64,000 nucleotides of DNA from an uncultured Alphaproteobacteria bacterium (GTDB lineage: Bacteria > Pseudomonadota > Alphaproteobacteria > Acetobacterales > Acetobacteraceae), in the NCBI GenBank assembly GCA_963777325.1, contig CAVZQE010000007.1:4536-68535 (forward strand), read 5' to 3'. A program made the position numbers and the translations under genes. Below the pieces are notes generated by a model, which ran no database searches, was not told where the DNA came from, and worked only from the letters and a program-made list of their open reading frames with translations. Positions 1-64,000 of the stretch are shown in pieces (position 1 is the first letter of the stretch; every line of letters begins with the position of its first letter).

Positions 1-854
1 TCAAGCCGATGGGCGCGGTCGGGCAGGTGGTGCCGCTCTACGCGGATATCGGCAACGATGCGACGGTCGCGCGCGCCGTCGAGGCGGCCGATGTCGTCGT
101 AAGCCTGGTCGGCATCCTCGCCGAGAACCGCAAGGGCGAGTTCGAGCGCGTCCACGTCGAGGGCGCGGGCCGCATCGCGCAATTCGCGGCGGCGGCGGGA
201 GCGATCAGCCTCGTCCATGTCTCCGCGATCGGCGCCGATCCCGCGAGCGGCAGCCTCTACGGGGCAAGCAAGGGCCGGGGCGAACAGGCCGTCAGCGCCG
301 CCTTCCCGGGCGCGACCATCCTGCGGCCGTCCATCGTGTTCGGCCCGGAAGACAATTTCTTCAACCGCTTCGGCATGATCGCGCAGGTCTCGCCGGTGAT
401 GCCGGTGATTGCCGGGGCGACCCGGATGCAGCCCGTCTATGTCGGGGACGTGGCCGACGCGGCGCTTGCGGCGGCGGAAAGACGCGATCTGACCGGGCGC
501 GTCTACGAGCTGGGTGGCCCGCGAGTTTGGACCTTCCGCGAGATCCTCGCCTACATCCTGGAGGTGACGCGCCGCCGCCTGCCGCTCGTCAGCATCCCGC
601 ACGCCCTCGCGAGCGTGCAGGCGAGCGTGCTGGAAAAACTGCCTGGCAGGCTGCTGACGCGCGATCAGCTGAAGATGCTGGAACGCGACAACGTCGTGTC
701 CGACGGGATGCCCGGCCTCCCGGAGCTTGGGGTCGTGCCGACGCCGGTCGATCTCGTCGTCCCCGGCTACCTGCGCCGCTTCCGGCCCGGCGGCAAGCGC
801 CAGGACGAGGAACCGCAGATCCCCGCTAGGGCCGGAACGGACCTATCTCGCTGA
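1..854 (+). CDS. NAD(P)H-binding NDUFA9-like (complex I 39-kDa subunit family) SDR-fold protein; 5' end lies outside the window
   Basis: ORF 9..854 is open to the window edge. Motifs YGASKGRGE and ILRPSIVFGPEDNFFNRF are typical of the NDUFA9/NmrA-like family. Confidence 0.75.
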   Translation, partial: KPMGAVGQVVPLYADIGNDATVARAVEAADVVVSLVGILAENRKGEFERVHVEGAGRIAQFAAAAGAISLVHVSAIGADPASGSLYGASKGRGEQAVSAAFPGATILRPSIVFGPEDNFFNRFGMIAQVSPVMPVIAGATRMQPVYVGDVADAALAAAERRDLTGRVYELGGPRVWTFREILAYILEVTRRRLPLVSIPHALASVQASVLEKLPGRLLTRDQLKMLERDNVVSDGMPGLPELGVVPTPVDLVVPGYLRRFRPGGKRQDEEPQIPARAGTDLSR

Positions 855-1033
855 CCTGGGCCTCGCCAGAATTCACATCGGCGTGATAGCTGCTGGTTCA
901 CGTCAGCAATGCTGACTTAGCACTGCAAAGGCGGTAGCGGGCTCTCCGCCCTGCCCGTATTGTTCTCTCGTCTACGTGTCTGCGGAGGGGAGGCCCGGGC
1001 GCGCCAACCGAGCGGTCTTGGAGGGAAAGTCAC

Positions 1034-2471
1034 ATGCCCGAGCGCATGCTGAAATTCGTCAGCGTTCCTCAGCAGCAGCCATCCAAGCGCAGCATCACGG
1101 AGCGGCGAACCGATTTCGGCGAGATCTACCGCGAATTCGCCATTGCCGAGGCGCAGGTGCAGTCGAGCCGGTGCAGCCAGTGCGGCGTTCCGTTCTGCTC
1201 AATCCATTGCCCCCTGCACAACAACATCCCGGACTGGCTGAAGCTCACCGCCGAGGACCGCCTCGAGGAAGCCTACGAGGTCAGCTCGGCGACCAACACC
1301 TTCCCGGAGATCTGCGGCCGGATCTGCCCGCAGGACCGCCTGTGCGAAGGCAATTGCGTCATCGAGAAGGGCTTCGAAAGCGTCACCATCGGCGCGGTCG
1401 AGAAATTCATCACCGATACCGCGTTCGAGATGGGCTGGGTGCGCCCGATCCGGCCCCGCATCGAACTCGATCGCTCCGTCGGCATCGTCGGCGCGGGGCC
1501 GGCCGGGCTCGCGGCGGCCGAGCAGCTCCGCCAACGCGGCTACCAGGTCTGCGTCTACGACCGCTACGACCGGCCGGGCGGCCTCATGATCTACGGCATT
1601 CCGAACTTCAAGCTGGAGAAGGAGATCGTGCTGCGTCGCTGGCGGCAGTATGAAGAGTCAGGCGTGAGACTTCGTGCTCAACGCCGACGTCGGCGGCGCC
1701 ACCTCGCTCGCCGAGCTGCGCGCCAGGCACGACGCCGTGCTGATCGCGACCGGCGTCTACAAGGCGCGCGACATCGGCGGTCCTGGCTCCGGCCTGTCCG
1801 GCATCGTGCCGGCGCTCGACTTCCTGATCGCCTCGAACCGCCAGGGTCTCGGCGAGGACGTGCCGGCGTTCAAGTCCGGCCTGCTGAACGCATCCGGCAA
1901 GGATGTCGTGGTGATCGGCGGCGGCGACACCGCCATGGATTGCGTGCGCACCGCCGTCCGCCAGGGCGCGAAGTCGGTCAGGTGCCTCTATCGCCGGGAC
2001 AAGGCGAACATGCCCGGCTCCATGCGCGAGGTGAAGAACGCCGAGGAGGAAGGGGTCGAGTTCGTCTGGCTGTCGGCGCCGGAAGCGTTTCTCGGCGATG
2101 CGGGCGTGACCGGCGTGCGGGCGGTGCGGATGCATCTCGGCCTGCCGGACGCGTCGGGCCGCCAATCGGTCGAGCCGGTCGAGGGCAGCCACTTCATGCT
2201 GAAAGCGGATCTCGTCATCAAGGCGCTCGGTTACGATCCCGATGATCTGCCGCGCATGTTCGGCGAGAAGAAGCTTGAGATCAGCCGCTGGGGCACGCTC
2301 AAGATCAATCGCCGCACCGCCATGACCTCGCTGCCGGGCGTGTTCGCCGCGGGCGACATCGTGCGCGGCGCGAGCCTCGTCGTCTGGGCGATCCGGGACG
2401 GGCGGGACGCGGCGAAATACATCCACCAGTACGTGCAAAGTCAACCGGCCCTCGCGGTCGCGGCGGAGTAG
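1034..2471 (+). pseudogene. gltD: Glutamate synthase small subunit (NADPH), interrupted by one apparent +1 insertion
   Basis: ORF 1034..2245 carries CSQCGVPFC, CPLHNNIPDW and GAGPAGLAAA up to ..EESGVR, then runs out of frame. ORF 1674..2471 continues with FVLNADVGG..GGGDTAMDC..AAGDIVRGASLVVWAIRDGR. The junction reads ggcgtgaga[c]ttcgtgctc at ~1670. Confidence 0.9.
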
Positions 2472-2476
2472 CGAGC

Positions 2477-5400
2477 ATGGACCGTATCACGGACGACGCC
2501 CGCGAGTCGGGCGCCGGGTTCCTGGCCGCGTGGGACGCGAATGTCGCGGCGCTGTCCGAGACCTACAGCCCGGCGCAGGAGCACGATGCCTGCGGCGTCG
2601 GGCTGGTCGCGGCGATCGACGGCCGCAAGCGCCGCGACGTCGTGGAAGCCGGCATCAGCGCCCTGAAGGCGGTCTGGCACCGGGGCGCGGTGGACGCCGA
2701 CGGCAAGACCGGCGACGGCGCCGGCATTCATATCGAGATTCCGCAGGATTTCTTTGCCGCCGCGATCGAGCGCGGCGGGGCGAAGCTGATGCCGGGGCCG
2801 ATCGCGGTCGGTCAGGTGTTCATGCCCAAGACCGATCTCGGCGCCCAGGAGCGCTGCCGCCAGATCGTCGAGACCGAAATCATGTATTTCGGCTACGCGA
2901 TCTATGGCTGGCGGCAGGTGCCGATCGACGTCCAGTGCATTGGCGAAAAGGCCAACGCGACCCGGCCGGAGATCGAGCAGATCATGATCTGGAACCCGAA
3001 GGGGACCAGCGACGATGCGTTCGAGCGCGATCTCTACGTGATCCGCCGCCGCATCGAGAAGCAGGCGATCGCGGCGCAAATCCCCGATCTCTATTTCTGC
3101 TCGCTGTCGTCGCGCTCGATCATTTACAAGGGGATGTTCCTCGCCGAGAGCCTGACGGTGTTCTATCCGGATCTGCTCGATCCGCGCTTCGTCTCGCGCT
3201 TCGCGATCTACCATCAGCGCTACTCGACCAACACGTTCCCGACCTGGCGGCTGGCGCAGCCCTTCCGCACGCTTGCCCATAACGGCGAGATCAACACGGT
3301 CAGCGGCAACATCAACTGGATGAAGAGCCACGAGACCCGGCTTGAAGGCAGCCGGCTCGGCGCGTTCCTCGAAGACGTGAAACCCGTCGTGCAGGCCGGC
3401 AACTCCGATACGGCGAGCCTCGACAACGTCTTCGAGCTGCTGGTGCATGCCGGCCGCGACGCGCCGATGGCCAAATCGATGCTCATTCCGGCGAGCATCG
3501 GCACCGACGCGACGATGCCGAAGGCGCATCGCGACATGTTCCTCTACTGCAACGCCATCATGGAGCCGTGGGACGGTCCGGCGGCGGTGGCCGCGACCGA
3601 CGGGCGCTGGGTGATCGCGGGCCTCGACCGGAACGGCCTCAGGCCGCTGCGCTACACGGTGACCAGCACGAACCTGCTCGTCGTCGGCTCCGAGACCGGC
3701 ATGGTGAAGCTCGACCTCGCCGATATCGTCGAGCGCGGGCGCGTCGGGCCGGGACAGTCCGTCGGCGTCGATCTGCAAGAGGGCAAGTTCTACCGCGACC
3801 AGGATATCAAGGACATGCTGGCCGCACGCCGGCCGTTCGGCGCGTGGACGAAACGGATCACCCAGATCGACGGCTTCTTGAAGTCGGACGCCGCCGCGCC
3901 GGTTCTGTTCGATCGCGAGGAGGTGCGCCGCCGCCAGCTAGCGGTCGGGTTCACGCTCGAAGATCTCGAAATGATCCTGCAACCGATGGTCGAGGAAGCG
4001 CAGGAGCCGACCGGCAGCATGGGCGACGACACGCCCGTTGCCGTGCTCTCGGAGAAGTACCGGGGCCTGCACCACTTCTTCCGCCAGGCCTTCGCGCAGG
4101 TGACGAACCCGCCAATCGATAGCCTGCGCGAGACGCGGGTGATGACGCTCAAGACGCGGCTCGGCAATCTCGGCAACATCCTCGACGAAACCTCCGAGCA
4201 ATGCGACTTGCTGCAGCTCGAAAGCCCGGTGCTCTCGAACGCCGAGTTCCTGGCGATGCGGGCCTATATGGACAGCTCGGTCTTCACCGTCGACTGCACC
4301 TTCCCGGTCGCCGACGGAGCGCCCGGGTTGCGCGAGGCGCTCGACCGCGTCCGGCGCGAGGCCGAAGAGGCCGTGCGCGCCGGCTGCACGCATATCGTGC
4401 TGACGGACGAGAACCAGGGGCCGGAGCGCGCGCCGGTGCCGATGATCCTCGCGACCGCCGGCGTCCATACGCATCTGACGCGGCAGAGCCTGCGCACCTT
4501 CACGAGCCTCAATGTGCGCGCGGCCGAGTGCATGGATGTCCACTATTTCGCCGTCCTGATCGGCGTGGGCGCGACCACGGTGAACGCCTATCTCGCCCAG
4601 GAGACGATCGCCGACCGGCATCGCCGCGGGCTGTTCGGTGACGTTGCCCTGAAGGCGGCGGTCGAGAAATACAAAAAGGCGGTCAACAAGGGGCTGCTGA
4701 AGGTGATGTCCAAGATGGGCATCTCCGTCATCTCCTCCTATCGCGGCGCCTATGCGTTCGAGGTGATCGGCCTGTCGCGGGCGCTGGTCGCCGAGTTCTT
4801 TCCCGGCATGCAGTCGCGCATCTCCGGAATCGGCCTCTCCGGCATCGCGCGCAAGGTTCTGGAGCTGCACGACATCGCCTGGGGGTCGGACGCGGTGACC
4901 TTGCCGGTCGGCGGCATCTACAAGCTCCGCCGCCGGGGCGAGACGCACGGCTTCGAGGGGCAGCTGATCCATACCCTGCAATCCGCCGTCGCGACCGACA
5001 GCTACGCGACCTATCGCCGCTACGCGGACGCGGTGCGGCGCATGCCGCCCGTGGCGCTGCGCGATCTGCTCGATTTCCGGCTCGACCTCTGCAGGCCGAT
5101 CTCGGTGGACGAGGTCGAGAGCATCACCGAAATCCGCAAGCGCCTGATCGCGCCCGGCATCTCGCTCGGCGCGCTCAGCCCCGAGGCGCACGAGACGCTG
5201 TCGATCGCGATGAACCGCATCGGCGCGCGCTCCGACAGCGGCGAGGGCGGCGAGGACCGCGAACGCTACACGCCGCGCCCGAACGGCGACAACCCGTCAT
5301 CGGCGATCAAGCAGATCGCGTCGGGCCGGTTCGGCGTCACGGCCGAATACCTGAACAACTGCCGCGAGATCGAGATCAAGGTCGCGCAGGGGGCGAAGCC

Positions 5401-7031
5401 GGGCGAGGGGGGGCAGTTGCCCGGCTTCAAGGTTTCGGCGCTGATCGCCAGGCTCCGGCATTCAACGCCGGGCGTCATGCTCATCAGCCCGCCGCCGCAC
5501 CACGACATCTACTCAATCGAGGATCTGGCGCAGCTCATCTACGACCTGAAGCAGATCAATCCGGACGCGACGGTCTGCGTCAAGCTCGTCGCGCGCTCCG
5601 GCATCGGCACGATCGCGGCGGGCGTCGCCAAGGCAAAGGCGGACGCGATCCTGGTCTCGGGCCATGTCGGCGGCACGGGCGCGAGCCCGCAAAGCTCGAT
5701 CAAATACGCCGGCCTGCCGTGGGAGATGGGGCTGTCGGAGGCGCATCAGGTGCTGATGCTGAACCGCTTGCGCCACCGGGTAACATTGCGCACCGATGGC
5801 GGCCTCAAGACCGGGCGGGACGTGGTAATCGCGGCCATGCTCGGCGCGGAAGAGTTCGGCATCGGCACGACCAGCCTGATCGCCATGGGCTGCATCATGG
5901 TGCGGCAATGCCACTCCAATACCTGCCCGGTCGGCGTATGCACCCAGGACGAGAGGCTGCGCGAAAAATTCGAGGGTACGCCCGAGAAGGTCATCAATCT
6001 CTTCTCTTTCATCGCGGAAGACGTGCGTGGCATTCTGGCTTCGCTCGGCGTGCGCACGCTGGCCGAGGTGATCGGCCGAACGGACCTCTTGCAGCAGGTC
6101 AGCCGGGGATCGGAGATCCTGGACGACCTCGATCTCAATCCGCTGCTCGCCCAGGCTGATCCCGGACCGCATGCGCGCTACTGCACGCTCACGGGCCGCA
6201 ACGAGGTGCCCGAGACGCTGGACGCGCAGATGATCGAGGATGCCGGCCCGCTGTTCGAGCGGGGCGAGAAGATGCAACTCCAGTACACGATCCGGAACAC
6301 GCATCGCGCCATCGGCACCAAGATCTCGTCCAGGATCACCCGCAAGTTCGGCATGACGGGTCTCGCCCCCGCGCATCTCACGGTGCGCCTCCGGGGGTCG
6401 GCCGGGCAGTCGCTCGGAGCCTTCGCGGTGCAGGGCCTCAAGCTCGAGGTCATGGGGGACGCGAACGACTATGTCGCCAAGGGGCTGTCCGGCGCGATGG
6501 TCGTCGTGCGTCCGCCGCCCTCGTCGGGGCTTGCCAGCAACGAGAACACGATCATCGGCAATACCTGCCTCTACGGCGCGACGGCGGGGACGCTGTTCGC
6601 GGCGGGGCAGGCGGGCGAGCGGTTCGCGGTCCGCAACTCGGGCGGCGTCGCGGTGGTCGAGGGCTGCGGCTCGAACGGCTGCGAGTACATGACCGGTGGC
6701 ACGGTGGTCATCCTCGGCCAGATCGGCGACAATTTCGGCGCGGGCTTCACCGGCGGCGTGGCCTTCGTGTACGACCCGGACAATCTGTTCGCGCTCCGGG
6801 TCAATCCCGATACGCTGCTCTGGCAGCGCGTGGCGTCCTCGGTACTGGGAGCAGACGCTGAAGGATTTGGTGACGGCGCACGTGACGGAGACGTCGAGCC
6901 GCTACGCCGCGCGCCTGCTGCACGAGTGGGAGCGGACCCTGCCGCACTTCTGGCAGGTCGTGCCGCGCGATTACGTCAAATACCTCCCGATGCCTCTCGA
7001 CGAGGCTCCCAGCAGGGCTCTCCGGGCCTGA
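2477..7031 (+). pseudogene. gltB: Glutamate synthase large subunit, C-terminal tail shifted by one apparent inserted base
   Basis: The 1549-aa ORF has an Ntn-amidotransferase start (HDACGVG), an FMN domain and a GXGXG C-domain. Frame is lost after ..LLWQRVASS (~6842). The conserved tail YWEQTLKDLV..HFWQVVPRDYVKY is in ORF 6696..7031. Confidence 0.92.
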
Positions 7032-7135
7032 TCCTCGCGGCCGCTCGCGCCTCTCCGCACACGGGAGGCGCAAGACGCGTGCTTCCGCTTCTCCGGAGGG
7101 GTGCAACTCGTCTGCCGATGCTATAGACCGCGCCG

Positions 7136-7804
7136 ATGCGCTATCTCTACCACCTGCCGCTCTCCCCGTACGCCCGCAAGGTTCGCCTCGTTCTCTCGGA
7201 AAAGCGCCTGCCGTTCGAGCTGCGGCTCGAGAAGGTATGGGAACGGCGTCCCGAGTATCTGGAGCTGAACCCGGCCGGAACGGTGCCGACTCTGGTCGAG
7301 GAGAGCGGGCTGGTCGTGCCCGATTCGGGCGTGATTTGCGAATACCTGGAAGAAGCCTACCCGGACATCTCGCTGCTTGGCCGCACGCACGCCGAGCGGG
7401 TCGAGACGCGGCGGCTGGTCACCTGGTTCGATTGCAAGTTCTCCCACGAAGTCACGCGCAACCTGGTCGGCGAGAAGTTCATGAAGCGGCTGCTCGGCCG
7501 CGGCGAGCCGAACGCCGCGGCGCTCCGGGTCGGCTACGCCGCGATCAAGGATCACCTGCACTATATCGGCTGGCTCGCCGAGACGCGGCAGTGGCTGGCG
7601 GGCGCGCATCTCTCGCTTGCCGACTTCGCCGCCGCCGCGCATCTCTCGAGCCTCGATTTCGCGGGCGACGTGGATTGGACCGTCTCGCCGCCCGCGCGGG
7701 AGTGGTATGCCCGCATGAAGTCGCGGCCGTGCTTTCGCGGCGTGCTGGCCGATCGCATCCCCGGCGTCACGCCCCCCGAGCACTACGCGGATCTCGATTT
7801 CTGA
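7136..7804 (+). CDS. Glutathione S-transferase family protein
   Basis: 222-aa ORF with an N-terminal thioredoxin-like GST fold (LSPYARKVRLVL..GTVPTL..SGVICEYL) and a C-terminal helical domain. Confidence 0.85.
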   Translation: MRYLYHLPLSPYARKVRLVLSEKRLPFELRLEKVWERRPEYLELNPAGTVPTLVEESGLVVPDSGVICEYLEEAYPDISLLGRTHAERVETRRLVTWFDCKFSHEVTRNLVGEKFMKRLLGRGEPNAAALRVGYAAIKDHLHYIGWLAETRQWLAGAHLSLADFAAAAHLSSLDFAGDVDWTVSPPAREWYARMKSRPCFRGVLADRIPGVTPPEHYADLDF

Positions 7805-7840
7805 GCGCCGGACGCGGTCTCCCGCTGCGCTGCGGCTGCA

Positions 7841-7869
7841 TTGACGGGGGCGGGGCGTCCGCCTATAAG
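7841..7869 (+). promoter_or_regulatory. Sigma70-type promoter candidate for rpmH-rnpA-yidD-yidC
   Basis: TTGACG (7841-7846), a 17-nt spacer, then TATAAG (7864-7869), about 100 nt upstream of the rpmH GTG. Confidence 0.5.
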
Positions 7870-7967
7870 CCGCCGCCTGCGGACGAATGGCGGACAGCGC
7901 TTGCCCATGCCGCGCGTTCAGCCTGCACGCGGTACCGACCCGCGATCATGTTCATCGGAGAGAAGCC

Positions 7968-8102
7968 GTGAAGCGCACCTATCAGCCGTCCAAGCTCGTC
8001 CGCAAGCGCCGGCACGGTTTCCGCGCGCGCATGGCGACGGTCGGCGGCCGCAAGGTGCTGGCCAACCGCCGCGCGAAGGGCCGCAAGCGCCTGTCGGCCT
8101 GA
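7968..8102 (+). CDS. rpmH: 50S ribosomal protein L34
   Basis: [44 protein letters not shown], with a GTG start and GGAGAG Shine-Dalgarno (SD) sequence upstream. Confidence 0.97.
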
Positions 8103-8123
8103 GCACGGCGACGGATCGGCAGC

Positions 8124-8468
8124 ATGGTGGAACCCGCGCCGCAGCGCCTGAAGCGCCGGGCGGAATTTCTGCGGGTCGCGTCGGGGGGCCGTCGCGCGCC
8201 CATGCCCGGTCTGGTTCTCCAGGCTCTGTTCCGGGGCGACGACACGCCAGCCCGGCTCGGCTTCACGGTGACCAAGAAGGTCGGCAACGCGGTCGTGCGC
8301 AACCGTACCCGCCGGCGCTTGCGCGAGGCCGCGCGGCTCGTGCTCCGGGAGGAGCCCCCGCGCGGGGTCGATCTTGTGCTGATCGGGCGGGACGGCACGC
8401 GCCGCCGGCCTTTCGCGGCGTTGATGGGCGACCTGCGGCGAGCGCTCGCCAAGATCGGGCGGTCGTGA
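8124..8468 (+). CDS. rnpA: Ribonuclease P protein component
   Basis: 114-aa basic ORF directly after rpmH. Contains the FTVTKKVGNAVVRNRTRRRLRE motif. Confidence 0.93.
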   Translation: MVEPAPQRLKRRAEFLRVASGGRRAPMPGLVLQALFRGDDTPARLGFTVTKKVGNAVVRNRTRRRLREAARLVLREEPPRGVDLVLIGRDGTRRRPFAALMGDLRRALAKIGRS

Positions 8469-8707
8469 GCCCGGCCGCCGCGCTGGCCGTGGGGGCGGTT
8501 CGCGCCTACCAGTGGACCCTGGGGCCGATGCTCGGCGGTCAGTGCCGGTTCTATCCGAGTTGCAGCGCCTACGCGATCGAAGCCTTGCGTCTGCATGGCG
8601 CGGGTCGCGGCTCGGTGCTCGCAGCGGGGCGGGTGTTGCGCTGCAATCCGTGGTGCGAGGGCGGCGTCGATCTGGTGCCGGACGTAGGCAGTCGATCGGC
8701 CGGGTAG
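8465..8707 (+). CDS. yidD: Membrane protein insertion efficiency factor YidD
   Basis: GTG start overlaps the rnpA stop (GTGA). Contains AYQWTLGPMLGGQCRFYPSCSAYAIEALRLHG. Confidence 0.9.
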   Translation: MSPAAALAVGAVRAYQWTLGPMLGGQCRFYPSCSAYAIEALRLHGAGRGSVLAAGRVLRCNPWCEGGVDLVPDVGSRSAG

Positions 8708-8723
8708 GCCAGACGGGGTATTG

Positions 8724-10487
8724 ATGGACCAAAGACGGCTGTTTCTCGCGATCGCGATCTCGCTCGCGATCCTTCTCGGCTTTCAGTTCCTGGTGAAGCC
8801 GCATCTGCCGCAGCAAGCGGTCCAGCACACGGCGGCGACGCAACCGGAAGCCAAGCGGGCCACCGCGACGCCGCTCGAGGGCGCGCCCGGGCAAGGCGTC
8901 GCGCCCGTGCGGCAGGCGCCCGTGCCGAAGGAGGTGCCGCGCCTCCGGATCGCGGCCCCAAAGGTGCAGGGCTCGATCAGCCTGCTCGGGGCGCGCATCG
9001 ACGATCTCGTGCTGGTGGACTATCGCGAGACGCTCGCGCCCAACTCGCCGCTGGTGCGGCTGCTGGAGCCGCGCTCGGAGGCGAAGCCCTACTACGTGCA
9101 GTACGGCTGGTCCGCCTCCGACCCGAAGATCCGCGTGCCGGACAACGACACGGTCTGGACGGCATCGGCCGACACGCTCGGCGCGGGCAAGCCCGTCACG
9201 CTCACCTGGAACAACGACGCCGGCCTCACCTTCGAACTGCTGCTCTCGATCGACGACGACTACATGTTCGCGGTCGAGCAGCGGGTGCGGAACGACACTG
9301 GCGCCCCCGTCAGCCTCACCCCCTGGGCGCGTATCCGCCGCGACTACAAGCCCGAGGTGTCGGGCTACTACATCCTGTTCGAGGGCCTGCTCGGCGTCGT
9401 GGACGGCACCTTGCAGGAAACGACCTACGCCAAGGCGGCGAGCGAAGGCGAAAAGCGCAACGGCCTCGCCTTCGACGCCACGGGCACGGGCGGCTGGGCC
9501 GGCATCACGGATAAGTACTGGCTCACCAGCCTGATCCCGGATCAGGCGGTCACCTCCACGGTCGAGTTCCGCCATATCGAGGACGCGGCGCCCGACGCCG
9601 CCGGCAACCGCGACCACTACCAGGTCGACTACGCGGCGCATGAGCCGCAGGCGGTGCCGGCCGGGTCGTCGGCGAGCATGACCTCGCACCTGTTCGCGGG
9701 CGCCAAGGTGGTGAGCCTGCTCGACCAGTACGAGCGGCAGTACCACATCCCGAATTTCGACAAGGCCGTCGATTTCGGCTGGTTCTACTTTCTCACCAAG
9801 CCGATCTTCTACGCGCTCGACTGGCTGAACGCAGTGCTCGGCAATTTCGGCTTGGCCATCATGGCGTTCACGGTGTTCGTCAAGCTGCTGTTCTTTCCGC
9901 TCGCCAACTACTCCTACCGCTCGATGAGCCGCATGAAGCTGCTCGGGCCAAAGATGCAGAGCCTGCGCGAGAAGTACAAGGATGATCCGCAGCGCGTCCA
10001 ACAGGAGATGATGGGGCTGTACAAGGCCGAAAAGATCAATCCGGCCAGCGGCTGCCTGCCGATGCTCGTGCAGATCCCGGTGTTCTTCTCGCTGTACAAG
10101 GTGATCTTCGTCACGATCGAGATGCGGCAGGCGCCGTTCTTCGGCTGGATTCACGATCTCTCGCAAATTGATCCGACCAACGTGTTCAACCTGTTCGGGC
10201 TGCTCCCGTTCGATCCGACAGTCATCTCTCCGATGCTGCATCTCGGCGTGTGGCCGCTCATCATGGGCTGCACCATGTTCTTTCAGCAGAAGCTCAACCC
10301 GCCGCCGCCCGATCCCATGCAGGCCAAGCTGTTTCAGTTCATGCCGGTGATCTTCACTTTCATGCTGGCGCGCTTCCCGGCCGGGCTCGTCATCTACTGG
10401 AGCTGGAACAACACGCTCTCGATCATCCAGCAGTGGCTGATCCAGCGGCGGACCAAGCTGCCGCGGCCGAACCTGGCAAGGACGTGA
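8724..10487 (+). CDS. yidC: Membrane protein insertase YidC
   Basis: 587-aa ORF with a periplasmic domain and a conserved C-terminal 60-kDa IMP core ([48 protein letters not shown]). Confidence 0.96.
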
Positions 10488-11125
10488 CGGAGGACGAACA
10501 GGCGTCCGCCCTCGAAGCGGGGCGGAAGCTGTTCGCCTCGGGCTGTGTGTTCTTCTTCGGCGCGCAGAGCATCGACCAGGTTCCGCCCACCGGAACGCCG
10601 GAGATCGCGTTCGCGGGCCGCTCCAATGTCGGCAAGTCCTCGCTGGTCAACGCGCTGACCGGGCGGCGTTCGCTGGCGCGGTCCTCGGGCCAGCCGGGCC
10701 GGACCCGCCAGCTCAACTTCTTCGATCTCGGCGAGGGACGCCTCACGCTCGTCGATATGCCGGGCTACGGCTACGCCCAGGCGCCGAAATCGGTGAAGGC
10801 CGACTGGCAGGGCATGATGTTCGGGTACCTGCGCGGCCGCCCGACCTTGCGCCGGGTGGTGCTGCTCCTCGACTCGCGGATCGAGGTCAAGGCCGCCGAC
10901 CGGGCAGCGATGGAGTTGCTGGACCAGGCGGCCGTCACCTTCCAGCTCGTGCTGACCAAGGCGGACGGCGTCACCGCGGCCGAGCTGGCGGCGAAGCAGG
11001 CGGAGGTGGAGGCGCTTGCCCGCGCGCACCCGGCCGCCTATCCGGAGGTGATCGCGACCAGCGCCGAAACCGGTCTCGGCATCGCCGAACTGCGCGCAAC
11101 GGTGGCGGCGCTGGCCCGGCCTTGA
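10484..11125 (+). CDS. engB: Ribosome biogenesis GTP-binding protein YihA/EngB
   Basis: GTG start overlaps the yidC stop. G1 motif [14 protein letters not shown], then DMPGYGYA and LTKAD. Confidence 0.92.
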
Positions 11126-11181
11126 CGTCTCAACCCAACCCTCCCCGAGCGGGACGGACCAGACCCAAAGGGGCGCCAGCC

Positions 11182-12090
11182 ATGTCACAGACCCGGATGC
11201 CGCCGCATATCGAGGCCGCGGCGGAACAGGCGCGCACGCTTGCCCACGCATTGCCGTTCATGCGCCGCTACGCGGGCGCGACCATCGTCGTGAAGTATGG
11301 CGGCCACGCGATGGGCGAGGAGAAGCTGGCGGCGCGGTTCGGCGCGGACATCGCGCTGCTCAAGCAGGTCGGCATGAACCCCGTCGTCGTGCATGGCGGC
11401 GGCCCGCAGATCAACGCGATGCTGAAGCGGCTTGGCATCAAGTCGAGCTTCGTCGAGGGCTTGCGCGTCACCGACGAACAGATGGTGGAAGTCGTCGAGA
11501 TGGTTCTCGCCGGCACCGTCAACAAGCACGTGGCGGGGCTCATCAACCGCGCGGGGGCGCTCGCGGTCGGCATCTGCGGCAAGGATGGCGGCCTGATCCG
11601 CGCCCGCAAGCTGACGCGCAGCGTGCGCGATCCGGAGAGCCACATCGAACGCGAGCTGGATTTGGGCTTCGTCGGCGAGCCCGAGCACATCGACGTGCGC
11701 GTCATCCACGCGCTCACGGGGGCGGGGCTGATCCCGGTGATCGCGCCCGTCGGCGTGGGCGCGGACGGACAGACCTACAACATCAACGCGGACACGGTGG
11801 CCGGCGCGATTGCCGGCGCGCTCGGCGCGACAAGGCTGCTAATGCTGACCGACGTCGAGGGCGTGCTCGACACGGACAAGAAGCTGATCCCGATCATGAC
11901 CGTCGCGGATGTCGAGCGCGGCATCGCGGAGGGCGTGATCAGGGACGGGATGATCCCGAAAGTCGAAACCTGCGTCGCCGCCGTGCAGGGCGGGGTCAAG
12001 GGCGCGGTGATCCTCGACGGCCGGCTCACCCATGCCTGCCTGCTCGAGCTCTTCACCGAGCACGGCATCGGCACGCTGATCCGCGCCTGA
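11182..12090 (+). CDS. argB: Acetylglutamate kinase
   Basis: Contains [33 protein letters not shown] and [12 protein letters not shown] chose the ATG at 11182 over the TTG at 11122. Confidence 0.93.
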
Positions 12091-12115
12091 TGCGAACTGC
12101 CCCCAACGTGGCCGG

Positions 12116-12931
12116 TCACGCCGGACAGTCGCGGCGGGCTTCCGGCACGGTGAACGCCTCGCGGAAGCGACGGAGCGCCAGTTCGTCGTCGGCCGAGGGC
12201 CAGGCTTCGAGGCCGACCGTGCCGGTGTAGCCGAGTGCCTTGAGCGCACGGGCAATCGCCGGATAGTTGATCTCCCCGGTCCCCGGCTCGCAGCGGCCGG
12301 GCACGTCGGCGACCTGAACCTCGCCGATGAAGGGCGCCGCCCGCCGCAGCAGCGCGATCAGGTTCCCCTCGCCGATCTGCGCGTGATAGAGATCGAGCAT
12401 CAGCCGCAGTTCCGGCCGGTCCACGGCCTTGACCAGAGCGAGGGTGTCCTCGGCTTTCGCGAACGGCACGCCCGGGTGATCGACCGCCGTGTTGAGGTTC
12501 TCGATCACGAAGGTCACGCCGTGCCGCCTGCCGAGATCCGCGATGCGGGTCAGCGTGCGCTGCGCGCGCATCCACATGTCTCCAGTCACGCGGGGGGCGG
12601 CCCTGACCGGCAGACCCCGTTCGTCCAGTCCGGTTCCGTGCAGGTTCAGGTGCGGGATGCCGAGCGTGTGCGCGACCGGAATGGACAGCGCGGCCGTGCG
12701 CAGGAGGTCGTCGGCGCCCTCGTCGTCGGCCAGCGTGCCGGTGATGTAGCCCGTCATGGACGAGAAGGTGGCGCCCGTCGCTTTGAGGGCGGCGAGGTCA
12801 TGGCGGGTCCAGTCCCAGATCTCGACCTGAAAGCCCAGCGCGTCGATGCGCCTGACCCGCTCGGCCATCGGCAGGTCGCGGAACACCATCTCGGCGCAGA
12901 CCGCGAGAGTGAAGGGGGCGGTTTCGGACAT
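12116..12931 (-). CDS. Xylose-isomerase-like TIM-barrel protein (hydroxypyruvate isomerase family)
   Basis: Starts MSETAPFTLAVCAEMVF. Contains NLNTAVDHPG, LMLDLYHAQIGEGN and GEINYPAI. Confidence 0.8.
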   Translation of the reverse strand: MSETAPFTLAVCAEMVFRDLPMAERVRRIDALGFQVEIWDWTRHDLAALKATGATFSSMTGYITGTLADDEGADDLLRTAALSIPVAHTLGIPHLNLHGTGLDERGLPVRAAPRVTGDMWMRAQRTLTRIADLGRRHGVTFVIENLNTAVDHPGVPFAKAEDTLALVKAVDRPELRLMLDLYHAQIGEGNLIALLRRAAPFIGEVQVADVPGRCEPGTGEINYPAIARALKALGYTGTVGLEAWPSADDELALRRFREAFTVPEARRDCPA

Positions 12932-13121
12932 GATCCATCTCCGGGGTGCGCGCGAACGGCTCCGGGTGACCGGCAGCGGTAGGACATTGTCGCACGCTTT
13001 GGGCACGCCAGGGCGTAGCTCGTCACGGAGCTGCCGTTCCACCGGAGGGGACCGCGCGGCGAACCGCGTCTGGCCGCTCGCGTTTCACCCCCGAGGCCGA
13101 TCCCGGCCTTTGGAGGCGTGC

Positions 13122-13310
13122 ATGGCAAACAGTTCGACCAGGACGACAGGCAACGACCCTGTCGAGGGCGTCGATCCCGGCGGTACCCGGCCAACCCGTC
13201 CAGGACATCCCGGCAAGGACGGCGCCCCGGCGACGGAGCAGAAGGTCGAGAGCGGCGACCGCAACCCGCGCACGAGCGAGACGGACGGCCCGACCGCGCC
13301 GCGTCCGTGA
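13122..13310 (+). CDS. Small hypothetical protein, low complexity (62 aa)
   Basis: ATG lies 6 nt after GGAGG. The product is rich in Pro, Gly, Thr, Asp and Glu with no hydrophobic core, so coding is uncertain. Confidence 0.3.
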   Translation: MANSSTRTTGNDPVEGVDPGGTRPTRPGHPGKDGAPATEQKVESGDRNPRTSETDGPTAPRP

Positions 13311-13700
13311 CCTTGACCGACCGGCGGTAAGCGTCCGTTCTGTTGCCCCCTGATGCACAGCCCTTAACGGAGAGTTAGAGCAGTCACGTCAGTTGTAAAT
13401 TGCCAGTGTAGACGGACACACCGGTGGGTTGCGAGGATCAGGGGCGGCAGGAGCGCGGGTGGTTCGGCCACGGCCACCGCTCCGGGGACGCCGAAGGACG
13501 CACTGGGCGGCGGCGCCTCGGCGCGGGCGATGTCGCCAGGCTTATTCGGGCGGCCGCTCAAGGCGTCATCGGCTCGTTGCCGCCGTCCTGCGGGCGCGGG
13601 CGGAAGCGCAGTGCGCGGCAGGCCATCTGGCGCGCTTAAACCGAGGCGATGACCGCCTGGAGCAACGGCACCCGGCTTCCGATACCCAGGTGGCGAACAG
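13307..13700 (+). repeat. Copy A of a duplicated noncoding element, preceded by a relic of a histidine-kinase 3' end
   Basis: Aligns with 15492..15835. Shared blocks include gtgaccttgRccgaccgg, gcgtccgttctgttgcc, tgatgcacagcc, gaggatcaggggcggcagSagcgcgggtg, ggcggcggcgcctcg, ctgcgggcgcgKgcggaagcgcagtgcg and gccgcctggagc. Confidence 0.8.
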
Positions 13701-13725
13701 CCATGCGTGCGTCGTTTTCGGGAGG

Positions 13726-15171
13726 CTACATGTCCTCCAGTTCTCGGCCGCGTGTCTCTCGGACGGCGCGCCAGACGAAAATGAGGGACAAGAAGGCCAT
13801 CGCCGCGTAGATGCCATAGGCGAACCCCAGGCCCGCGGAAGCAAGTAGGGGAAAAGTCTGCGAGACGATGAAGTTCGCGATCCATTGGGCCGCTGCCGCG
13901 ACCGCGAGCGCGTAAGCGCGGATACGGTTGTTGAACATCTCTCCAAGCAACACCCACACGACCGGTCCCCAGCTCATGCCGAAGAAGACGACGTAGAGAT
14001 TGGCCGCGAGAACCGCGACCGTGCCGGCGGTGGAGCTGAGAACCGGCATGGCGGCGGCGGCGCCGGTGGCTTCGGTCGGGGCGGTGCCGAAAATATAGGC
14101 CATCGTGCCCAGGGTCGCCGCCATGCCGATCGAGCCGATGAGAAGCAGCGGCTTGCGTCCGATGCGGTCGACCAGGACGATCGCGATGATCGTGGTGACG
14201 ATGTTCGTGACCGACGTAATGACGGTGATCGCCAGCGAGTTGGCCTCGGTGAAGCCGACAGCCTGCCACAGCACCGACGAGTAGTAGAAAATCACGTTGA
14301 TCCCGACGAACTGCTGGAACACCGAAAGCAGGATGCCGACCCAGACGATCGGCAGCAGGCCCAGCGCCGGCCCGCGCAGATCGCTGAGCGACTGCTTGGT
14401 TTCCCGCTGCATCGTCTGGTGGATCTCGGCGACCTTGACTTCGGGCGGCGGTCTGCGGCTGACGTAGTGGCCGAGTATGTGGGCGGCCTCGGCAAAGCGG
14501 TGCTTAGCGACCAGGTAGCGCGGTGATTCCGGGATCATCCCCGCCAGCACGCCGTAGGCGAGGGCGGGCACCGCTTCGGAGATGAACATCCATCGCCATG
14601 CATTGAGCCCGAACCACAAGGGATGGCTCGCCCCGCCGGCTGTCGTCGCGAGCGCGTAATCCACCAGCAGCGCCGCGAATATCCCGACGACGATCGCCAT
14701 CTGCTGCAAGGAGCCGAGCTGGCCGCGCAGGCGGGCAGGAGAGATCTCGGCGATATAGGCCGGGGCGATAACGCTCGCGGCGCCGACGGCGAGGCCGCCC
14801 ACGATCCGGAAGAAGGTCAGGGACCAGATGTCCCAGGGCAGCCCGGCTCCGATGCCGCTGATGAAGAAGAGCACGGCGGCCACCTGCATGACCACGATAC
14901 GCCCGTACCGGTCCGCGATCGGCCCGGCGAACCAGGCGCCGACGGCGGACCCCAGAAGGGCGCTCGCCACGGAGAACCCGAGCAGCCCGGCGCCGACCTT
15001 GGACCATTCCTGAATGGCGCTGACCGCGCCATTGATGACGGCCGTATCGTATCCGAAGAGAAATCCGCCCAGGGCGGCGGTCGCCGCCACCAAGACGATG
15101 CGTCCGACCGGGGGCGCGTGCCCATGAGCGCCGGGGGAGTCGAAGTCGCCGCCTGTTGCCTGGCCGCTCAT
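13726..15171 (-). CDS. MFS sugar porter (sugar:H+ symporter family)
   Basis: 481-aa 12-TM ORF. Contains GGFLFGYDTAVINGA, GRIVVM, PAYIAEISPARLRG, PESPRYL and PVVWVLLGEMFNNRIR. Confidence 0.93.
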   Translation of the reverse strand: MSGQATGGDFDSPGAHGHAPPVGRIVLVAATAALGGFLFGYDTAVINGAVSAIQEWSKVGAGLLGFSVASALLGSAVGAWFAGPIADRYGRIVVMQVAAVLFFISGIGAGLPWDIWSLTFFRIVGGLAVGAASVIAPAYIAEISPARLRGQLGSLQQMAIVVGIFAALLVDYALATTAGGASHPLWFGLNAWRWMFISEAVPALAYGVLAGMIPESPRYLVAKHRFAEAAHILGHYVSRRPPPEVKVAEIHQTMQRETKQSLSDLRGPALGLLPIVWVGILLSVFQQFVGINVIFYYSSVLWQAVGFTEANSLAITVITSVTNIVTTIIAIVLVDRIGRKPLLLIGSIGMAATLGTMAYIFGTAPTEATGAAAAMPVLSSTAGTVAVLAANLYVVFFGMSWGPVVWVLLGEMFNNRIRAYALAVAAAAQWIANFIVSQTFPLLASAGLGFAYGIYAAMAFLSLIFVWRAVRETRGRELEDM

Positions 15172-15390
15172 TCTGCTGTTCCTCCCGACGGCGAACGCGT
15201 TCTCGCTGGCTCTCCGGATATCTCACGCGAACCGCTGGAACTTACGCCGGGCGGCACGTGCTTGAAACAAGAGCGTACGCGATAATCACCATCGGTTGCA
15301 ACCGGCGTCTCGGAAAGCTCCCGGACGCCGCTCCGGACTGGCGGCGGCGGATCGCGAAGCAGGAGCCGGACCCGGCCGGAAGAGCCGCGA

Positions 15391-15433
15391 TCAGCGTCCG
15401 GGTGAGGGAATGAGCGGATAGGGAAGTCGGCGC
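15391..15433 (-). pseudogene. 43-nt relic of the 3' end of the 15940..16431 gene
   Basis: tcagcgtccgggtgagggaatgagcggatagggaagtcggcgc matches 15940-15983 (tcagcgcccggggcagcgaatgagcgggtagggaaagtcggcgc). The encoded tails are ..PYPLIPSPGR* and ..PYPLIRCPGR*. Confidence 0.7.
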
Positions 15434-15551
15434 CGGTCGCGGCGGCATCGGCCTGTCGGTCGCCCGCAACATCCTGGGCGCCCACGGCGGCGTGACCTTG
15501 GCCGACCGGGTGATGGGCGGCGTGCGGGCGTCCGTTCTGTTGCCGGTTTGA
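15414..15551 (+). pseudogene. Orphan 3' fragment of a sensor histidine kinase (HATPase_c G2-box region only)
   Basis: The frame opens after a TGA and reads ADREVGAGRGGIGLSVARNILGAHGGVTLADRVMGGVRASVLLPV*. There is no upstream kinase body. Confidence 0.7.
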
Positions 15552-15835
15552 TGCACAGCCTTCGATGGAGCGAAGGAGCGATCACGTTAGTTTGGCAACT
15601 ACTGCAAACGGAGACGCCGGGAGGTTGGGAGGATCAGGGGCGGCAGCAGCGCGGGTGCTTCGACCACGGCACGGCTCCGGAGACACAGAAGGACTCACCA
15701 GGCGGCGGCGCCTCGTGGCCGTCACTGCGGGCGCGTGCGGAAGCGCAGTGCGTGGCAGGCAATCTGACTGGGCGTTGGCCGCCTGGAGCCGCGCCAGCCA
15801 GCTTCCGCCGGCCGAGTTCGCCGAGCGCTTACAAT
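15492..15835 (+). repeat. Copy B of the duplicated noncoding element
   Basis: See copy A. A conserved hairpin, cactgcg-N14-cgcagtg at 15723-15750, corresponds to ctgcg-N14-cgcag at 13588-13611. Confidence 0.8.
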
Positions 15836-15845
15836 AGCGCGCTCG

Positions 15846-15867
15846 AAAGGGGCAGGCGGGCCTGCCC
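15846..15867 (-). terminator. Weak intrinsic-terminator-like hairpin downstream of the 15940..16431 gene
   Basis: Stem gggcagg/cctgccc with a 4-nt loop. On the minus strand it is followed by only CTTTC, so the U-tract is short. Confidence 0.4.
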
Positions 15868-15939
15868 GCCACGACTTCTGATTTCATCACCTCCGACCTG
15901 CAATGGCGGCAGCAGGAGTGTTCGTGACCCGCGCGCAGG

Positions 15940-16431
15940 TCAGCGCCCGGGGCAGCGAATGAGCGGGTAGGGAAAGTCGGCGCAGTGCGGGAAGGTGATC
16001 TCGTTGTCCGTCTTGCGCTCGACATGCAGGACGTCGGGTCCGTCCGCGCAGCCGAAGCCTTGCGCGCTCGGGCCATCCCCGAGCCCGAGCGGTCCGGAGG
16101 GCGCGGGCATGGCTTGGGCGAAGCGGAATTCGGCCCCGTTCGGCCCGGTGCGCGCGCTTTCGATCACCCGCTGGGCGTATAGCTCCGAGGTCAGCGTCGC
16201 CCGGAGTACGACATCGCGCGTGAAGATCACGACGGGTTGCGACAGGCAGGCCTGCGCCGAGACCCCGGAGGGAGTCGGGAAGATGCCGCCCGTCCAGGTG
16301 CCGAACAGCCACGCATGCGGCGGCTGCGGCGGCTGCGACGGAGTGGGCGGCGGAGCGGCCAGGACGCTCGCCGGCAGGGCGGCCAGGGCCAGGAGGGCCG
16401 CTGCAAGCGGAAGGGTCTTGGTGCGCTTCAT
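15940..16431 (-). CDS. Secreted hypothetical protein (163 aa)
   Basis: Signal peptide MKRTKTLPLAAALLALAALPASVLA, followed by a Pro-rich linker. I recognise no family. Confidence 0.7.
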   Translation of the reverse strand: MKRTKTLPLAAALLALAALPASVLAAPPPTPSQPPQPPHAWLFGTWTGGIFPTPSGVSAQACLSQPVVIFTRDVVLRATLTSELYAQRVIESARTGPNGAEFRFAQAMPAPSGPLGLGDGPSAQGFGCADGPDVLHVERKTDNEITFPHCADFPYPLIRCPGR

Positions 16432-16565
16432 CCTGATCCTCGCTGCCCGTTCACGACGGCGCGGACCATAGCGGCCCGGCGCCGATGCTCAACGGACAAT
16501 TATTGTATCCGGCGTTTCATGCGTGGCAGAAACCGCCCCGGGCCAGCCGCCCGCAAGGAGCCTCC

Positions 16566-17144
16566 ATGCTGCGCCGCCTCTACGACCGCGTTCTCGCTTT
16601 GGCCGCGAGCCCGCGCGCCGCCTGGTGGTTGGCGGCGATCAGCTTCGCCGAGAGCAGCTTCTTTCCGGTACCGCCGGACGCGCTGCTGATCCCGATGGTG
16701 CTGGCGCGGCCGCAGCGGGCGTGGCGCCTCGCGGCGATCTGCACGCTTGCGAGCGTCGCCGGGGGCCTGCTCGGCTACACGATCGGTCATGCCCTGTTCG
16801 AGCAGCTGGCCGGGCCGCTGATACGCCTCTACGGCTACGGGCCGCGCTTCGAGGCGTTCAAGGCGCTGTATGCCGAGTACGGGGTCTGGGTCATTCTCAT
16901 CAAGGGACTGACGCCGATCCCGTTCAAGATCGTGACCATCGCCTCGGGCGCGGCCGGCTACAGCCTGCCCGCCTTCATCGTCGCCTGCGCAATCACGCGC
17001 GGCGCGCGGTTCTTCCTGGTCGCGGCTCTGCTGCGACGGTTTGGCACGCCGGTCCGCGACTTCATCGAACGGCGGCTGACGCTCATCACCAGCGCCGCGG
17101 CCGCCGGCGTGGTCGGCGGGTTTCTGGTGCTGCGCTTCCTGTAG
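16566..17144 (+). CDS. YqaA/DedA-family (VTT domain) membrane protein
   Basis: AGGAG SD then ATG. Contains AESSFFPVPPDALLIPM..GYTIG..LTPIPFK. Confidence 0.85.
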   Translation: MLRRLYDRVLALAASPRAAWWLAAISFAESSFFPVPPDALLIPMVLARPQRAWRLAAICTLASVAGGLLGYTIGHALFEQLAGPLIRLYGYGPRFEAFKALYAEYGVWVILIKGLTPIPFKIVTIASGAAGYSLPAFIVACAITRGARFFLVAALLRRFGTPVRDFIERRLTLITSAAAAGVVGGFLVLRFL

Positions 17145-17152
17145 CGCCGCCG

Positions 17153-18073
17153 TCAGATCGTGTAGTTGAACCGCTCGTAGGAGAGTTCGTCGAGGATCTG
17201 GTCCATGCTGCGGGCCGGCTCGTCGGGCGTCTTGCCCCGCACCGGCCGGGCGGGCACGCCCGCCACCGTGGTGTGCGCGGGCACCGCGGCGAGCACGACC
17301 GATCCGGCCGCGACGCGGGCGTTTTCGCCGATCTCGATGTTGCCCAGGATCTTGGCACCCGCGCCGATCATCGCCCCCCGGCGGATCTTCGGGTGGCGCT
17401 CTCCGCACTCCTTGCCCGTGCCCCCAAGCGTCACGTCCTGCAGCAGCGAGACGTTGTCCTCGATGACGGCGGTCGCGCCGACAACGAGACCGGTCGCATG
17501 GTCGAGGAAGATGCCGCGGCCGATGCGGGCGGCCGGGTGAATGTCCGTCTGGAACACCTCCGAGCAGCGGCTTTGCAAGTAGAGGGCGAAATCCCGCTCG
17601 CCCGTCCCCCACAGCCAATGCGTCAGCCGATGCGCCTGGATGGCGTGGAAGCCCTTGAAATAGAGAAAGGGCTCGATCAGCCGGTCGCAGGCCGGGTCGC
17701 GCTCGAACACGGCCATGATGTCGGCCTTCAGCCCGTCCGCGATGTCGGGCAACTCGCGCGCCGCGCGGTGGAAGGCCTGAAGGATGAGCGACTGCGAGAT
17801 GACGTCGTTCTTCAGCCGGCCGGCAATGCGATGGAACATCGCCGCCTCGAAACTCGGCTGGTTGATGATCGAATCAAGGAACAGCGGTGCCAGCATCGGC
17901 GCGGCGGCATAGGCCTCCTCGGCCTCCCGGCGCAGCCGGCGCCACAGCTCGTCCGATCCCGCGTCCTGGCGGTCGGGCGACACCACGGAAAGATGGCTCA
18001 GTCTGGAACGAAGCACAGGCGCGTCTCCCCGCAGCGGCGAAATGGTAAATGCGCCGCAAACGGCCCGGTTCAA
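17153..18073 (-). CDS. cysE: Serine O-acetyltransferase
   Basis: N-terminal SATase helical domain plus hexapeptide repeats (DIHPAARIGRGIFLDHATGLVVG..GAMIGAGAKILGNIEIGENARVAAGSVV). The start may be internal. Confidence 0.9.
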   Translation of the reverse strand: MNRAVCGAFTISPLRGDAPVLRSRLSHLSVVSPDRQDAGSDELWRRLRREAEEAYAAAPMLAPLFLDSIINQPSFEAAMFHRIAGRLKNDVISQSLILQAFHRAARELPDIADGLKADIMAVFERDPACDRLIEPFLYFKGFHAIQAHRLTHWLWGTGERDFALYLQSRCSEVFQTDIHPAARIGRGIFLDHATGLVVGATAVIEDNVSLLQDVTLGGTGKECGERHPKIRRGAMIGAGAKILGNIEIGENARVAAGSVVLAAVPAHTTVAGVPARPVRGKTPDEPARSMDQILDELSYERFNYTI

Positions 18074-18183
18074 TATGCGGGCGGCCGATGGCGGCCGTGC
18101 AGGTCGCGCCCGAGGGCGAGAGAGCGGGCAAACCGGCGCGCGGGGCCGCTCGTTCAGGCCGGGAACGGGGAGGGGAGCCTGTC

Positions 18184-18585
18184 ATGAGCGCCATGCTGAT
18201 CGCGTCGTCGCCGGTCGAGATCGAGGCCCGCGCGGACCAGGCCGCCCTGGCCGCCGACGCCCGCGCGGCGGCGCTGCGTCTGTTTCACGACCTGACCAGC
18301 CACCTCGAGCTCACCCCGCCGGTTCTGGACGCCGAGGGCGGTGAGGACTGGCCGCGCCAGCGCTTCTATTTCGGCCGGGCGGACGGCGAAATCCGGCATC
18401 TGCTCGCGGCCCTGCGGACCGGCCCGCAGACTTCCGAAGTGGCGCCGGGCGGTAATCGGGCAGACGACGCCGCGCGCACGCTGTTCATTGTGGGAGACGA
18501 CGACGACTTCGCGGGCGTGCTCGTCGCCTGCGCCGACCCCGCGCAGATGCGGGACATCGCCACCGGGCTGGAACGCGCGCCCTGA
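18184..18585 (+). CDS. Hypothetical protein (133 aa)
   Basis: ATG follows GGGGAGGGGAG. The product is acidic and I recognise no family. Confidence 0.55.
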   Translation: MSAMLIASSPVEIEARADQAALAADARAAALRLFHDLTSHLELTPPVLDAEGGEDWPRQRFYFGRADGEIRHLLAALRTGPQTSEVAPGGNRADDAARTLFIVGDDDDFAGVLVACADPAQMRDIATGLERAP

Positions 18586-18666
18586 CCACGCCCCTCGCCC
18601 GATCCGATCCGACCGACAGCAAACGCACGATCGGGATGGGTGGCTGCCGATCCGGCACGCTGTCGA

Positions 18667-19158
18667 TCACCGCCCCTGTCCGGATTTGAGCACGTTGATC
18701 TTGCCGCTCGGCTCCAGCACGATCAGGCGGGTATCGGCGACGCTCTCGACGCCCGACTGGCGCAGCGCTTCGTTCAGGTCGTATTCGCTGACCGCGTCGC
18801 GCAGCATCGCGTCACGGAGCGCCTCGCCGTCGCGCGCCAGGTGGACCGGCGAGCCCTCGACGACGCTGGACACCCAACGCACGCGCGAGGCGAGTTGAGC
18901 CAGAATCCAGTGCAGCGTCATCAGCAGGGTCGTCGCTGCCAAGGTGCCGACCAGGGCTGCACTGCCGGTCAAGGCGCGGCTCAGGTTGGAGCCGACGATC
19001 ACCGAGACGATGATGTCGAGGGCCGACCACTTGCCGAACACGCGCCGCCCGGCGATCCGGACGACGGCGAGGCCGTACGCGAAGATCAACACGGCCCGCG
19101 CGCATTCCTGCCACCAGATGATCGGACCGGACGAACCGAAGATGTCGGCGAAGGTCAT
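18667..19158 (-). CDS. DUF421 (YetF-like) membrane protein
   Basis: MTFADIFGSSGPIIWWQECARAVLIFAYGLAVVRIAGRRVFGKWSALDIIVSVIVGS.., 163 aa. It is the in-frame tail of the listed 787-aa ORF. Confidence 0.8.
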   Translation of the reverse strand: MTFADIFGSSGPIIWWQECARAVLIFAYGLAVVRIAGRRVFGKWSALDIIVSVIVGSNLSRALTGSAALVGTLAATTLLMTLHWILAQLASRVRWVSSVVEGSPVHLARDGEALRDAMLRDAVSEYDLNEALRQSGVESVADTRLIVLEPSGKINVLKSGQGR

Positions 19159-19166
19159 CTGATCCG

Positions 19167-21068
19167 TCACCTCTCGTCGCTGCGGGAGGCGAGGGCGCGG
19201 GCGATCTCTTCCAGCGCCGCCGGATCCTCGATCGTCGGCGGCACCGGCGGCGTTTCCCCGTCGGCGAGGCGGCGGATGCTCGCCCGCAGGATCTTGCCCG
19301 ACCGCGTTTTCGGCAGTCGCGCGACTACCCGCGCCTCGCGGAACGCGGCAATTGGGCCGATCCGCGCGCGCACCAAGGCCACCAGCTCCGCCGCGACTTC
19401 GCTCTCGGGGCGCGCGACCCCCGCCTTCAGCACCACGAGGCCGACCGGCGCCTGGCCCTTGAGCGGGTCGGCGGCGCCCACCACCGCGCATTCCGCGACG
19501 TCCGGGTGCGAGGCGAGCACCTCCTCCATCGCCCCGGTCGAGAGGCGGTGGCCGGCGACGTTGATGACGTCGTCCGTGCGGCCCATCACGGACACGTCGC
19601 CGCTCGCCGCGATGATCCCGGCGTCGCCCGAGCGATACCAGCCGGGGAAGTCCGTGAGATAAGCGGCGCGATAGCCGTCGTCGTTTTGCCACAAGGTCGG
19701 GGCGCAGCCGGGCGGCAGCGGCAGCCGCACGCAGAGATTGGCGGTCTCGCCCTCCGGCACGCGCGCGCCTGACTCGTCGAGAGCGGCAAGATCGTAGCCG
19801 GGGCAGGGACGCCCGCCCGATCCGGGGTTCCGCGGGAACAGCCCGAGGCCGCGGAAGCCGGCGGTGATCGCCCAGCCGGTCTCCGTCTGCCACCAGTGAT
19901 CGATCACGGGCTTCTGCAAGCGCTCGGCCGCCCAGAGCGCCGTCGGCGGGTCGCAGCGCTCGCCGGCGAGGAACAGCGCCTCGAGCCGGGAGAGGTCGTG
20001 CCGCGCCAGGTGGGCGCCATCCGGGTCCTGCTGCTTGATCGCCCGCAGCGCGGTCGGCGCGGTGAACAGCACCTGCGCGCCGTGCTCGGAAGCGACCCGC
20101 CAGAACGCGCCGGGATCGGGCGTGCCGACCGGCTTGCCCTCGTACATGACGGTCGTGCAGCCGCGCAGCAGCGGCCCGTAGACGATGTAGCTGTGACCGA
20201 CCACCCAGCCGACATCGGAAGCGGTCCACATGACGTCGCCCGCGTCGAGGCCGTATACCATCTTGATCGAGTTGTGCAGCGCGACCGCGTGGCCGCCATT
20301 GTCGCGCACCACGCCCTTCGGCTTCCCGGTCGTGCCGGACGTGTAGAGGATGTAGAGCGGGTCGGTCGCCAGGACCGGCACCGGCTCGTGCGGCGCGGCC
20401 CGGTCCAGGCTCTCCGCGAAATCGTGGTCGCGGCCCGGCGTCAGCTCCGCCCGCAGGGCCGGGCGTTGCAGGACGAGGCAGGCGCTCGGCTTGTGCGGCG
20501 AGAGCGCGATCGCCGCGTCGAGCAGCGGCTTGTAGGCGACGACCCGCCCGGGCTCCAGGCCGCAGGAGGCGGAGACGATCAGCACCGGCTCTGCGCCCTC
20601 GATCCGGGCCGCGAGTTCGGCCGCCGCGAAGCCGCCGAACACGACCGAGTGGATCGCGCCCAGGCGCGCGCAGGCGAGCATCGCCATCGCCGCTTCCGGC
20701 ACCATCGGCATGTAGATCACGACGCGGTCGCCGCGCTTCACGCCGAGCGCCGCGAGCGCCCCGGCCAGCCGCGCCACGCGATCGAGCAGGGCGGCGTAGG
20801 TGAAGGTCTCGCGGCGCGCCTCCATGGCGCTGTCCCAGATCAGGGCGGCCTGCCCGCCGCGCCCGGCGGCGACGTGCCGGTCGAGGCAATTGGCGCAGGT
20901 ATTCAGTTCGCCGCCGGGAAACCAGCGCCCGAACGGGCCGGAGCCGGGGTCGAACGGCCGGTCCCACCGCCGCGTCCACGCGATGCCGGCGGCGGCCTGC
21001 TCCCACCACCCCTCGGGGTCGCGCCGCCATGCATCATAGACCCGGCCGTATTCCGTCTCGGTCGGCAT
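19167..21068 (-). CDS. prpE: Propionate-CoA ligase (acyl-CoA synthetase, Acs/PrpE family)
   Basis: The ATG at 21068 gives 633 aa. Contains YTSGTTGKPKGV, WWQTETG, the GRTDDVINVAGHRLST hinge and PKTRSGKILR. Confidence 0.88.
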   Translation of the reverse strand: MPTETEYGRVYDAWRRDPEGWWEQAAAGIAWTRRWDRPFDPGSGPFGRWFPGGELNTCANCLDRHVAAGRGGQAALIWDSAMEARRETFTYAALLDRVARLAGALAALGVKRGDRVVIYMPMVPEAAMAMLACARLGAIHSVVFGGFAAAELAARIEGAEPVLIVSASCGLEPGRVVAYKPLLDAAIALSPHKPSACLVLQRPALRAELTPGRDHDFAESLDRAAPHEPVPVLATDPLYILYTSGTTGKPKGVVRDNGGHAVALHNSIKMVYGLDAGDVMWTASDVGWVVGHSYIVYGPLLRGCTTVMYEGKPVGTPDPGAFWRVASEHGAQVLFTAPTALRAIKQQDPDGAHLARHDLSRLEALFLAGERCDPPTALWAAERLQKPVIDHWWQTETGWAITAGFRGLGLFPRNPGSGGRPCPGYDLAALDESGARVPEGETANLCVRLPLPPGCAPTLWQNDDGYRAAYLTDFPGWYRSGDAGIIAASGDVSVMGRTDDVINVAGHRLSTGAMEEVLASHPDVAECAVVGAADPLKGQAPVGLVVLKAGVARPESEVAAELVALVRARIGPIAAFREARVVARLPKTRSGKILRASIRRLADGETPPVPPTIEDPAALEEIARALASRSDER

Positions 21069-21138
21069 CGCGTCGCTCTCCCCGGAGTGGCGTCTTTCGC
21101 CGGATCTGGCACACGGGCGGCCCGGGAGCGCAAGGCCG

Positions 21139-21933
21139 CTAACGCGGCGCCGGCCCCGCTTCGAGGGAAGCGAGGTTCTGCCGCGCGAGAGCGGCGGCCG
21201 GCGCTTCGGGCGCGAGCGCGATCGTCCGCTCCCAGTCGGTGCGCGCGCCCGCCAGGTTGCCCCGCCGTTCGCGCACGATGCCCCGCTCGAGCAGCGCATC
21301 GGAATTGTCCGGATCGAGCGCGACGGCGCGGTCGATATCCTCCTGCGCCCGGTCCAGCCTTCCTTCCTTCCGCCACGCGGCGGCGCGGAAGACCAGAGCG
21401 TCCGCCCTGTTGGGGGCAAGGGCGAGCGCCCGGGTCAGGTCGTCGATCGCGTCCATGTAGCGCTCCATCGTCGCGGCGGCGATCGAGCGATCGATGAGCA
21501 GATCCGGATCGTCCGGCGACAGGGAGAGCGCGAGCGTCGCGTCGCCATAGGCCTGTGCCGCATCGCCGGCCATCAGCCAGGCCTGCACCGCCTGACCGTA
21601 GACCGCGGCCCGCGCGAGGCTCGGGGCCCGGCTCGCCGCCGCGAGTTTTTCCAGCATGTCCGCCCCGGTCTGCGCATGCCCGAGCTCGATCTGCGCCAGC
21701 GCCTGACAATGCAGCGCGCCGTCGCCGCCGCCCGTCGCCTGCCAGGCGTCGGCATAGGCGTTGGCGCCCGCCGGGTCGGTGGAGAGCAGACGCAGGCAGT
21801 GCTCGTAGTCCTCGCCTTCGGCAATGCGCGGCGAGACCGGCGGTACCGGCAGGGCGTTCTCACGCGGCTGGGCAAGGACGGGGCACGCCAGCAGGAGTGC
21901 CGCGAGGGCAAGGGCGGGTCCGGAGTTGGTCAT
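21139..21933 (-). CDS. Secreted tetratricopeptide-repeat protein
   Basis: Signal peptide MTNSGPALALAALLLACPVLAQ, followed by TPR-like helical repeats (..YGQAVQAWLMAGDAAQAYGDATLALSLSPDD..). Confidence 0.8.
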   Translation of the reverse strand: MTNSGPALALAALLLACPVLAQPRENALPVPPVSPRIAEGEDYEHCLRLLSTDPAGANAYADAWQATGGGDGALHCQALAQIELGHAQTGADMLEKLAAASRAPSLARAAVYGQAVQAWLMAGDAAQAYGDATLALSLSPDDPDLLIDRSIAAATMERYMDAIDDLTRALALAPNRADALVFRAAAWRKEGRLDRAQEDIDRAVALDPDNSDALLERGIVRERRGNLAGARTDWERTIALAPEAPAAALARQNLASLEAGPAPR

Positions 21934-21992
21934 GACGCGCCTTTTAGGCGGCCCGGCTGAGACGAGCCAGAGGCGGAAGCGGCCGCCCCGGA

Positions 21993-23181
21993 TCAGCGGG
22001 TCGGACTTGCGGCCCCGAGCCGGCTCGGGGCGACGAACGGCCGGACCGTCCGGGACGGCCGCGTCAGGCGTTGGCCGAGCCGCATGGCCGGGTATTCGAC
22101 CAGCCGGCAGTATATATCCGCCGTGAGGAGGGACATGACAAGGATCAGCAGAATCAGCGCGAGATCGCTCACCCGTCCCCACAGCAGATGCACCACGGCC
22201 AGCAGAACGATGTTGTGGGTTAGGTACAGGCTGTATGAGATGCGACCCAGATAGATCAGGCTCGCGTGGTTCAAAACGCGGTCCCATGCCCGGCTGCCGA
22301 CCGCGAGGACGATCAGGATCGCGGCCCCGGTGCCGAAAGCGAGATCGGCCGGAACGAACTCTGTAGGCGGGATCGGTGTTCGGCAGGATCATCGCGTAGA
22401 TGCCGATCCCGCCGAGAGCGGCGACCGCGGCCGGCGGCGAGGATTGCAGCCGTGCGCGGATACGGCCCCGGTATTGCGCGAGCACGATCCCCGCCACGAA
22501 GAAGATCACGAAATATCCGGTGATGACAAACGATTGCAGCACGTCACCGCCGCGGAACGGCGCGCAGTCGAGGGAGCGGCAGCCGATCGCGACCGCCGCC
22601 GCGACGTGCAGCGCGAACGAGGCGGCGAGAGCGCAACCCGGCCATTTGCGGGTGACAAGGAACAGAAGCGGAAAGATCAGGGAGATGCGCAGCTCGAATA
22701 CGAGGCTCCACATGACCGGGTTCAGCGAGTCCGATCCGTTCACGCCCAGCATGAGCAAATGCTTGAAGACCAGCCCGGTCGAGGGGCGATCCGTCCAGGC
22801 CAGGTGATTGAACCAGCTCGAGAGTTCGCCGATCTCGTGCGGGCGTGTCAGGTGGTAGGCGGCCACCGACAGAGCGAGCGAGGCGACGAACGGCAGATAG
22901 ACGCGGCAGATCCGGCGGAGCAGAAATCGTCCCGCGCCGGAGCCGGGACGCTCGAGCGAGCAGGCGAGCACGAAGCCGCTGAGGACGAAGAACAGGATGA
23001 CGGGCGGCCGGCCGGTGACGGCGAGATTAAGCGGCGTCCACGACCACAGAAACGCCGGCAGGCCCGCAGACGGCGTATACAACCCGAGCTTCCAGCAATG
23101 GAACGTCACCACGAGGAGAGCCGCGACGCCCCGCAGCGAGTCCAGCGCCGGCAAGCGCCCTTTGTCCGAACCAGCCATCAT
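21993..23181 (-). pseudogene. Acyltransferase family 3 (OafA-like) membrane protein with one frameshift
   Basis: The N-terminal part (LDSLRGVAALLVVTFHC..MWSLVFELR) is in the 680-aa ORF's frame up to ..DPAYR. The continuation FVPADLAFGTGAAILIV..LIYLGRISYSLYLTHN is in the frame of ORF 21993..22274. The shift is at ~22360. Confidence 0.85.
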
Positions 23182-23461
23182 CCCTCATCGTATCATGACC
23201 CGCCGGAACATGCGTCGGATCGCCGGTCGCGCAATCGCGGAGCCGCCCGATGTTGCATTGGTAGCAGTACCCGTAATCTTCCTACCAAATCCGCAACGAT
23301 TGCGCGGAGTTGAGCGGATGCGGCGGCTGTCGGCGGGTCCGGCAACAATTCGGCTTGAGGCGCTTTGCAGACCGGCTCGATCGTGCAACTAGATGGCGGC
23401 TCGCTGCTTTTGCTCGGCCGCGATACCGGCGGTCAACAAGCTGCCTGCAAGGAGACATCCG

Positions 23462-23767
23462 ATGAGGCTGATACTGGCGGCTTCCGTTACGATCCTGTTC
23501 CTGCATACCGCTCAGCCGGCGCACGCCATCGGATGCCTGAGCGGCGGCGCGCTCGGTGCCGTGGCCGGCCACCAGGTTCATCACGGCGTCATGGGCGCGG
23601 TCGGCGGCTGCGTCGCCGGTCACTACGCCCATAAGCACGCCAAACAGAAGGCGGCCCAGGACAAGGCCGCCGCCGCGAGCAAGTCCTCGGCCGTTCCCGC
23701 GAGCGCGTCGGCGCCGGATGGCTCGACCACGGCCCCCGGCACGCCCGGCGGCGCGACCCAGCCGTGA
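23462..23767 (+). CDS. Small secreted glycine-zipper-like protein
   Basis: AAGGAGA SD then ATG. Signal peptide MRLILAASVTILFLHTAQPAHA, followed by GALGAVAGHQVHHGVMGAVGGCVAG. Confidence 0.65.
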   Translation: MRLILAASVTILFLHTAQPAHAIGCLSGGALGAVAGHQVHHGVMGAVGGCVAGHYAHKHAKQKAAQDKAAAASKSSAVPASASAPDGSTTAPGTPGGATQP

Positions 23768-23901
23768 CCGGCCTGTCACCGCGCCGGTTACGCCGCGCGC
23801 CGCACGCCTGAGTTGCCGCCTGGCTTACCCCGGCCGGGCCCGGGCTACCTCCGGCCGCGCCCGGCCCGAACCGGCCGGACGCGCCGGAGGGGCGGCTGCT
23901 G

Positions 23902-24766
23902 GTGTTCGGTCTCGGCTACACCGGGCGCGCGATCGCCGCCGCCGCCCACGAGGCCGGTTTCGCCGTCACCGGCACGAGCCGCGACCCCGCGCGCCGCCAG
24001 CCGCCGGAGGGTGTCGCGCTCGTTCCGTACGACGCGGCCGGGATCGCGGCGGCGACGCATGTGGCGACGACGATCCCGGTCGGCGAGGCGGGCGATCCGG
24101 TGCTCGGCCGCTATGGCAGCGCGCTCGCTGCCTCGTCTTCGCTCCGCTGGGCCGGCTATCTCTCCACCACCGGCGTCTATGGCGACCGGGGCGGCGGGTG
24201 GGTCGACGAGGACACCGAACCCGCGCCGGCCTCGCCCCGCACCCGCCGCCGCCGTGCGGCCGAGCTGGCCTGGAGCGGCCTTCCCTGCGCCGTCGATCTG
24301 TTCCGGGTCGCCGGCATCTACGGCCCCGGCCGCTCCGCCTTCGACGCGCTCCGCAGCGGCGCCGCGCACCGCATCGTCAAGCCTGGCCACCAGTTCGGCC
24401 GCATCCATCGCGACGACATCGCGCAGGCGGTGGTCGCCGCCATGCTGACGGCCGGGAGCCACCGGGACCCGCGTGTTCAATCTCTCCGACGACGAACCGG
24501 CGGAGGCGGCGCGCGTGACCGAGGAGGCGGCCCGGCTGCTCGGGGTCCCGCCGCCGCCGGAGGTGCCGTTCGAGGCCGCCGCTGCGCGACATGAGCGCTG
24601 ATCGGGCCGCAGCTTCTGGTCGGAGAACCGCAAGGTTTCGAGCCGCAAGACCCAGGAGCGGCTCGGCCTGCGCTGGCGCTACCCGACGTACCGGGAGGGG
24701 CTACGCGCCATCCTCGCCGCCGAGATCGCCGAGCAGGGCGGCGAGGGTCCGGGTCAGCAGGGCTAG
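23902..24766 (+). pseudogene. NAD-dependent epimerase/SDR-family oxidoreductase spread over three reading frames
   Basis: Frame 1 reads (L)VFGLGYTGRAIA..FGRIHRDDIAQAVVAAM. Frame 2 reads TRVFNLSDDEPAEAARVTEEAARLLGVPPP. Frame 3 reads SFWSENRKVSSRKTQERLGLRWRYPTYREGLRAIL. The shifts are at ~24455 and ~24595. The start codon is unresolved. Confidence 0.75.
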
Positions 24767-25469
24767 GTCCGCCGGGCGGGACAGCCGGTGGTCGCCGTCC
24801 TTGACCAGCACGACCCGCACGTCGTCGCTGGCGAGCGCGCGGGCGAGGCGGAGCGACGTCTCCCACGGCACGTCCGGGTCTCGCTGGCCATGCAGCAGCC
24901 GGACGGGGCAGGCGAGGGCGATCCCGCCTTGCATCAGCAGGTGCGCCCGCCCGTCCTCGATCAAGGCGCGGGTAATCACCGTCGGCTCGCCGTACTCGCT
25001 CGGCACGGTGATGCGTCCGTCCCGCATCAGGGCTTCGCGCTGCGGCGTGCATCATCGCCTCCCACATCAGCGTCTCGGTGAAATCGGGCGCGGCGGCGAT
25101 GCCGAGCAGGCCCGCAATCCGCTCCGGCCGTGCGAGCGCCGCCAGCAGCGCGATCCAGCCGCCCATCGACGAACCGACGAGCAGCAGCGGACCTTCGCTC
25201 TGGCGGTCGAGGACGGCAAGCGCGTCCTCGGTCCAGCTTCCGATCGTGCCGTCGGCGAAATCGCCGCCGCTCGCGCCATGGCCCGAATAGTCGAAGCGCA
25301 GCATCGCCTGTCCGCGCTCCGCGCAGAAGGCGGCCAGCAGCCCGGCCTTGGTGCCCTGCATGTCGCTCGCGAAGCCGGGCAGGAACACGACGGTCGGCGT
25401 CCTCCCAAAGCTGCGCATCCAGGCGAGCTCTACCCCGTCGCCGCGATCCAGCCTGCCCGTTCGTTCCAT
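24701..25469 (-). pseudogene. Alpha/beta hydrolase with one frameshift
   Basis: The N-terminal half (VVFLPGFASDMQG..LVGSSMGGWIA) is in ORF 24477..25469. The C-terminal half (MRDGRITVPSEYGEP..LLHGQRDPDVPW..GDHRLS) is in ORF 24701..25027. The shift is at ~25060. Confidence 0.85.
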
Positions 25470-25513
25470 GCCACCTCTTCCCGTCCCGGTGCCGCGTGAT
25501 ATAGGCCGGGCCG

Positions 25514-26648
25514 ATGCCCCGTGCGCCCGTCGTGCTGCAAGTCCTGCCCTCCCTCGTCACGGGCGGCGTCGAGCGCGGCACGGTCGAGATGACGGAGGCG
25601 ATCGCGCGGGCGGGCGGCACGGCGCTGGTCGCGAGCGCGGGCGGCAGGCTGGTCGCCGCCGTCGAGCGCGCGGGCGGGCGGCATGTCGCGCTGCCGCTCC
25701 GAACCAAGAACCCGCTGGCGATCTGGATCAACGCCGGGCGGCTTGCGCGCGCTGATCCGCGAGGAGGGCGTCGGCATCGTCCATGCCCGCTCGCGCGCGC
25801 CCGCCTGGTCCGCCTGGATCGCGGCGCGGCGCACCGGCGTTCATTTCGTGACCACCTATCACGGCGCCTATGGCGAGGGCGTTCCCGGCAAGCGCCGCTA
25901 CAACGCCGTCATGGCGAAAGGCGAGCGGGTGATCGCGATCAGCCGCTACATCGCGGGCCTCGTGGCCGCCCGGCATGGCGTCGATCCCGCCCGTATCCGC
26001 GTCATCCCGCGCGGCGTCGACCCGGCGCAATTCGACCCGGAGGCAGTCGGCGGCGAGCGCCTGCGCGCGGCTCGCGCGCGCCTGGCGGCTGCCGGAGGGG
26101 ATGCGGGCGGTCGTGCTGCCCTGGGCGGCTGACGCGCTGGAAGGGGCAGCCGGTGCTGCTGGAAGCGATGGCCCGGCTCGGCCGGCCCGATGTGTGCTGC
26201 GTGCTGGTCGGGTCCGGGCAGGGGCCGGGCCTCGCCGCCGAGCTGGGGCGTCATGGCGGCCCGCCTCGGCCTCGGCGACCGGCTGCGCATCCCTGGCGAG
26301 TGCGACGACATGCCGGCCGCGCTCGCTCTGGCCGATGTCGTGGTGCATGCCTCAACCAGGCCCGAGGCGTTCGGGCGCGTGGTGATCGAGGCGCAGGCGA
26401 TGGCGAAGCCGGTGATCGCCTCCGACCTCGGCGGACCGGTCGAGACGGTCGCCGACGGCGTCACCGGATGGCGGGTGAAGCCCGGCGACCCGGCGGCGCT
26501 GGCGCGCGCGCTCGATCACGCGCTCGGGCTGCCTCCGGAGGAGCGGGCCGCGCTCGGCGCGCGGGCGCGGGCGGCGGTGCGGCGTGGCTACACGACGGAG
26601 GCGATGCAGGAAGCGACGCTCGCCGTCTATCGCGAGCTGCTCGGATGA
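25514..26648 (+). pseudogene. Family-1/4 glycosyltransferase (LPS-core type) broken by about four frame changes
   Basis: Homologous pieces lie in alternating frames: MPRAPVVLQVLPSLVTGGVERG.. | LRALIREEGVGIVHARSRAPAWS..YHGAY.. | WRLPEGMRAVVLP | GRLTRWKGQPVLLEAMARL.. | LGLGDRLRIPGECDDMPAALALADVVVHAST..EAFGRVVIEAQAM. The shifts are at ~25752, ~26080, ~26120 and ~26245. Confidence 0.85.
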
Positions 26649-27572
26649 GCCGCATCCTCGTCATCCGGCTGGGCGCGCTCGGCGATTTCGTGCAGTCCTT
26701 CGGCCCCTTCGCCGCCATCCGCGCGCGGCATCCGGAGGCGCGGATCACGCTTTTGACCACGCCGCCCTTCGCCGAACTGGCACGGCGCGCGCCCTGGTTC
26801 GACGCGGTCGCGATCGACACCCGGCCGTCCGTCTGGAACCTGCCCGCGCTGCTGCTTCTGGCGCGGAGCCTGCGCGGGTTCGATTTCGTCTACGATCTGC
26901 AGACCTCGGCGCGGTCGTCCCGCTACTTCTGGCTCGCCGGGCGGCCGCCCTGGTCGGGCATCGCGCCCGGCTGCTCGCATCCGCACGCCAATCCAAGGCG
27001 CGACTTCATGCACACGCGGGAGCGGCAGCGCGAGCAATTGCTGATGGCCGGTGTGGAGACGTTCCCGGCGCCCGATCTCGCATGGCTGACGCGGTCTCGC
27101 GGCGATGCGGGGGAGAGCGGCATCAGGGCCGCGTTGCCCGCCGCCCCCTACGCGGTGCTTGTGCCCGGAGCCTCGCCGCACCGTCCCGGCAAGCGCTGGC
27201 CGCATTTTCCGGCGCTCGCCCGGCGCCTGGAGGCGCGCGGGCTGGTGCCGGTCGTGCTCGGAAGCCGAGCCGAGACGCCGCTCGCCGCCGCCATCCGGCA
27301 AGGAGGCTTCGTCCACGATCGACCTCACCGGCCGCACCACCGTCGCCGAGATCGCGAGCGTCGCCGCCAGCGCCGATCTCGCGGTCGGCAACGACACCGG
27401 CCCGATGCACGTCGCGGCCGGGGTCGGCTGCCCGTCGGTCGTGCTGTTCTCGGCGGAAAGCGACCCGGATCTCACCGCGCCCCGCTACCCGGACGGCGGC
27501 TGGCCGACGGTCCTCAGCGCGCCCCGCCTGGCGGACCTCTCGCCCGACAGGGTTGCGGCGGCGCTGCCGTAG
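26645..27572 (+). pseudogene. Glycosyltransferase family 9 (heptosyltransferase-like) with one frameshift
   Basis: Starts MSRILVIRLGALGDFVQSF. Contains VLVPGASPHRPGKRWP, then shifts at ~27300 into ..IDLTGRTTVAEIASVAASADLAVGNDTGPMHVAA. Confidence 0.85.
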
Positions 27573-27614
27573 GGCCATAGACGGCACCCCGTCCGATCTG
27601 GAGCCTGACTGCCC

Positions 27615-29575
27615 ATGCCCGCAATCACCTTGCCCGACGGCTCCGTGCGCCGCTTCGACGGGCCGATCGCGGGCACGACCTTGGCGGCAGAGATCGGTCC
27701 CGGACTCGCGAAAGCCGCGCTCGCGATGAAGCTGGACGGCAAGCTCGCCGATCTCGCGACCGTTATCGACCGCGACGCGTCCGTTGTGTTCGTGACGCGG
27801 CGCGACCAGGATGCGCTCGGCCTCATTCGCCACGACGCCGCGCATGTACTGGCCGAAGCCGTGCAGTCGCTCTATCCCGGCACCCAGGTCACGATCGGCC
27901 CCGCCATCGAAAACGGCTTCTACTACGATTTCGCCCGCAACGAGCCGTTCACGCCGGAGGATTTTCCGGCGATCGAGCAGCGGATGCGCGACATCGTCGC
28001 CCGCGACGCCCCGTTCGAGCGCGAGGTGATCGACCGCGACGAGGCGATCCGCTTCTTCCGCGACAAGGGCGAGCGATACAAGGCGGAGCTGATCGAGGAT
28101 CTGCCGGAAAGCGAGACGATCAGCCTCTATCGCCAGGGCGACTGGGTCGATCTCTGCCGCGGCCCGCATATGCGCGGCACGGCCGACGTCGGCCAGGCGT
28201 TCAAGCTGATGAAGGTCGCGGGCGCCTATTGGCGGGGCGATCACCGCAACGCCATGCTGTCCCGCATCTACGGAACGGCCTGGCGCGATCAGAAGGAGTT
28301 GGACGCCTATCTTCACATGCTGGAGGAGGCCGAGCGGCGCGACCATCGCCGCATCGGCCGCGAAATGGATCTGTTCCACCTCCAAGAAGAGGCGGTGGGC
28401 AGCATCTTCTGGCACCCGAATGGCTGGCGGCTGTATCGCACCGTCGAGGACTACATGCGCCGCCGCCTGGATGCGGACGGCTATCAGGAGGTGCGGACGC
28501 CGCAACTCGTGGACCGCTCGCTCTGGGAGCGGTCCGGCCACTGGGAGAAGTTCCGCGAGCACATGTTCGTCGCGAGGGTGGAGGACGAGGACAAGCAACT
28601 CGCGCTGAAACCGATGAACTGCCCCTGCCACGTGCAAATCTTCCGGCAGGGCATCCGCAGCTACCGCGAGCTGCCGCTCAGGATGGCGGAGTTCGGCTCC
28701 TGCCACCGCTACGAGCCGTCGGGCGCGCTGCACGGCATCATGCGCGTGCGCGCCTTCACGCAGGACGACGCGCACATCTTCTGCACCGAGCCGCAGATCG
28801 CGCCCGAGACCGTGAAGTTCGTGGAGCTGCTCGCCCGCGTCTATCGCGATTTCGGCTTCGAGAGCTTCGCGGTGAAGTTCAGCGACCGGCCCGCGATCCG
28901 CGCGGGCGAGGATGCCGTCTGGGACCGGGCCGAGGCCGCGCTCAAGGAAGCCTGCGCGACCGCTGGCGTCGAATACACGCTCAATCCGGGCGAGGGCGCC
29001 TTCTACGGCCCGAAGCTCGAATTCGTGCTGCGCGACGCGATCGGCCGCGACTGGCAGTGCGGCACCTTGCAGGTCGATTTCGTGATGCCCGAGCGGCTCG
29101 ATGCCGAATACGTGGCCGAGGACGGGTCGCGCCGGCGGCCGGTCATGCTGCACCGAGCCGTGCTCGGCAGCTTCGAGCGGTTCATCGGCATCCTGATCGA
29201 GCAGTATGCCGGCCGCTTCCCGCTCTGGCTCGCGCCCGTGCAGGCGGTGGTCGCGACCATCGTGTCGGACGCCGACGTCTATGCGCGCGAGGTCGCCGCC
29301 GCGCTGCAACGCCGCGGGCCTGACCGTGAGAGCTCGACCTCTCGAACCAGAAGATCAACGCAAAGGTCCGGGAGCACAGCCTCGCGCACGTGCCGGTGCT
29401 GGTCGTGGTCGGCCGCCGGGAGGCGGAGCAGCGAACGGTCGCGCTGCGGCGGCTCGGCTCGCAGGCGCAGGACGTGGTCGCGCTGGATGCAGCCGTCTCT
29501 CGCCTCGCGGCCGAGGCGACGCCGCCCGATTTGCGGGAGTCGGGCGCCGCAAACAATTTCGGCGACGGTGCTTGA
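27615..29575 (+). pseudogene. thrS: Threonine-tRNA ligase; the C-terminal anticodon-binding domain is displaced by two apparent 1-nt insertions
   Basis: TGS, editing and class-II core domains are intact (..[26 protein letters not shown]..). After ..EVAAAL the frame steps 0->1 at ~29307 (NAAGLTV) and 1->2 at ~29330 ([32 protein letters not shown].. ends at 29575). Confidence 0.93.
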
Positions 29576-29608
29576 TCGGCCTCGGCCCGAACGGCAAATT
29601 GACGGGAA

Positions 29609-29640
29609 CCGGGGTGCGAACCCCGGCCCGTGCTGTTTGT
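29609..29640 (+). terminator. Hairpin plus T-rich stretch between thrS and infC (weak terminator or attenuator candidate)
   Basis: ccggggtgcgaaccccgg (6-bp GC stem) is followed by cccgtgctgtttgt. Confidence 0.3.
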
Positions 29641-29682
29641 AAACCCATGCTGTTTTTGTAGACGACGACAGGAGATAGCCCC

Positions 29683-30220
29683 ATACCCCGTGGACCCATG
29701 GCCGCCCCGCCGACCCGCGACGGGCCCCGCGTAAACGAGGAGATCCGTGCTCTTCAGGTACGACTGATCGACCAGGATGGCGACATGCAGGGCGTGATGA
29801 GCGCCCGCGACGCGCTGTCCGCGCGCCTATTCCGTCGGCCTCGACCTGCTCGAAATCAGCCCGAACGCAGACCCGCCGGTCGTGAAAATCCTCGACTTCG
29901 GCAAGTTCAAATACGAGCAGCAAAAAAAGAAGAACGAGGCCAAGAAGAAGCAGAAGGTCATCGAAATCAAGGAAGTCAAGGTTCGTCCGAACATCGACGA
30001 GAACGACTACCAGACCAAGCTGCGCGCCATGAAGTCCTTCATCGAGGAGGGCGACAAGGTCAAGGTCACGCTGCGCTTCCGAGGCCGCGAGATGGCGCAC
30101 CAGGACATCGGCGTCAGGGTGCTTGAGCGCATCCGGACCGAGATGGACCCGGTCACCAAGGTCGAGCAGATGCCGAGGATGGAAAATCGGCAGATGATCA
30201 TGGTGCTGACGCCCCGCTGA
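29683..30220 (+). pseudogene. infC: Translation initiation factor IF-3 with one apparent 1-nt insertion; probable rare ATA start
   Basis: The N-terminal part (PPTRDGPRVNEEIRALQVRLIDQDG..) is in frame 1. [39 protein letters not shown] is in ORF 29882..30220. The shift is at ~29820. AGGAGA lies 7 nt before an in-frame ATA at 29683; the first ATG (29698) is 22 nt from the SD. Confidence 0.9.
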
Positions 30221-30360
30221 GGGGCGTCGGTCCGGCCGCTTGCCCGGTAGTGGGAAGATCTGCCTCAGCTCTGCCATAAAAAATGGCGAAACCGGGTGCG
30301 GCGGCCGTTGCGATCCGCCGTCATCCTGCCTCCCGCTGAGAAGGAGTTGCGGATCATCCC

Positions 30361-32142
30361 ATGCGCTTTCTGAGGGTTTACGCCCGTGTGTTCGCGCTGC
30401 TCGGGCGCGACAGGTGGCTCGCGCTGCTGCTCTGCTTCGCCAATTTCGTGGCGGCGGCCTTGAGCTTTCTCGACCCGCTGCTGTTCGGGCGGGTCATCCA
30501 GCTCCTGTCCAACTCCGACACGATGCCGCGCCCGCTGATGTGGAGCGAGGCAACCCGCTTGCTGCTGATCTGGGTCGGGGTCGGGATCGCGGGCATTCTC
30601 GCGACCATGTTGATCGCCCTGCACAGCGAGCGGATGGCGCATCGCAACCGTCTGAACGTCATGGGCCGGTTCTACTCGCATGTTCTCAACCTCCCGCTCT
30701 CGTTTCACGGCGACACCCATTCCGGGCGGCTGATCAAGGTCATGATTTCGGGCTCGGACGGCATGTTCGCGGTCTGGCTCAGCTTCTTTCGGGACCAGTT
30801 CGCGACCCTGCTTTCCGTCGTCGTCCTGCTGCCGCTCACGATCCTGCTGAACTGGAAGCTGGCGCTCGCGCTGATCGTGCTCGTCATCGTGTTCTCGACC
30901 GTGACCACGCTCGTCATCCGCCACACCGAGGCGGGTCAGCGCCAGGTCGAGACCTACAATTCGAGCCTCGCGGGGACCGCCCAGGATGCGCTCGCCAACG
31001 TCATGGTGGTGCAGTCCTTCACCCGCCTGCGCGCCGAGACACGCATGTTCGGCGACATCATCACCCAGGTGATCCAGACCCAGTTCCCGGTGCTGAACTG
31101 GTGGGCGGTGGTCAACGTCTCGACCCGCGCCGCGAGCACCATCGCCGTCATCTCGCTCGTCGTCATCGGCACCTTCCTGCATCTGGACGGCGAGGCGGGC
31201 GTCGGGGAGATCGTCTCGTTCATGGGATTCGCGACGCTGCTGATCGGCCGCATGGAATTCGCGGTTTCGTTCGCCTCGTCCCTGTTTTTCCGGCTGCCCG
31301 CGCTCGAGGATTTCATGGGCGTGCTGGAGGCCAAGAGTTCCGTGCCGGAGAAGCCCGGCGCCGCCGTCCTCGCGGCCAGGGAAGGCGAGGTCGCCTTCGA
31401 CCACGTCGCCTTCGGCTATCCGGGCGGGCCGAAGATCCTGTCCGACGTGACCTTCACCGCCGAGCCCGGCACGTCGGTCGCGCTGGTCGGGCAAACCGGC
31501 GCGGGCAAATCGACCGCGATGAACCTGTTGCAGCGCCTGTGGGATCCGGTGGACGGGGCGATCCGCATCGACGGGCAGGATCTGCGGGATGTGACGCTCG
31601 AGAGCCTCCGGGCCGCGATCGGCGTCGTCTTCCAGGAGGCGATGCTGTTCAACCGCTCCATCCGCGACAATCTCAGGATGGGGCGTCCGGGCGCGACCGA
31701 CGCCGAACTCGAACGCGCCTGCCGCCTCGCCGACGCGCACGAGTTCATCATGCGGCAGCCGCAGGGCTACGGCACCATGATCGGCGAGCGCGGCACGACC
31801 CTGTCGGGCGGCCAGCGACAGCGTCTCGCGATCGCGCGCGCGCTGCTGAAGGACCCGCCCATCCTCATTCTCGACGAGGCGACGAGCGCGCTCGACGCGG
31901 CGACGGAGGCGCGCGTCAGCCGGGCGCTGAAGGTGCTGATGCAGGGCCGCACCACCTTCATCATCGCCCATCGTCTCTCGACCGTGCGGGACGCGGACGT
32001 GATCCTCGTTTTCGAGGGCGGCAAAATCGCCGAGCGCGGCTCGTTCGACGAACTGGTCGCGAGAGGCGGCCGCTTCGCCGCCCTGGTCGCGACCCAGCTC
32101 GCCCCCGCGCCGCAACCCGTTCCGGCGCGCGCCGCCGAATAG
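30361..32142 (+). CDS. ndvA: ABC exporter, fused permease/ATPase, NdvA/ChvA (beta-glucan exporter)-like
   Basis: 593 aa. Contains FPVLNWWAVVNVSTRAAST and FMGFATLLIGRME, which resemble ChvA/NdvA as I recall them. Walker A GQTGAGKST, signature LSGGQRQR and ILILDEATSALD are present. Confidence 0.75.
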   Translation: MRFLRVYARVFALLGRDRWLALLLCFANFVAAALSFLDPLLFGRVIQLLSNSDTMPRPLMWSEATRLLLIWVGVGIAGILATMLIALHSERMAHRNRLNVMGRFYSHVLNLPLSFHGDTHSGRLIKVMISGSDGMFAVWLSFFRDQFATLLSVVVLLPLTILLNWKLALALIVLVIVFSTVTTLVIRHTEAGQRQVETYNSSLAGTAQDALANVMVVQSFTRLRAETRMFGDIITQVIQTQFPVLNWWAVVNVSTRAASTIAVISLVVIGTFLHLDGEAGVGEIVSFMGFATLLIGRMEFAVSFASSLFFRLPALEDFMGVLEAKSSVPEKPGAAVLAAREGEVAFDHVAFGYPGGPKILSDVTFTAEPGTSVALVGQTGAGKSTAMNLLQRLWDPVDGAIRIDGQDLRDVTLESLRAAIGVVFQEAMLFNRSIRDNLRMGRPGATDAELERACRLADAHEFIMRQPQGYGTMIGERGTTLSGGQRQRLAIARALLKDPPILILDEATSALDAATEARVSRALKVLMQGRTTFIIAHRLSTVRDADVILVFEGGKIAERGSFDELVARGGRFAALVATQLAPAPQPVPARAAE

Positions 32143-32305
32143 GCGCCCGCACATCTGGAAGTTGCGCGCGCCGGGGCGAAGGTGCATGCTCATGGTTTCA
32201 GTCGGATCTTCGCGGAGCGGCGCGAGGTCGCGCCGGTGCCGGACCAGCGGCTGGCCCGTGGCGGCCGCTGGCCTTCGTCATCGGCCGAGCAACCGGGGGC
32301 AAGCC

Positions 32306-32761
32306 ATGACGATCGCAGCAATTCTGAAGAACAAGGGACACGACGTCATCAGCGTCGGGCCGGGTCAGACAGTCTCCGAGGTCGCCGCCCTGCTGGGGGC
32401 GAAGCGCATCGGCGCGGTGCTGGTGCTGGGGCAGGGGCAAGACCTCGTCGGCATCATCAGCGAGCGCGACATCGTCAAGGCGCTGGCGAGGCACGGCGCG
32501 TCCACGCTCGACCTCACCGTCGATCAGCTGATGACACGCGAGCTGAAAACGGCGACCCCGCAGACAACGGTGCCGGAGGCGATGGAGATGATGACGACCG
32601 GCCGCTTCCGGCACCTTCCGGTGCTGGATCACGGCGCGCTGGTGGGCCTCATCAGCATCGGCGACGTCGTCAAGACGCGCATCATGCAGCAGGAGCACGA
32701 GGTGGACAGCCTGCGCGCCTACGTCTCGGGCGGCGCGCCGGATAGCCACGCGCTGGTCTGA
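32306..32761 (+). CDS. CBS-pair domain protein
   Basis: 151 aa with two CBS motifs (GAVLVL..LVGIISERDIV and HLPVLDHGALVGLISIGDVV). Confidence 0.88.
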   Translation: MTIAAILKNKGHDVISVGPGQTVSEVAALLGAKRIGAVLVLGQGQDLVGIISERDIVKALARHGASTLDLTVDQLMTRELKTATPQTTVPEAMEMMTTGRFRHLPVLDHGALVGLISIGDVVKTRIMQQEHEVDSLRAYVSGGAPDSHALV

Positions 32762-32792
32762 GCAAGGCGGAGGGCTGCCGCCGCGGTTCTGA

Positions 32793-34781
32793 CTATTCGC
32801 CCGACAATTCGCGGCGGCGCCGGTCCAGTTCCTCGCTGTAGCGCCGCAACGCGAACTGCTCGGTCAGCAGGCCGATGACCCGCTTGGTCTCGGGTCCGTC
32901 GAGGACGGCGAGAGCGTCGCTTTCCGCCGCCTCGAACAGCCCGATTGCCTGCTTCACCGTCATTTGCGGCAGCAAAGCCGCATCGGCATAGTGCAGGATG
33001 TCGGCGAGCTTGGCCCCATCCTCGGCGTCCGCATGCGCCTCGGCGAGCAGCACGATCCCGGCGTAGCGATCGGCGTCGTCGACCGCGACGACCCGCTGCG
33101 TCGCGCCAAGCGGGAAGTCTCGCCGGAAGATCGCGATGGGCGTGTCGGCGCGCACGGTGCGCACTTCCCGGCGCATCATCCGCCCGACGGTCAGATTGCG
33201 CATCCAGCCGACATCCACGGCGCTCCGGATGCTCTCGCCGCGCAGGTGAAAGCGCCAGGTCGCGAAGGAGTAACCGAAGGTCCGGCGGACCGTCAGCGAC
33301 GAGATGACGCAGGCGGCGAGCACCGCGATCGTCATCGGCAGGCTGCCGGTGTCCTCAAGGGCCAGGAACCCCATCGTCAGCGGGCCGCCGATGATCGCCA
33401 CCGCCATGCTGCTCATGCCGACCATCGCGCAGACGACGGGCGGGATCGCGTGCGCCGTCGTGATCATCGCGAGCAGGCCCGCGAACAGCTTTCCGACCAT
33501 CGCGCCGAGGAACAGGGACGCGAAGAACAGGCCGCCGCGGAAACCGGAGCCGATCGAGACGGCCGAGGCGGTCGCCTTCAGCACGATGATCATGGCGACA
33601 TGCGGAAGCGGGTAGGGCGCATCGACCCCGACCGCCAGCGCCGCGTGCCCCGAGGAGAGGACGGAGGGCGTGACGAGCGCCAGCGCGCCGATGGCGAGAC
33701 CGCCAATGGAGGGACGCAGCCAGACCGGAACCTTGCTTTTGCGGAACATCTCCTCGGTCAGCGTAACGCCGCGCATGATGGCGATGCCGACGAGCGCGCA
33801 GACCATGCCGAGCGCGATGATCGCGACGTAATCCACCGCCTCGATGCGGCTCGGCACCTGCAGCTCGAGCGTTCCCGGCGTGCCGTTGAGCGCATTGGCG
33901 ACCGCCACCGCGACGATTGAGGAGATAACCACCGGCGCGAGCGAAACGAGGGTGTAGGTGCCGATCACCAGCTCGAAGGCGTAGAAGGAGCCGGTGAGGG
34001 GCGCTTGGAACGCGGCCGCGATCGCGCCGGCGGCCCCGCATCCGACGAGCATCCGCAGATCGCCCCGGCGGACCCGGAAGCTGCGCCCGAGACGCGACGC
34101 GAAGGCAGACCCGATCTGGGTATACCCCGCCTCCAGTCCGACCGATGCGCCGACGCCTGTCGATATGACGGTCTGCAGCACGACCAGGAGGCTGTCCTTC
34201 ACCGACATGGTGCCGCCGTAGAGCGCGTTCGCCTCGATCGGATCGACCGCCCGGCGCGGCCACCATCGGAGGGTCAGGACGCCGAGCAGTCCGAAGCCCA
34301 ATCCGCCGAGGCTCGGCACCAGGATCGCCCGAAACCGGTTGATCTCGACCATCCCGGATAGGCGCTGTCCGGGCAGCAGCGCGAACAGGATTTCGTGAAT
34401 GTGCTGGGTGACGATGGTCATGGCGGCGACGGCGAGGCCGCACGCGCAGCCGACGATGGCCGCCACGACCACGAGCCAGATTTCGTCCGCCCGGACGAGC
34501 GCCCGGAGCGTGTGCGGCGCGTGGTGGATGGCGCTCGACAAGGCGCGCCGGCCTTGAGCCGGACGGCTCCTTGCGGCCGTGCTCCGGGGAGCTTCTTTCC
34601 GCTCCGGACCGGCCTCGCGCGGCGGGGCCGCGCCAGCCGCCGCTGGCTGCGGCCCGGGTGGCGCGCCGGCCAGTGTCGTATCGCCGGATGTTGGCGGCAT
34701 GGAGCGGCGTCCCGACCGTGGCAGCAAGGCGCGCGGCGCGGGCCGCCAAGCATTCATGGGACCGGTTTCCGGCGCGATCAA
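32793..34781 (-). CDS. ClC-family chloride channel with C-terminal CBS domains
   Basis: Contains GVGASVGLEAGYTQIG, GCGAAGAIAAAFQAPLTG and a GSGFRGGLFFASLFLGA-type selectivity motif, plus a CBS pair. The N-terminal ~100 aa are low complexity, so the start is uncertain. Confidence 0.9.
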   Translation of the reverse strand: MIAPETGPMNAWRPAPRALLPRSGRRSMPPTSGDTTLAGAPPGPQPAAAGAAPPREAGPERKEAPRSTAARSRPAQGRRALSSAIHHAPHTLRALVRADEIWLVVVAAIVGCACGLAVAAMTIVTQHIHEILFALLPGQRLSGMVEINRFRAILVPSLGGLGFGLLGVLTLRWWPRRAVDPIEANALYGGTMSVKDSLLVVLQTVISTGVGASVGLEAGYTQIGSAFASRLGRSFRVRRGDLRMLVGCGAAGAIAAAFQAPLTGSFYAFELVIGTYTLVSLAPVVISSIVAVAVANALNGTPGTLELQVPSRIEAVDYVAIIALGMVCALVGIAIMRGVTLTEEMFRKSKVPVWLRPSIGGLAIGALALVTPSVLSSGHAALAVGVDAPYPLPHVAMIIVLKATASAVSIGSGFRGGLFFASLFLGAMVGKLFAGLLAMITTAHAIPPVVCAMVGMSSMAVAIIGGPLTMGFLALEDTGSLPMTIAVLAACVISSLTVRRTFGYSFATWRFHLRGESIRSAVDVGWMRNLTVGRMMRREVRTVRADTPIAIFRRDFPLGATQRVVAVDDADRYAGIVLLAEAHADAEDGAKLADILHYADAALLPQMTVKQAIGLFEAAESDALAVLDGPETKRVIGLLTEQFALRRYSEELDRRRRELSGE

Positions 34782-34958
34782 CTCTATGCCGAGGCAGGGC
34801 GGGCTAAAAACACGGTAAGATGCCCCGGCGCTACACGCCGGTTCCGCGCCATTCGCGTGGCACGGCCTGGATCGGATCGGCTTGCTACTGCCGAGTGCGT
34901 GCGATTAGATGCCGTTCGTCAACCAACAATCGTCGCTTGTCTCGGAAAGGATACTGCC

Positions 34959-36206
34959 ATGGACCCGGTCGTGCTGGAATGGGGCGGGTTCCTGATCCGA
35001 TGGACGCACGTCGTCGCCGCCATCGCCTGGATCGGGGCGTCGTTCTACTTCATGCATCTCGACGCAAGCATCCGGCCCGCTCCGGCGCTGCCGAAGGGGG
35101 CGGGCGGCGAGGCCTGGGAGGTCCATGGCGGCGGCTTCTACCAGGTGCGGAAATATCTGGTCGCGCCCAAATCGATGCCCGAACACCTGATCTGGCATAA
35201 ATGGCAGTCCTACTCGACCTGGCTGTCCGGCTTCGCGCTGCTTTGCTGGGTCTATTACGCCCAAGCCGACCTCTATTTGATAGATCCGGCGGTGCGCCAG
35301 ATCAGCCCGCTCGCGGGCGCCGCGATCGGCATCGGCGGCTTGATCGTGGGCTGGCTGATCTACGACGGGCTGAACCGATCGAGGCTGTCCGACGCCCCGA
35401 TCATGCTCTCGGGCGCGGTTTTCGTCATCCTCATGCTGTTCGCCTTCGGCTTCCAGCAGGTATTCTCCGGCCGCGCCGCGATGCTGCATACGGGAGCCGT
35501 CATCGCGACCTGGATGACGGCCAACGTGTTCTTCGTCATCATACCGAACCAGCGAAAGACCGTCGCGGCGCTGATCGCCCGGCAGCAGCCCGACCCGGCT
35601 TGGGGCAAACAGGCCAAGAATCGCTCCTCGCATAACAACTATCTCACCTTGCCGGTGCTGTTCTTCATGCTGTCCGGCCACTACCCGCTGGCTTGGTCCA
35701 CGCCCTACGCCTGGGCGATCGTCGGCCTGGTCGTGGTGACGGGCGGGGTGGTGCGCCACTTCTACAATGCGCGCCACGCCGGCCAGGGCGATCCCTGGTG
35801 GACCTGGGGCGTGGCCGCTGCCTGCATCGTGCTCGCCGCCTTCATCAGCGTCGTGTCCTCCCCGGCCCAGCGCGAGCGCTACGGCCTGGCCTCGGCCGAC
35901 GCGCCTGGCACGGCCCAGGCCGCCGCCGCGCCTGCAAACGGGGCGGCGGCGGGGCTGCCGCCGGACGACGTGGTGACCATCGTCACGGGCAAATGCAGCA
36001 TGTGTCACGCGCCCGAACCGCTGTGGCCCGGCCTTGCCAGTGCCCCAAAAGGCGTCCTCCTGGACACGCCCGAGCACATCGCGCGCTTCGCCCCGGCGAT
36101 CCGGATGCAGGCGGTCCTGACCCATGCCATGCCACCCAACAACATCACCGGCGTCGAGCCCGAGGAGCGGCAGCAACTGGCGATGTGGCTCGCGACGGCC
36201 CACTGA
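34959..36206 (+). CDS. puuD: Urate hydroxylase PuuD-like membrane protein with a C-terminal cytochrome c motif
   Basis: Starts MDPVVLEWGGFLIRWTHVVAAIAWIGASFYFMHLD. Contains SSHNNYLTLPVLFFMLSGHYP and CSMCH. Confidence 0.82.
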   Translation: MDPVVLEWGGFLIRWTHVVAAIAWIGASFYFMHLDASIRPAPALPKGAGGEAWEVHGGGFYQVRKYLVAPKSMPEHLIWHKWQSYSTWLSGFALLCWVYYAQADLYLIDPAVRQISPLAGAAIGIGGLIVGWLIYDGLNRSRLSDAPIMLSGAVFVILMLFAFGFQQVFSGRAAMLHTGAVIATWMTANVFFVIIPNQRKTVAALIARQQPDPAWGKQAKNRSSHNNYLTLPVLFFMLSGHYPLAWSTPYAWAIVGLVVVTGGVVRHFYNARHAGQGDPWWTWGVAAACIVLAAFISVVSSPAQRERYGLASADAPGTAQAAAAPANGAAAGLPPDDVVTIVTGKCSMCHAPEPLWPGLASAPKGVLLDTPEHIARFAPAIRMQAVLTHAMPPNNITGVEPEERQQLAMWLATAH

Positions 36207-36219
36207 AAGCAACCTTAGT

Positions 36220-36247
36220 GCGCCCGGCCGCGCCGCCAGCCGGGCGC
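36220..36247 (+). terminator. GC hairpin after puuD (no U-tract)
   Basis: Stem gcgcccggc/gccgggcgc with a 10-nt loop, 14 nt after the puuD stop. Confidence 0.3.
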
Positions 36248-36257
36248 GCGGGCTGCC

Positions 36258-36306
36258 GCAGTTGGATGATCCACCGCCGCCAACGGCGGCGGTCGCAGAA
36301 CGGAGA
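36258..36306 (+). repeat. Left direct repeat (attL-like)
   Basis: gcagttggatgatccaccgccgccaacggcggcggtcgcagaacggaga, with an internal ccgccgcc/ggcggcgg palindrome. Confidence 0.8.
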
Positions 36307-36395
36307 GTCGGACCAACCAGCCCAGACCCCGCGCGGCCGGGACAACGGCGGCTGCGGCTCATGACCACCGTCCCCAGCACGCCGGAGACCGGCCC

Positions 36396-37043
36396 GTGAC
36401 GCCGTACGTCCGGCCCGCCTGGATCGCCGACCTCGCCGCCGACCTCGCGCGCACCACGACCGACCTGCGCAGGACGCTGCGGCGGCAGCACCACGATCCG
36501 CAGCCGGAGGCGAGCACCAGGGCAGGCCGCACCGATCCGCGCGGCATCCGGATCTCGCTCGCCGAGGCGCGGACGCTGCTACGCGGCGCGCTGCCGGTGC
36601 CGCTGTACCGCCGGCCGCGCCGGGCCGCGCACGCGACGCTAACGGTCGCACTGGCGCGCTGCGCCGATGCGCTGCTCGACTGCAACGACGATCCGCGCAT
36701 GGCCGGACCGCACGCCATCACGGCCGTGCTCGACTGCGCGGATGCCCTACGCGCCTGGGCACAAGTCGCGCGCTGGCAGCAGGCGACGCAGGCCGCGCAT
36801 CTCGCGTGGAGCATTGGCGATAAGGTCGCTTCTGCGACAACCGCCGCGCCGAGTCCGGAACAGACCGCGCACGCCGCGCCGCCGGAAACCGACCGTCCGG
36901 AGCCGCCCGCCCGCACCGCGCGCGCGCCGCGCCGCCGCGCCGTGCAGCGCGCGCTATTGCTACCGATTGCAACGACCGCGAGCTCGCACCACCCCGCAGA
37001 GGAGCACACCCGTGACGCTGACGCTGACCGCGCCGCCGCCTGA
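36396..37043 (+). CDS. Hypothetical protein, element ORF1 (215 aa)
   Basis: GTG start overlaps an upstream in-phase TGA (GTGA), with GGAG 8 nt upstream. I recognise no family. Confidence 0.5.
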   Translation: MTPYVRPAWIADLAADLARTTTDLRRTLRRQHHDPQPEASTRAGRTDPRGIRISLAEARTLLRGALPVPLYRRPRRAAHATLTVALARCADALLDCNDDPRMAGPHAITAVLDCADALRAWAQVARWQQATQAAHLAWSIGDKVASATTAAPSPEQTAHAAPPETDRPEPPARTARAPRRRAVQRALLLPIATTASSHHPAEEHTRDADADRAAA

Positions 37044-37182
37044 CGCCGCCAACCCCGCACAGTGGCGCACGGCCCTGCGCCGGCTGGCCGAGGCGGCGAT
37101 CGACGCGCTGGACGCGCTCGGGCCGGACCCGGACGCCGAGCCGGAGCACGACCGCGAGCCGGAGCCGGAGGCGCTGCAATGA
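37012..37182 (+). CDS. Hypothetical small acidic protein, element ORF2 (56 aa)
   Basis: AGAGGAG lies 7 nt before the GTG. The stop overlaps the ORF3 ATG (ATGA). Confidence 0.45.
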   Translation: MTLTLTAPPPDAANPAQWRTALRRLAEAAIDALDALGPDPDAEPEHDREPEPEALQ

Positions 37183-37517
37183 CCCTGCGCACGCGCCTGG
37201 CCGCCGCGCTCCGGCCGCCGCCGGTCGCGCTGGAGACCGACGCGCACGGCCGTCCGCTCAGGGTGGTGCGCGGCGGCCGCGTGCTGGCGCAGCTCGGGGG
37301 ACCGCCGCCGCCGGCGGGCGAGCCGCCGAGCAGCGTGACCGACCTCTGCGTCACCGCGAGCCTGCGCCCGGCCGCGCGCGGTCCGACGTGGACGGTGCGG
37401 GCGACCGATACCGCGACCGGCCTCGTCGTAGAGCGCCAGGGCGTGCCGCCCGACAGCCGGATCGGCCGGGCGCTGACGGCGCTAGCCCGCGCCCTCGAGC
37501 GCGACGGCGGAGGGTAG
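37179..37517 (+). CDS. Hypothetical protein, element ORF3 (112 aa)
   Basis: ATGA coupling to ORF2. The ORF ends in a G-tract hairpin. Confidence 0.5.
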   Translation: MTLRTRLAAALRPPPVALETDAHGRPLRVVRGGRVLAQLGGPPPPAGEPPSSVTDLCVTASLRPAARGPTWTVRATDTATGLVVERQGVPPDSRIGRALTALARALERDGGG

Positions 37518-37963
37518 GGCAGGGGCGGGGCAGGGGCACACCCCGCCCGCCCGGATCACACACCCGCGACCCAGGGCGCAATTTCAGCGGCCAAAACAGG
37601 CCGCGATCAGGCAGGATCAGGCCGGGGCGAGGCCCGGCCCGGCGGCGACCCATGCGCCGTCGGCTCCCGGGACGGGTCGGGTCTCCCCCCGCACCGCCGG
37701 TGCGCGGCCCTGCGCCTCTCCACGCCGGGTCGCGCGCCGGCCCTCGCTGCGGCCTGACGGCCGCCGGCCGGCCCGCTCCACCAGCCGCCCGCCTCGCCCG
37801 CCAGCGTGGGCAGATGCGGTCGGCCGCGCGCGGGCAAGCGCCGCGCCAGCACGGCGCGCGGCGCGCGCCGCCCTGCGGGCCGTCCCTGCGCTACGCGTCG
37901 CAAGCGCCGCTGCGCTCCGGGCGGTGCCGTCACGCCGCTTGCACGCCCGGCCGGAGTCATGCC

Positions 37964-38011
37964 TGGGGGGCACCGCCCCCCAGACCCCCGCCCCCCAGAC
38001 CCCCGCCCCCC
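37964..38011. repeat. C-tract tandem repeat (G-quadruplex-prone on the minus strand) with a G6/C6 hairpin
   Basis: ggggggcaccg cccccc aga ccccc g cccccc aga ccccc g ccccccc. Confidence 0.85.
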
Positions 38012-38558
38012 CGCGCCGCCGGGTGCGCGCGCAGCGGCATCGCAAGCTCGCCACGCCCGTCCCGCCGCACCAGGCCCGCGCCAAGCGGCGCGGGCCGGGC
38101 GGGCGGTCCGCGCATGGCCCGCAAGCGCACGTCGGGCGCGCCGCCGCGCCGGGTTTTCCGGCGCGTCGCCCGGCGGCTGGGGGGCTGCCGTGCCCGGCCC
38201 CGTCCGCGCGGCTCAGTGCGCTCGTTCCTCGCGCCGCCGCGCCGGGGCCGGGCCGCGCCCCCCAAGGCAAGGCAAGCGGGGGCGCTCACGGCAGGGTCTC
38301 AGGCCGTCCCGCAGGCCCCCCGTTGCAGCGCCCCTCCAACGGGGGGGCTCGCCGGGCCCTGGCGCACGACCGCACGCATCGCGCGCCCGGCCGGCCGCAT
38401 CCAGGCCGCACGGCTGCGCCGCGCGCCGCCTGCGGCGGCCGCTGCGCGGGCCTGGACCCGTCCGGCCGGGCACGCAGGCCGGCGATGGTCCGCCGCGGCG
38501 GGGTGTGGCGCACCCCGCCGCGTCCGACCGATCCACGCGCCGCACAGGAGAGCACCGT

Positions 38559-38774
38559 ATGACCGCCGCAACGACCGACCGCGCCGCCGCCGCCGCCGCC
38601 GGCTACTACGTCCGCGAGGGCAGCTACAGCCACACCCACGATGACCGCCTGGGCCGCTGGTACGTCGGGCACCGCAACGACGCCGGATTCCGGCCTTGGG
38701 GGGCGGGCTACGGCTCCGAGGCCGAGGCCTGGCAAGCCGCCATCGAGCGCGCCCGCGACACCGGCCGCGTCTGA
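38559..38774 (+). CDS. Hypothetical small protein, element ORF4 (71 aa)
   Basis: GGAGAG lies 8 nt before the ATG. Composition looks like a real protein (Y, W, H, D, E present): ..GYYVREGSYSHTHDDRLGRWYVGHRNDAGFRPWGAGYGSEAEAWQAAIERA. Confidence 0.55.
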   Translation: MTAATTDRAAAAAAGYYVREGSYSHTHDDRLGRWYVGHRNDAGFRPWGAGYGSEAEAWQAAIERARDTGRV

Positions 38775-38852
38775 CCGAGGCGACGAGGGCGGGGTGCGGC
38801 ACCCGCCGCGCCCCATCCTTGCGGACCACACCACGACGAGGGGAGAGACCCG

Positions 38853-39020
38853 ATGCGCCAGCCGATCACCCGCACCCGCCCGGCCGACGGCCCGAGCTTG
38901 GTCATGTCGCTGCTCGACCTAGCCGAGCACGGAGATCTCGATCTGACCGACCTCGACACCGCCGACGTCCGGGCGCTCGCCGCCGTGCTCGCCCGCATCC
39001 TCGCCGGCCGCGAGCCGTAG
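38853..39020 (+). CDS. Hypothetical small acidic protein, element ORF5 (55 aa)
   Basis: GGGGAGAG precedes the ATG. It falls below the 60-aa cutoff of the supplied ORF track and I translated it by hand. Confidence 0.4.
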   Translation: MRQPITRTRPADGPSLVMSLLDLAEHGDLDLTDLDTADVRALAAVLARILAGREP

Positions 39021-39078
39021 CGTTGGCAACCGCAACGACGGCGAGGGCGCAACGATCTCGCCGCGAGCCGCCCAGGCT

Positions 39079-39459
39079 CTACCCGGCGGCGCGGCCGTAG
39101 CGGGCGAGCATGGCCGCGAGCTCGGCGTCGGAGAGCTGGCGCACATCCAGCTCGCCCCGCTCGTAGGCGGCGATCCGGTCGGCCGAGCAGCCGCCGCGCG
39201 CGCGGCCGGGACTGTCCGGCGGCCGCAGCGCGGCGAGGGCGCGAGCGGCGGCGACCCGAGTCGCGGCCGATGCCTTGGGGTCCGACAGCGCCGAGATCAG
39301 CGCCGAGCGGGCGGCGTGCTGGCCGATCTCGGCCTCGATCGCGCCCGCGAGCGACGGCAGCGGCGGCCGGGGCGGACGGCCGCGCGGGTTACCGCTGCGC
39401 CCAGGCGGATAGCGGCCCGAGGGCAGGCGAGGCGGATCGGCGTCGTCGTCAACAGCCAC
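39079..39459 (-). CDS. DUF5681-like protein (GNPxGRP motif), element ORF6
   Basis: GTG at 39459 lies 8 nt after GGAGAG. Contains PPGRSGNPRGRPPR followed by a helical tail. The family assignment is from memory of the motif. Confidence 0.5.
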   Translation of the reverse strand: MAVDDDADPPRLPSGRYPPGRSGNPRGRPPRPPLPSLAGAIEAEIGQHAARSALISALSDPKASAATRVAAARALAALRPPDSPGRARGGCSADRIAAYERGELDVRQLSDAELAAMLARYGRAAG

Positions 39460-39817
39460 TTGGCGGCTCTCCGGGCAGGCGACGGGCGGAACGGGGTGGC
39501 GGCGGACGCCGGGCGCAGAGTGCCACGTGCGATCCCGGTGGCCCGCCGCCTGCCCGCAACAGGCAGCACCTGCGGCGGGTATATGCACGTGATGATTACC
39601 AACCTGCGATTGTATGATGACGCCATGCCCTGTGGACAACCGACCGGCTCCGGGCCTGCCCCCCGACGCTCCCGTGATCGACGGGCGTCCGCGTCCGGGG
39701 ACAGCCCCTCAACGCTGGATGATGCTCTATGAGAGCGGACCAATTTGTCGGCTTGCCTCAATGCGTTGCGGACCACCAAAATCCCCAAGTGGATACAACC
39801 GCATCATCTGAGGCATA

Positions 39818-40285
39818 ATGCCCCGCACGCGCACCGTCCGGACGGCCATCCTCACCGACGACCTGGGCCGGCGCTATCATATGCGCGCAGAGGTGCCGCC
39901 CGGATGCGGCTACCCGGAGGGCTGGATGATCACCTGGGACTCGACGCGGCAGATACGGCGCAAGATCCGGAGCGTGGCGACGCTGCACGTCCTGGACGCC
40001 CTGCCGGACTATCTGAGTTGGACCGAGTGGCGACGCCTGCCGCAGCAGCAGCTAGCCGCCAGCCTTGACCTCGGCCAAGCGTCGATCAGCCGCGCGCTGA
40101 CCGAGCTACTCGGCCTGCAGCTCATCGAGCGGCGCGGCAACGGCCCCGTAACCGAGTGGCGACTGTCGCTCTCGGCGGGCTGGCGCGGCGGCGCCCCGGC
40201 GTATCACGCCGCGCGCCGGACGCGCGGCATGGAGCAGCTGGATGATCCGCCGCCGCCGCCAGCGGCGGCGGTCGCAGAAGGGAGA
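39818..40285 (+). CDS. Winged-helix DNA-binding protein, element ORF7; its native 3' end appears to lie at 36307..36399
   Basis: GAGG SD then ATG. The HTH segment reads QQQLAASLDLGQASISRALTELLGLQLIERRG. As integrated, the ORF runs on without a stop to 40795. Confidence 0.6.
40234..40285 (+). repeat. Right direct repeat (attR-like)
   Basis: gcagctggatgatccgccgccgccgccagcggcggcggtcgcagaagggaga. Confidence 0.8.
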
Positions 40286-40348
40286 TTATGTAAAGCTGGT
40301 GTCGCGGGCGTGCTTGCGGTCGCGCTCTGTCCGGGACACCGTCTGGCA

Positions 40349-40795
40349 ATGCAGAGGCCGCGATTGCTTCTCGCTGCGTTCATGTTGCTGGTGAGTTCAG
40401 CGGCCGTCGCGCAACCGTGGCCGGTGTTTCGCATACACGACCATCTCGATCCGCATGAGGTCGAGGAAACCACCTCCGTCTATATCGACGGCGAACTCGT
40501 GCAAATCTTCCGGCTGAGCGCGCAGCATTCTGACGGCGTGGTGGAACTGCCCGCGCGTCCTGGCGAGGTCGAGTATCTGCTGTGCGGGAGCATAACCGTC
40601 AGGCAGCCGGACGGGAGCGCGGAAATCCACCGGGTCGATGGGTCCGGCGTTCTGACCGACGTCGCAGGCCGGGATTTCGACGCCGTCGCCGCGTTCGACT
40701 TCACGCTATTTTATTTCGTGGACGTGACCCCGAACCGCCCCCCAGCGCCGGTGCGGGTCCGGAGGGTCCGCTCCTGCGCCGAGGCGCTCTCCTGA
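40349..40795 (+). CDS. Secreted hypothetical protein (148 aa)
   Basis: Signal peptide MQRPRLLLAAFMLLVSSAAVAQ. GC is lower than in the adjacent element. Confidence 0.6.
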   Translation: MQRPRLLLAAFMLLVSSAAVAQPWPVFRIHDHLDPHEVEETTSVYIDGELVQIFRLSAQHSDGVVELPARPGEVEYLLCGSITVRQPDGSAEIHRVDGSGVLTDVAGRDFDAVAAFDFTLFYFVDVTPNRPPAPVRVRRVRSCAEALS

Positions 40796-41059
40796 GCCTT
40801 AACGGCGGCCATGCAGCCCAACGGGGGCCACCATGGCCGAATCTGATCTCGACTCGCCGGAACGCCTTTTTGGGCAACAAGGTCGCCGTTCTAAGCTGCT
40901 CAAGCTAAAGCATTGAAGTGACAGTCATCGTTCTGTGGTTGCGATTTGCCGCCGTTTGCGTCAGGAACGGCGCGCTCCCTACCGCTTCCAAACGGAGTTT
41001 TGGATGACCCTGGCCCGACTGTCCGACGTCCTCCCCCCTCGCTTCGAGGAGCGAAGAGC

Positions 41060-41896
41060 GTGAGCACGGTCCAGGCAATCGTCATCGCAATCATCCAGGG
41101 AGCAACCGAGTTGTTCCCGGTCAGCAGTCTCGGCCACGCGGTCCTACTGCCGGCGGTGCTGAACTGGAACATCGATCAGCGATCGCACGCCTTTCTGCCC
41201 TTCCTGGTCATGCTGCATCTCGGGACGGCGGTCGCCTTGCTGCTGTATTTCTGGCGCGACTGGTGGGCGCTCGCGACGGGCGTCCTGGGCCTGAGTTCGC
41301 CGCATCAGACCGCAGAGAGCCGGCGGGTGTTCCTGCTGATCGTGGTCGCGACGATCCCGGCGGTCATCGTCGGCTTCGTGCTGGAGAAGTTCTTCCGGTC
41401 CCTGTTCGGATCGCCCGTGATCGTCGCCGCCGTCCTGGTGCTCAACGGGCTGCTGCTGCTGTTCGGCGAGCGGCTGCGGGCGCGAGGCGGCATCCGTCAG
41501 CTATCGTCGCTGACCGTGCGCGACGCTCTCACGATCGGCTGCTGGCAGTGCACGGCGCTCATTCCGGGCATCTCGCGCTCGGGTGCGACCATCGTCGGCG
41601 GTCTGCTACGCGGCATTGATCACGCGGGCTCGGCGCATTTCTCCTTCCTGATCGCAACGCCGATCATTCTCGGCGCGACCGCGCTTGAGGTGCCGAAGCT
41701 GCTGCACGAGAGCATCGCGCCCGGCGTGTTCGGCCTGTCCGTTGTCGCCGCCGTGATCGCCGGGGTCACCGCGTTCCTGACGACCGCCTTCCTGATGCGC
41801 TACTTCCGCCAGCAGGACAATTGGGCGCTGAACCCGTTTGCCTATTACTGCATGGCGGCTGGCCTGGGCAGCCTGGCCCTCCTGCTCCTCGCCTGA
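41060..41896 (+). CDS. uppP: Undecaprenyl-diphosphate phosphatase
   Basis: Contains IIQGATELFPVSSLGH and PGISRSGATIVGG, with a GTG start. Confidence 0.93.
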   Translation: MSTVQAIVIAIIQGATELFPVSSLGHAVLLPAVLNWNIDQRSHAFLPFLVMLHLGTAVALLLYFWRDWWALATGVLGLSSPHQTAESRRVFLLIVVATIPAVIVGFVLEKFFRSLFGSPVIVAAVLVLNGLLLLFGERLRARGGIRQLSSLTVRDALTIGCWQCTALIPGISRSGATIVGGLLRGIDHAGSAHFSFLIATPIILGATALEVPKLLHESIAPGVFGLSVVAAVIAGVTAFLTTAFLMRYFRQQDNWALNPFAYYCMAAGLGSLALLLLA

Positions 41897-42732
41897 TGGG
41901 CACGGTCTGGCTGCGCTTCGCCTCCGCCCTGCTCGCCGCCTCGGCCGCGATCGGAACGCCCGCCCTCGCCCATGGCCTGCGGCCGCACCCGGCGGCCTCG
42001 GTCGCGCGGACGGCGGTTCCGCTCGCGGCGACGCCGATCGGGCGGCTCGATCTGCCTTGGTGGCGCAAACGGCACGAGGCGGTGCTGGCGCGGGTGCGGC
42101 AGGGGCCGGCCGACCTGATCTTTCTCGGCGATTCGATCACCGCGAACTGGGAGAAGCGCGGCCCGGAGCCGTGGCGGGACTTCCAGCCCGCCTGGACGCG
42201 GTTCTACGGCGACCGCCGCGCCGTCAACATGGGCTTCAAGGGGGACACGACGGCGAGCCTGCTCTGGCGCATCGAGCACGGCGAGGTGGACGGCATTACG
42301 CCCAAGGTCGCGGTGATCCTGATCGGCGCCAACAATCTCGGCCGCGTGCATTGGCCGGCGCGGGACACCGTCGCCGGGGTCGACGCCATCGTCGCCGAGC
42401 TGCATCGTCGCTTACCGGCCACGAAGCTTGTGCTGCTGGCGGTGCTGCCGAGCGAGCGCAGCGCCTGGGCGACGCAGACCACGGCCGAGATCAATCGGGC
42501 GCTCGCCGCCCGTTACGCGAACCGCCCCGACCTGGTGACCTACCTCGATTTCGGCGGCTTATTCATGAAGGACGGCGCGCTCGACCGCTCGGCATTCTAC
42601 GACCCGAAGCTGCGGCCGCCCGACCCGCCGCTGCACCCGACGGCGGAGACGCAGGCGCGGATGGCGGCGGCCATGGAGCCGACGATCGCGCGACTGATGG
42701 GCGACCGCGAGCATCTCGCGCAAGCGCGGTAG
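41896..42732 (+). CDS. SGNH/GDSL hydrolase family protein, secreted
   Basis: ATGA overlap with uppP. Signal peptide present. Contains LIFLGDSITANWE and ILIGANNLG. Confidence 0.85.
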   Translation: MGTVWLRFASALLAASAAIGTPALAHGLRPHPAASVARTAVPLAATPIGRLDLPWWRKRHEAVLARVRQGPADLIFLGDSITANWEKRGPEPWRDFQPAWTRFYGDRRAVNMGFKGDTTASLLWRIEHGEVDGITPKVAVILIGANNLGRVHWPARDTVAGVDAIVAELHRRLPATKLVLLAVLPSERSAWATQTTAEINRALAARYANRPDLVTYLDFGGLFMKDGALDRSAFYDPKLRPPDPPLHPTAETQARMAAAMEPTIARLMGDREHLAQAR

Positions 42733-42894
42733 CGCGAAGCCGGGCTGATCGAGTCGCTCCTCCCGGGCCATTCTAGCTGCTATCTATAAGGATTGGTTTT
42801 CACGGCTTGGAGGGCTCCCAGGGAGACGGACGCGGCTGCCCCGAACGCGCGGGCGTGGCGGAGCCCGATGGGCTGGAGTTCGCGATTCCGGTTC

Positions 42895-43668
42895 TCAGAT
42901 GTCCGGGCTGCTCCAAAAATCCGGCCCGCTGACACCCTCCCGCCCCGCGAGCAGCGCGCGCAGGCGCCCGGCGACGCGCTCCGTGCCCGGCCCGGAGCGC
43001 TCGCGCGGGCGCGGGCCAACCGGCACGTTCCCGCGCACCGAGGCCGGATGGCCGCCGAGCACGATCACGCGGTCGGCCAGGATCATCGCCTCGTCGATGT
43101 CGTGCGTCACGAACAGCACGGTCTTGCCGGTCGCGGCCCAGAGCCGCAGCAATTCTTCCTGCAGGCCCGCGCGGGTGATCGCGTCGAGCGCGCCGAACGG
43201 CTCGTCCATCAGCAGGAGATCCGGCTCGACCGTGAGCGCGCGCGCAACGCCGACCCGCTGGCGCTGGCCACCCGAGAGCTGCGCCGGCCAGCGCTCGGCC
43301 TGCGCCTCCAGCCCGACCAGAGCGAGCGAGCGCATGGCGCGATCATGCCGCTCCGCCCGGCTCAGGCCCAAACCCTCCAGCCCGAGTTCGACATTCGCCC
43401 GCACCCGCCGCCACGGCAGCAGCTTCGCGTCCTGGAACACGAGGGCCGAGGGACGGCTGCCCGGCCGTGGCGGCGGGCGCTGCACCTCCCCCTCCGTCGG
43501 CTGGATCAGGCCCATGGCGATGCGCAGCAGCGTCGATTTCCCGGCCCCGGAGGGACCGAGCAGGGCGACGAATTCGCCTCGTTGCGCGGCCAGGTTCACA
43601 TGCCGGAGCACGGCGGTCGTGCGGCCGTCCTGCGTGTAGGACAGCCCGACATTCCTGAACGCAAGCAT
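42895..43668 (-). CDS. ABC transporter ATP-binding protein (nitrate/sulfonate/bicarbonate type)
   Basis: Walker A GPSGAGKST, signature LSGGQRQRVGVARAL and LLLMDEPFGALD. Confidence 0.9.
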   Translation of the reverse strand: MLAFRNVGLSYTQDGRTTAVLRHVNLAAQRGEFVALLGPSGAGKSTLLRIAMGLIQPTEGEVQRPPPRPGSRPSALVFQDAKLLPWRRVRANVELGLEGLGLSRAERHDRAMRSLALVGLEAQAERWPAQLSGGQRQRVGVARALTVEPDLLLMDEPFGALDAITRAGLQEELLRLWAATGKTVLFVTHDIDEAMILADRVIVLGGHPASVRGNVPVGPRPRERSGPGTERVAGRLRALLAGREGVSGPDFWSSPDI

Positions 43669-43679
43669 GGTCGCGGGCG

Positions 43680-44435
43680 CTACATCTGCCATGCCAGCAG
43701 CCGGTTGCGCACCAGGACGAAGACCGTGTCGGTGATCGCGTAGAGCAGCGCCATGGTCAGCATGTAGACGACGACGAGATCGGTCGCGAGCAGGCTCGAT
43801 GCCTGCATCATGCGCGCGCCGATCCCGGGCACCCCGAACAGTTCGGCGGCGACGACGCTCATCCAGGCCTGCCCGACGCCTGTGCGCATGCCGGCCAGGA
43901 GGCCGGGCGCGGCGGCGGGCAGCACGACCTTGGTCAGTTTCCCGACCACGCCGCCGTGCCCGAACGCGGCGGCGACTTCGAGCAGGTCGCGGCCGACCGC
44001 GCCCACCGCCCCGTGCGCCGCGTAGAAGTTGATCCAGAACACCGAGATCGCGATGATGAAGGTCGCCCCCGCCGTGTTCAGCCCGAACCACAGGATCGCG
44101 AACGGCACCCAGGCGAGGCCCGGGATCGGCCGCAGCAGCCGGACGACCCCGGCCGTGAGCGCATCCAGGCGCGGCAGGATGGCGCAGGCAAGACCGGACG
44201 CCGCGCCGAGCAGCGAGCCGAGCACAAGCCCGAGCACGTAGTGCGTCAGGCTGTCCAGGATCGCCTGCTGCCAGTAGCCGCCGCTCACCTCTGACGCCCA
44301 GGCGGCGGGCAGGCTGCTCGGCAAGGGCAGCATCGTCGCCGGCACGAGGCCGCTCATCACCGTCGCCTGCCAGACCCCGAACAGCACGGCGAGGCCGAGC
44401 GCGCCGAGCGCGAAGCGGCGGGCGGTCGCCGTCAC
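43680..44435 (-). CDS. ABC transporter permease (SsuC/TauC-like)
   Basis: GTG start overlaps the stop of the upstream binding-protein gene. Six TM segments and an EAA-like loop (LEVAAAFGHGGVVGKLTKVVLPAAAPGLLAGMR). Confidence 0.88.
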   Translation of the reverse strand: MTATARRFALGALGLAVLFGVWQATVMSGLVPATMLPLPSSLPAAWASEVSGGYWQQAILDSLTHYVLGLVLGSLLGAASGLACAILPRLDALTAGVVRLLRPIPGLAWVPFAILWFGLNTAGATFIIAISVFWINFYAAHGAVGAVGRDLLEVAAAFGHGGVVGKLTKVVLPAAAPGLLAGMRTGVGQAWMSVVAAELFGVPGIGARMMQASSLLATDLVVVYMLTMALLYAITDTVFVLVRNRLLAWQM

Positions 44436-45466
44436 GGATGGACGCGCTTGTAGGTATCGAGATCGAACAGCGCGTCCACGTCGCCCACCTGAGGCAGGAC
44501 GCCGAGCTTGACCTGGAACGCCGCAAGCTTCTTCACCGGCTCGACGATCACCGCCGGGTCCGAGACGAACTTCGCGCCCGGCGAGGCCAGGGCCTTGTCC
44601 ATCGTCTGCCGCGTCAGGATGCCGCCGCCGAGCGCCTGCAGGACGAAGGGCGCGGCCTGATCCGGGTGATCGCGCAGCAGATCGGTTGCCCGAATGAACA
44701 GCCGGACCAGCGTGTCCTTCCAGGCTTTCGTCGCGGGACGGTCGGGCTGATAGAGCGCGAGCACGGAGCCGGGCTGGCCCGGCATCATCTGGTGCCCGGT
44801 CGCGAGCAGCCGCGAGCCCGGCACGCGCATGCGCACGACGGTCAGCGCCGGCTCCCGGAGCACGGCCGCATCGACCGATCCGGCGAGAAAGGCCTGCTGC
44901 GTCGCATCGATGTCGATGCCGATGATCTCGACGGTCGCCGGATCGACCTTGTTCTCGTCCAGCCAATACCGCATCAGCGTGTCCGGCACCGAGCCGGACG
45001 GTTGCGCCGCGAATTTCGGCTTGCGGCCGGCGGCCTTCGTGAACGCGGCGATGCGGGCGGGGAGATCGTCTGGAGCACCCTCCTGCAAGCCCTCGACCAG
45101 CTGGCCGCGCCCGACCACCTCCAGCTCCTCGATGGCGGCGGCGGCGACCACTTTGGTGTCCACGCCGCGCGCGCGGGCGACCAGCAGCGGCAGCACGCCC
45201 GCGACATAGCCCTCGATCTTGCCCGAGGCGAGCCCCTGGATGGCCTGCGGCCCGTTGCCGAAGCGGACGAGTTGCAGGTCGAGGCCGGCCTGCTTCGCCC
45301 ACCCCTCCCCGTCCAGCACGAACAAGGGGCCGGACCCGAGCACCGGAATATAGCCGATACGGATCGTCTGGGCGGCGCGGGCGCGGGCGGGCAGCAGACC
45401 ACAGGCGGTAGCGGCGGCGCTCGCGGTCAGCAGCGTACGGCGCGGGAGGAAAGCGGGCATCGACAC
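44432..45466 (-). CDS. ABC substrate-binding protein (NMT1/THI5-like, SsuA/TauA family)
   Basis: Tat-like signal ([25 protein letters not shown]), then [16 protein letters not shown]. Confidence 0.85.
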
Positions 45467-45564
45467 CTCAGTGGGACAGGGGACGCACGTTTAGCGCCCG
45501 GGGCCGGATGGTCAATCCGAGCGAAGCCGGGCTACCGTGCCGACAGGCGGAGGGGAAAGACACC

Positions 45565-46311
45565 ATGACCGATCGGATCGCACTCGTCACCGGGGCTGGC
45601 AGCGGCGTCGGCCGCGCGGCATCGCAGGCGCTCGCGGATGTCGGGTTCACCGTGGTGCTGGCGGGACGCCGCCGCGAGACGCTCGAGGAGACCGCTTCCC
45701 TTCTGCCGGACGGCCGTGGCGTCGCCGTTCCGGCGGACGTAACCGATCCAGAGTCCGTCGCCGGGCTGTTCGAGACGATCGGCGCGAAGTTCGGCCGCCT
45801 CGATCTCCTGTTCAACAACGCCGGCGGCAACGTGCCGAGCACGAATTTCGGCGATCTCACCTGGGAGCAGTGGCGGTCCGTGCTGTCCACCAACCTCGAC
45901 GGCATGTTCCTGATCGCGAGCGGCGCCTACAAGATGATGCGCGACCAGTCGCCGCAGGGCGGGCGCATCATCAATAACGGTTCGATCTCCGCCCACGCGC
46001 CGCGTCCCGGCTCCGCGCCGTACACCGCGAGCAAGCACGCGGTCACGGGACTGACCAAGTCGATCGCGCTCGACGGCCGGCCGTACGATATCGCGTGCGG
46101 CCAGATCGACATCGGCAACGCCGCAACCTCGATGGCCGCCCGGATGGCGACGGGCGTGCCGCAGGCGAACGGCACGATAGCGATCGAGCCGTTGATGCCG
46201 GTTGAGGAGATCGGCCGCACCCTCGCCTACATGGCGACGATGCCTCCGGATGCGAACGTGCTGTTCATCACCGTCATGGCGACCAAGGCGCCGCTGGTGG
46301 GACGGGGATAG
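45565..46311 (+). CDS. SDR-family oxidoreductase
   Basis: Contains [14 protein letters not shown] and YTASKHAV. Confidence 0.9.
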
Positions 46312-46362
46312 GGAGTTCTCTTTTCGCGTATGCTCGGCAAGACCTCGACCACGCTCCGAGGA

Positions 46363-47406
46363 TCAGTCCGAACGGGAGACCGTTCGGATCGTGTTGAGGA
46401 GCCCGATCATGCTCAAAATCCATGATGCAAGCGCCACCCAGTATAGGCTGCGCGCAACCGGATGCAGGAAGCCGGTCCCGGAAGCCGAGGCGTAGGTCTG
46501 AGTTGCCACGCTGTACATTCCGAGCGGGAACACGAGAGACCAGACGCCGGGCCGGTATCTGAGGTTGTGCCACTCGATCACGTATTTGCGGAAGAATATG
46601 ATCGCCAACAGAGGAATCCAAAAGGTCGCCACGGCCCAGAAAAGAACGGTGAACGGATCGAGAAAGCTTCGCAGCTGATGAGAAAGGGGCGAACGAAGTA
46701 GCTCCGCGCCGGCCAGGGTGGTGATCGCGGCAGCGCCCATGTTGATCCACCATGACTCCGTCATCTCGGCTGACGACATCGGGATGAACGTCCATCGATA
46801 GAAGACCAGTCCCAGCATCATAAGATACAGAACGCCACCGAGGAGGCAGGCGGCGAGCGCGAAAAATCCGATCAGCGGAGAGTGCGACACGTCCCGCGAA
46901 ACGATGCTGCCCAGGATCGCCACGGATTCGGTGCCGACGATGAGCAGGAACCATGAGCCGTTCAATCCGTGCTCGAGATCCGGCTTGGCCGAACCGAGTG
47001 TCGTGGTCGCGAGGAACCCGTACATCAAGCCGATCCAGAGCATCAGCGCCAGCCCCAAAATCCACGGCAGGAGCGAGATTGCGATGCCGAACGTGGCGCA
47101 CTGGCTTCCGATCAGACCGGTCGCGGCGACCATGGTGAGAAATGTCGGGCCGAGTTCATGGGTGCGAAAATCGGCAAGGACAAAACCGGGAAAGCGGAAG
47201 ACCCGAGCCGCCGTGATACACCAGAGTGTCGGGTAGGCGATGACATTGACCACGAACAGAATCCAGTCGATGCCGTCGTGATGCAGCACATGCGAATCGA
47301 TGGCGATAATGCCGGTCGCCATCGAAAGGCTGAAATAGCCAGGGAAGAAATCCGCCAGCCAAGCGGGCCTACCCTCCTTGACCGGATCGGTGTCGCGTGA
47401 CGCCAT
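46363..47406 (-). CDS. TehA/SLAC1-family (tellurite-resistance/dicarboxylate transporter) membrane protein
   Basis: 347 aa with about 10 TM segments. Contains FPGYFSLSMATGIIAI..WWINMGAAAIT..LVFPLGMY. GC is clearly lower than in the neighbours. Confidence 0.8.
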   Translation of the reverse strand: MASRDTDPVKEGRPAWLADFFPGYFSLSMATGIIAIDSHVLHHDGIDWILFVVNVIAYPTLWCITAARVFRFPGFVLADFRTHELGPTFLTMVAATGLIGSQCATFGIAISLLPWILGLALMLWIGLMYGFLATTTLGSAKPDLEHGLNGSWFLLIVGTESVAILGSIVSRDVSHSPLIGFFALAACLLGGVLYLMMLGLVFYRWTFIPMSSAEMTESWWINMGAAAITTLAGAELLRSPLSHQLRSFLDPFTVLFWAVATFWIPLLAIIFFRKYVIEWHNLRYRPGVWSLVFPLGMYSVATQTYASASGTGFLHPVARSLYWVALASWILSMIGLLNTIRTVSRSD

Positions 47407-47656
47407 CCGGATTGGAGGTAGGGGGCTGCAGACCGGAGCACAAGGCGATTCCGGCGCGGTTGATCACGTGACCGGGGCAGAATCCCGGGCAGAGGGGGTT
47501 GCGATCCCGCCATGCGGGCTGTCCACGACCTGCCGTGAGCTGCCAGCCTCGCAGCCCCACCGGTAGCTTCTTCCCTTTCGGTGCCGCCGAAACCAGATCA
47601 CGGTCACGGTCACGGGCACGACAACCGGCACCCACCGCGAACAATGGAGAGCAACG

Positions 47657-48619
47657 ATGAGCTGGTATCCCTGCCCCGACCCCGTGCCCGGCGACCGGGC
47701 CAGTACGGACGCCATCGAAACGCTGATCGTGCCGCGCGCCGTCGATCTCGGCGAGATGACGGTGCGGCGGGCGCTGCCGAGCGAGAAACGCCAGATGGTC
47801 GGGCCGTTCATCTTCTTCGACCAGATGGGGCCGGCCGCGTTCCTGACGGATCAGGGCATCGACGTCCGCCCGCACCCGCACATCAATCTCGCCACCGTCA
47901 CTTATCTGTTCGAGGGGCAGATCCTGCACCGCGACAGTCTCGGCACCGAGCAGGCGATCGAGCCGGGCGCCGTGAACTGGATGCAGGCCGGGCGCGGCAT
48001 CGTCCACTCCGAGCGCACGAGCCAGGAGCGCAGGCGCACTGGCCAGCGCCTGTTCGGCATCCAGACCTGGATGGCCTTGCCGAAAGACGACGAGGAGGGC
48101 GACCCCGCCTTCGTGCATCACGCAGCCGCCGCGCTGCCCATGGTGGAGGCGGACGGCATGCGGGCGCGGCTGATCGCGGGCGAGGCGTTCGGCGCGCGCT
48201 CCCCGCTCGCGACCCAATCCGCGACGCTGTACGCCGACCTGCATCTCGCCGCGGGCGCGCGGCTTTCGATCGACCCGACATACGAGGAGCGGGCGCTCTA
48301 CACGCTCTCCGGCACGATCGCGGTCGCGGGCGACGCATTCGAACCGGGCCAGCTGTTGGTCCTGCGTCCGGGCGACGCCATCACCGTCTCGGCGGCCTCC
48401 GACGCGCGCTGCATGCTGTTCGGCGGCGCGCCGATGGAGGGACCGCGTTACATCTGGTGGAACTTCGTGTCCTCGCGGCCTGAGCGGATCGAGCAGGCCA
48501 AGCAGGAATGGGCGCAAGGACGCTTCGACACGGTGCCCGGCGACGCGGAGGAGTTCATCCCTCTGCCGCAGAGAAAGGAAGCGCCCCGGCGCGCCACGGG
48601 CGGCGTCTTCTACCCTTAA
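47657..48619 (+). CDS. Pirin family protein
   Basis: Contains VGPFIFFDQMGP..HPHINLATVTYLFEG..HRDSLG.. Confidence 0.88.
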   Translation: MSWYPCPDPVPGDRASTDAIETLIVPRAVDLGEMTVRRALPSEKRQMVGPFIFFDQMGPAAFLTDQGIDVRPHPHINLATVTYLFEGQILHRDSLGTEQAIEPGAVNWMQAGRGIVHSERTSQERRRTGQRLFGIQTWMALPKDDEEGDPAFVHHAAAALPMVEADGMRARLIAGEAFGARSPLATQSATLYADLHLAAGARLSIDPTYEERALYTLSGTIAVAGDAFEPGQLLVLRPGDAITVSAASDARCMLFGGAPMEGPRYIWWNFVSSRPERIEQAKQEWAQGRFDTVPGDAEEFIPLPQRKEAPRRATGGVFYP

Positions 48620-48649
48620 GGTTCTGTCTGCAACCATTCGAGGCGTCGC

Positions 48650-49588
48650 ATGGCTCGCACCATCGCCGGCATCCACCACGTCACGGCGATCTCCGGCCCC
48701 GCGCAAGCGAACGTCGATTTCTATGTCGGCCGGCTCGGGCAGAAGCTGGTCAAGAAGACCGTCAATTTCGACGCGCCCGACACCTATCATCTCTATTACG
48801 GCGACCGCACGGGCACGCCCGGCACCATCCTGACCTTCTTTCCGTTCGCGGACGCGGGATCGGGGCGCGCCGGGCCGGGAATGGCGAGCGCGCTCGCCTA
48901 CGCCGTCCCGGCCGGCGGGCTGGATGTCTGGATGGAGCGCCTGGCGGAGCAAGCGATCGAGTTCGAGGGACCATCGACGCGCCTCTGCGACCGCATGATC
49001 GCGCTCGCCGACCCCGACCGGTTGCGCGTGGAACTGATTGAGGAAGCCGGCGCGACGACGGGGGGCGATGCGGGCAAGCCGGCTGGTGGCGGCTTTCACT
49101 CCGTCACGCTCTGGCTGGAACGGCCGGACGCGACGGCGCGGGTGTTGACGGACTTGTTCGGCTATGAGCCGGCCGGTCACGAAAACAATGGAGGCACGGA
49201 GCGCCTTCGCTTCCGGACACCGTTCGGCGAGCGCGGCTCCGTCGTGGATCTCGTTCGCTCCGACGCGCCGTCGATCGGCCGGCAAGGCGCGGGCACGATC
49301 CACCACGTCGCGTTCCGGGCCGAGGACGACGCGGCGCAAGGCGAATGGCGTGAGCGCGTAGCGGCGTTCGGCCTCGACGTGACGCCCGTGATCGATCGGC
49401 GGTATTTCCATTCCATCTACTTCCGCGAGCCGGGCGGCGTATTGTTCGAGATCGCGACCGACGCGCCGGGCTTCGCGGTGGACGAGCCGCCCGGCGAACT
49501 CGGAACGCATCTGATGCTGCCGCCGCGCTACGAGACGCAACGCCGCGCGATCGAACGCGTGTTGCCTCCGATCAGCGTGCCCGCTTGA
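48650..49588 (+). CDS. VOC-family ring-cleaving dioxygenase (glyoxalase-fold, two domains)
   Basis: Contains GIHHVTAISG..NVDFY..LGQKLVKKTVNFDAPDTYHLYYGD and GTIHHVAFR..YFHSIYFREPGGVLFEIATD. Confidence 0.88.
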   Translation: MARTIAGIHHVTAISGPAQANVDFYVGRLGQKLVKKTVNFDAPDTYHLYYGDRTGTPGTILTFFPFADAGSGRAGPGMASALAYAVPAGGLDVWMERLAEQAIEFEGPSTRLCDRMIALADPDRLRVELIEEAGATTGGDAGKPAGGGFHSVTLWLERPDATARVLTDLFGYEPAGHENNGGTERLRFRTPFGERGSVVDLVRSDAPSIGRQGAGTIHHVAFRAEDDAAQGEWRERVAAFGLDVTPVIDRRYFHSIYFREPGGVLFEIATDAPGFAVDEPPGELGTHLMLPPRYETQRRAIERVLPPISVPA

Positions 49589-51281
49589 ACGACGCCGGAT
49601 CGGCGGCCGGTCCGGAGGATCGCGGCTGCCGGATTTCGGGGAAGCGCTGCCGTGTCGTCGCCGATTGCCCGGTCACCAGTTCGGCGCAGCGGCTTCCGAG
49701 CATCAGCGCCGGTGCCGCCGTGTTGCCCGCGTTGATGTTCGGCATCGCGGAGAGATCGCACACGCGCAGATTCGCAACGCCACGGACCCGAAGCCGCGAA
49801 TTGAGCACGGCCATCCGGTCCCCGGTTGACCCCATGCGGCAGGTTCCGCTCGGGTGGTAGTTCGTTTTCACGTGACGACGGCAGTGCTTCATGACCGCAT
49901 CGTCGCCGAGATCGCCCGGATCGGGGACGGCGATGCGCTTGATGCGGTCCGAAAGCGGCTTGGCCTGCAGAGCGCGGAGGAAGAACCGCTGGCCGGCGAT
50001 CATCGCCTCGGCATCGGCGGGATGTTTCAGCAGATGGGGCGAGACCAGCGGCATGTCGCCGGGATCGGCGGATCGCAAGCGGACGAAACCGCGCGAGCGG
50101 GGTTTGACCACGACCGTGGTGATGGTCACGCCATAGGTATTCTCGACCAGGGACAGCGCGTCGCGATCGAGATAGACGATCGGCACGCAGAAGGCTTGGA
50201 TCGTCGGTTCCGACCCCGGATCGACCGGGTTGACGAACGCCCCGGCTTCCACCCCGGCCGACAGGATCGGCCCGCTGCCGAATAGCCGGAACTGCATGCC
50301 GTTGAGCAGCATCCGCCAGCCGACACCCTGCTTGTAGTAGCCGTGCCGTCCGCTCGCGGTCGCGATGATCGGCACCTCTGGATGATCGATGAGATTTTCG
50401 CCGACGCCAGGGAGATCGACGAGGCAGCGGATGCCGTGCGTTCCGAGGTGATCGGCGGGGCCGATTCCGGACAACATCAGCAGCTGCGGCGTGACGAGCG
50501 CGCCGGCGGAGAGGATCACCTCCCGATCGGCGAACGCCCGGTGCTCGGCGCCGGCCGCGTCGGAGAAGGTGACGCCGGTCGCCCGGCCTCCCTCGATCTC
50601 GATCCGCCGCACGGGGGCGTTGAGGCGGATCGTCAGCCGGGGATCGCCGGCCAGCGGCGCGAGGAACGCGTAGGCCGCGCTGCTGCGCTTCCCGCGCCGA
50701 TTGGTGAACTGGTAGAAGCCGACCCCGCGCTGCGTCGGTCCGTTGAAGTCGTGGTTGAACGGCTCGCCGAGACCCTGGACGCTCTGCACGAACCACCGGG
50801 AAAACTCGTTGATGTGCCCTGGATCGGAGACGAGCAGCGGCCCATCCACGCCGTGCCGCTCGTCGAACAGCCGCTCATTGCCCTCCATGACGCGGAAATG
50901 CGGCAGCACATCCGTCCAGCGCCAACCCGGGTAGTCGTTCTCTCCGCGCAGCATTTCGTGCCACTCGTCGTAGTCGGAGGGCCTGCCTCGCATGTAGACC
51001 TGGGCATTGACGGACGAACCGCCGCCGAGAACGTGGCCTTGCGGGATGTCGTGAACGCGGCCGCCCAGATGCTCCTGCGGTACCGTCTTGTGGTATCGCA
51101 TGTATTTGCTGCCGTTGATCATCTTGAAGATGCCCGGCGGCATGTCGAGCAAGGGATGCCGGTGAGAGTGGCCGGCCTCCAGCAGCAGCACGCGGGCCCC
51201 CGCCTCCTGCACCAGCTGCGAGGCGACGACACAGCCCGCGGCGCCCCCGCCCACGACGATGTAGTCGAAGCTTTCGCTCAT
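49572..51281 (-). CDS. GMC-family oxidoreductase (choline dehydrogenase-like)
   Basis: The ATG at 51281 gives MSESFDYIVVGGGAAGCVVASQL. Also contains GGSSVNAQVY and HPSGTCRMG. Confidence 0.9.
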   Translation of the reverse strand: MSESFDYIVVGGGAAGCVVASQLVQEAGARVLLLEAGHSHRHPLLDMPPGIFKMINGSKYMRYHKTVPQEHLGGRVHDIPQGHVLGGGSSVNAQVYMRGRPSDYDEWHEMLRGENDYPGWRWTDVLPHFRVMEGNERLFDERHGVDGPLLVSDPGHINEFSRWFVQSVQGLGEPFNHDFNGPTQRGVGFYQFTNRRGKRSSAAYAFLAPLAGDPRLTIRLNAPVRRIEIEGGRATGVTFSDAAGAEHRAFADREVILSAGALVTPQLLMLSGIGPADHLGTHGIRCLVDLPGVGENLIDHPEVPIIATASGRHGYYKQGVGWRMLLNGMQFRLFGSGPILSAGVEAGAFVNPVDPGSEPTIQAFCVPIVYLDRDALSLVENTYGVTITTVVVKPRSRGFVRLRSADPGDMPLVSPHLLKHPADAEAMIAGQRFFLRALQAKPLSDRIKRIAVPDPGDLGDDAVMKHCRRHVKTNYHPSGTCRMGSTGDRMAVLNSRLRVRGVANLRVCDLSAMPNINAGNTAAPALMLGSRCAELVTGQSATTRQRFPEIRQPRSSGPAADPASFKRAR

Positions 51282-51318
51282 CGCCTCCCCTCTCGACGGC
51301 TCGGGTAGCGGTGCTTGC

Positions 51319-52407
51319 TCAGGCGCGAATGCTCTCGAGCGCCTTCCAGTCGAATTCGACCCCATGGCCCGGCCGTTCCGGCGCGATCGCGAACCCGTCC
51401 TCGATCCTGAGCGGCGCGGCGATGTAGCGGTCGAGCCCGAAACCGTGCGCCTCGAGATAGGAGCGGTTGGGCGCGGCCGCGAGCAGATGCACCGTGACGT
51501 CGTGGGCGCCGTGCGACGTCACCGGCAGGTTGTACGCCTCGGCCAGGTGCGCGATCTTCATGAAGGAGGTCACGCCGCCGCAGTTCGTGACATCCGGCTC
51601 CGGATAGGTGACGCCGCCCGCCGCGATCAGCTGCTTGAATTCCCACAAGGTCCGAAGATTCTCGCCGGAGGCGACCGGCAGTCCGCCGTCGCGCACGACC
51701 CGGACCTGCCCGGCCACGTCGTCGGGGATGAGCGGCTCTTCCAGCCAGCCGGGGGCATAGGGCTGAAAGGCACGCGCCGCGCGGATCGCCTCGTCCGCCG
51801 ACCATTTCATGTTCGCGTCCACCATCAGCGGAAAGCCCTCGCCCAGATGCTCGCGCATGGCGCGGACGCGCTCGACGTCCTCGGCCAGATTCTTGCGCCC
51901 GACCTTCATCTTGATGGCGCGGAAGCCCTTCTTGAGATTGTCGTCGGTCTGCCGCAGCAGCTTGTCGAGCGGGAAGTCGAGATCGATCCCGCCCGCGTAG
52001 CAGGGCACACGCGGGTCATAGCCGCCGAGCAATCTCCACAGCGGCTGGCCCAGGCGCTTCGCCTTCAGATCCCAGAGCGCCATGTCGAGGGCAGAGAGGG
52101 CGAGGACCGTCGGGCCGCCGCGGCCGCCGTAATGCTGTCCCCACCAGACTTTCTGCCACAGCAACTCGATCCGGTCGGCGTCCTGTCCGGCTACCTGGTC
52201 GGGAACGTCGCCGCGCAAGATCGCGTCGATCGCCGCGCCGTTGCGGCCGACGGTGAAGGTATAGCCGACGCCCTCGGCGCCTTCCGCATCCTGCAGCCGG
52301 ACGGTGTTGAGCTCGAAGTCGAGCATGTCGCCATGCATGCTGTCGCTGAGCGCGATCTCCAGGGGCACCCGGTAGTACCCCGCTGTCGTCCTGGCGATGG
52401 CCGGCAT
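51319..52407 (-). CDS. Enolase-superfamily enzyme (mandelate racemase/muconate lactonizing family)
   Basis: Contains KMKVG, MVDANMKW, WLEEP and ASGENL, the typical metal-ligand pattern. Confidence 0.88.
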   Translation of the reverse strand: MPAIARTTAGYYRVPLEIALSDSMHGDMLDFELNTVRLQDAEGAEGVGYTFTVGRNGAAIDAILRGDVPDQVAGQDADRIELLWQKVWWGQHYGGRGGPTVLALSALDMALWDLKAKRLGQPLWRLLGGYDPRVPCYAGGIDLDFPLDKLLRQTDDNLKKGFRAIKMKVGRKNLAEDVERVRAMREHLGEGFPLMVDANMKWSADEAIRAARAFQPYAPGWLEEPLIPDDVAGQVRVVRDGGLPVASGENLRTLWEFKQLIAAGGVTYPEPDVTNCGGVTSFMKIAHLAEAYNLPVTSHGAHDVTVHLLAAAPNRSYLEAHGFGLDRYIAAPLRIEDGFAIAPERPGHGVEFDWKALESIRA

Positions 52408-52481
52408 CGTGTTCCTCCCCGCTCGTTCGGTCCGTCAGGTTTCGGCTCGTCGCGAACGACGACGCATTCCATCGGCCTTCG

Positions 52482-53273
52482 CTAAATCCGCCACCATCCC
52501 CCCCGAACCTCCAGCGCGTCCAGCATTGCGTCCGCCGCGAGGCGTGGCAGCCGCCGCAGCAGCGAGGGGCGGCGCGGGCGGAAGACGCGCGGCCGCGCGC
52601 GTTCCCCGCCGATCTCGCGGACCAGGGCCGCGACGTCGCCCAGCCGGTCGATCAAGCCGAGCGTCAGCGCCTCGTCGCCGAGAAAGAAGCTGCCATCGAA
52701 CAATCTGGCCTCGTCGCCCTGCAGTCGCGCGCCGCGCCGGCTCCGGACCCAAGCCTTGAAGCGCTCGTGCAGGTCGGCCATCAGGCGCTGCACGAAGATG
52801 ACGTCCTCCGGCCGCTCCGGGCTGAACGGATCGAGCCGCGCCTTGTTCTCCCCCGCCGTGTACAGCCGCCGCTCGACGCCGAGCCGCGCCAGCGCGCCCG
52901 TGAAGCCGAAGCCGCCGCCCACGACCCCGATTGAGCCGACGATGCTCATCGCATTGGCGACGATCTCGTCGCCGGCGCAGGCGATCCAGTAGCCGCCGGA
53001 CGCGCCCACCTCCTGCACCACGGCATGGACGGTCACGCCCGCGCGGTCGGCCTCGCGGCGGATCGCGCCCGCGATCAGGTCCGACTGCACGGGCGAGCCG
53101 CCCGGGCTGTCGATGTCGAGCAGCACATGGCCGCCCCGCTTGCCGGCGGCGCGGATCGCGCGCTCGATCAGCGGCCCTACCGTCCGGAGCGACAGGCCCG
53201 AGCCGCCGCTTCGGATGACGCCGTGCAATTCGAGCACGGCGACACGGGGCCGCCGCCAGAACAGAAGCTTCAT
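52482..53273 (-). CDS. S49-family peptidase (SppA-like)
   Basis: Contains LDIDSPGGSPVQS and GASGGYWIACAGDEI. ATGA overlap with the upstream oxidase gene. Confidence 0.88.
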   Translation of the reverse strand: MKLLFWRRPRVAVLELHGVIRSGGSGLSLRTVGPLIERAIRAAGKRGGHVLLDIDSPGGSPVQSDLIAGAIRREADRAGVTVHAVVQEVGASGGYWIACAGDEIVANAMSIVGSIGVVGGGFGFTGALARLGVERRLYTAGENKARLDPFSPERPEDVIFVQRLMADLHERFKAWVRSRRGARLQGDEARLFDGSFFLGDEALTLGLIDRLGDVAALVREIGGERARPRVFRPRRPSLLRRLPRLAADAMLDALEVRGGWWRI

Positions 53274-54559
53274 GCGTGAGACACCAGAGCGGCCGCCCAA
53301 TCCGCCGCCGCGCGGCCGGTCAGATAGGCCCCGCCCACCGTGCCGGCGAGCGTCGGATGCGTCGCCTCGCCCGCGAACAGCAGCCGCCCGCCGCCAACCG
53401 GCTCCGAGAGCCGCGCCCGCGCGTCGGCCTGCCCCGGCACGGCGTAGGCATAGGCGCCCCGGAACAGCCGGTCCTCGGCCCAGCTCGTGACGACGGGCTC
53501 CGAGCGGGCGAACAGACGGTCGGCCCGGACGCCGAACAGCGCATGCAGATGGTCGCGCACGAGGGCGGCGGCGGCGCGCGGGCCTTCGCCGGCGACTGCC
53601 ATCGCCGCGTCCGCGCCGATCCATGCGATGATGTGGTCGCGTCCGAACGGCCAGAAGTTGAGGAGAATCGCGGGTTCGCACCGGTCCTCGATCCGCCGGT
53701 CGATGGTGCAGAACTCCGGCAGATCGAGCCGGTCGTCGCTCCCGGCCCGCAGCGCGACCTTGGTGGCGAGGCCCATCGGCAGGGTGTCGATACTGTCGCG
53801 CGTCGCGGGCGGCAGGTCCGGCACGAAGCGGATCGACCCCGCTTGCAGCACGCCCGTCGAGACCGTGACGATGCAGGCACGCGCCGTGATCGTCCCGGCG
53901 GTGGTCTCGACCGCGACGCCCGCCCCCGGCGCATCCCACCGGATGACCCTGGCCTCGGTCCCGAAGCGCACGTCGATGCCGCGGCCAAGCGTGGCGGCGA
54001 CAAGGGCGCCCAGACCCTCGCTTGACATCAGGTTGCGGCCCTGTAGCCCGTTGTTGCGCCAGTCGCGCAGGCTCAGCCGCGTCGCGGGAGCGGCGGCGAT
54101 GATCGGCCCTTCCCAGGCCTCGACGGTGAGCGCCCAGGGGTCCGCTTTAAGCCGGTCCGCGACGTCGGCGAGCGTCGCGTCCGATCCGGGCTCCGCGAGC
54201 AGCCCGTCCGCCGCAGCCTCGAAACGCGACCACGCCCGGTCGTAGCCGCGCAGCTCGGCTGCCGTCGCCCAGGCAGAGCCGATCCGGGTGCGGCCGTTGC
54301 GGACACGATCGGCGTCGACGAGCGGAACGCCCGCGCGCTCCGCGAGCGGAACCAGGGGGTTGCGGTCGGCGGCGTGCAGCCACACCGCGCCGTGGTCGAA
54401 CGGCGCTCCGCCGAGAGCGTCGGGCCGCGTGGTCCAGGCGCGGCCGCCGATACGGTCGCCGGCTTCGGCGAGGACGATGCGTCTGCCAAGAGTTCGCAAC
54501 CGCGACGCGGCCGAGAGGCCCGCCACACCCGCGCCGACGATGACGACCTCTGTCTCCAT
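53270..54559 (-). CDS. Flavin-containing amine oxidase family protein
   Basis: Contains VVIVGAGVAGLSAA..LEAGDRIGGR and C-terminal FAGEATH. Confidence 0.88.
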   Translation of the reverse strand: METEVVIVGAGVAGLSAASRLRTLGRRIVLAEAGDRIGGRAWTTRPDALGGAPFDHGAVWLHAADRNPLVPLAERAGVPLVDADRVRNGRTRIGSAWATAAELRGYDRAWSRFEAAADGLLAEPGSDATLADVADRLKADPWALTVEAWEGPIIAAAPATRLSLRDWRNNGLQGRNLMSSEGLGALVAATLGRGIDVRFGTEARVIRWDAPGAGVAVETTAGTITARACIVTVSTGVLQAGSIRFVPDLPPATRDSIDTLPMGLATKVALRAGSDDRLDLPEFCTIDRRIEDRCEPAILLNFWPFGRDHIIAWIGADAAMAVAGEGPRAAAALVRDHLHALFGVRADRLFARSEPVVTSWAEDRLFRGAYAYAVPGQADARARLSEPVGGGRLLFAGEATHPTLAGTVGGAYLTGRAAADWAAALVSHA

Positions 54560-54586
54560 GAGTGCGTAGCCGTCTGCGTTCCCCGG

Positions 54587-54808
54587 TCAGCGCTGGGCGC
54601 GCTTGGCGGCGTCCGGGTCGGAGCCCGCGTCCTCGTCCAGCTCCTGCACGACTTCCTCGACCGCCGAGCGATCCAGTTGCACCGCCTTCTCGGCCAGTTC
54701 ATCGCCCTTCTTCTTGTCGCCCTTCGCATATTCCTCGAGAGCTTGCTCGGCGAGCAGGCGGGCCTGCTCGTGCCGGTCCGTCGGCGCATCGCTGTCGGTG
54801 TCCGCCAT
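54587..54808 (-). CDS. Small acidic hypothetical protein (73 aa)
   Basis: Lies 27 nt upstream of the oxidase gene on the same strand. Helical, Glu/Asp/Lys-rich. Confidence 0.5.
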   Translation of the reverse strand: MADTDSDAPTDRHEQARLLAEQALEEYAKGDKKKGDELAEKAVQLDRSAVEEVVQELDEDAGSDPDAAKRAQR

Positions 54809-54992
54809 CTCCGTCTATCCCCCTTGAACGCAACGCGATCATGGTCAACGCGAACGCCGCCCCTCGTGCGAACGGGTGCTGTTCGTTCCCCCATCCGGGT
54901 GTACATTGACCGGGTCGCCGCCAAATCGGGCGCGACCCGCGTAGGGCTGCATGCGGGCACGGGTTTAGTCAACCGCGGAATCGGACGGAGAC

Positions 54993-56525
54993 ATGGCGGA
55001 GGAGAGCGGGACCGGAAACGTCGAGCTGGAGCTGAAGCTCGCGCTGCCGCGGCATGGCCGGGCCGCGATCGAGCAGCTGGCGACGTTCCGGGCCGCGCCG
55101 GCCCGGCACCTGCACGAGATCACGACCTATTTCGACACGCCCGGCCTCGACCTCAGGCGGGAGGGCGTGGCGCTGCGCGTGCGCAGACGGGGAGACCGGC
55201 TGATCCAGACCCTCAAGACGAGCGCCGCCGACGAGGTCGCGAGCAATCGCGGCGAGTGGGAGTGGGACGTGGAGAGCGACCAGCCCGATATCGGCCGCCT
55301 GCGGGAGACGCCGCGCGCCGATCTGATCGGGCGGCTGGACGGCGCGCTCCGGCCGGTGTTCCGGACGGACATCGCGCGGACGACGCGCATGCTGGACGGC
55401 GCCGGGGGCGCGCGCGTGGAGGTCGCGCTCGACGAGGGGCAGATCATCGCGGGCGACGCGCGCGAGCCGGTCAGCGAACTCGAACTCGAACTGAAGTCGG
55501 GCAACGATCCGGCCGCGCTGTATCACCTCGCCCTCGACATCCACGCGCACGTCCCGCTCGCGCTCGCGGGCGACAGCAAGGCCGCGCGCGGCTATCGCCT
55601 TTACGACGGCGGCGCTGCATCCGCGCGCAAGGCCCCGCGCGTGCGGCTTACGCCCGGCATCACCGTTGCCGAAGGCTTCCGCCGGATTTCGGCGAACGGC
55701 CTCGCCCACCTCGTCGTCAATACGGCGCTCGCCGAACGCGGCGATCCGGAGGGCATCCACCAGGTCCGAGTCGCCTGCCGCCGTCTGCGCGCCGCGCTGG
55801 TGCTGTTCAAGAAGCATCTCGACAGCACAGAAAGCGAAGTGTTCGGCGACGCTCTGCGGGAACTCGGGCGCGTGCTCGGAGCGGCGCGGGACTGGGATGT
55901 GTTCGTCCTCGAGACCCTGGCCGATGCCGGACGTGAGCAGCCGGGCGCGGGCTGGCCGCACGAGCTGGAGCGCGCGGCCGAGGGGCGGCGCGAGGAAGCG
56001 CATTCGGAGGCGGCGAAGACGCTGAAGGGCGCCGCTTTCACGCGCCTCGTGCTCTCCTTCGCCGCCTGGGTCGAGGACGGTGTGCGCGATCCGGCGCAGC
56101 TCGGCGACAAGGCGATGCGCAAGAAGCTGAAGCAGATCGCGCCCGAGATGCTCGACCGGGTCGATCGCAAGGCACGGACGCGCGGCCAGGGAATCGAGCA
56201 TCTGAACGAGGAGCAGCTGCACGCCTTGCGCAAGGCGCTGAAGAAGCTCCGCTACGACGCGGAGTTTTTCGAAGGGCTCTACGAGCATCACGCCGTCAAG
56301 CAGTACCGCAAGCATTGCGAGCGCCTGCAGGAGCTGCTTGGGCGATTTAACGACGCCCGCATGACGCTCGTTCTGGTTGATCGCCTTTCCGAACCGAGCC
56401 TCCCGTCGCTCGCTGGGGCGGCCGAGCGGGCGCGCATCTGGGCGGAGGCGCGACGCGACACGGCGCTGGCCGAACTGGGGCCGGCCTGGGGAGAGTTCCG
56501 GACGGCTGAGCCGTTCTGGAATTGA
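54993..56525 (+). CDS. CYTH- and CHAD-domain protein
   Basis: N-terminal EXEXK (VELELKL) triphosphate-tunnel signature with a second ELELELK. C-terminal CHAD helices (IHQVRVACRRLRAAL.., LHALRKALKKLRY). Confidence 0.88.
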   Translation: MAEESGTGNVELELKLALPRHGRAAIEQLATFRAAPARHLHEITTYFDTPGLDLRREGVALRVRRRGDRLIQTLKTSAADEVASNRGEWEWDVESDQPDIGRLRETPRADLIGRLDGALRPVFRTDIARTTRMLDGAGGARVEVALDEGQIIAGDAREPVSELELELKSGNDPAALYHLALDIHAHVPLALAGDSKAARGYRLYDGGAASARKAPRVRLTPGITVAEGFRRISANGLAHLVVNTALAERGDPEGIHQVRVACRRLRAALVLFKKHLDSTESEVFGDALRELGRVLGAARDWDVFVLETLADAGREQPGAGWPHELERAAEGRREEAHSEAAKTLKGAAFTRLVLSFAAWVEDGVRDPAQLGDKAMRKKLKQIAPEMLDRVDRKARTRGQGIEHLNEEQLHALRKALKKLRYDAEFFEGLYEHHAVKQYRKHCERLQELLGRFNDARMTLVLVDRLSEPSLPSLAGAAERARIWAEARRDTALAELGPAWGEFRTAEPFWN

Positions 56526-56529
56526 GCCG

Positions 56530-57987
56530 GTGGATCTGCCCGAGCCGCCGCTGTTCCGCCCGCCGCTGCCGGACATCCCGGCGCGCGAGCAATCCTTCCT
56601 GCGTTTCCTGGGGAGCGTGCGGACCAACGCGCTCCGCATGTGGCCACAAGAGGCTTACGAAGCCGACAGCCTCGTGCAACCTTTCCTCGGTCGCACGCGC
56701 ATCCTGCTGAACGCGCCGCACGCGATCCGTCATGTGCTGATCGACAATCCCGGGAACTACCGGCGCACCCGCGCCTCGCTCCGCATCCTGCGGCCGATCG
56801 CCGGGGCGGGCCTGCTGCTCAGCGAGGGCGAGGACTGGAAATTGCAGCGCCGGACGATCGCGCCCGCCCTTGCCCCGCGCGTCGTGCCGCTGCTCCTACG
56901 CCACGTCGCGAGCGCGGCCGGGGAGGCGATCCGGCGGCTTGGAGGCGATCGCGGCGAGCCGGTCGATCTGCTCGCCGCGATGCAGGGGCTGGCGCTCGAG
57001 ATCGCCGGGCGTTCCATGTTCTCGATCGAAATGCACGAGCACGGGCCGCGGCTGCGCGCAATGCTGCTCGAATTCGCGGAACGGCACAGCCGGCCGTACC
57101 TGCTCGACATGCTGCTGCCGCGCTCGATGCTCGCGCCCCGCGACATCGGACGACGGCGGTTTCAGAGGCGCTGGATGGCGTTCATCGCGCGGATGATCGC
57201 GCCCCGGCTCGCGGAGCCGCCCGCGACGACGCCGCGCGACCTGCTCGACCTGCTGCTGGCCGCGCGCGATCCGGATACCGGCTTGGGCTTCTCGCCCCTC
57301 CAGCTGCGCGACCAGGTGGCGACGATGATCGTCGCCGGCCATGAGACGACGGCGGTGGCGCTGTTCTGGTCGCTCACCCTCCTCGCCTTCGACGCGGCGG
57401 AGCAGGAGCGCGTGGCGACCGAAGCGCGCGGACTGGATCTGGGACCGGATGGGGCCGCGTCCGCCCTGCCGCGCCTCGTCCGCACGCGGGCCGTGGTCAG
57501 CGAGGCGCTGCGGCTATATCCGCCCATCTTCACCATGGTGCGGGAGGCGATCGCGCCGGACCGTGCCGGAGACGTGCCAATCCCGGCCGGAGCGGTCGTG
57601 ATGATCGCGCCCTGGGTGCTGCACCGGCATCGTAGCCTGTGGCGTCGGCCGGACGATTTCGATCCGGGACGCTTCATGCCGCAAGCGCCCCCGCCGGCGC
57701 GGTTCGCCTACCTGCCGTTCGGCGCCGGGCCACGGGTCTGCGTCGGCGCCCAGTTCGCGCTGGCCGAGGCGACGCTCGTGCTCGGGTCGCTCGTGCAGGC
57801 GTTCCGGATCGAGCGCAGCGACACGCGTCCGGTGCTGCCCGTCGCGATCGTGACCACCCAGCCGGACCACCGGCCCGGCTTTCGCCTGCTGCCGCGCGAC
57901 CGCTTCCCAGCTCTTGCACGCCGTAAACCACAAGCTGAGTTCGACGCGCCGCGATCGCACGACAGTGGAGCCGAGATTCCGCCATAA
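56530..57987 (+). CDS. Cytochrome P450
   Basis: Contains AGHETT, ExxR (SEALRLYPP) and the heme loop FGAGPRVCVGAQFA. The start is uncertain; GTG at 56530 lies just after the CHAD gene stop. Confidence 0.88.
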   Translation: MDLPEPPLFRPPLPDIPAREQSFLRFLGSVRTNALRMWPQEAYEADSLVQPFLGRTRILLNAPHAIRHVLIDNPGNYRRTRASLRILRPIAGAGLLLSEGEDWKLQRRTIAPALAPRVVPLLLRHVASAAGEAIRRLGGDRGEPVDLLAAMQGLALEIAGRSMFSIEMHEHGPRLRAMLLEFAERHSRPYLLDMLLPRSMLAPRDIGRRRFQRRWMAFIARMIAPRLAEPPATTPRDLLDLLLAARDPDTGLGFSPLQLRDQVATMIVAGHETTAVALFWSLTLLAFDAAEQERVATEARGLDLGPDGAASALPRLVRTRAVVSEALRLYPPIFTMVREAIAPDRAGDVPIPAGAVVMIAPWVLHRHRSLWRRPDDFDPGRFMPQAPPPARFAYLPFGAGPRVCVGAQFALAEATLVLGSLVQAFRIERSDTRPVLPVAIVTTQPDHRPGFRLLPRDRFPALARRKPQAEFDAPRSHDSGAEIPP

Positions 57988-58094
57988 TCACGCAATAAGA
58001 GTGATGGTGAAATGCGAAACCAAGGGCGCTCGCTCAAGTTATCGTTTTCGGACGTGACTTGCACCCGAGCATTGCCCGAATTGAAAGGCCATCA

Positions 58095-59150
58095 ATGCGT
58101 ATCGCCCAGATCGCTCCCTTGTTCGAGGCGGTGCCGCCCAAGCTGTACGGCGGCACGGAGCGGGTCGTCTCCAACCTGACGGAAGAACTCGTGGCGATGG
58201 GCCACGACGTGACCCTGTTCGCGAGCGGGGACAGCGTGACCGCCGCCAATCTGGAACCGGTCTGGCCGCGCGCGATCCGGCTCGATCCGACCGTGCGCGA
58301 CTGGATCGCCGCCTATGGCCGCATGCTGGAACTGGTCGCGCGGCGCGTGGACGAGTTCGACGTTCTGCACTTCCACATCGATTACTTCCCCTTTTCTCTG
58401 TTCAGCCGCCTCCGCACGCCGTTCGTCACGACGCTGCACGGGCGGCTCGACTTGCCGGAATTCGGGCAAATCTACAATCTGTTCCCGCATGTGCCGGTCG
58501 TCTCGATTTCGGATTACCAGCGGCGGCCGTTGCCCCGGCTGGGTTGGGTCGGCACCGTGCTGCATGGGCTGCCCGAGACGCTGCTCACGCCGAAGCCGGT
58601 GAAGCAGGAGTATCTGGCGTTCCTCGGCCGCATCTCGCCCGACAAGGGCATCGACAAGGCGATCCGCATCGCCGCCGCCGTGGGCATGAAGCTGAAGATC
58701 GCGGCGAAGATCGACAAGGCCGACCAGGAATATTACGACGCCGAGATCAAGCCGCTGCTGGCGCAGGGCCATGTCGAGTTCATCGGCGAGATCAACGATA
58801 CTCAGAAGGCCGACTTCCTCGGCGGCGCGCACGCGCTCCTGTTCCCGATCGACTGGCCCGAGCCGTTCGGCCTCGTCATGATCGAGGCGATCGCCTGCGG
58901 CACGCCCGTGATCGCGTATAACCGCGGTTCCGTCCCCGAGGTGATCGACGACGGCGTCACGGGCTTCATCGTCGAGAACGAAGCGGAGGCGATCGCGGCG
59001 GTCGGCCCGCTCGGGAGCCTGGATCGGAGCCTCGTCCGCAAACGGTTCGAGACGCGCTGGACGGCGCGGCGCATGGCCGAGGACTACCTGGACATCTACG
59101 AGCGCATCAGCCGGGTGGACAGCCCGAAGCTTCGGGCCGTGGGAGACTGA
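58095..59150 (+). CDS. Glycosyltransferase family 4/1
   Basis: Starts MRIAQIAPLFEAVPPKLYGGTERVV. Contains EPFGLVMIEAIACGTPVIA..GSVPEVI. Confidence 0.9.
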   Translation: MRIAQIAPLFEAVPPKLYGGTERVVSNLTEELVAMGHDVTLFASGDSVTAANLEPVWPRAIRLDPTVRDWIAAYGRMLELVARRVDEFDVLHFHIDYFPFSLFSRLRTPFVTTLHGRLDLPEFGQIYNLFPHVPVVSISDYQRRPLPRLGWVGTVLHGLPETLLTPKPVKQEYLAFLGRISPDKGIDKAIRIAAAVGMKLKIAAKIDKADQEYYDAEIKPLLAQGHVEFIGEINDTQKADFLGGAHALLFPIDWPEPFGLVMIEAIACGTPVIAYNRGSVPEVIDDGVTGFIVENEAEAIAAVGPLGSLDRSLVRKRFETRWTARRMAEDYLDIYERISRVDSPKLRAVGD

Positions 59151-59214
59151 GCTTGGATGACGGCCCGGCGCGTGAGCAACTCGCCGCGCTGTATCGGGCG
59201 CTCGGACGGAGAAG

Positions 59215-60032
59215 TGGACAAAACCCTGGGGAGGTGGGCGGGACCGCCGGCAATAGGACGCTTGCGACAAAGCGAGCCGGCGAATGGTAGCGAGCATCGC
59301 GCCGTCGGGAAGTGCTTGCTGTATGAGCATATCGGGCCGACAGTCGGCTGTTTTTGAGCCGGTTGATGAATGCTCGATCCGTTGCGCAGGGCGTAGACGG
59401 CGCGGTTGACGCGAATGCTGGACATGACGGTTCCTCTTGGTGGGGATCTCTGGCGTGCCGCCGAAGGCGCGAACTTCGTCGCGGATGGTATCGCTGTCAT
59501 AGCCCCGGTCGCGAGGTGCACCTCGGGATCGGCGTTGTGCTCGGCCATCAAGTCGCTGAACGCGGTGCCGTCGTGAGCCTCTACCGCCGTCAGCAAGAGA
59601 GCGACCGGAAGACCCTCAGCGTTGGTTCGAAGGTGGATTTTGGTCGAGAACCCGCCGCGCGAGCGGCCAAGAGCTTGGTTATGAGTCCCCCACTTGCGCC
59701 GGCGGCACAGTGGTGTGCCCGGACGATCGTGCTGTCGACCATCTGCAGCGCGTTCTGCCGCCGCCTTCGGCAAGACCGGAGAGCATCAGATCCCATAGCC
59801 CGCTGGCCGTCCATGCGGCGGAACTGCCGATGGACCGAGTCCAGTTCCCCAGCTCGGCCTGCAGGTCACGCCACGGCGCGCCAGTCCGGGCAATCCGAAG
59901 ATCGCGTCCACGCGCCGGCGGTCCGGGCGGACGCCCGGCATGCGGGCGCCCGTGACAAATGGCTGGAAAGGCGCCCACTCTTAGTCGGTTAGAAGGCCTC
60001 GACCACGCGCTGCCCGCCCGCATGAAGATCAG
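59215..60032 (-). mobile_element. IS5-family (DDE_Tnp_1 type) transposase remnant with frameshifts, an in-frame stop and no 3' end
   Basis: Pieces lie in several frames: LLTD*EWAPFQPF..ARTGAPWRDLQAELGNW, DALQMVDSTIVRAHHCAAGA, NQALGRSRGGFSTKIHLRTNAEGLPVALLLT..EAHD, LADRGYDSDTIRDEVRAFGGTPEIPTKRNR and RNRIEHFINRLKNSR. Confidence 0.85.
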
Positions 60033-60217
60033 CTGAACACGCCGCATCGCGTCGGGGGATCGCGCATCTGCGTTTTCGCAGCTACGATGTTGGGGCATCT
60101 GGGATGATTTTAGAACTCGGCTAGAAGAGCGATGCAATCTGAGCGTCGGAAAAGGCGTCCATGCCCCCAGGAGTCGGCCTGTTTCAAACCTAGTCAGTCA
60201 GTAATGCGCCGGCGTTC

Positions 60218-61356
60218 CTACGGCCTGGCGAGTCCGGTGACAGCCTCGCGCGCCGGGCTGAACGGCAGGCCGAGATCGTGCGCGACCGCCTCGTAAGTGA
60301 CGCGCCCGGCATGCACGTTGAGGCCGTGCAGCAGATGCGGATCGTCGGCCAGCGCCCGCCGCCAGCCCTTCGTCGGCGAGCGCCTGCACGAACGGCAGGG
60401 TCGCGTTGGTCAGCGCGACCGTCGAGGTGCGCGCGACCGCGCCCGGCATGTTGGTCACGCAGTAATGCACGATCCCCTCCTCCACATAGGTCGGATCGGA
60501 ATGCGTGGTCGGGCGGCTGGTCTCGAAGCAGCCGCCCTGGTCGATCGCGATATCCACCAGCACCGAGCCGGGCCGCATCCGGCGCACCATCTCCCGGCTC
60601 ACGAGCTTGGGCGCGGCCGCGCCGGGCACCAGCACGGCGCCGATGACGAGATCGGCCGCGAGCACTTCCGTCTCGATCGCCTCGGCGGTCGCGAACAGCG
60701 TGCGTCGCCCGCGCCCCGAACTGCAGGTCCAGCTCCTTAAGCCGGGGCAGCGAGCGGTCGATGATGGCGACGCTCGCCTCCAGGCCGACCGCCATGCGCG
60801 CGGCGTTGGTGCCCGACACGCCGCCGCCGAGCACCACGACCCGCGCCAGGCGCGACGCCCGGCACGCCGCCGAGCAGGATGCCGGAGCCGCCCTGTTCCT
60901 TCTCCAGGCAGTGGGCGCCGACCTGGACCGCCATGCGTCCGGCGACCTCGCTCATCGGCGACAGCAGCGGCAGCGCGCCGCGCGCATCGGTGACCGTCTC
61001 GTAGGCGATGCAGACGGCGCCGGATCGCATCAGCGCCTCCGCCTGCGCCGCGGTCGGCGGCGAGGTGCAGGTAGGTGAACAGCACCTGGCCCTCCCGCAG
61101 CCGCGCAATCTCGGCGGGCTGCGGCTCCTTCACCTTCACGATCATGTCGGCGCGACGCGAACACCGCGGCCGGCGTCGTCCAGCCACGGCCGCGCCGGCG
61201 GCGCGATAGGCCTCGTCCGGAAACCCGATGCCCGCGCCCGCCGCCGTGCTCGACCAGCACCGCATGCCCGGCCTGGGCCAGATCCCGGACGCCCGCCGGC
61301 GTCAGGCCGACGCGGTATTCGTGGGTCTTGATCTCCTTCGGTACGCCGATCTTCAT
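60218..61356 (-). pseudogene. ald: Alanine dehydrogenase spread over at least five frame changes
   Basis: The pieces are [23 protein letters not shown].. | [11 protein letters not shown].. | [18 protein letters not shown] | [22 protein letters not shown] | [12 protein letters not shown] | [42 protein letters not shown] | [23 protein letters not shown].. Confidence 0.9.
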
Positions 61357-61389
61357 CCCTGAGCCTCCGTCATCGCCGACCCGGCTTGC

Positions 61390-61800
61390 TCAAGAGGCGC
61401 GTTCCGGGCTGGTATCCGGCGCCACGTCGCCCGGCGGCTCATCCTCCCTCTCCGGCAGGATATCGGCCTTCAGCGGGAGAACCGCGCCCATCCACAGCGC
61501 GTGCTTGAGATGATCGTCGCGCGGGCGGCCGGTGTTGGGGTGGACGAACACCACCAGGCCCTGACGGTTCAGCATCAGCCAGGGCACCAGGGCCGCGAAC
61601 GCCGCAGCATCGAAGGCGACCTGAAACATCGCGCGGGCGTGCGGTCCGACAGGCCGGTCGTGCCAGCGACCGAGCCGGGCTGGAAACCGCTTCTCGATCC
61701 CGGCCCGCACGCGCTCTGCGCGGTCGCGGGTGGCGGAAGGGTCATAGTAGACATGCGCATGATAGGAGGCGATCACGCCCTCGCCCGTGCTCCGACTCAT
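61390..61800 (-). CDS. DOPA 4,5-dioxygenase family protein
   Basis: Contains YHAHVYYDP, RWHDRPVGPH, MFQVAF and VFVHPNTG. Confidence 0.85.
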   Translation of the reverse strand: MSRSTGEGVIASYHAHVYYDPSATRDRAERVRAGIEKRFPARLGRWHDRPVGPHARAMFQVAFDAAAFAALVPWLMLNRQGLVVFVHPNTGRPRDDHLKHALWMGAVLPLKADILPEREDEPPGDVAPDTSPERAS

Positions 61801-61941
61801 CCCGCCTCTCCTTCGGCTCGCGATGACGGAGCAAGCCTGAGCGAGATGCGGCAGATTGGCAACAACCGAAGCGTCTCGTCATTGTCTTAGCGCCCCTTCC
61901 TGATCGTTCACCAAGACCGGGGAGGAAGTTGATAGGCTTGA

Positions 61942-63084
61942 GTGAGGTTTGCCCTCATCCCGACGGTTCGCGCCGTGTCTCTTCTGCTTTCGCGGTTCCT
62001 GCGCGCAGGCCTTTGTCTTGTGCTGGTCGCCCTCGTGTCGGCCTGCGCTTCGCATTCCGGCTATCGCACGAGCCGGTACCACCGGCCGCCCGGGCCGCCG
62101 GACGATCCCTGGGGTCCGTATATCCGCGAGGCCTCGCTGCGCTTTCAGGTGCCGGATTCCTGGATACGCGCCGTCATGCGCCAGGAATTCGGCGGCCGCC
62201 AATACGGCACCGACGGCGGCCTGACGACGTCGTCCGCGGGCGCCGTGGGTCTGATGCAAGTGATGCCCGAGACCTACGAAGGCTTGCGGGCGCGCTACAC
62301 GCTCGGCGACGACCCGTACGATCCGCACAACAACATCCTCGCCGGCAGCGCCTACATCCGCGAGATGTATGACCGTTATGGCTCCCCCGGCTTTCTCGCC
62401 GCCTACAATGCCGGGCCGAACCGCCTCGACCGGTACCTGTTCGGCAGCACCCAATTGCCCGACGAGACGGTGAACTATGTCGCCTCGATCGCGCCCAGGC
62501 TCGGCAACACGGTCGCCATGAGCGGCCCGCTCTCGGTCTATGCCGACCCCGGCGCCGGCCGCGACTTCGCGCCGGTGCAAGCCGCCTCCCTACCCGCCCC
62601 CGGAGCGGCGCGCGCTGACCCGCCGCCGCGGGCGCTTGACCAATCCGGGCCGGCCGTGATCGCTATGGCGCCGATCGCCTCGCCGGGTGATGAGGGCTAC
62701 GCGCCTTCGCCCGAAACGGCAGCCTACAGACCGGCGCCGCTGTCGCGCCCCTCGCCGCCCGCGCCCGGTTTCCGGTTCGTCGCCTCCGCCCCGCCCGTGG
62801 CGCCCTTCCATCCGGCGGGATCTCCGGGCGGCTGGGCGATCCAGGTCGGCGCGTATGCCGATCCGGGCCAGGCGCGCATCGCGGCCGACCTGGCCCGCGT
62901 CCAGACCGGCGTGCTGACCCTACCCGCGCAATCGACGGTGGGCCAGACGACGCGCCCGGACGGCAGCGTGCTCTACCGCGCGCGTGTGACGGGGCTGTCG
63001 GGCGCGTCCGCCGAGGATGCGTGCCGCAGGCTGCGGGCGAACGGCCGGGACTGCATCCTGGTGCCGCCGCAAGGCATATCCTAA
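61942..63084 (+). CDS. Lytic transglycosylase (SLT domain) lipoprotein with a C-terminal SPOR domain
   Basis: Lipobox LVSAC. Contains GAVGLMQVMPETY and AYNAGPNRL. The C-terminal region WAIQVGAYADPGQA..YRARVTGL is SPOR-like. Confidence 0.88.
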   Translation: MRFALIPTVRAVSLLLSRFLRAGLCLVLVALVSACASHSGYRTSRYHRPPGPPDDPWGPYIREASLRFQVPDSWIRAVMRQEFGGRQYGTDGGLTTSSAGAVGLMQVMPETYEGLRARYTLGDDPYDPHNNILAGSAYIREMYDRYGSPGFLAAYNAGPNRLDRYLFGSTQLPDETVNYVASIAPRLGNTVAMSGPLSVYADPGAGRDFAPVQAASLPAPGAARADPPPRALDQSGPAVIAMAPIASPGDEGYAPSPETAAYRPAPLSRPSPPAPGFRFVASAPPVAPFHPAGSPGGWAIQVGAYADPGQARIAADLARVQTGVLTLPAQSTVGQTTRPDGSVLYRARVTGLSGASAEDACRRLRANGRDCILVPPQGIS

Positions 63085-63197
63085 CGACACTTTAAGAAAC
63101 ACAGTCGCCCTGGAATCGCCCCGAGCGCACCATCTATATGTCTGGATGGTGACGGTATGGTCAGCCGCGCGCACGGCTGCGGAACTGGAGGTTTTCC

Positions 63198-63827
63198 ATG
63201 ATGCGGGTCGCGTCTTTCGCCGCCCTCGCGGGCGTGACCGGGCTGGGCGCCTGCGCGCCGACGTTGCCGCAAGGCCCGAGCGTGCTGGCGCTCCCGGCCC
63301 AGGGCAAGAGTTTCGCGGCGTTCCAGCAGGACGACGCCACGTGCCGCTACTACGGCAGCCAGCAGACCGGCTTTGTCAATCCGAGCCAGGCCGCGACCCA
63401 GAGCGGCGTCGGCAGCGCCGCCATCGGCACCCTGGCGGGAGCGGCGGCGGGCGCCCTGCTCGGCGCGGCCGCGGGTAACCCGGGCGTCGGCGCCGGGATC
63501 GGCGCGGGCAGCGGCTTGCTGCTCGGCAGCGCCGTCGGCGCGAACAACGCCAACGCGACCTCGGCGTCGCTGCAGCAGCGCTACGACATCGCCTATACGC
63601 AGTGCATGTATTCGAAGGGCAACTCCGTGCAGGCCGGCGGCCCGCTCAGCGGCCCCGCCGTCCTCCCGGCCTACGGCTACGGTTACGGCTATCCCTATTA
63701 CGGCGGCACGACGATCGCCCTCGGTTTCGGCGGCGGCTATTACGGCGGCGGCTGGGGACGCGGTTGGGGCGGCTGGCGCGGCGGCTACGGCGGCTGGCAC
63801 GGTGGCTACGGCGGCTGGCATCGCTAA
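63198..63827 (+). CDS. Glycine-zipper lipoprotein with a Gly/Tyr/Trp-rich repetitive tail
   Basis: Lipobox GLGAC. Contains GSAAIGTLAGAAAGALLGAAAGNPGVGAGIGAGSGLLLGSAVG. The tail reads GGGYYGGGWGRGWGGWRGGYGGWHGGYGGWHR. Confidence 0.8.
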   Translation: MMRVASFAALAGVTGLGACAPTLPQGPSVLALPAQGKSFAAFQQDDATCRYYGSQQTGFVNPSQAATQSGVGSAAIGTLAGAAAGALLGAAAGNPGVGAGIGAGSGLLLGSAVGANNANATSASLQQRYDIAYTQCMYSKGNSVQAGGPLSGPAVLPAYGYGYGYPYYGGTTIALGFGGGYYGGGWGRGWGGWRGGYGGWHGGYGGWHR

Positions 63828-63841
63828 GGGAAAGCGCAAGG

Positions 63842-64000
63842 CCTACTCGGCGCACCAGCCGCCATCGACCAGCAGACTCTGCCCGGTGACGTAGGCGGCG
63901 GCGTCGGAGGCAAGGAATACGGCGACGCCCGCGATGTCGTCCATGCCGCCGAACCGGCGCATTGGCGTGCGGTCGAGCAGCGCCGAGGACAGGCTGGCGT
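63842..64000 (-). CDS. SDR-family oxidoreductase, 3' end only
   Basis: The reverse translation ends ..[39 protein letters not shown]. Confidence 0.8.

Follow-up and report, generated by a model that had tools for sequence, protein, structure and literature searches.

The 64-kb window (the whole stretch of DNA that was analyzed) contains a 3,976-bp insert that is very probably an IMEX, an integrative mobile element exploiting host XerC/XerD, and that represents a previously undescribed family of IMEX-type elements in alphaproteobacteria. The element has no integrase of its own because the host recombinases XerC/XerD are most likely used for its insertion at dif. IMEXs are textbook integrase-free mobile elements, described for the most part in Vibrio, Xanthomonas and Neisseria.

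The insert is flanked by imperfect direct repeats of 49 and 52 nt, which were re-found at 36258–36306 (DR-L) and 40234–40285 (DR-R), where the earlier note had placed them. The copies differ by four substitutions and one 3-nt indel. The insert is foreign in composition, with a GC content of 75–84% compared to 64–70% in the chromosomal flanks. The repeat sub-motif GGATGATCCNCCGCCGCC occurs just twice in the 64 kb, once in each repeat (0.16 expected), and both copies are translated to QLDDPPPP..AAVAE in one frame, as the shared codon phase read from the letters had implied. The similarity of DR-L could not be extended significantly to the left (36207–36257), since 6% of null windows score equally. 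Profile searches of the element ORFs with Pfam and PHROGs agree with the initial impression that recombinase, transposase, relaxase and Rep families are missing, and the ORFs from a six-frame translation of the 1-kb gap likewise gave no recombinase-type family with Pfam. The following features were assigned (positions in the window).

36258–36289, + strand: left copy of the 32 nt by which the repeat is extended on the XerC side, GCAGTTGGATGATCC followed by the palindrome ACCGCCGCC-AAC-GGCGGCGGT; located in the host flank and similar to the winged-helix (wHTH) gene
36290–36317, + strand: attL, hybrid dif-like site with XerC arm CGGTCGCAGAA (36290–36300), central CGGAGA (36301–36306) and right arm GTCGGACCAAC (36307–36317)
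36307–36399, + strand: displaced 3′ tail of the wHTH gene (VGPTSPDPARPGQRRLRLMTTVPSTPETGP, then the stop), with its TGA overlapping the GTG of ORF1
36396–37043, + strand: ORF1, 215 aa, conserved family marker with a helical N-domain followed by a disordered tail
36813–36840, − strand: site 2, second complete dif-like site, inverted and within ORF1, TTGTCGCAGAA-GCGACC-TTATCGCCAAT
37012–37182, + strand: ORF2, 56 aa, acidic, containing AIDALDALGPDPD; GC3 frame signal and an L092 homolog with 60% identity
37179–37517, + strand: ORF3, 112 aa; GC3 frame signal and a homolog in L094
37518–38558, no strand: non-coding stretch of 1,041 nt, 83% GC, highly structured
38559–38774, + strand: ORF4, 71 aa; GC3 frame signal and a gene call on Logan contig L001
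38853–39020, + strand: ORF5, 55 aa, acidic; gene call and GC3 frame signal
39079–39459, − strand: ORF6, DUF5681 protein with a GNPRGRP motif, divergent from the wHTH gene
39460–39817, no strand: divergent control region of lower GC with two sigma-70-like promoter matches, one each way (0.0 expected)
39818–40285, + strand: 156-codon 5′ portion of the wHTH gene, running on in frame into host sequence to 40795
40234–40268, + strand: right copy of the extra repeat, here part of the wHTH coding sequence that belongs to the element, directly upstream of its XerC arm
40269–40296, + strand: attR, predicted present chromosomal dif with XerC arm CGGTCGCAGAA (40269–40279), central GGGAGA (40280–40285) and host XerD arm TTATGTAAAGC (40286–40296)

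The last 17 nt of each repeat consist of the XerC arm and the central region of a dif-like site. The repeat stops exactly where the central region meets the XerD arm and is followed by TTATGTAAAGC of the host in attR and by GTCGGACCAAC of the element in attL. The two sites flank the element in direct orientation as a hybrid and a regenerated dif-like site. The functional att core is about 17–28 nt, not 50 nt in length. With the Rhizobiales dif consensus, attR was the sole match in the 64-kb window (0 expected). Its XerD arm matches the predicted arm of Caulobacter CB15 at 10/11 positions and others at 7–8/11, and its central region GGGAGA and XerC arm (7/11) depart from the nearest published dif predictions. 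The right arm of attL is degenerate and element-derived and matches reference XerD arms at 3–4/11 positions. Judged by sequence, the repeat ends and the canonical XerD arm that the host flank contributes to attR point to the host recombinase XerCD. Of the host-encoded or novel recombinase proposed by the earlier note, the host enzyme is thus favored by the repeat sequence, whereas novelty is not upheld, since IMEXs are a known kind of element.

The site is conserved across the family. Ten sites (attL and attR of the window and those of eight related loci) share the core G[TC]CGCA[GT]AA + [GT][GA][GAT]ATA with unconserved flanks, and nine of them have a G, as does dif, at the fifth innermost position of the right arm. 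The core is translated in different frames (VAEGI vs. SQKEY/SQKGY), which argues for conservation as a DNA site and not as a coding constraint. It matches dif sequences predicted in the Rhizobiales, those of Methylobacterium (TTCGCATAA-GATATA-TTATGGAACAT) and Bradyrhizobium (GATTCGCATAA-GGTATA-TTATGGAATAT) (Kono 2011, supplement). The right arms of attP are variable across the family.

The position of attR fits the replication terminus. GGGCAGGG is the FtsK-orienting (KOPS) motif identified in the alphaproteobacterium Azospirillum. In the window, GGGNAGGG motifs were found on the + strand only from 15,965 to 37,528 (nine running) and on the − strand only from 45,303 to 62,918 (five running), so that the KOPS strand switch falls between 37.5 and 45.3 kb, a range spanning attR. 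The flank counts were 6/2 vs. 0/5 (Fisher p = 0.021). The GC skew also changes sign in this region, from +0.008 in the left flank to −0.008 in the right flank, with the maximum of the cumulative skew at 34–36 kb. The window is part of the main chromosome, as seen from the chromosomal housekeeping genes gltB and thrS. Neither xerC nor xerD was found among the genes of the window.

Joining position 40285 to 36307 results in a 186-aa protein with weak similarity to wHTH proteins of the MarR/Crp/GntR type, coupled to ORF1. The length of about 186 codons estimated beforehand is thereby reproduced, and relatives carry the gene uninterrupted. Likewise re-found was the open stretch of 93 nt downstream of DR-L, which ends in the GTGA overlap at 36396–36399 with a GGAG 8 nt upstream. 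An uninterrupted wHTH gene is present at six metagenomic loci (L093, L094, L097, L098, L099 and L100); in uninterrupted relatives it is contiguous and overlapping with ORF1 (ATGA in L093 and L098). The homologs in L093, L094, L097, L098 and L100 end in the C-terminal motif QRxLRLLT, the counterpart of which, QRRLRLMTT, lies on the displaced tail in the window. The permutation of the window (tail and ORF1 without the wHTH) recurs in L092, L095 and L096 beside unrelated host genes. The junction is the same in independently integrated copies: a FemAB-like host gene adjoins it in L092, and in L096 a dynamin-like GTPase gene ends about 30 nt before the XerC arm. The earlier note's proposal of a circular element that recombined inside its own gene is borne out by the uninterrupted and the split loci. 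No complete relative was obtained, as all contigs of the family are broken within the GC-rich region and terminate in stretches of 80–86% GC equivalent to that at 37518–38558. An empty site was not recovered, the closest genomes in the collection having PuuD proteins of 73–80% identity without synteny, and no circular junction of the insert was observed.

Based on this anatomy, the circular 3,976-bp form would carry a dif-like attP (site 1) with the XerC arm G(T/C)CGCA(G/T)AA, a central region of 6 bp, G(G/A)(G/A/T)ATA, and an XerD arm that is degenerate, located in the wHTH linker between the DNA-binding domain and the conserved C-terminal peptide. At the replication terminus, host XerCD would bring attP together with the chromosomal dif, and strands would be exchanged across the central region. 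The expected products are attL, composed of the host XerC arm, the central region and the right arm of the element, and attR, composed of the XerC arm of the element, the central region and the host XerD arm, which would be the regenerated functional dif. Integration would split the wHTH gene in two and part the translationally coupled ORF1-ORF2-ORF3 from the wHTH promoter, so that this free-form module should be off in the prophage state. The sequences show the anatomy, the conservation of the site throughout the family and, for attR, the identity as a predicted dif and the location at the terminus. We infer that XerCD are the catalysts, in which order the strands are exchanged and any activation factor encoded by the element, with ORF1 or the wHTH tail as candidates.

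The direct repeat reaches 32 nt past what Xer exchange would duplicate, and these extra nucleotides would need another origin. In the comparison of 36258–36289 with 40234–40268, two of four substitutions leave the protein read in the wHTH frame unchanged, and the indel corresponds to a single Pro codon. The simplest account is that 36258–36289 is probably a relic of an earlier related element (IMEX). As far as is known, a new IMEX invariably enters on the side of the older ones that faces dif. The same nucleotides could suggest RecA-dependent homologous recombination, in which the circle crossed with a 50-bp relic of an earlier copy beside dif and Xer was uninvolved in the event seen in the window. 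The repeat, with about 90% identity over 49/52 nt, is indeed longer than the Xer core, and the 32 nt at its left end, which lie in the host flank, resemble the wHTH gene. However, 50 bp at 90% identity make a poor RecA substrate, and the end of the repeat coincides exactly with the boundary of central region and XerD arm. In L096, the short distance between host gene and XerC arm leaves little space for a relic, and the relic itself would require an earlier Xer event. We consider RecA-dependent integration to be improbable.

A similarly low probability is given to integration as single-stranded DNA in the manner of CTXΦ, where site 1 and the inverted site 2 would fold into a forked hairpin mimicking dif, followed by one XerC strand exchange and resolution by replication. 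Site 2 is conserved within ORF1 in L092, L093, L094, L095 and L100 and is kept by rare AT-ending codons (GC3 25/44 within vs. 808/970 outside the site, p = 5.6e-5). Between site 1 and site 2 of the window, the XerC arms show complementarity over 17 nt with 2 mismatches. The filamentous-phage IMEXs CTXΦ and VGJΦ also exploit XerCD at dif, and the inverted attP1 and attP2 of CTXΦ have a parallel in the inverted second site of the family. However, the sites are 540–650 nt apart, compared to 90 nt in CTXΦ, and their right (XerD) arms are not complementary, with just 2–6/11 positions matching. Furthermore, no HUH/rolling-circle Rep and no genes for filamentous-phage morphogenesis or replication were found (Pfam, PHROGs).

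The least probable reading, a satellite or cis-mobilizable element that receives its integrase in trans from a helper phage or ICE and has the repeats as its att site, would suit an element without integrase, a weakly phage-virion-morphogenesis-like gene in some relatives (L092, Phage_tail_S, E 0.018) and the reported detection of a DUF5681 protein in a Salmonella phage virion proteome, but the att core resembles dif and is located where the KOPS motifs change strand, the window contains no tRNA, an integrase domain was found neither in the element ORFs nor in the ten large window ORFs checked, and ORF1 has no match in phage, plasmid (72,556 plasmids) or IMG/VR collections. The insert likewise departs from the pattern of tyrosine/serine-integrase islands and CIME-like helper-dependent satellites, in which the att site lies in a tRNA or gene 3′ end and is shared with a helper that encodes the integrase.

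As an IMEX, the insert can be compared with known Xer-dependent systems. TLCΦ of Vibrio cholerae is likewise small (~5 kb), integrase-less and integrated at dif; the XerC arm and central region of its attP are homologous to dif, its XerD arm is degenerate, and a new dif is regenerated on one side, permitting arrays and relics. IMEXs of the type of TLCΦ and of the gonococcal genetic island (GGI) are defined by such an attP, in which the XerC arm and the central region are conserved and the XerD arm is degenerate, and the attP of the insert is of this type. In contrast to TLCΦ, the insert has neither a Cri-type HUH Rep nor an XRE-HTH, its attP is embedded in a coding gene, while in TLCΦ the flank of attP on the XerD side is free of ORFs, and no protein homology is shared. 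XafT/DUF3653 was not matched by any insert ORF at E ≤ 1 (Pfam); XafT-type IMEXs have been reported in gamma- and beta-proteobacteria, and the host of the insert is an alphaproteobacterium. The GGI of Neisseria also has no known Xer activation factor, but it is 57 kb in size with a type IV secretion system, compared to 4 kb without transfer genes in the insert. The plasmid Xer sites cer and psi resemble site 2, a complete site of the XerC/XerD type with a central region unlike that of dif. Their accessory sequences flank the XerC arm, on the same side as the extra repeat of the insert. Unlike these plasmids, the insert has no recognized plasmid replication module, and ORF1 has no match among the 72,556 plasmids searched.

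A tentative and on balance doubtful proposal is that the family encodes a new Xer activation or synapsis factor not of the DUF3653 type. ORF1 is the main candidate because site 2 lies within it and its position relative to attP is always on the XerD side. It has 44 representative homologs, a predicted structure with four helices (AF2 pLDDT 60) and no PDB, Pfam or PHROG match. Its tail bears a Q-x-x-L-L-L-P-I motif resembling, by sequence likeness, a beta-clamp-binding peptide. The conserved peptide QxxLxL(L/M)xPI, common to ORF1 and the wHTH tail, could be another candidate. If the family does encode such a factor, attP within the wHTH gene would act as a built-in switch: on integration the C-terminal peptide would be lost, ORF1-3 would be off their promoter and the element would be locked in the chromosome.

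The DUF5681-like GNPxGRP motif pointed out earlier is confirmed by a match of ORF6 to PF18932 (E 2.6e-6), and the divergent arrangement of the DUF5681 (−) and wHTH (+) genes was also found in L093, L094 and L097. The stretch at 37518–38558 has no codon-phase signal and no Pfam or Rfam match. Its fold z-score is −7.55 for the + strand and −4.95 for the − strand, compared to +1.62 for a coding control. Three overlapping or adjacent KOPS-like motifs (37512–37535) open the stretch and are directed at attR. This structured, GC-rich stretch of 1 kb might encode a novel non-coding RNA or serve as an origin.

If the IMEX reading is true, both the integrase-less island in the host genome and an artefactual 325-aa wHTH-lipoprotein fusion ORF in its annotation would be explained. 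A 4-kb non-filamentous IMEX family in Rhizobiales-like alphaproteobacteria, having no homology to known IMEX proteins, would then extend the phenomenon to another class and offer a practical means to locate dif in such alphaproteobacterial genomes. It would also provide a minimal system for the question raised by the GGI of how recombination proceeds in the absence of XafT when the XerD arm of attP is degenerate.

The unit between the two direct repeats was found to be 3,976 bp in length with a GC content of 75-84%, compared to 64-70% in its surroundings. Its gene layout is supported by the GC3 phase and by gene calls on L001, a Logan contig that covers this locus independently.

Gene layout of the insert
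36307-36399, plus strand: displaced 3' tail of the winged-helix (wHTH) gene
36396-37043, plus strand: ORF1, overlapping the tail by GTGA
37012-37182, plus strand: ORF2
37179-37517, plus strand: ORF3
37518-38558: stretch of 1,041 nt without coding phase
38559-38774, plus strand: ORF4
38853-39020, plus strand: ORF5
39079-39459, minus strand: ORF6, DUF5681 (E 2.6e-6)
Between ORF6 and the wHTH gene: divergent promoter region of lower GC content
39818, plus strand: start of the wHTH gene

The direct repeats described in the earlier note, DR-L (36258-36306) and DR-R (40234-40285), were confirmed; four substitutions and a GCC indel distinguish them. A leftward extension of DR-L was no better than chance, and a longer repeat was therefore rejected. 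An 18-nt sub-motif of the repeats is absent elsewhere in the 64-kb window (0.16 expected by chance). Ordinary chromosomal genes form both flanks. Those on the left are a ClC-type channel gene and a PuuD-like gene, the latter with its end at 36206; those on the right are the gene of a small secreted protein, with its ATG at 40349, and uppP. Farther out in the window are gltB and thrS. No tRNA genes and no Rfam matches at gathering thresholds were found in the window. The integrated wHTH gene reads in frame into the host lipoprotein-like gene, which probably starts at ATG 40349, and the fusion (39818-40795) is found among public proteins as the annotated 325-aa P0001. An independent run (L001, Logan ERR11594400, corresponding to window 35807-40448) contains the insertion at this site as well. 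The four differences to the window (36974, an indel at 37952, 37960 and 39262) all lie within the element, with none in 614 nt of host flank.

For ORF1, 44 representatives were identified among 1.8 billion proteins (alignment A1). In six loci (L093, L094, L097, L098, L099 and L100) the wHTH gene is uninterrupted and abuts or overlaps ORF1, which confirms that the gene obtained by re-joining the two insert ends is real. The uninterrupted proteins end with ..QR(T/N/P)L(R/N)LL(T/R)PI.., and the same motif is found in the displaced tail of the window (QRRLRLMTT). The conserved core of the family consists of a DUF5681 gene on the minus strand and the wHTH gene on the plus strand, followed by ORF1. 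Copies with the permutation of the window exist in L092, L095 and L096, where tail and ORF1 lie without an upstream wHTH beside unrelated host genes, such as RidA and FemAB-like genes (L092) or a dynamin-like GTPase gene with its stop about 30 nt before the site (L096). Because six loci are uninterrupted and these three are permuted, the family occurs in continuous and split forms with an invariant break point. The comparison of both forms supports the earlier inference of a circular element that recombined inside its own gene without an integrase of its own.

The circle junction was not found. The closest PuuD relatives are 73-80% identical, which places the host no more precisely than near Methylobacteriaceae. 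As none has the lipoprotein gene or uppP beside puuD, an empty site could not be derived from them, and exact searches for PuuD and the lipoprotein gave no matches. Searches of PLSDB and INPHARED with the DNA, ORF1 and DUF5681 gave nothing relevant, and IMG/VR gave no match. One uninterrupted family member carries a YspA/SLOG-family gene (PF10686) upstream of the DUF5681 gene (L097 272-637). In some family members, a gene 3' of ORF1 is weakly similar to phage virion morphogenesis or HK97 gp10-like proteins (Phage_tail_S, E 0.018; L092 3248-3700 and L098 1800-1997), which hints at a possible link with a helper phage or a GTA-like particle. The capacity of RcGTA-type particles is roughly 4 kb, close to the 3,976-bp unit.

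At the break point, an alignment of ten sites (A4; two from the window and eight from related loci) revealed the invariant core G[TC]CGCA[GT]AA followed by [GT][GA][GAT]ATA, with unconserved flanks. Since the reading frame across the core varies among members (VAEGI versus SQKEY/SQKGY), it is a cis-acting DNA site, and it corresponds to the XerC arm plus central region of a predicted dif. Predicted Rhizobiales dif sites are TTCGCATAA-GATATA-TTATGGAACAT in Methylobacterium and GATTCGCATAA-GGTATA-TTATGGAATAT in Bradyrhizobium (Kono et al. 2011 supplement, PMC3025954).

Dif-like sites of the element
36290-36317, plus strand: attL, CGGTCGCAGAA-CGGAGA-GTCGGACCAAC, right arm element-derived and degenerate
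40269-40296, plus strand: attR, CGGTCGCAGAA-GGGAGA-TTATGTAAAGC, XerD arm formed by host sequence
36813-36840, minus strand: site 2, TTGTCGCAGAA-GCGACC-TTATCGCCAAT, complete dif-like site, inverted, inside ORF1

The XerD arm of attR agrees with the one predicted for Caulobacter CB15 in 10 of its 11 positions. A search with the 22-nt Rhizobiales dif consensus, allowing three mismatches at most, matched the window at attR alone, and none was found in 100 shuffles.

The position of attR was compared with the expected orientation of KOPS motifs. In the alphaproteobacterium Azospirillum, GGGNAGGG was the starting motif and GGGCAGGG the motif identified. In the window, GGGNAGGG lies on the plus strand in nine consecutive occurrences (15,965-37,528) and on the minus strand in the following five (45,303-62,918). 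The counts in the host flanks are 6/2 versus 0/5 for the KOPS motif (p = 0.021) and 15/6 versus 6/13 for GGNAGGG (p = 0.025). The GC skew flips its sign (+0.008 to -0.008), with the cumulative maximum at 34-36 kb. The setting of attR therefore looks like that expected of dif, dif itself being predicted. The stop codon of ORF3 is followed at once by three KOPS-like motifs that overlap or adjoin one another (GGGTAGGG, GGGCAGGG and GGGCAGGG; 37512-37535), all on the plus strand and pointing toward attR/dif.

The insert is thus likely to be an integrative mobile element of the Xer-exploiting kind (IMEX) that uses the host XerC/XerD at dif, and the mechanism that the earlier note had left unexplained would most likely be Xer/dif hijacking; both dif and the Xer dependence are predictions from sequence. 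Searches of the element ORFs against Pfam and PHROGs revealed no recombinase, transposase, relaxase or Rep, in agreement with the absence of an integrase reported before, and the suspected DUF5681-like motif proved to be DUF5681 on ORF6. The direct repeat stops precisely where the central region meets the XerD arm. An attP of the TLCΦ/GGI type retains the dif XerC arm and central region and has a divergent XerD arm (PMC5357621; PMC9226527), and the element appears to be of this subtype. IMEX integration re-creates dif on the XerD side, and newer arrivals therefore go to the right of older ones (PMC9226527). For the 32 nucleotides by which the repeat extends to the left of the XerC arm, the simplest account, which we infer, is that a related element arrived earlier and lost its body by deletion, with dif having to be retained, so that these nucleotides would be all that is left of it. 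In agreement with the divergence of two coding copies, two of the four substitutions between the repeat copies are silent in the wHTH frame, and the indel amounts to a single Pro codon.

Site 2 consists of a XerC arm, a 6-nt central region and a TTATGG-type XerD arm, and is conserved in L092 (~2915-2944), L093, L094 (~1613-1642), L095 and L100 (~728-757). Its XerD arms are good, with TTATGGAAACT in L100 matching Methylobacterium at 9 of 11 positions. The site is kept by rare AT-ending codons (ATA, GTT, CAA; GC3 25/44 inside versus 808/970 outside, p = 5.6e-5), and its frame in the window differs from that in the relatives. Together with site 1, the dif-like attP of the circular form, this conserved inverted site recalls attP1/attP2 of CTXΦ, which integrates via a forked hairpin of both sites. 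Such a hairpin finds no support here, however, because some 550 nt separate the two sites and the right arms do not complement one another. Alternatively, site 2 may have a role in multimer resolution.

The stretch without coding phase (37518-38558) has 83% GC and is strongly structured, with folding z-scores against shuffles of -7.55 (plus strand) and -4.95 (minus strand) versus +1.62 for the adjacent coding kilobase. No known RNA was found with Rfam at gathering or E <= 1 thresholds apart from a chance-level R1162 match. A decayed integrase was rejected, as ten six-frame ORFs gave no Pfam match at E <= 1 and no codon-phase signal was present; recombinase, transposase, relaxase or Rep were found in none of the frames. 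Since all family contigs end in an equivalent stretch of 80-86% GC, no complete relative was recovered.

The AF2 model of ORF1 was poor (pLDDT 60), with four helices and a disordered tail, and neither Foldseek nor a profile search against the PDB gave a match. Its C-terminal motif Q(L/R)SL(L/F)LP(I/L) (window 36930-36960; QLSLLLPI in homologs, QLSLF in the database protein P0008) resembles the beta-clamp-binding consensus QL[SD]LF. The wHTH tail (36352-36380) and ORF1 both end with a similar Q-x-x-L-x-L-(L/M)-x-P-I-like peptide. The wHTH gave only generic ArsR/MarR/GntR-type matches, and a mimic of FtsK-gamma or XafT was rejected. For the wHTH protein, a single homolog was found in the database, P0002 (128 aa, 49% identity), which has no tail; as its 3' end lacks a dif-like site and its context is another one, it was rejected as a second attR. 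Its context in peat and soil metagenomes (L002-L011, e.g. L002 3919-4305) is conserved, beside a group II intron reverse transcriptase and an fn3-repeat protein, and the direct repeat AGAAATG(T/A)CAC with a spacing of 28 nt is located at its 3' end.

Integration cuts the wHTH gene between the DNA-binding domain and the conserved C-terminal peptide and uncouples ORF1-3 from the wHTH promoter, so that the free-form module is probably shut off. By comparison, XafT was detectable in cells whose TLCΦ is replicative and not in those whose TLCΦ is integrated. Unlike TLCΦ, an IMEX of the XafT type, the insert ORFs lack DUF3653/XafT, and in contrast to known IMEXs neither a HUH Rep nor filamentous-phage genes are present. 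For IMEXs of the XafT type, the reported hosts are gamma- and beta-proteobacteria (PMC6744903). While IMEXs as a kind are already known, the family, the class and the gene content of this predicted element would be new.
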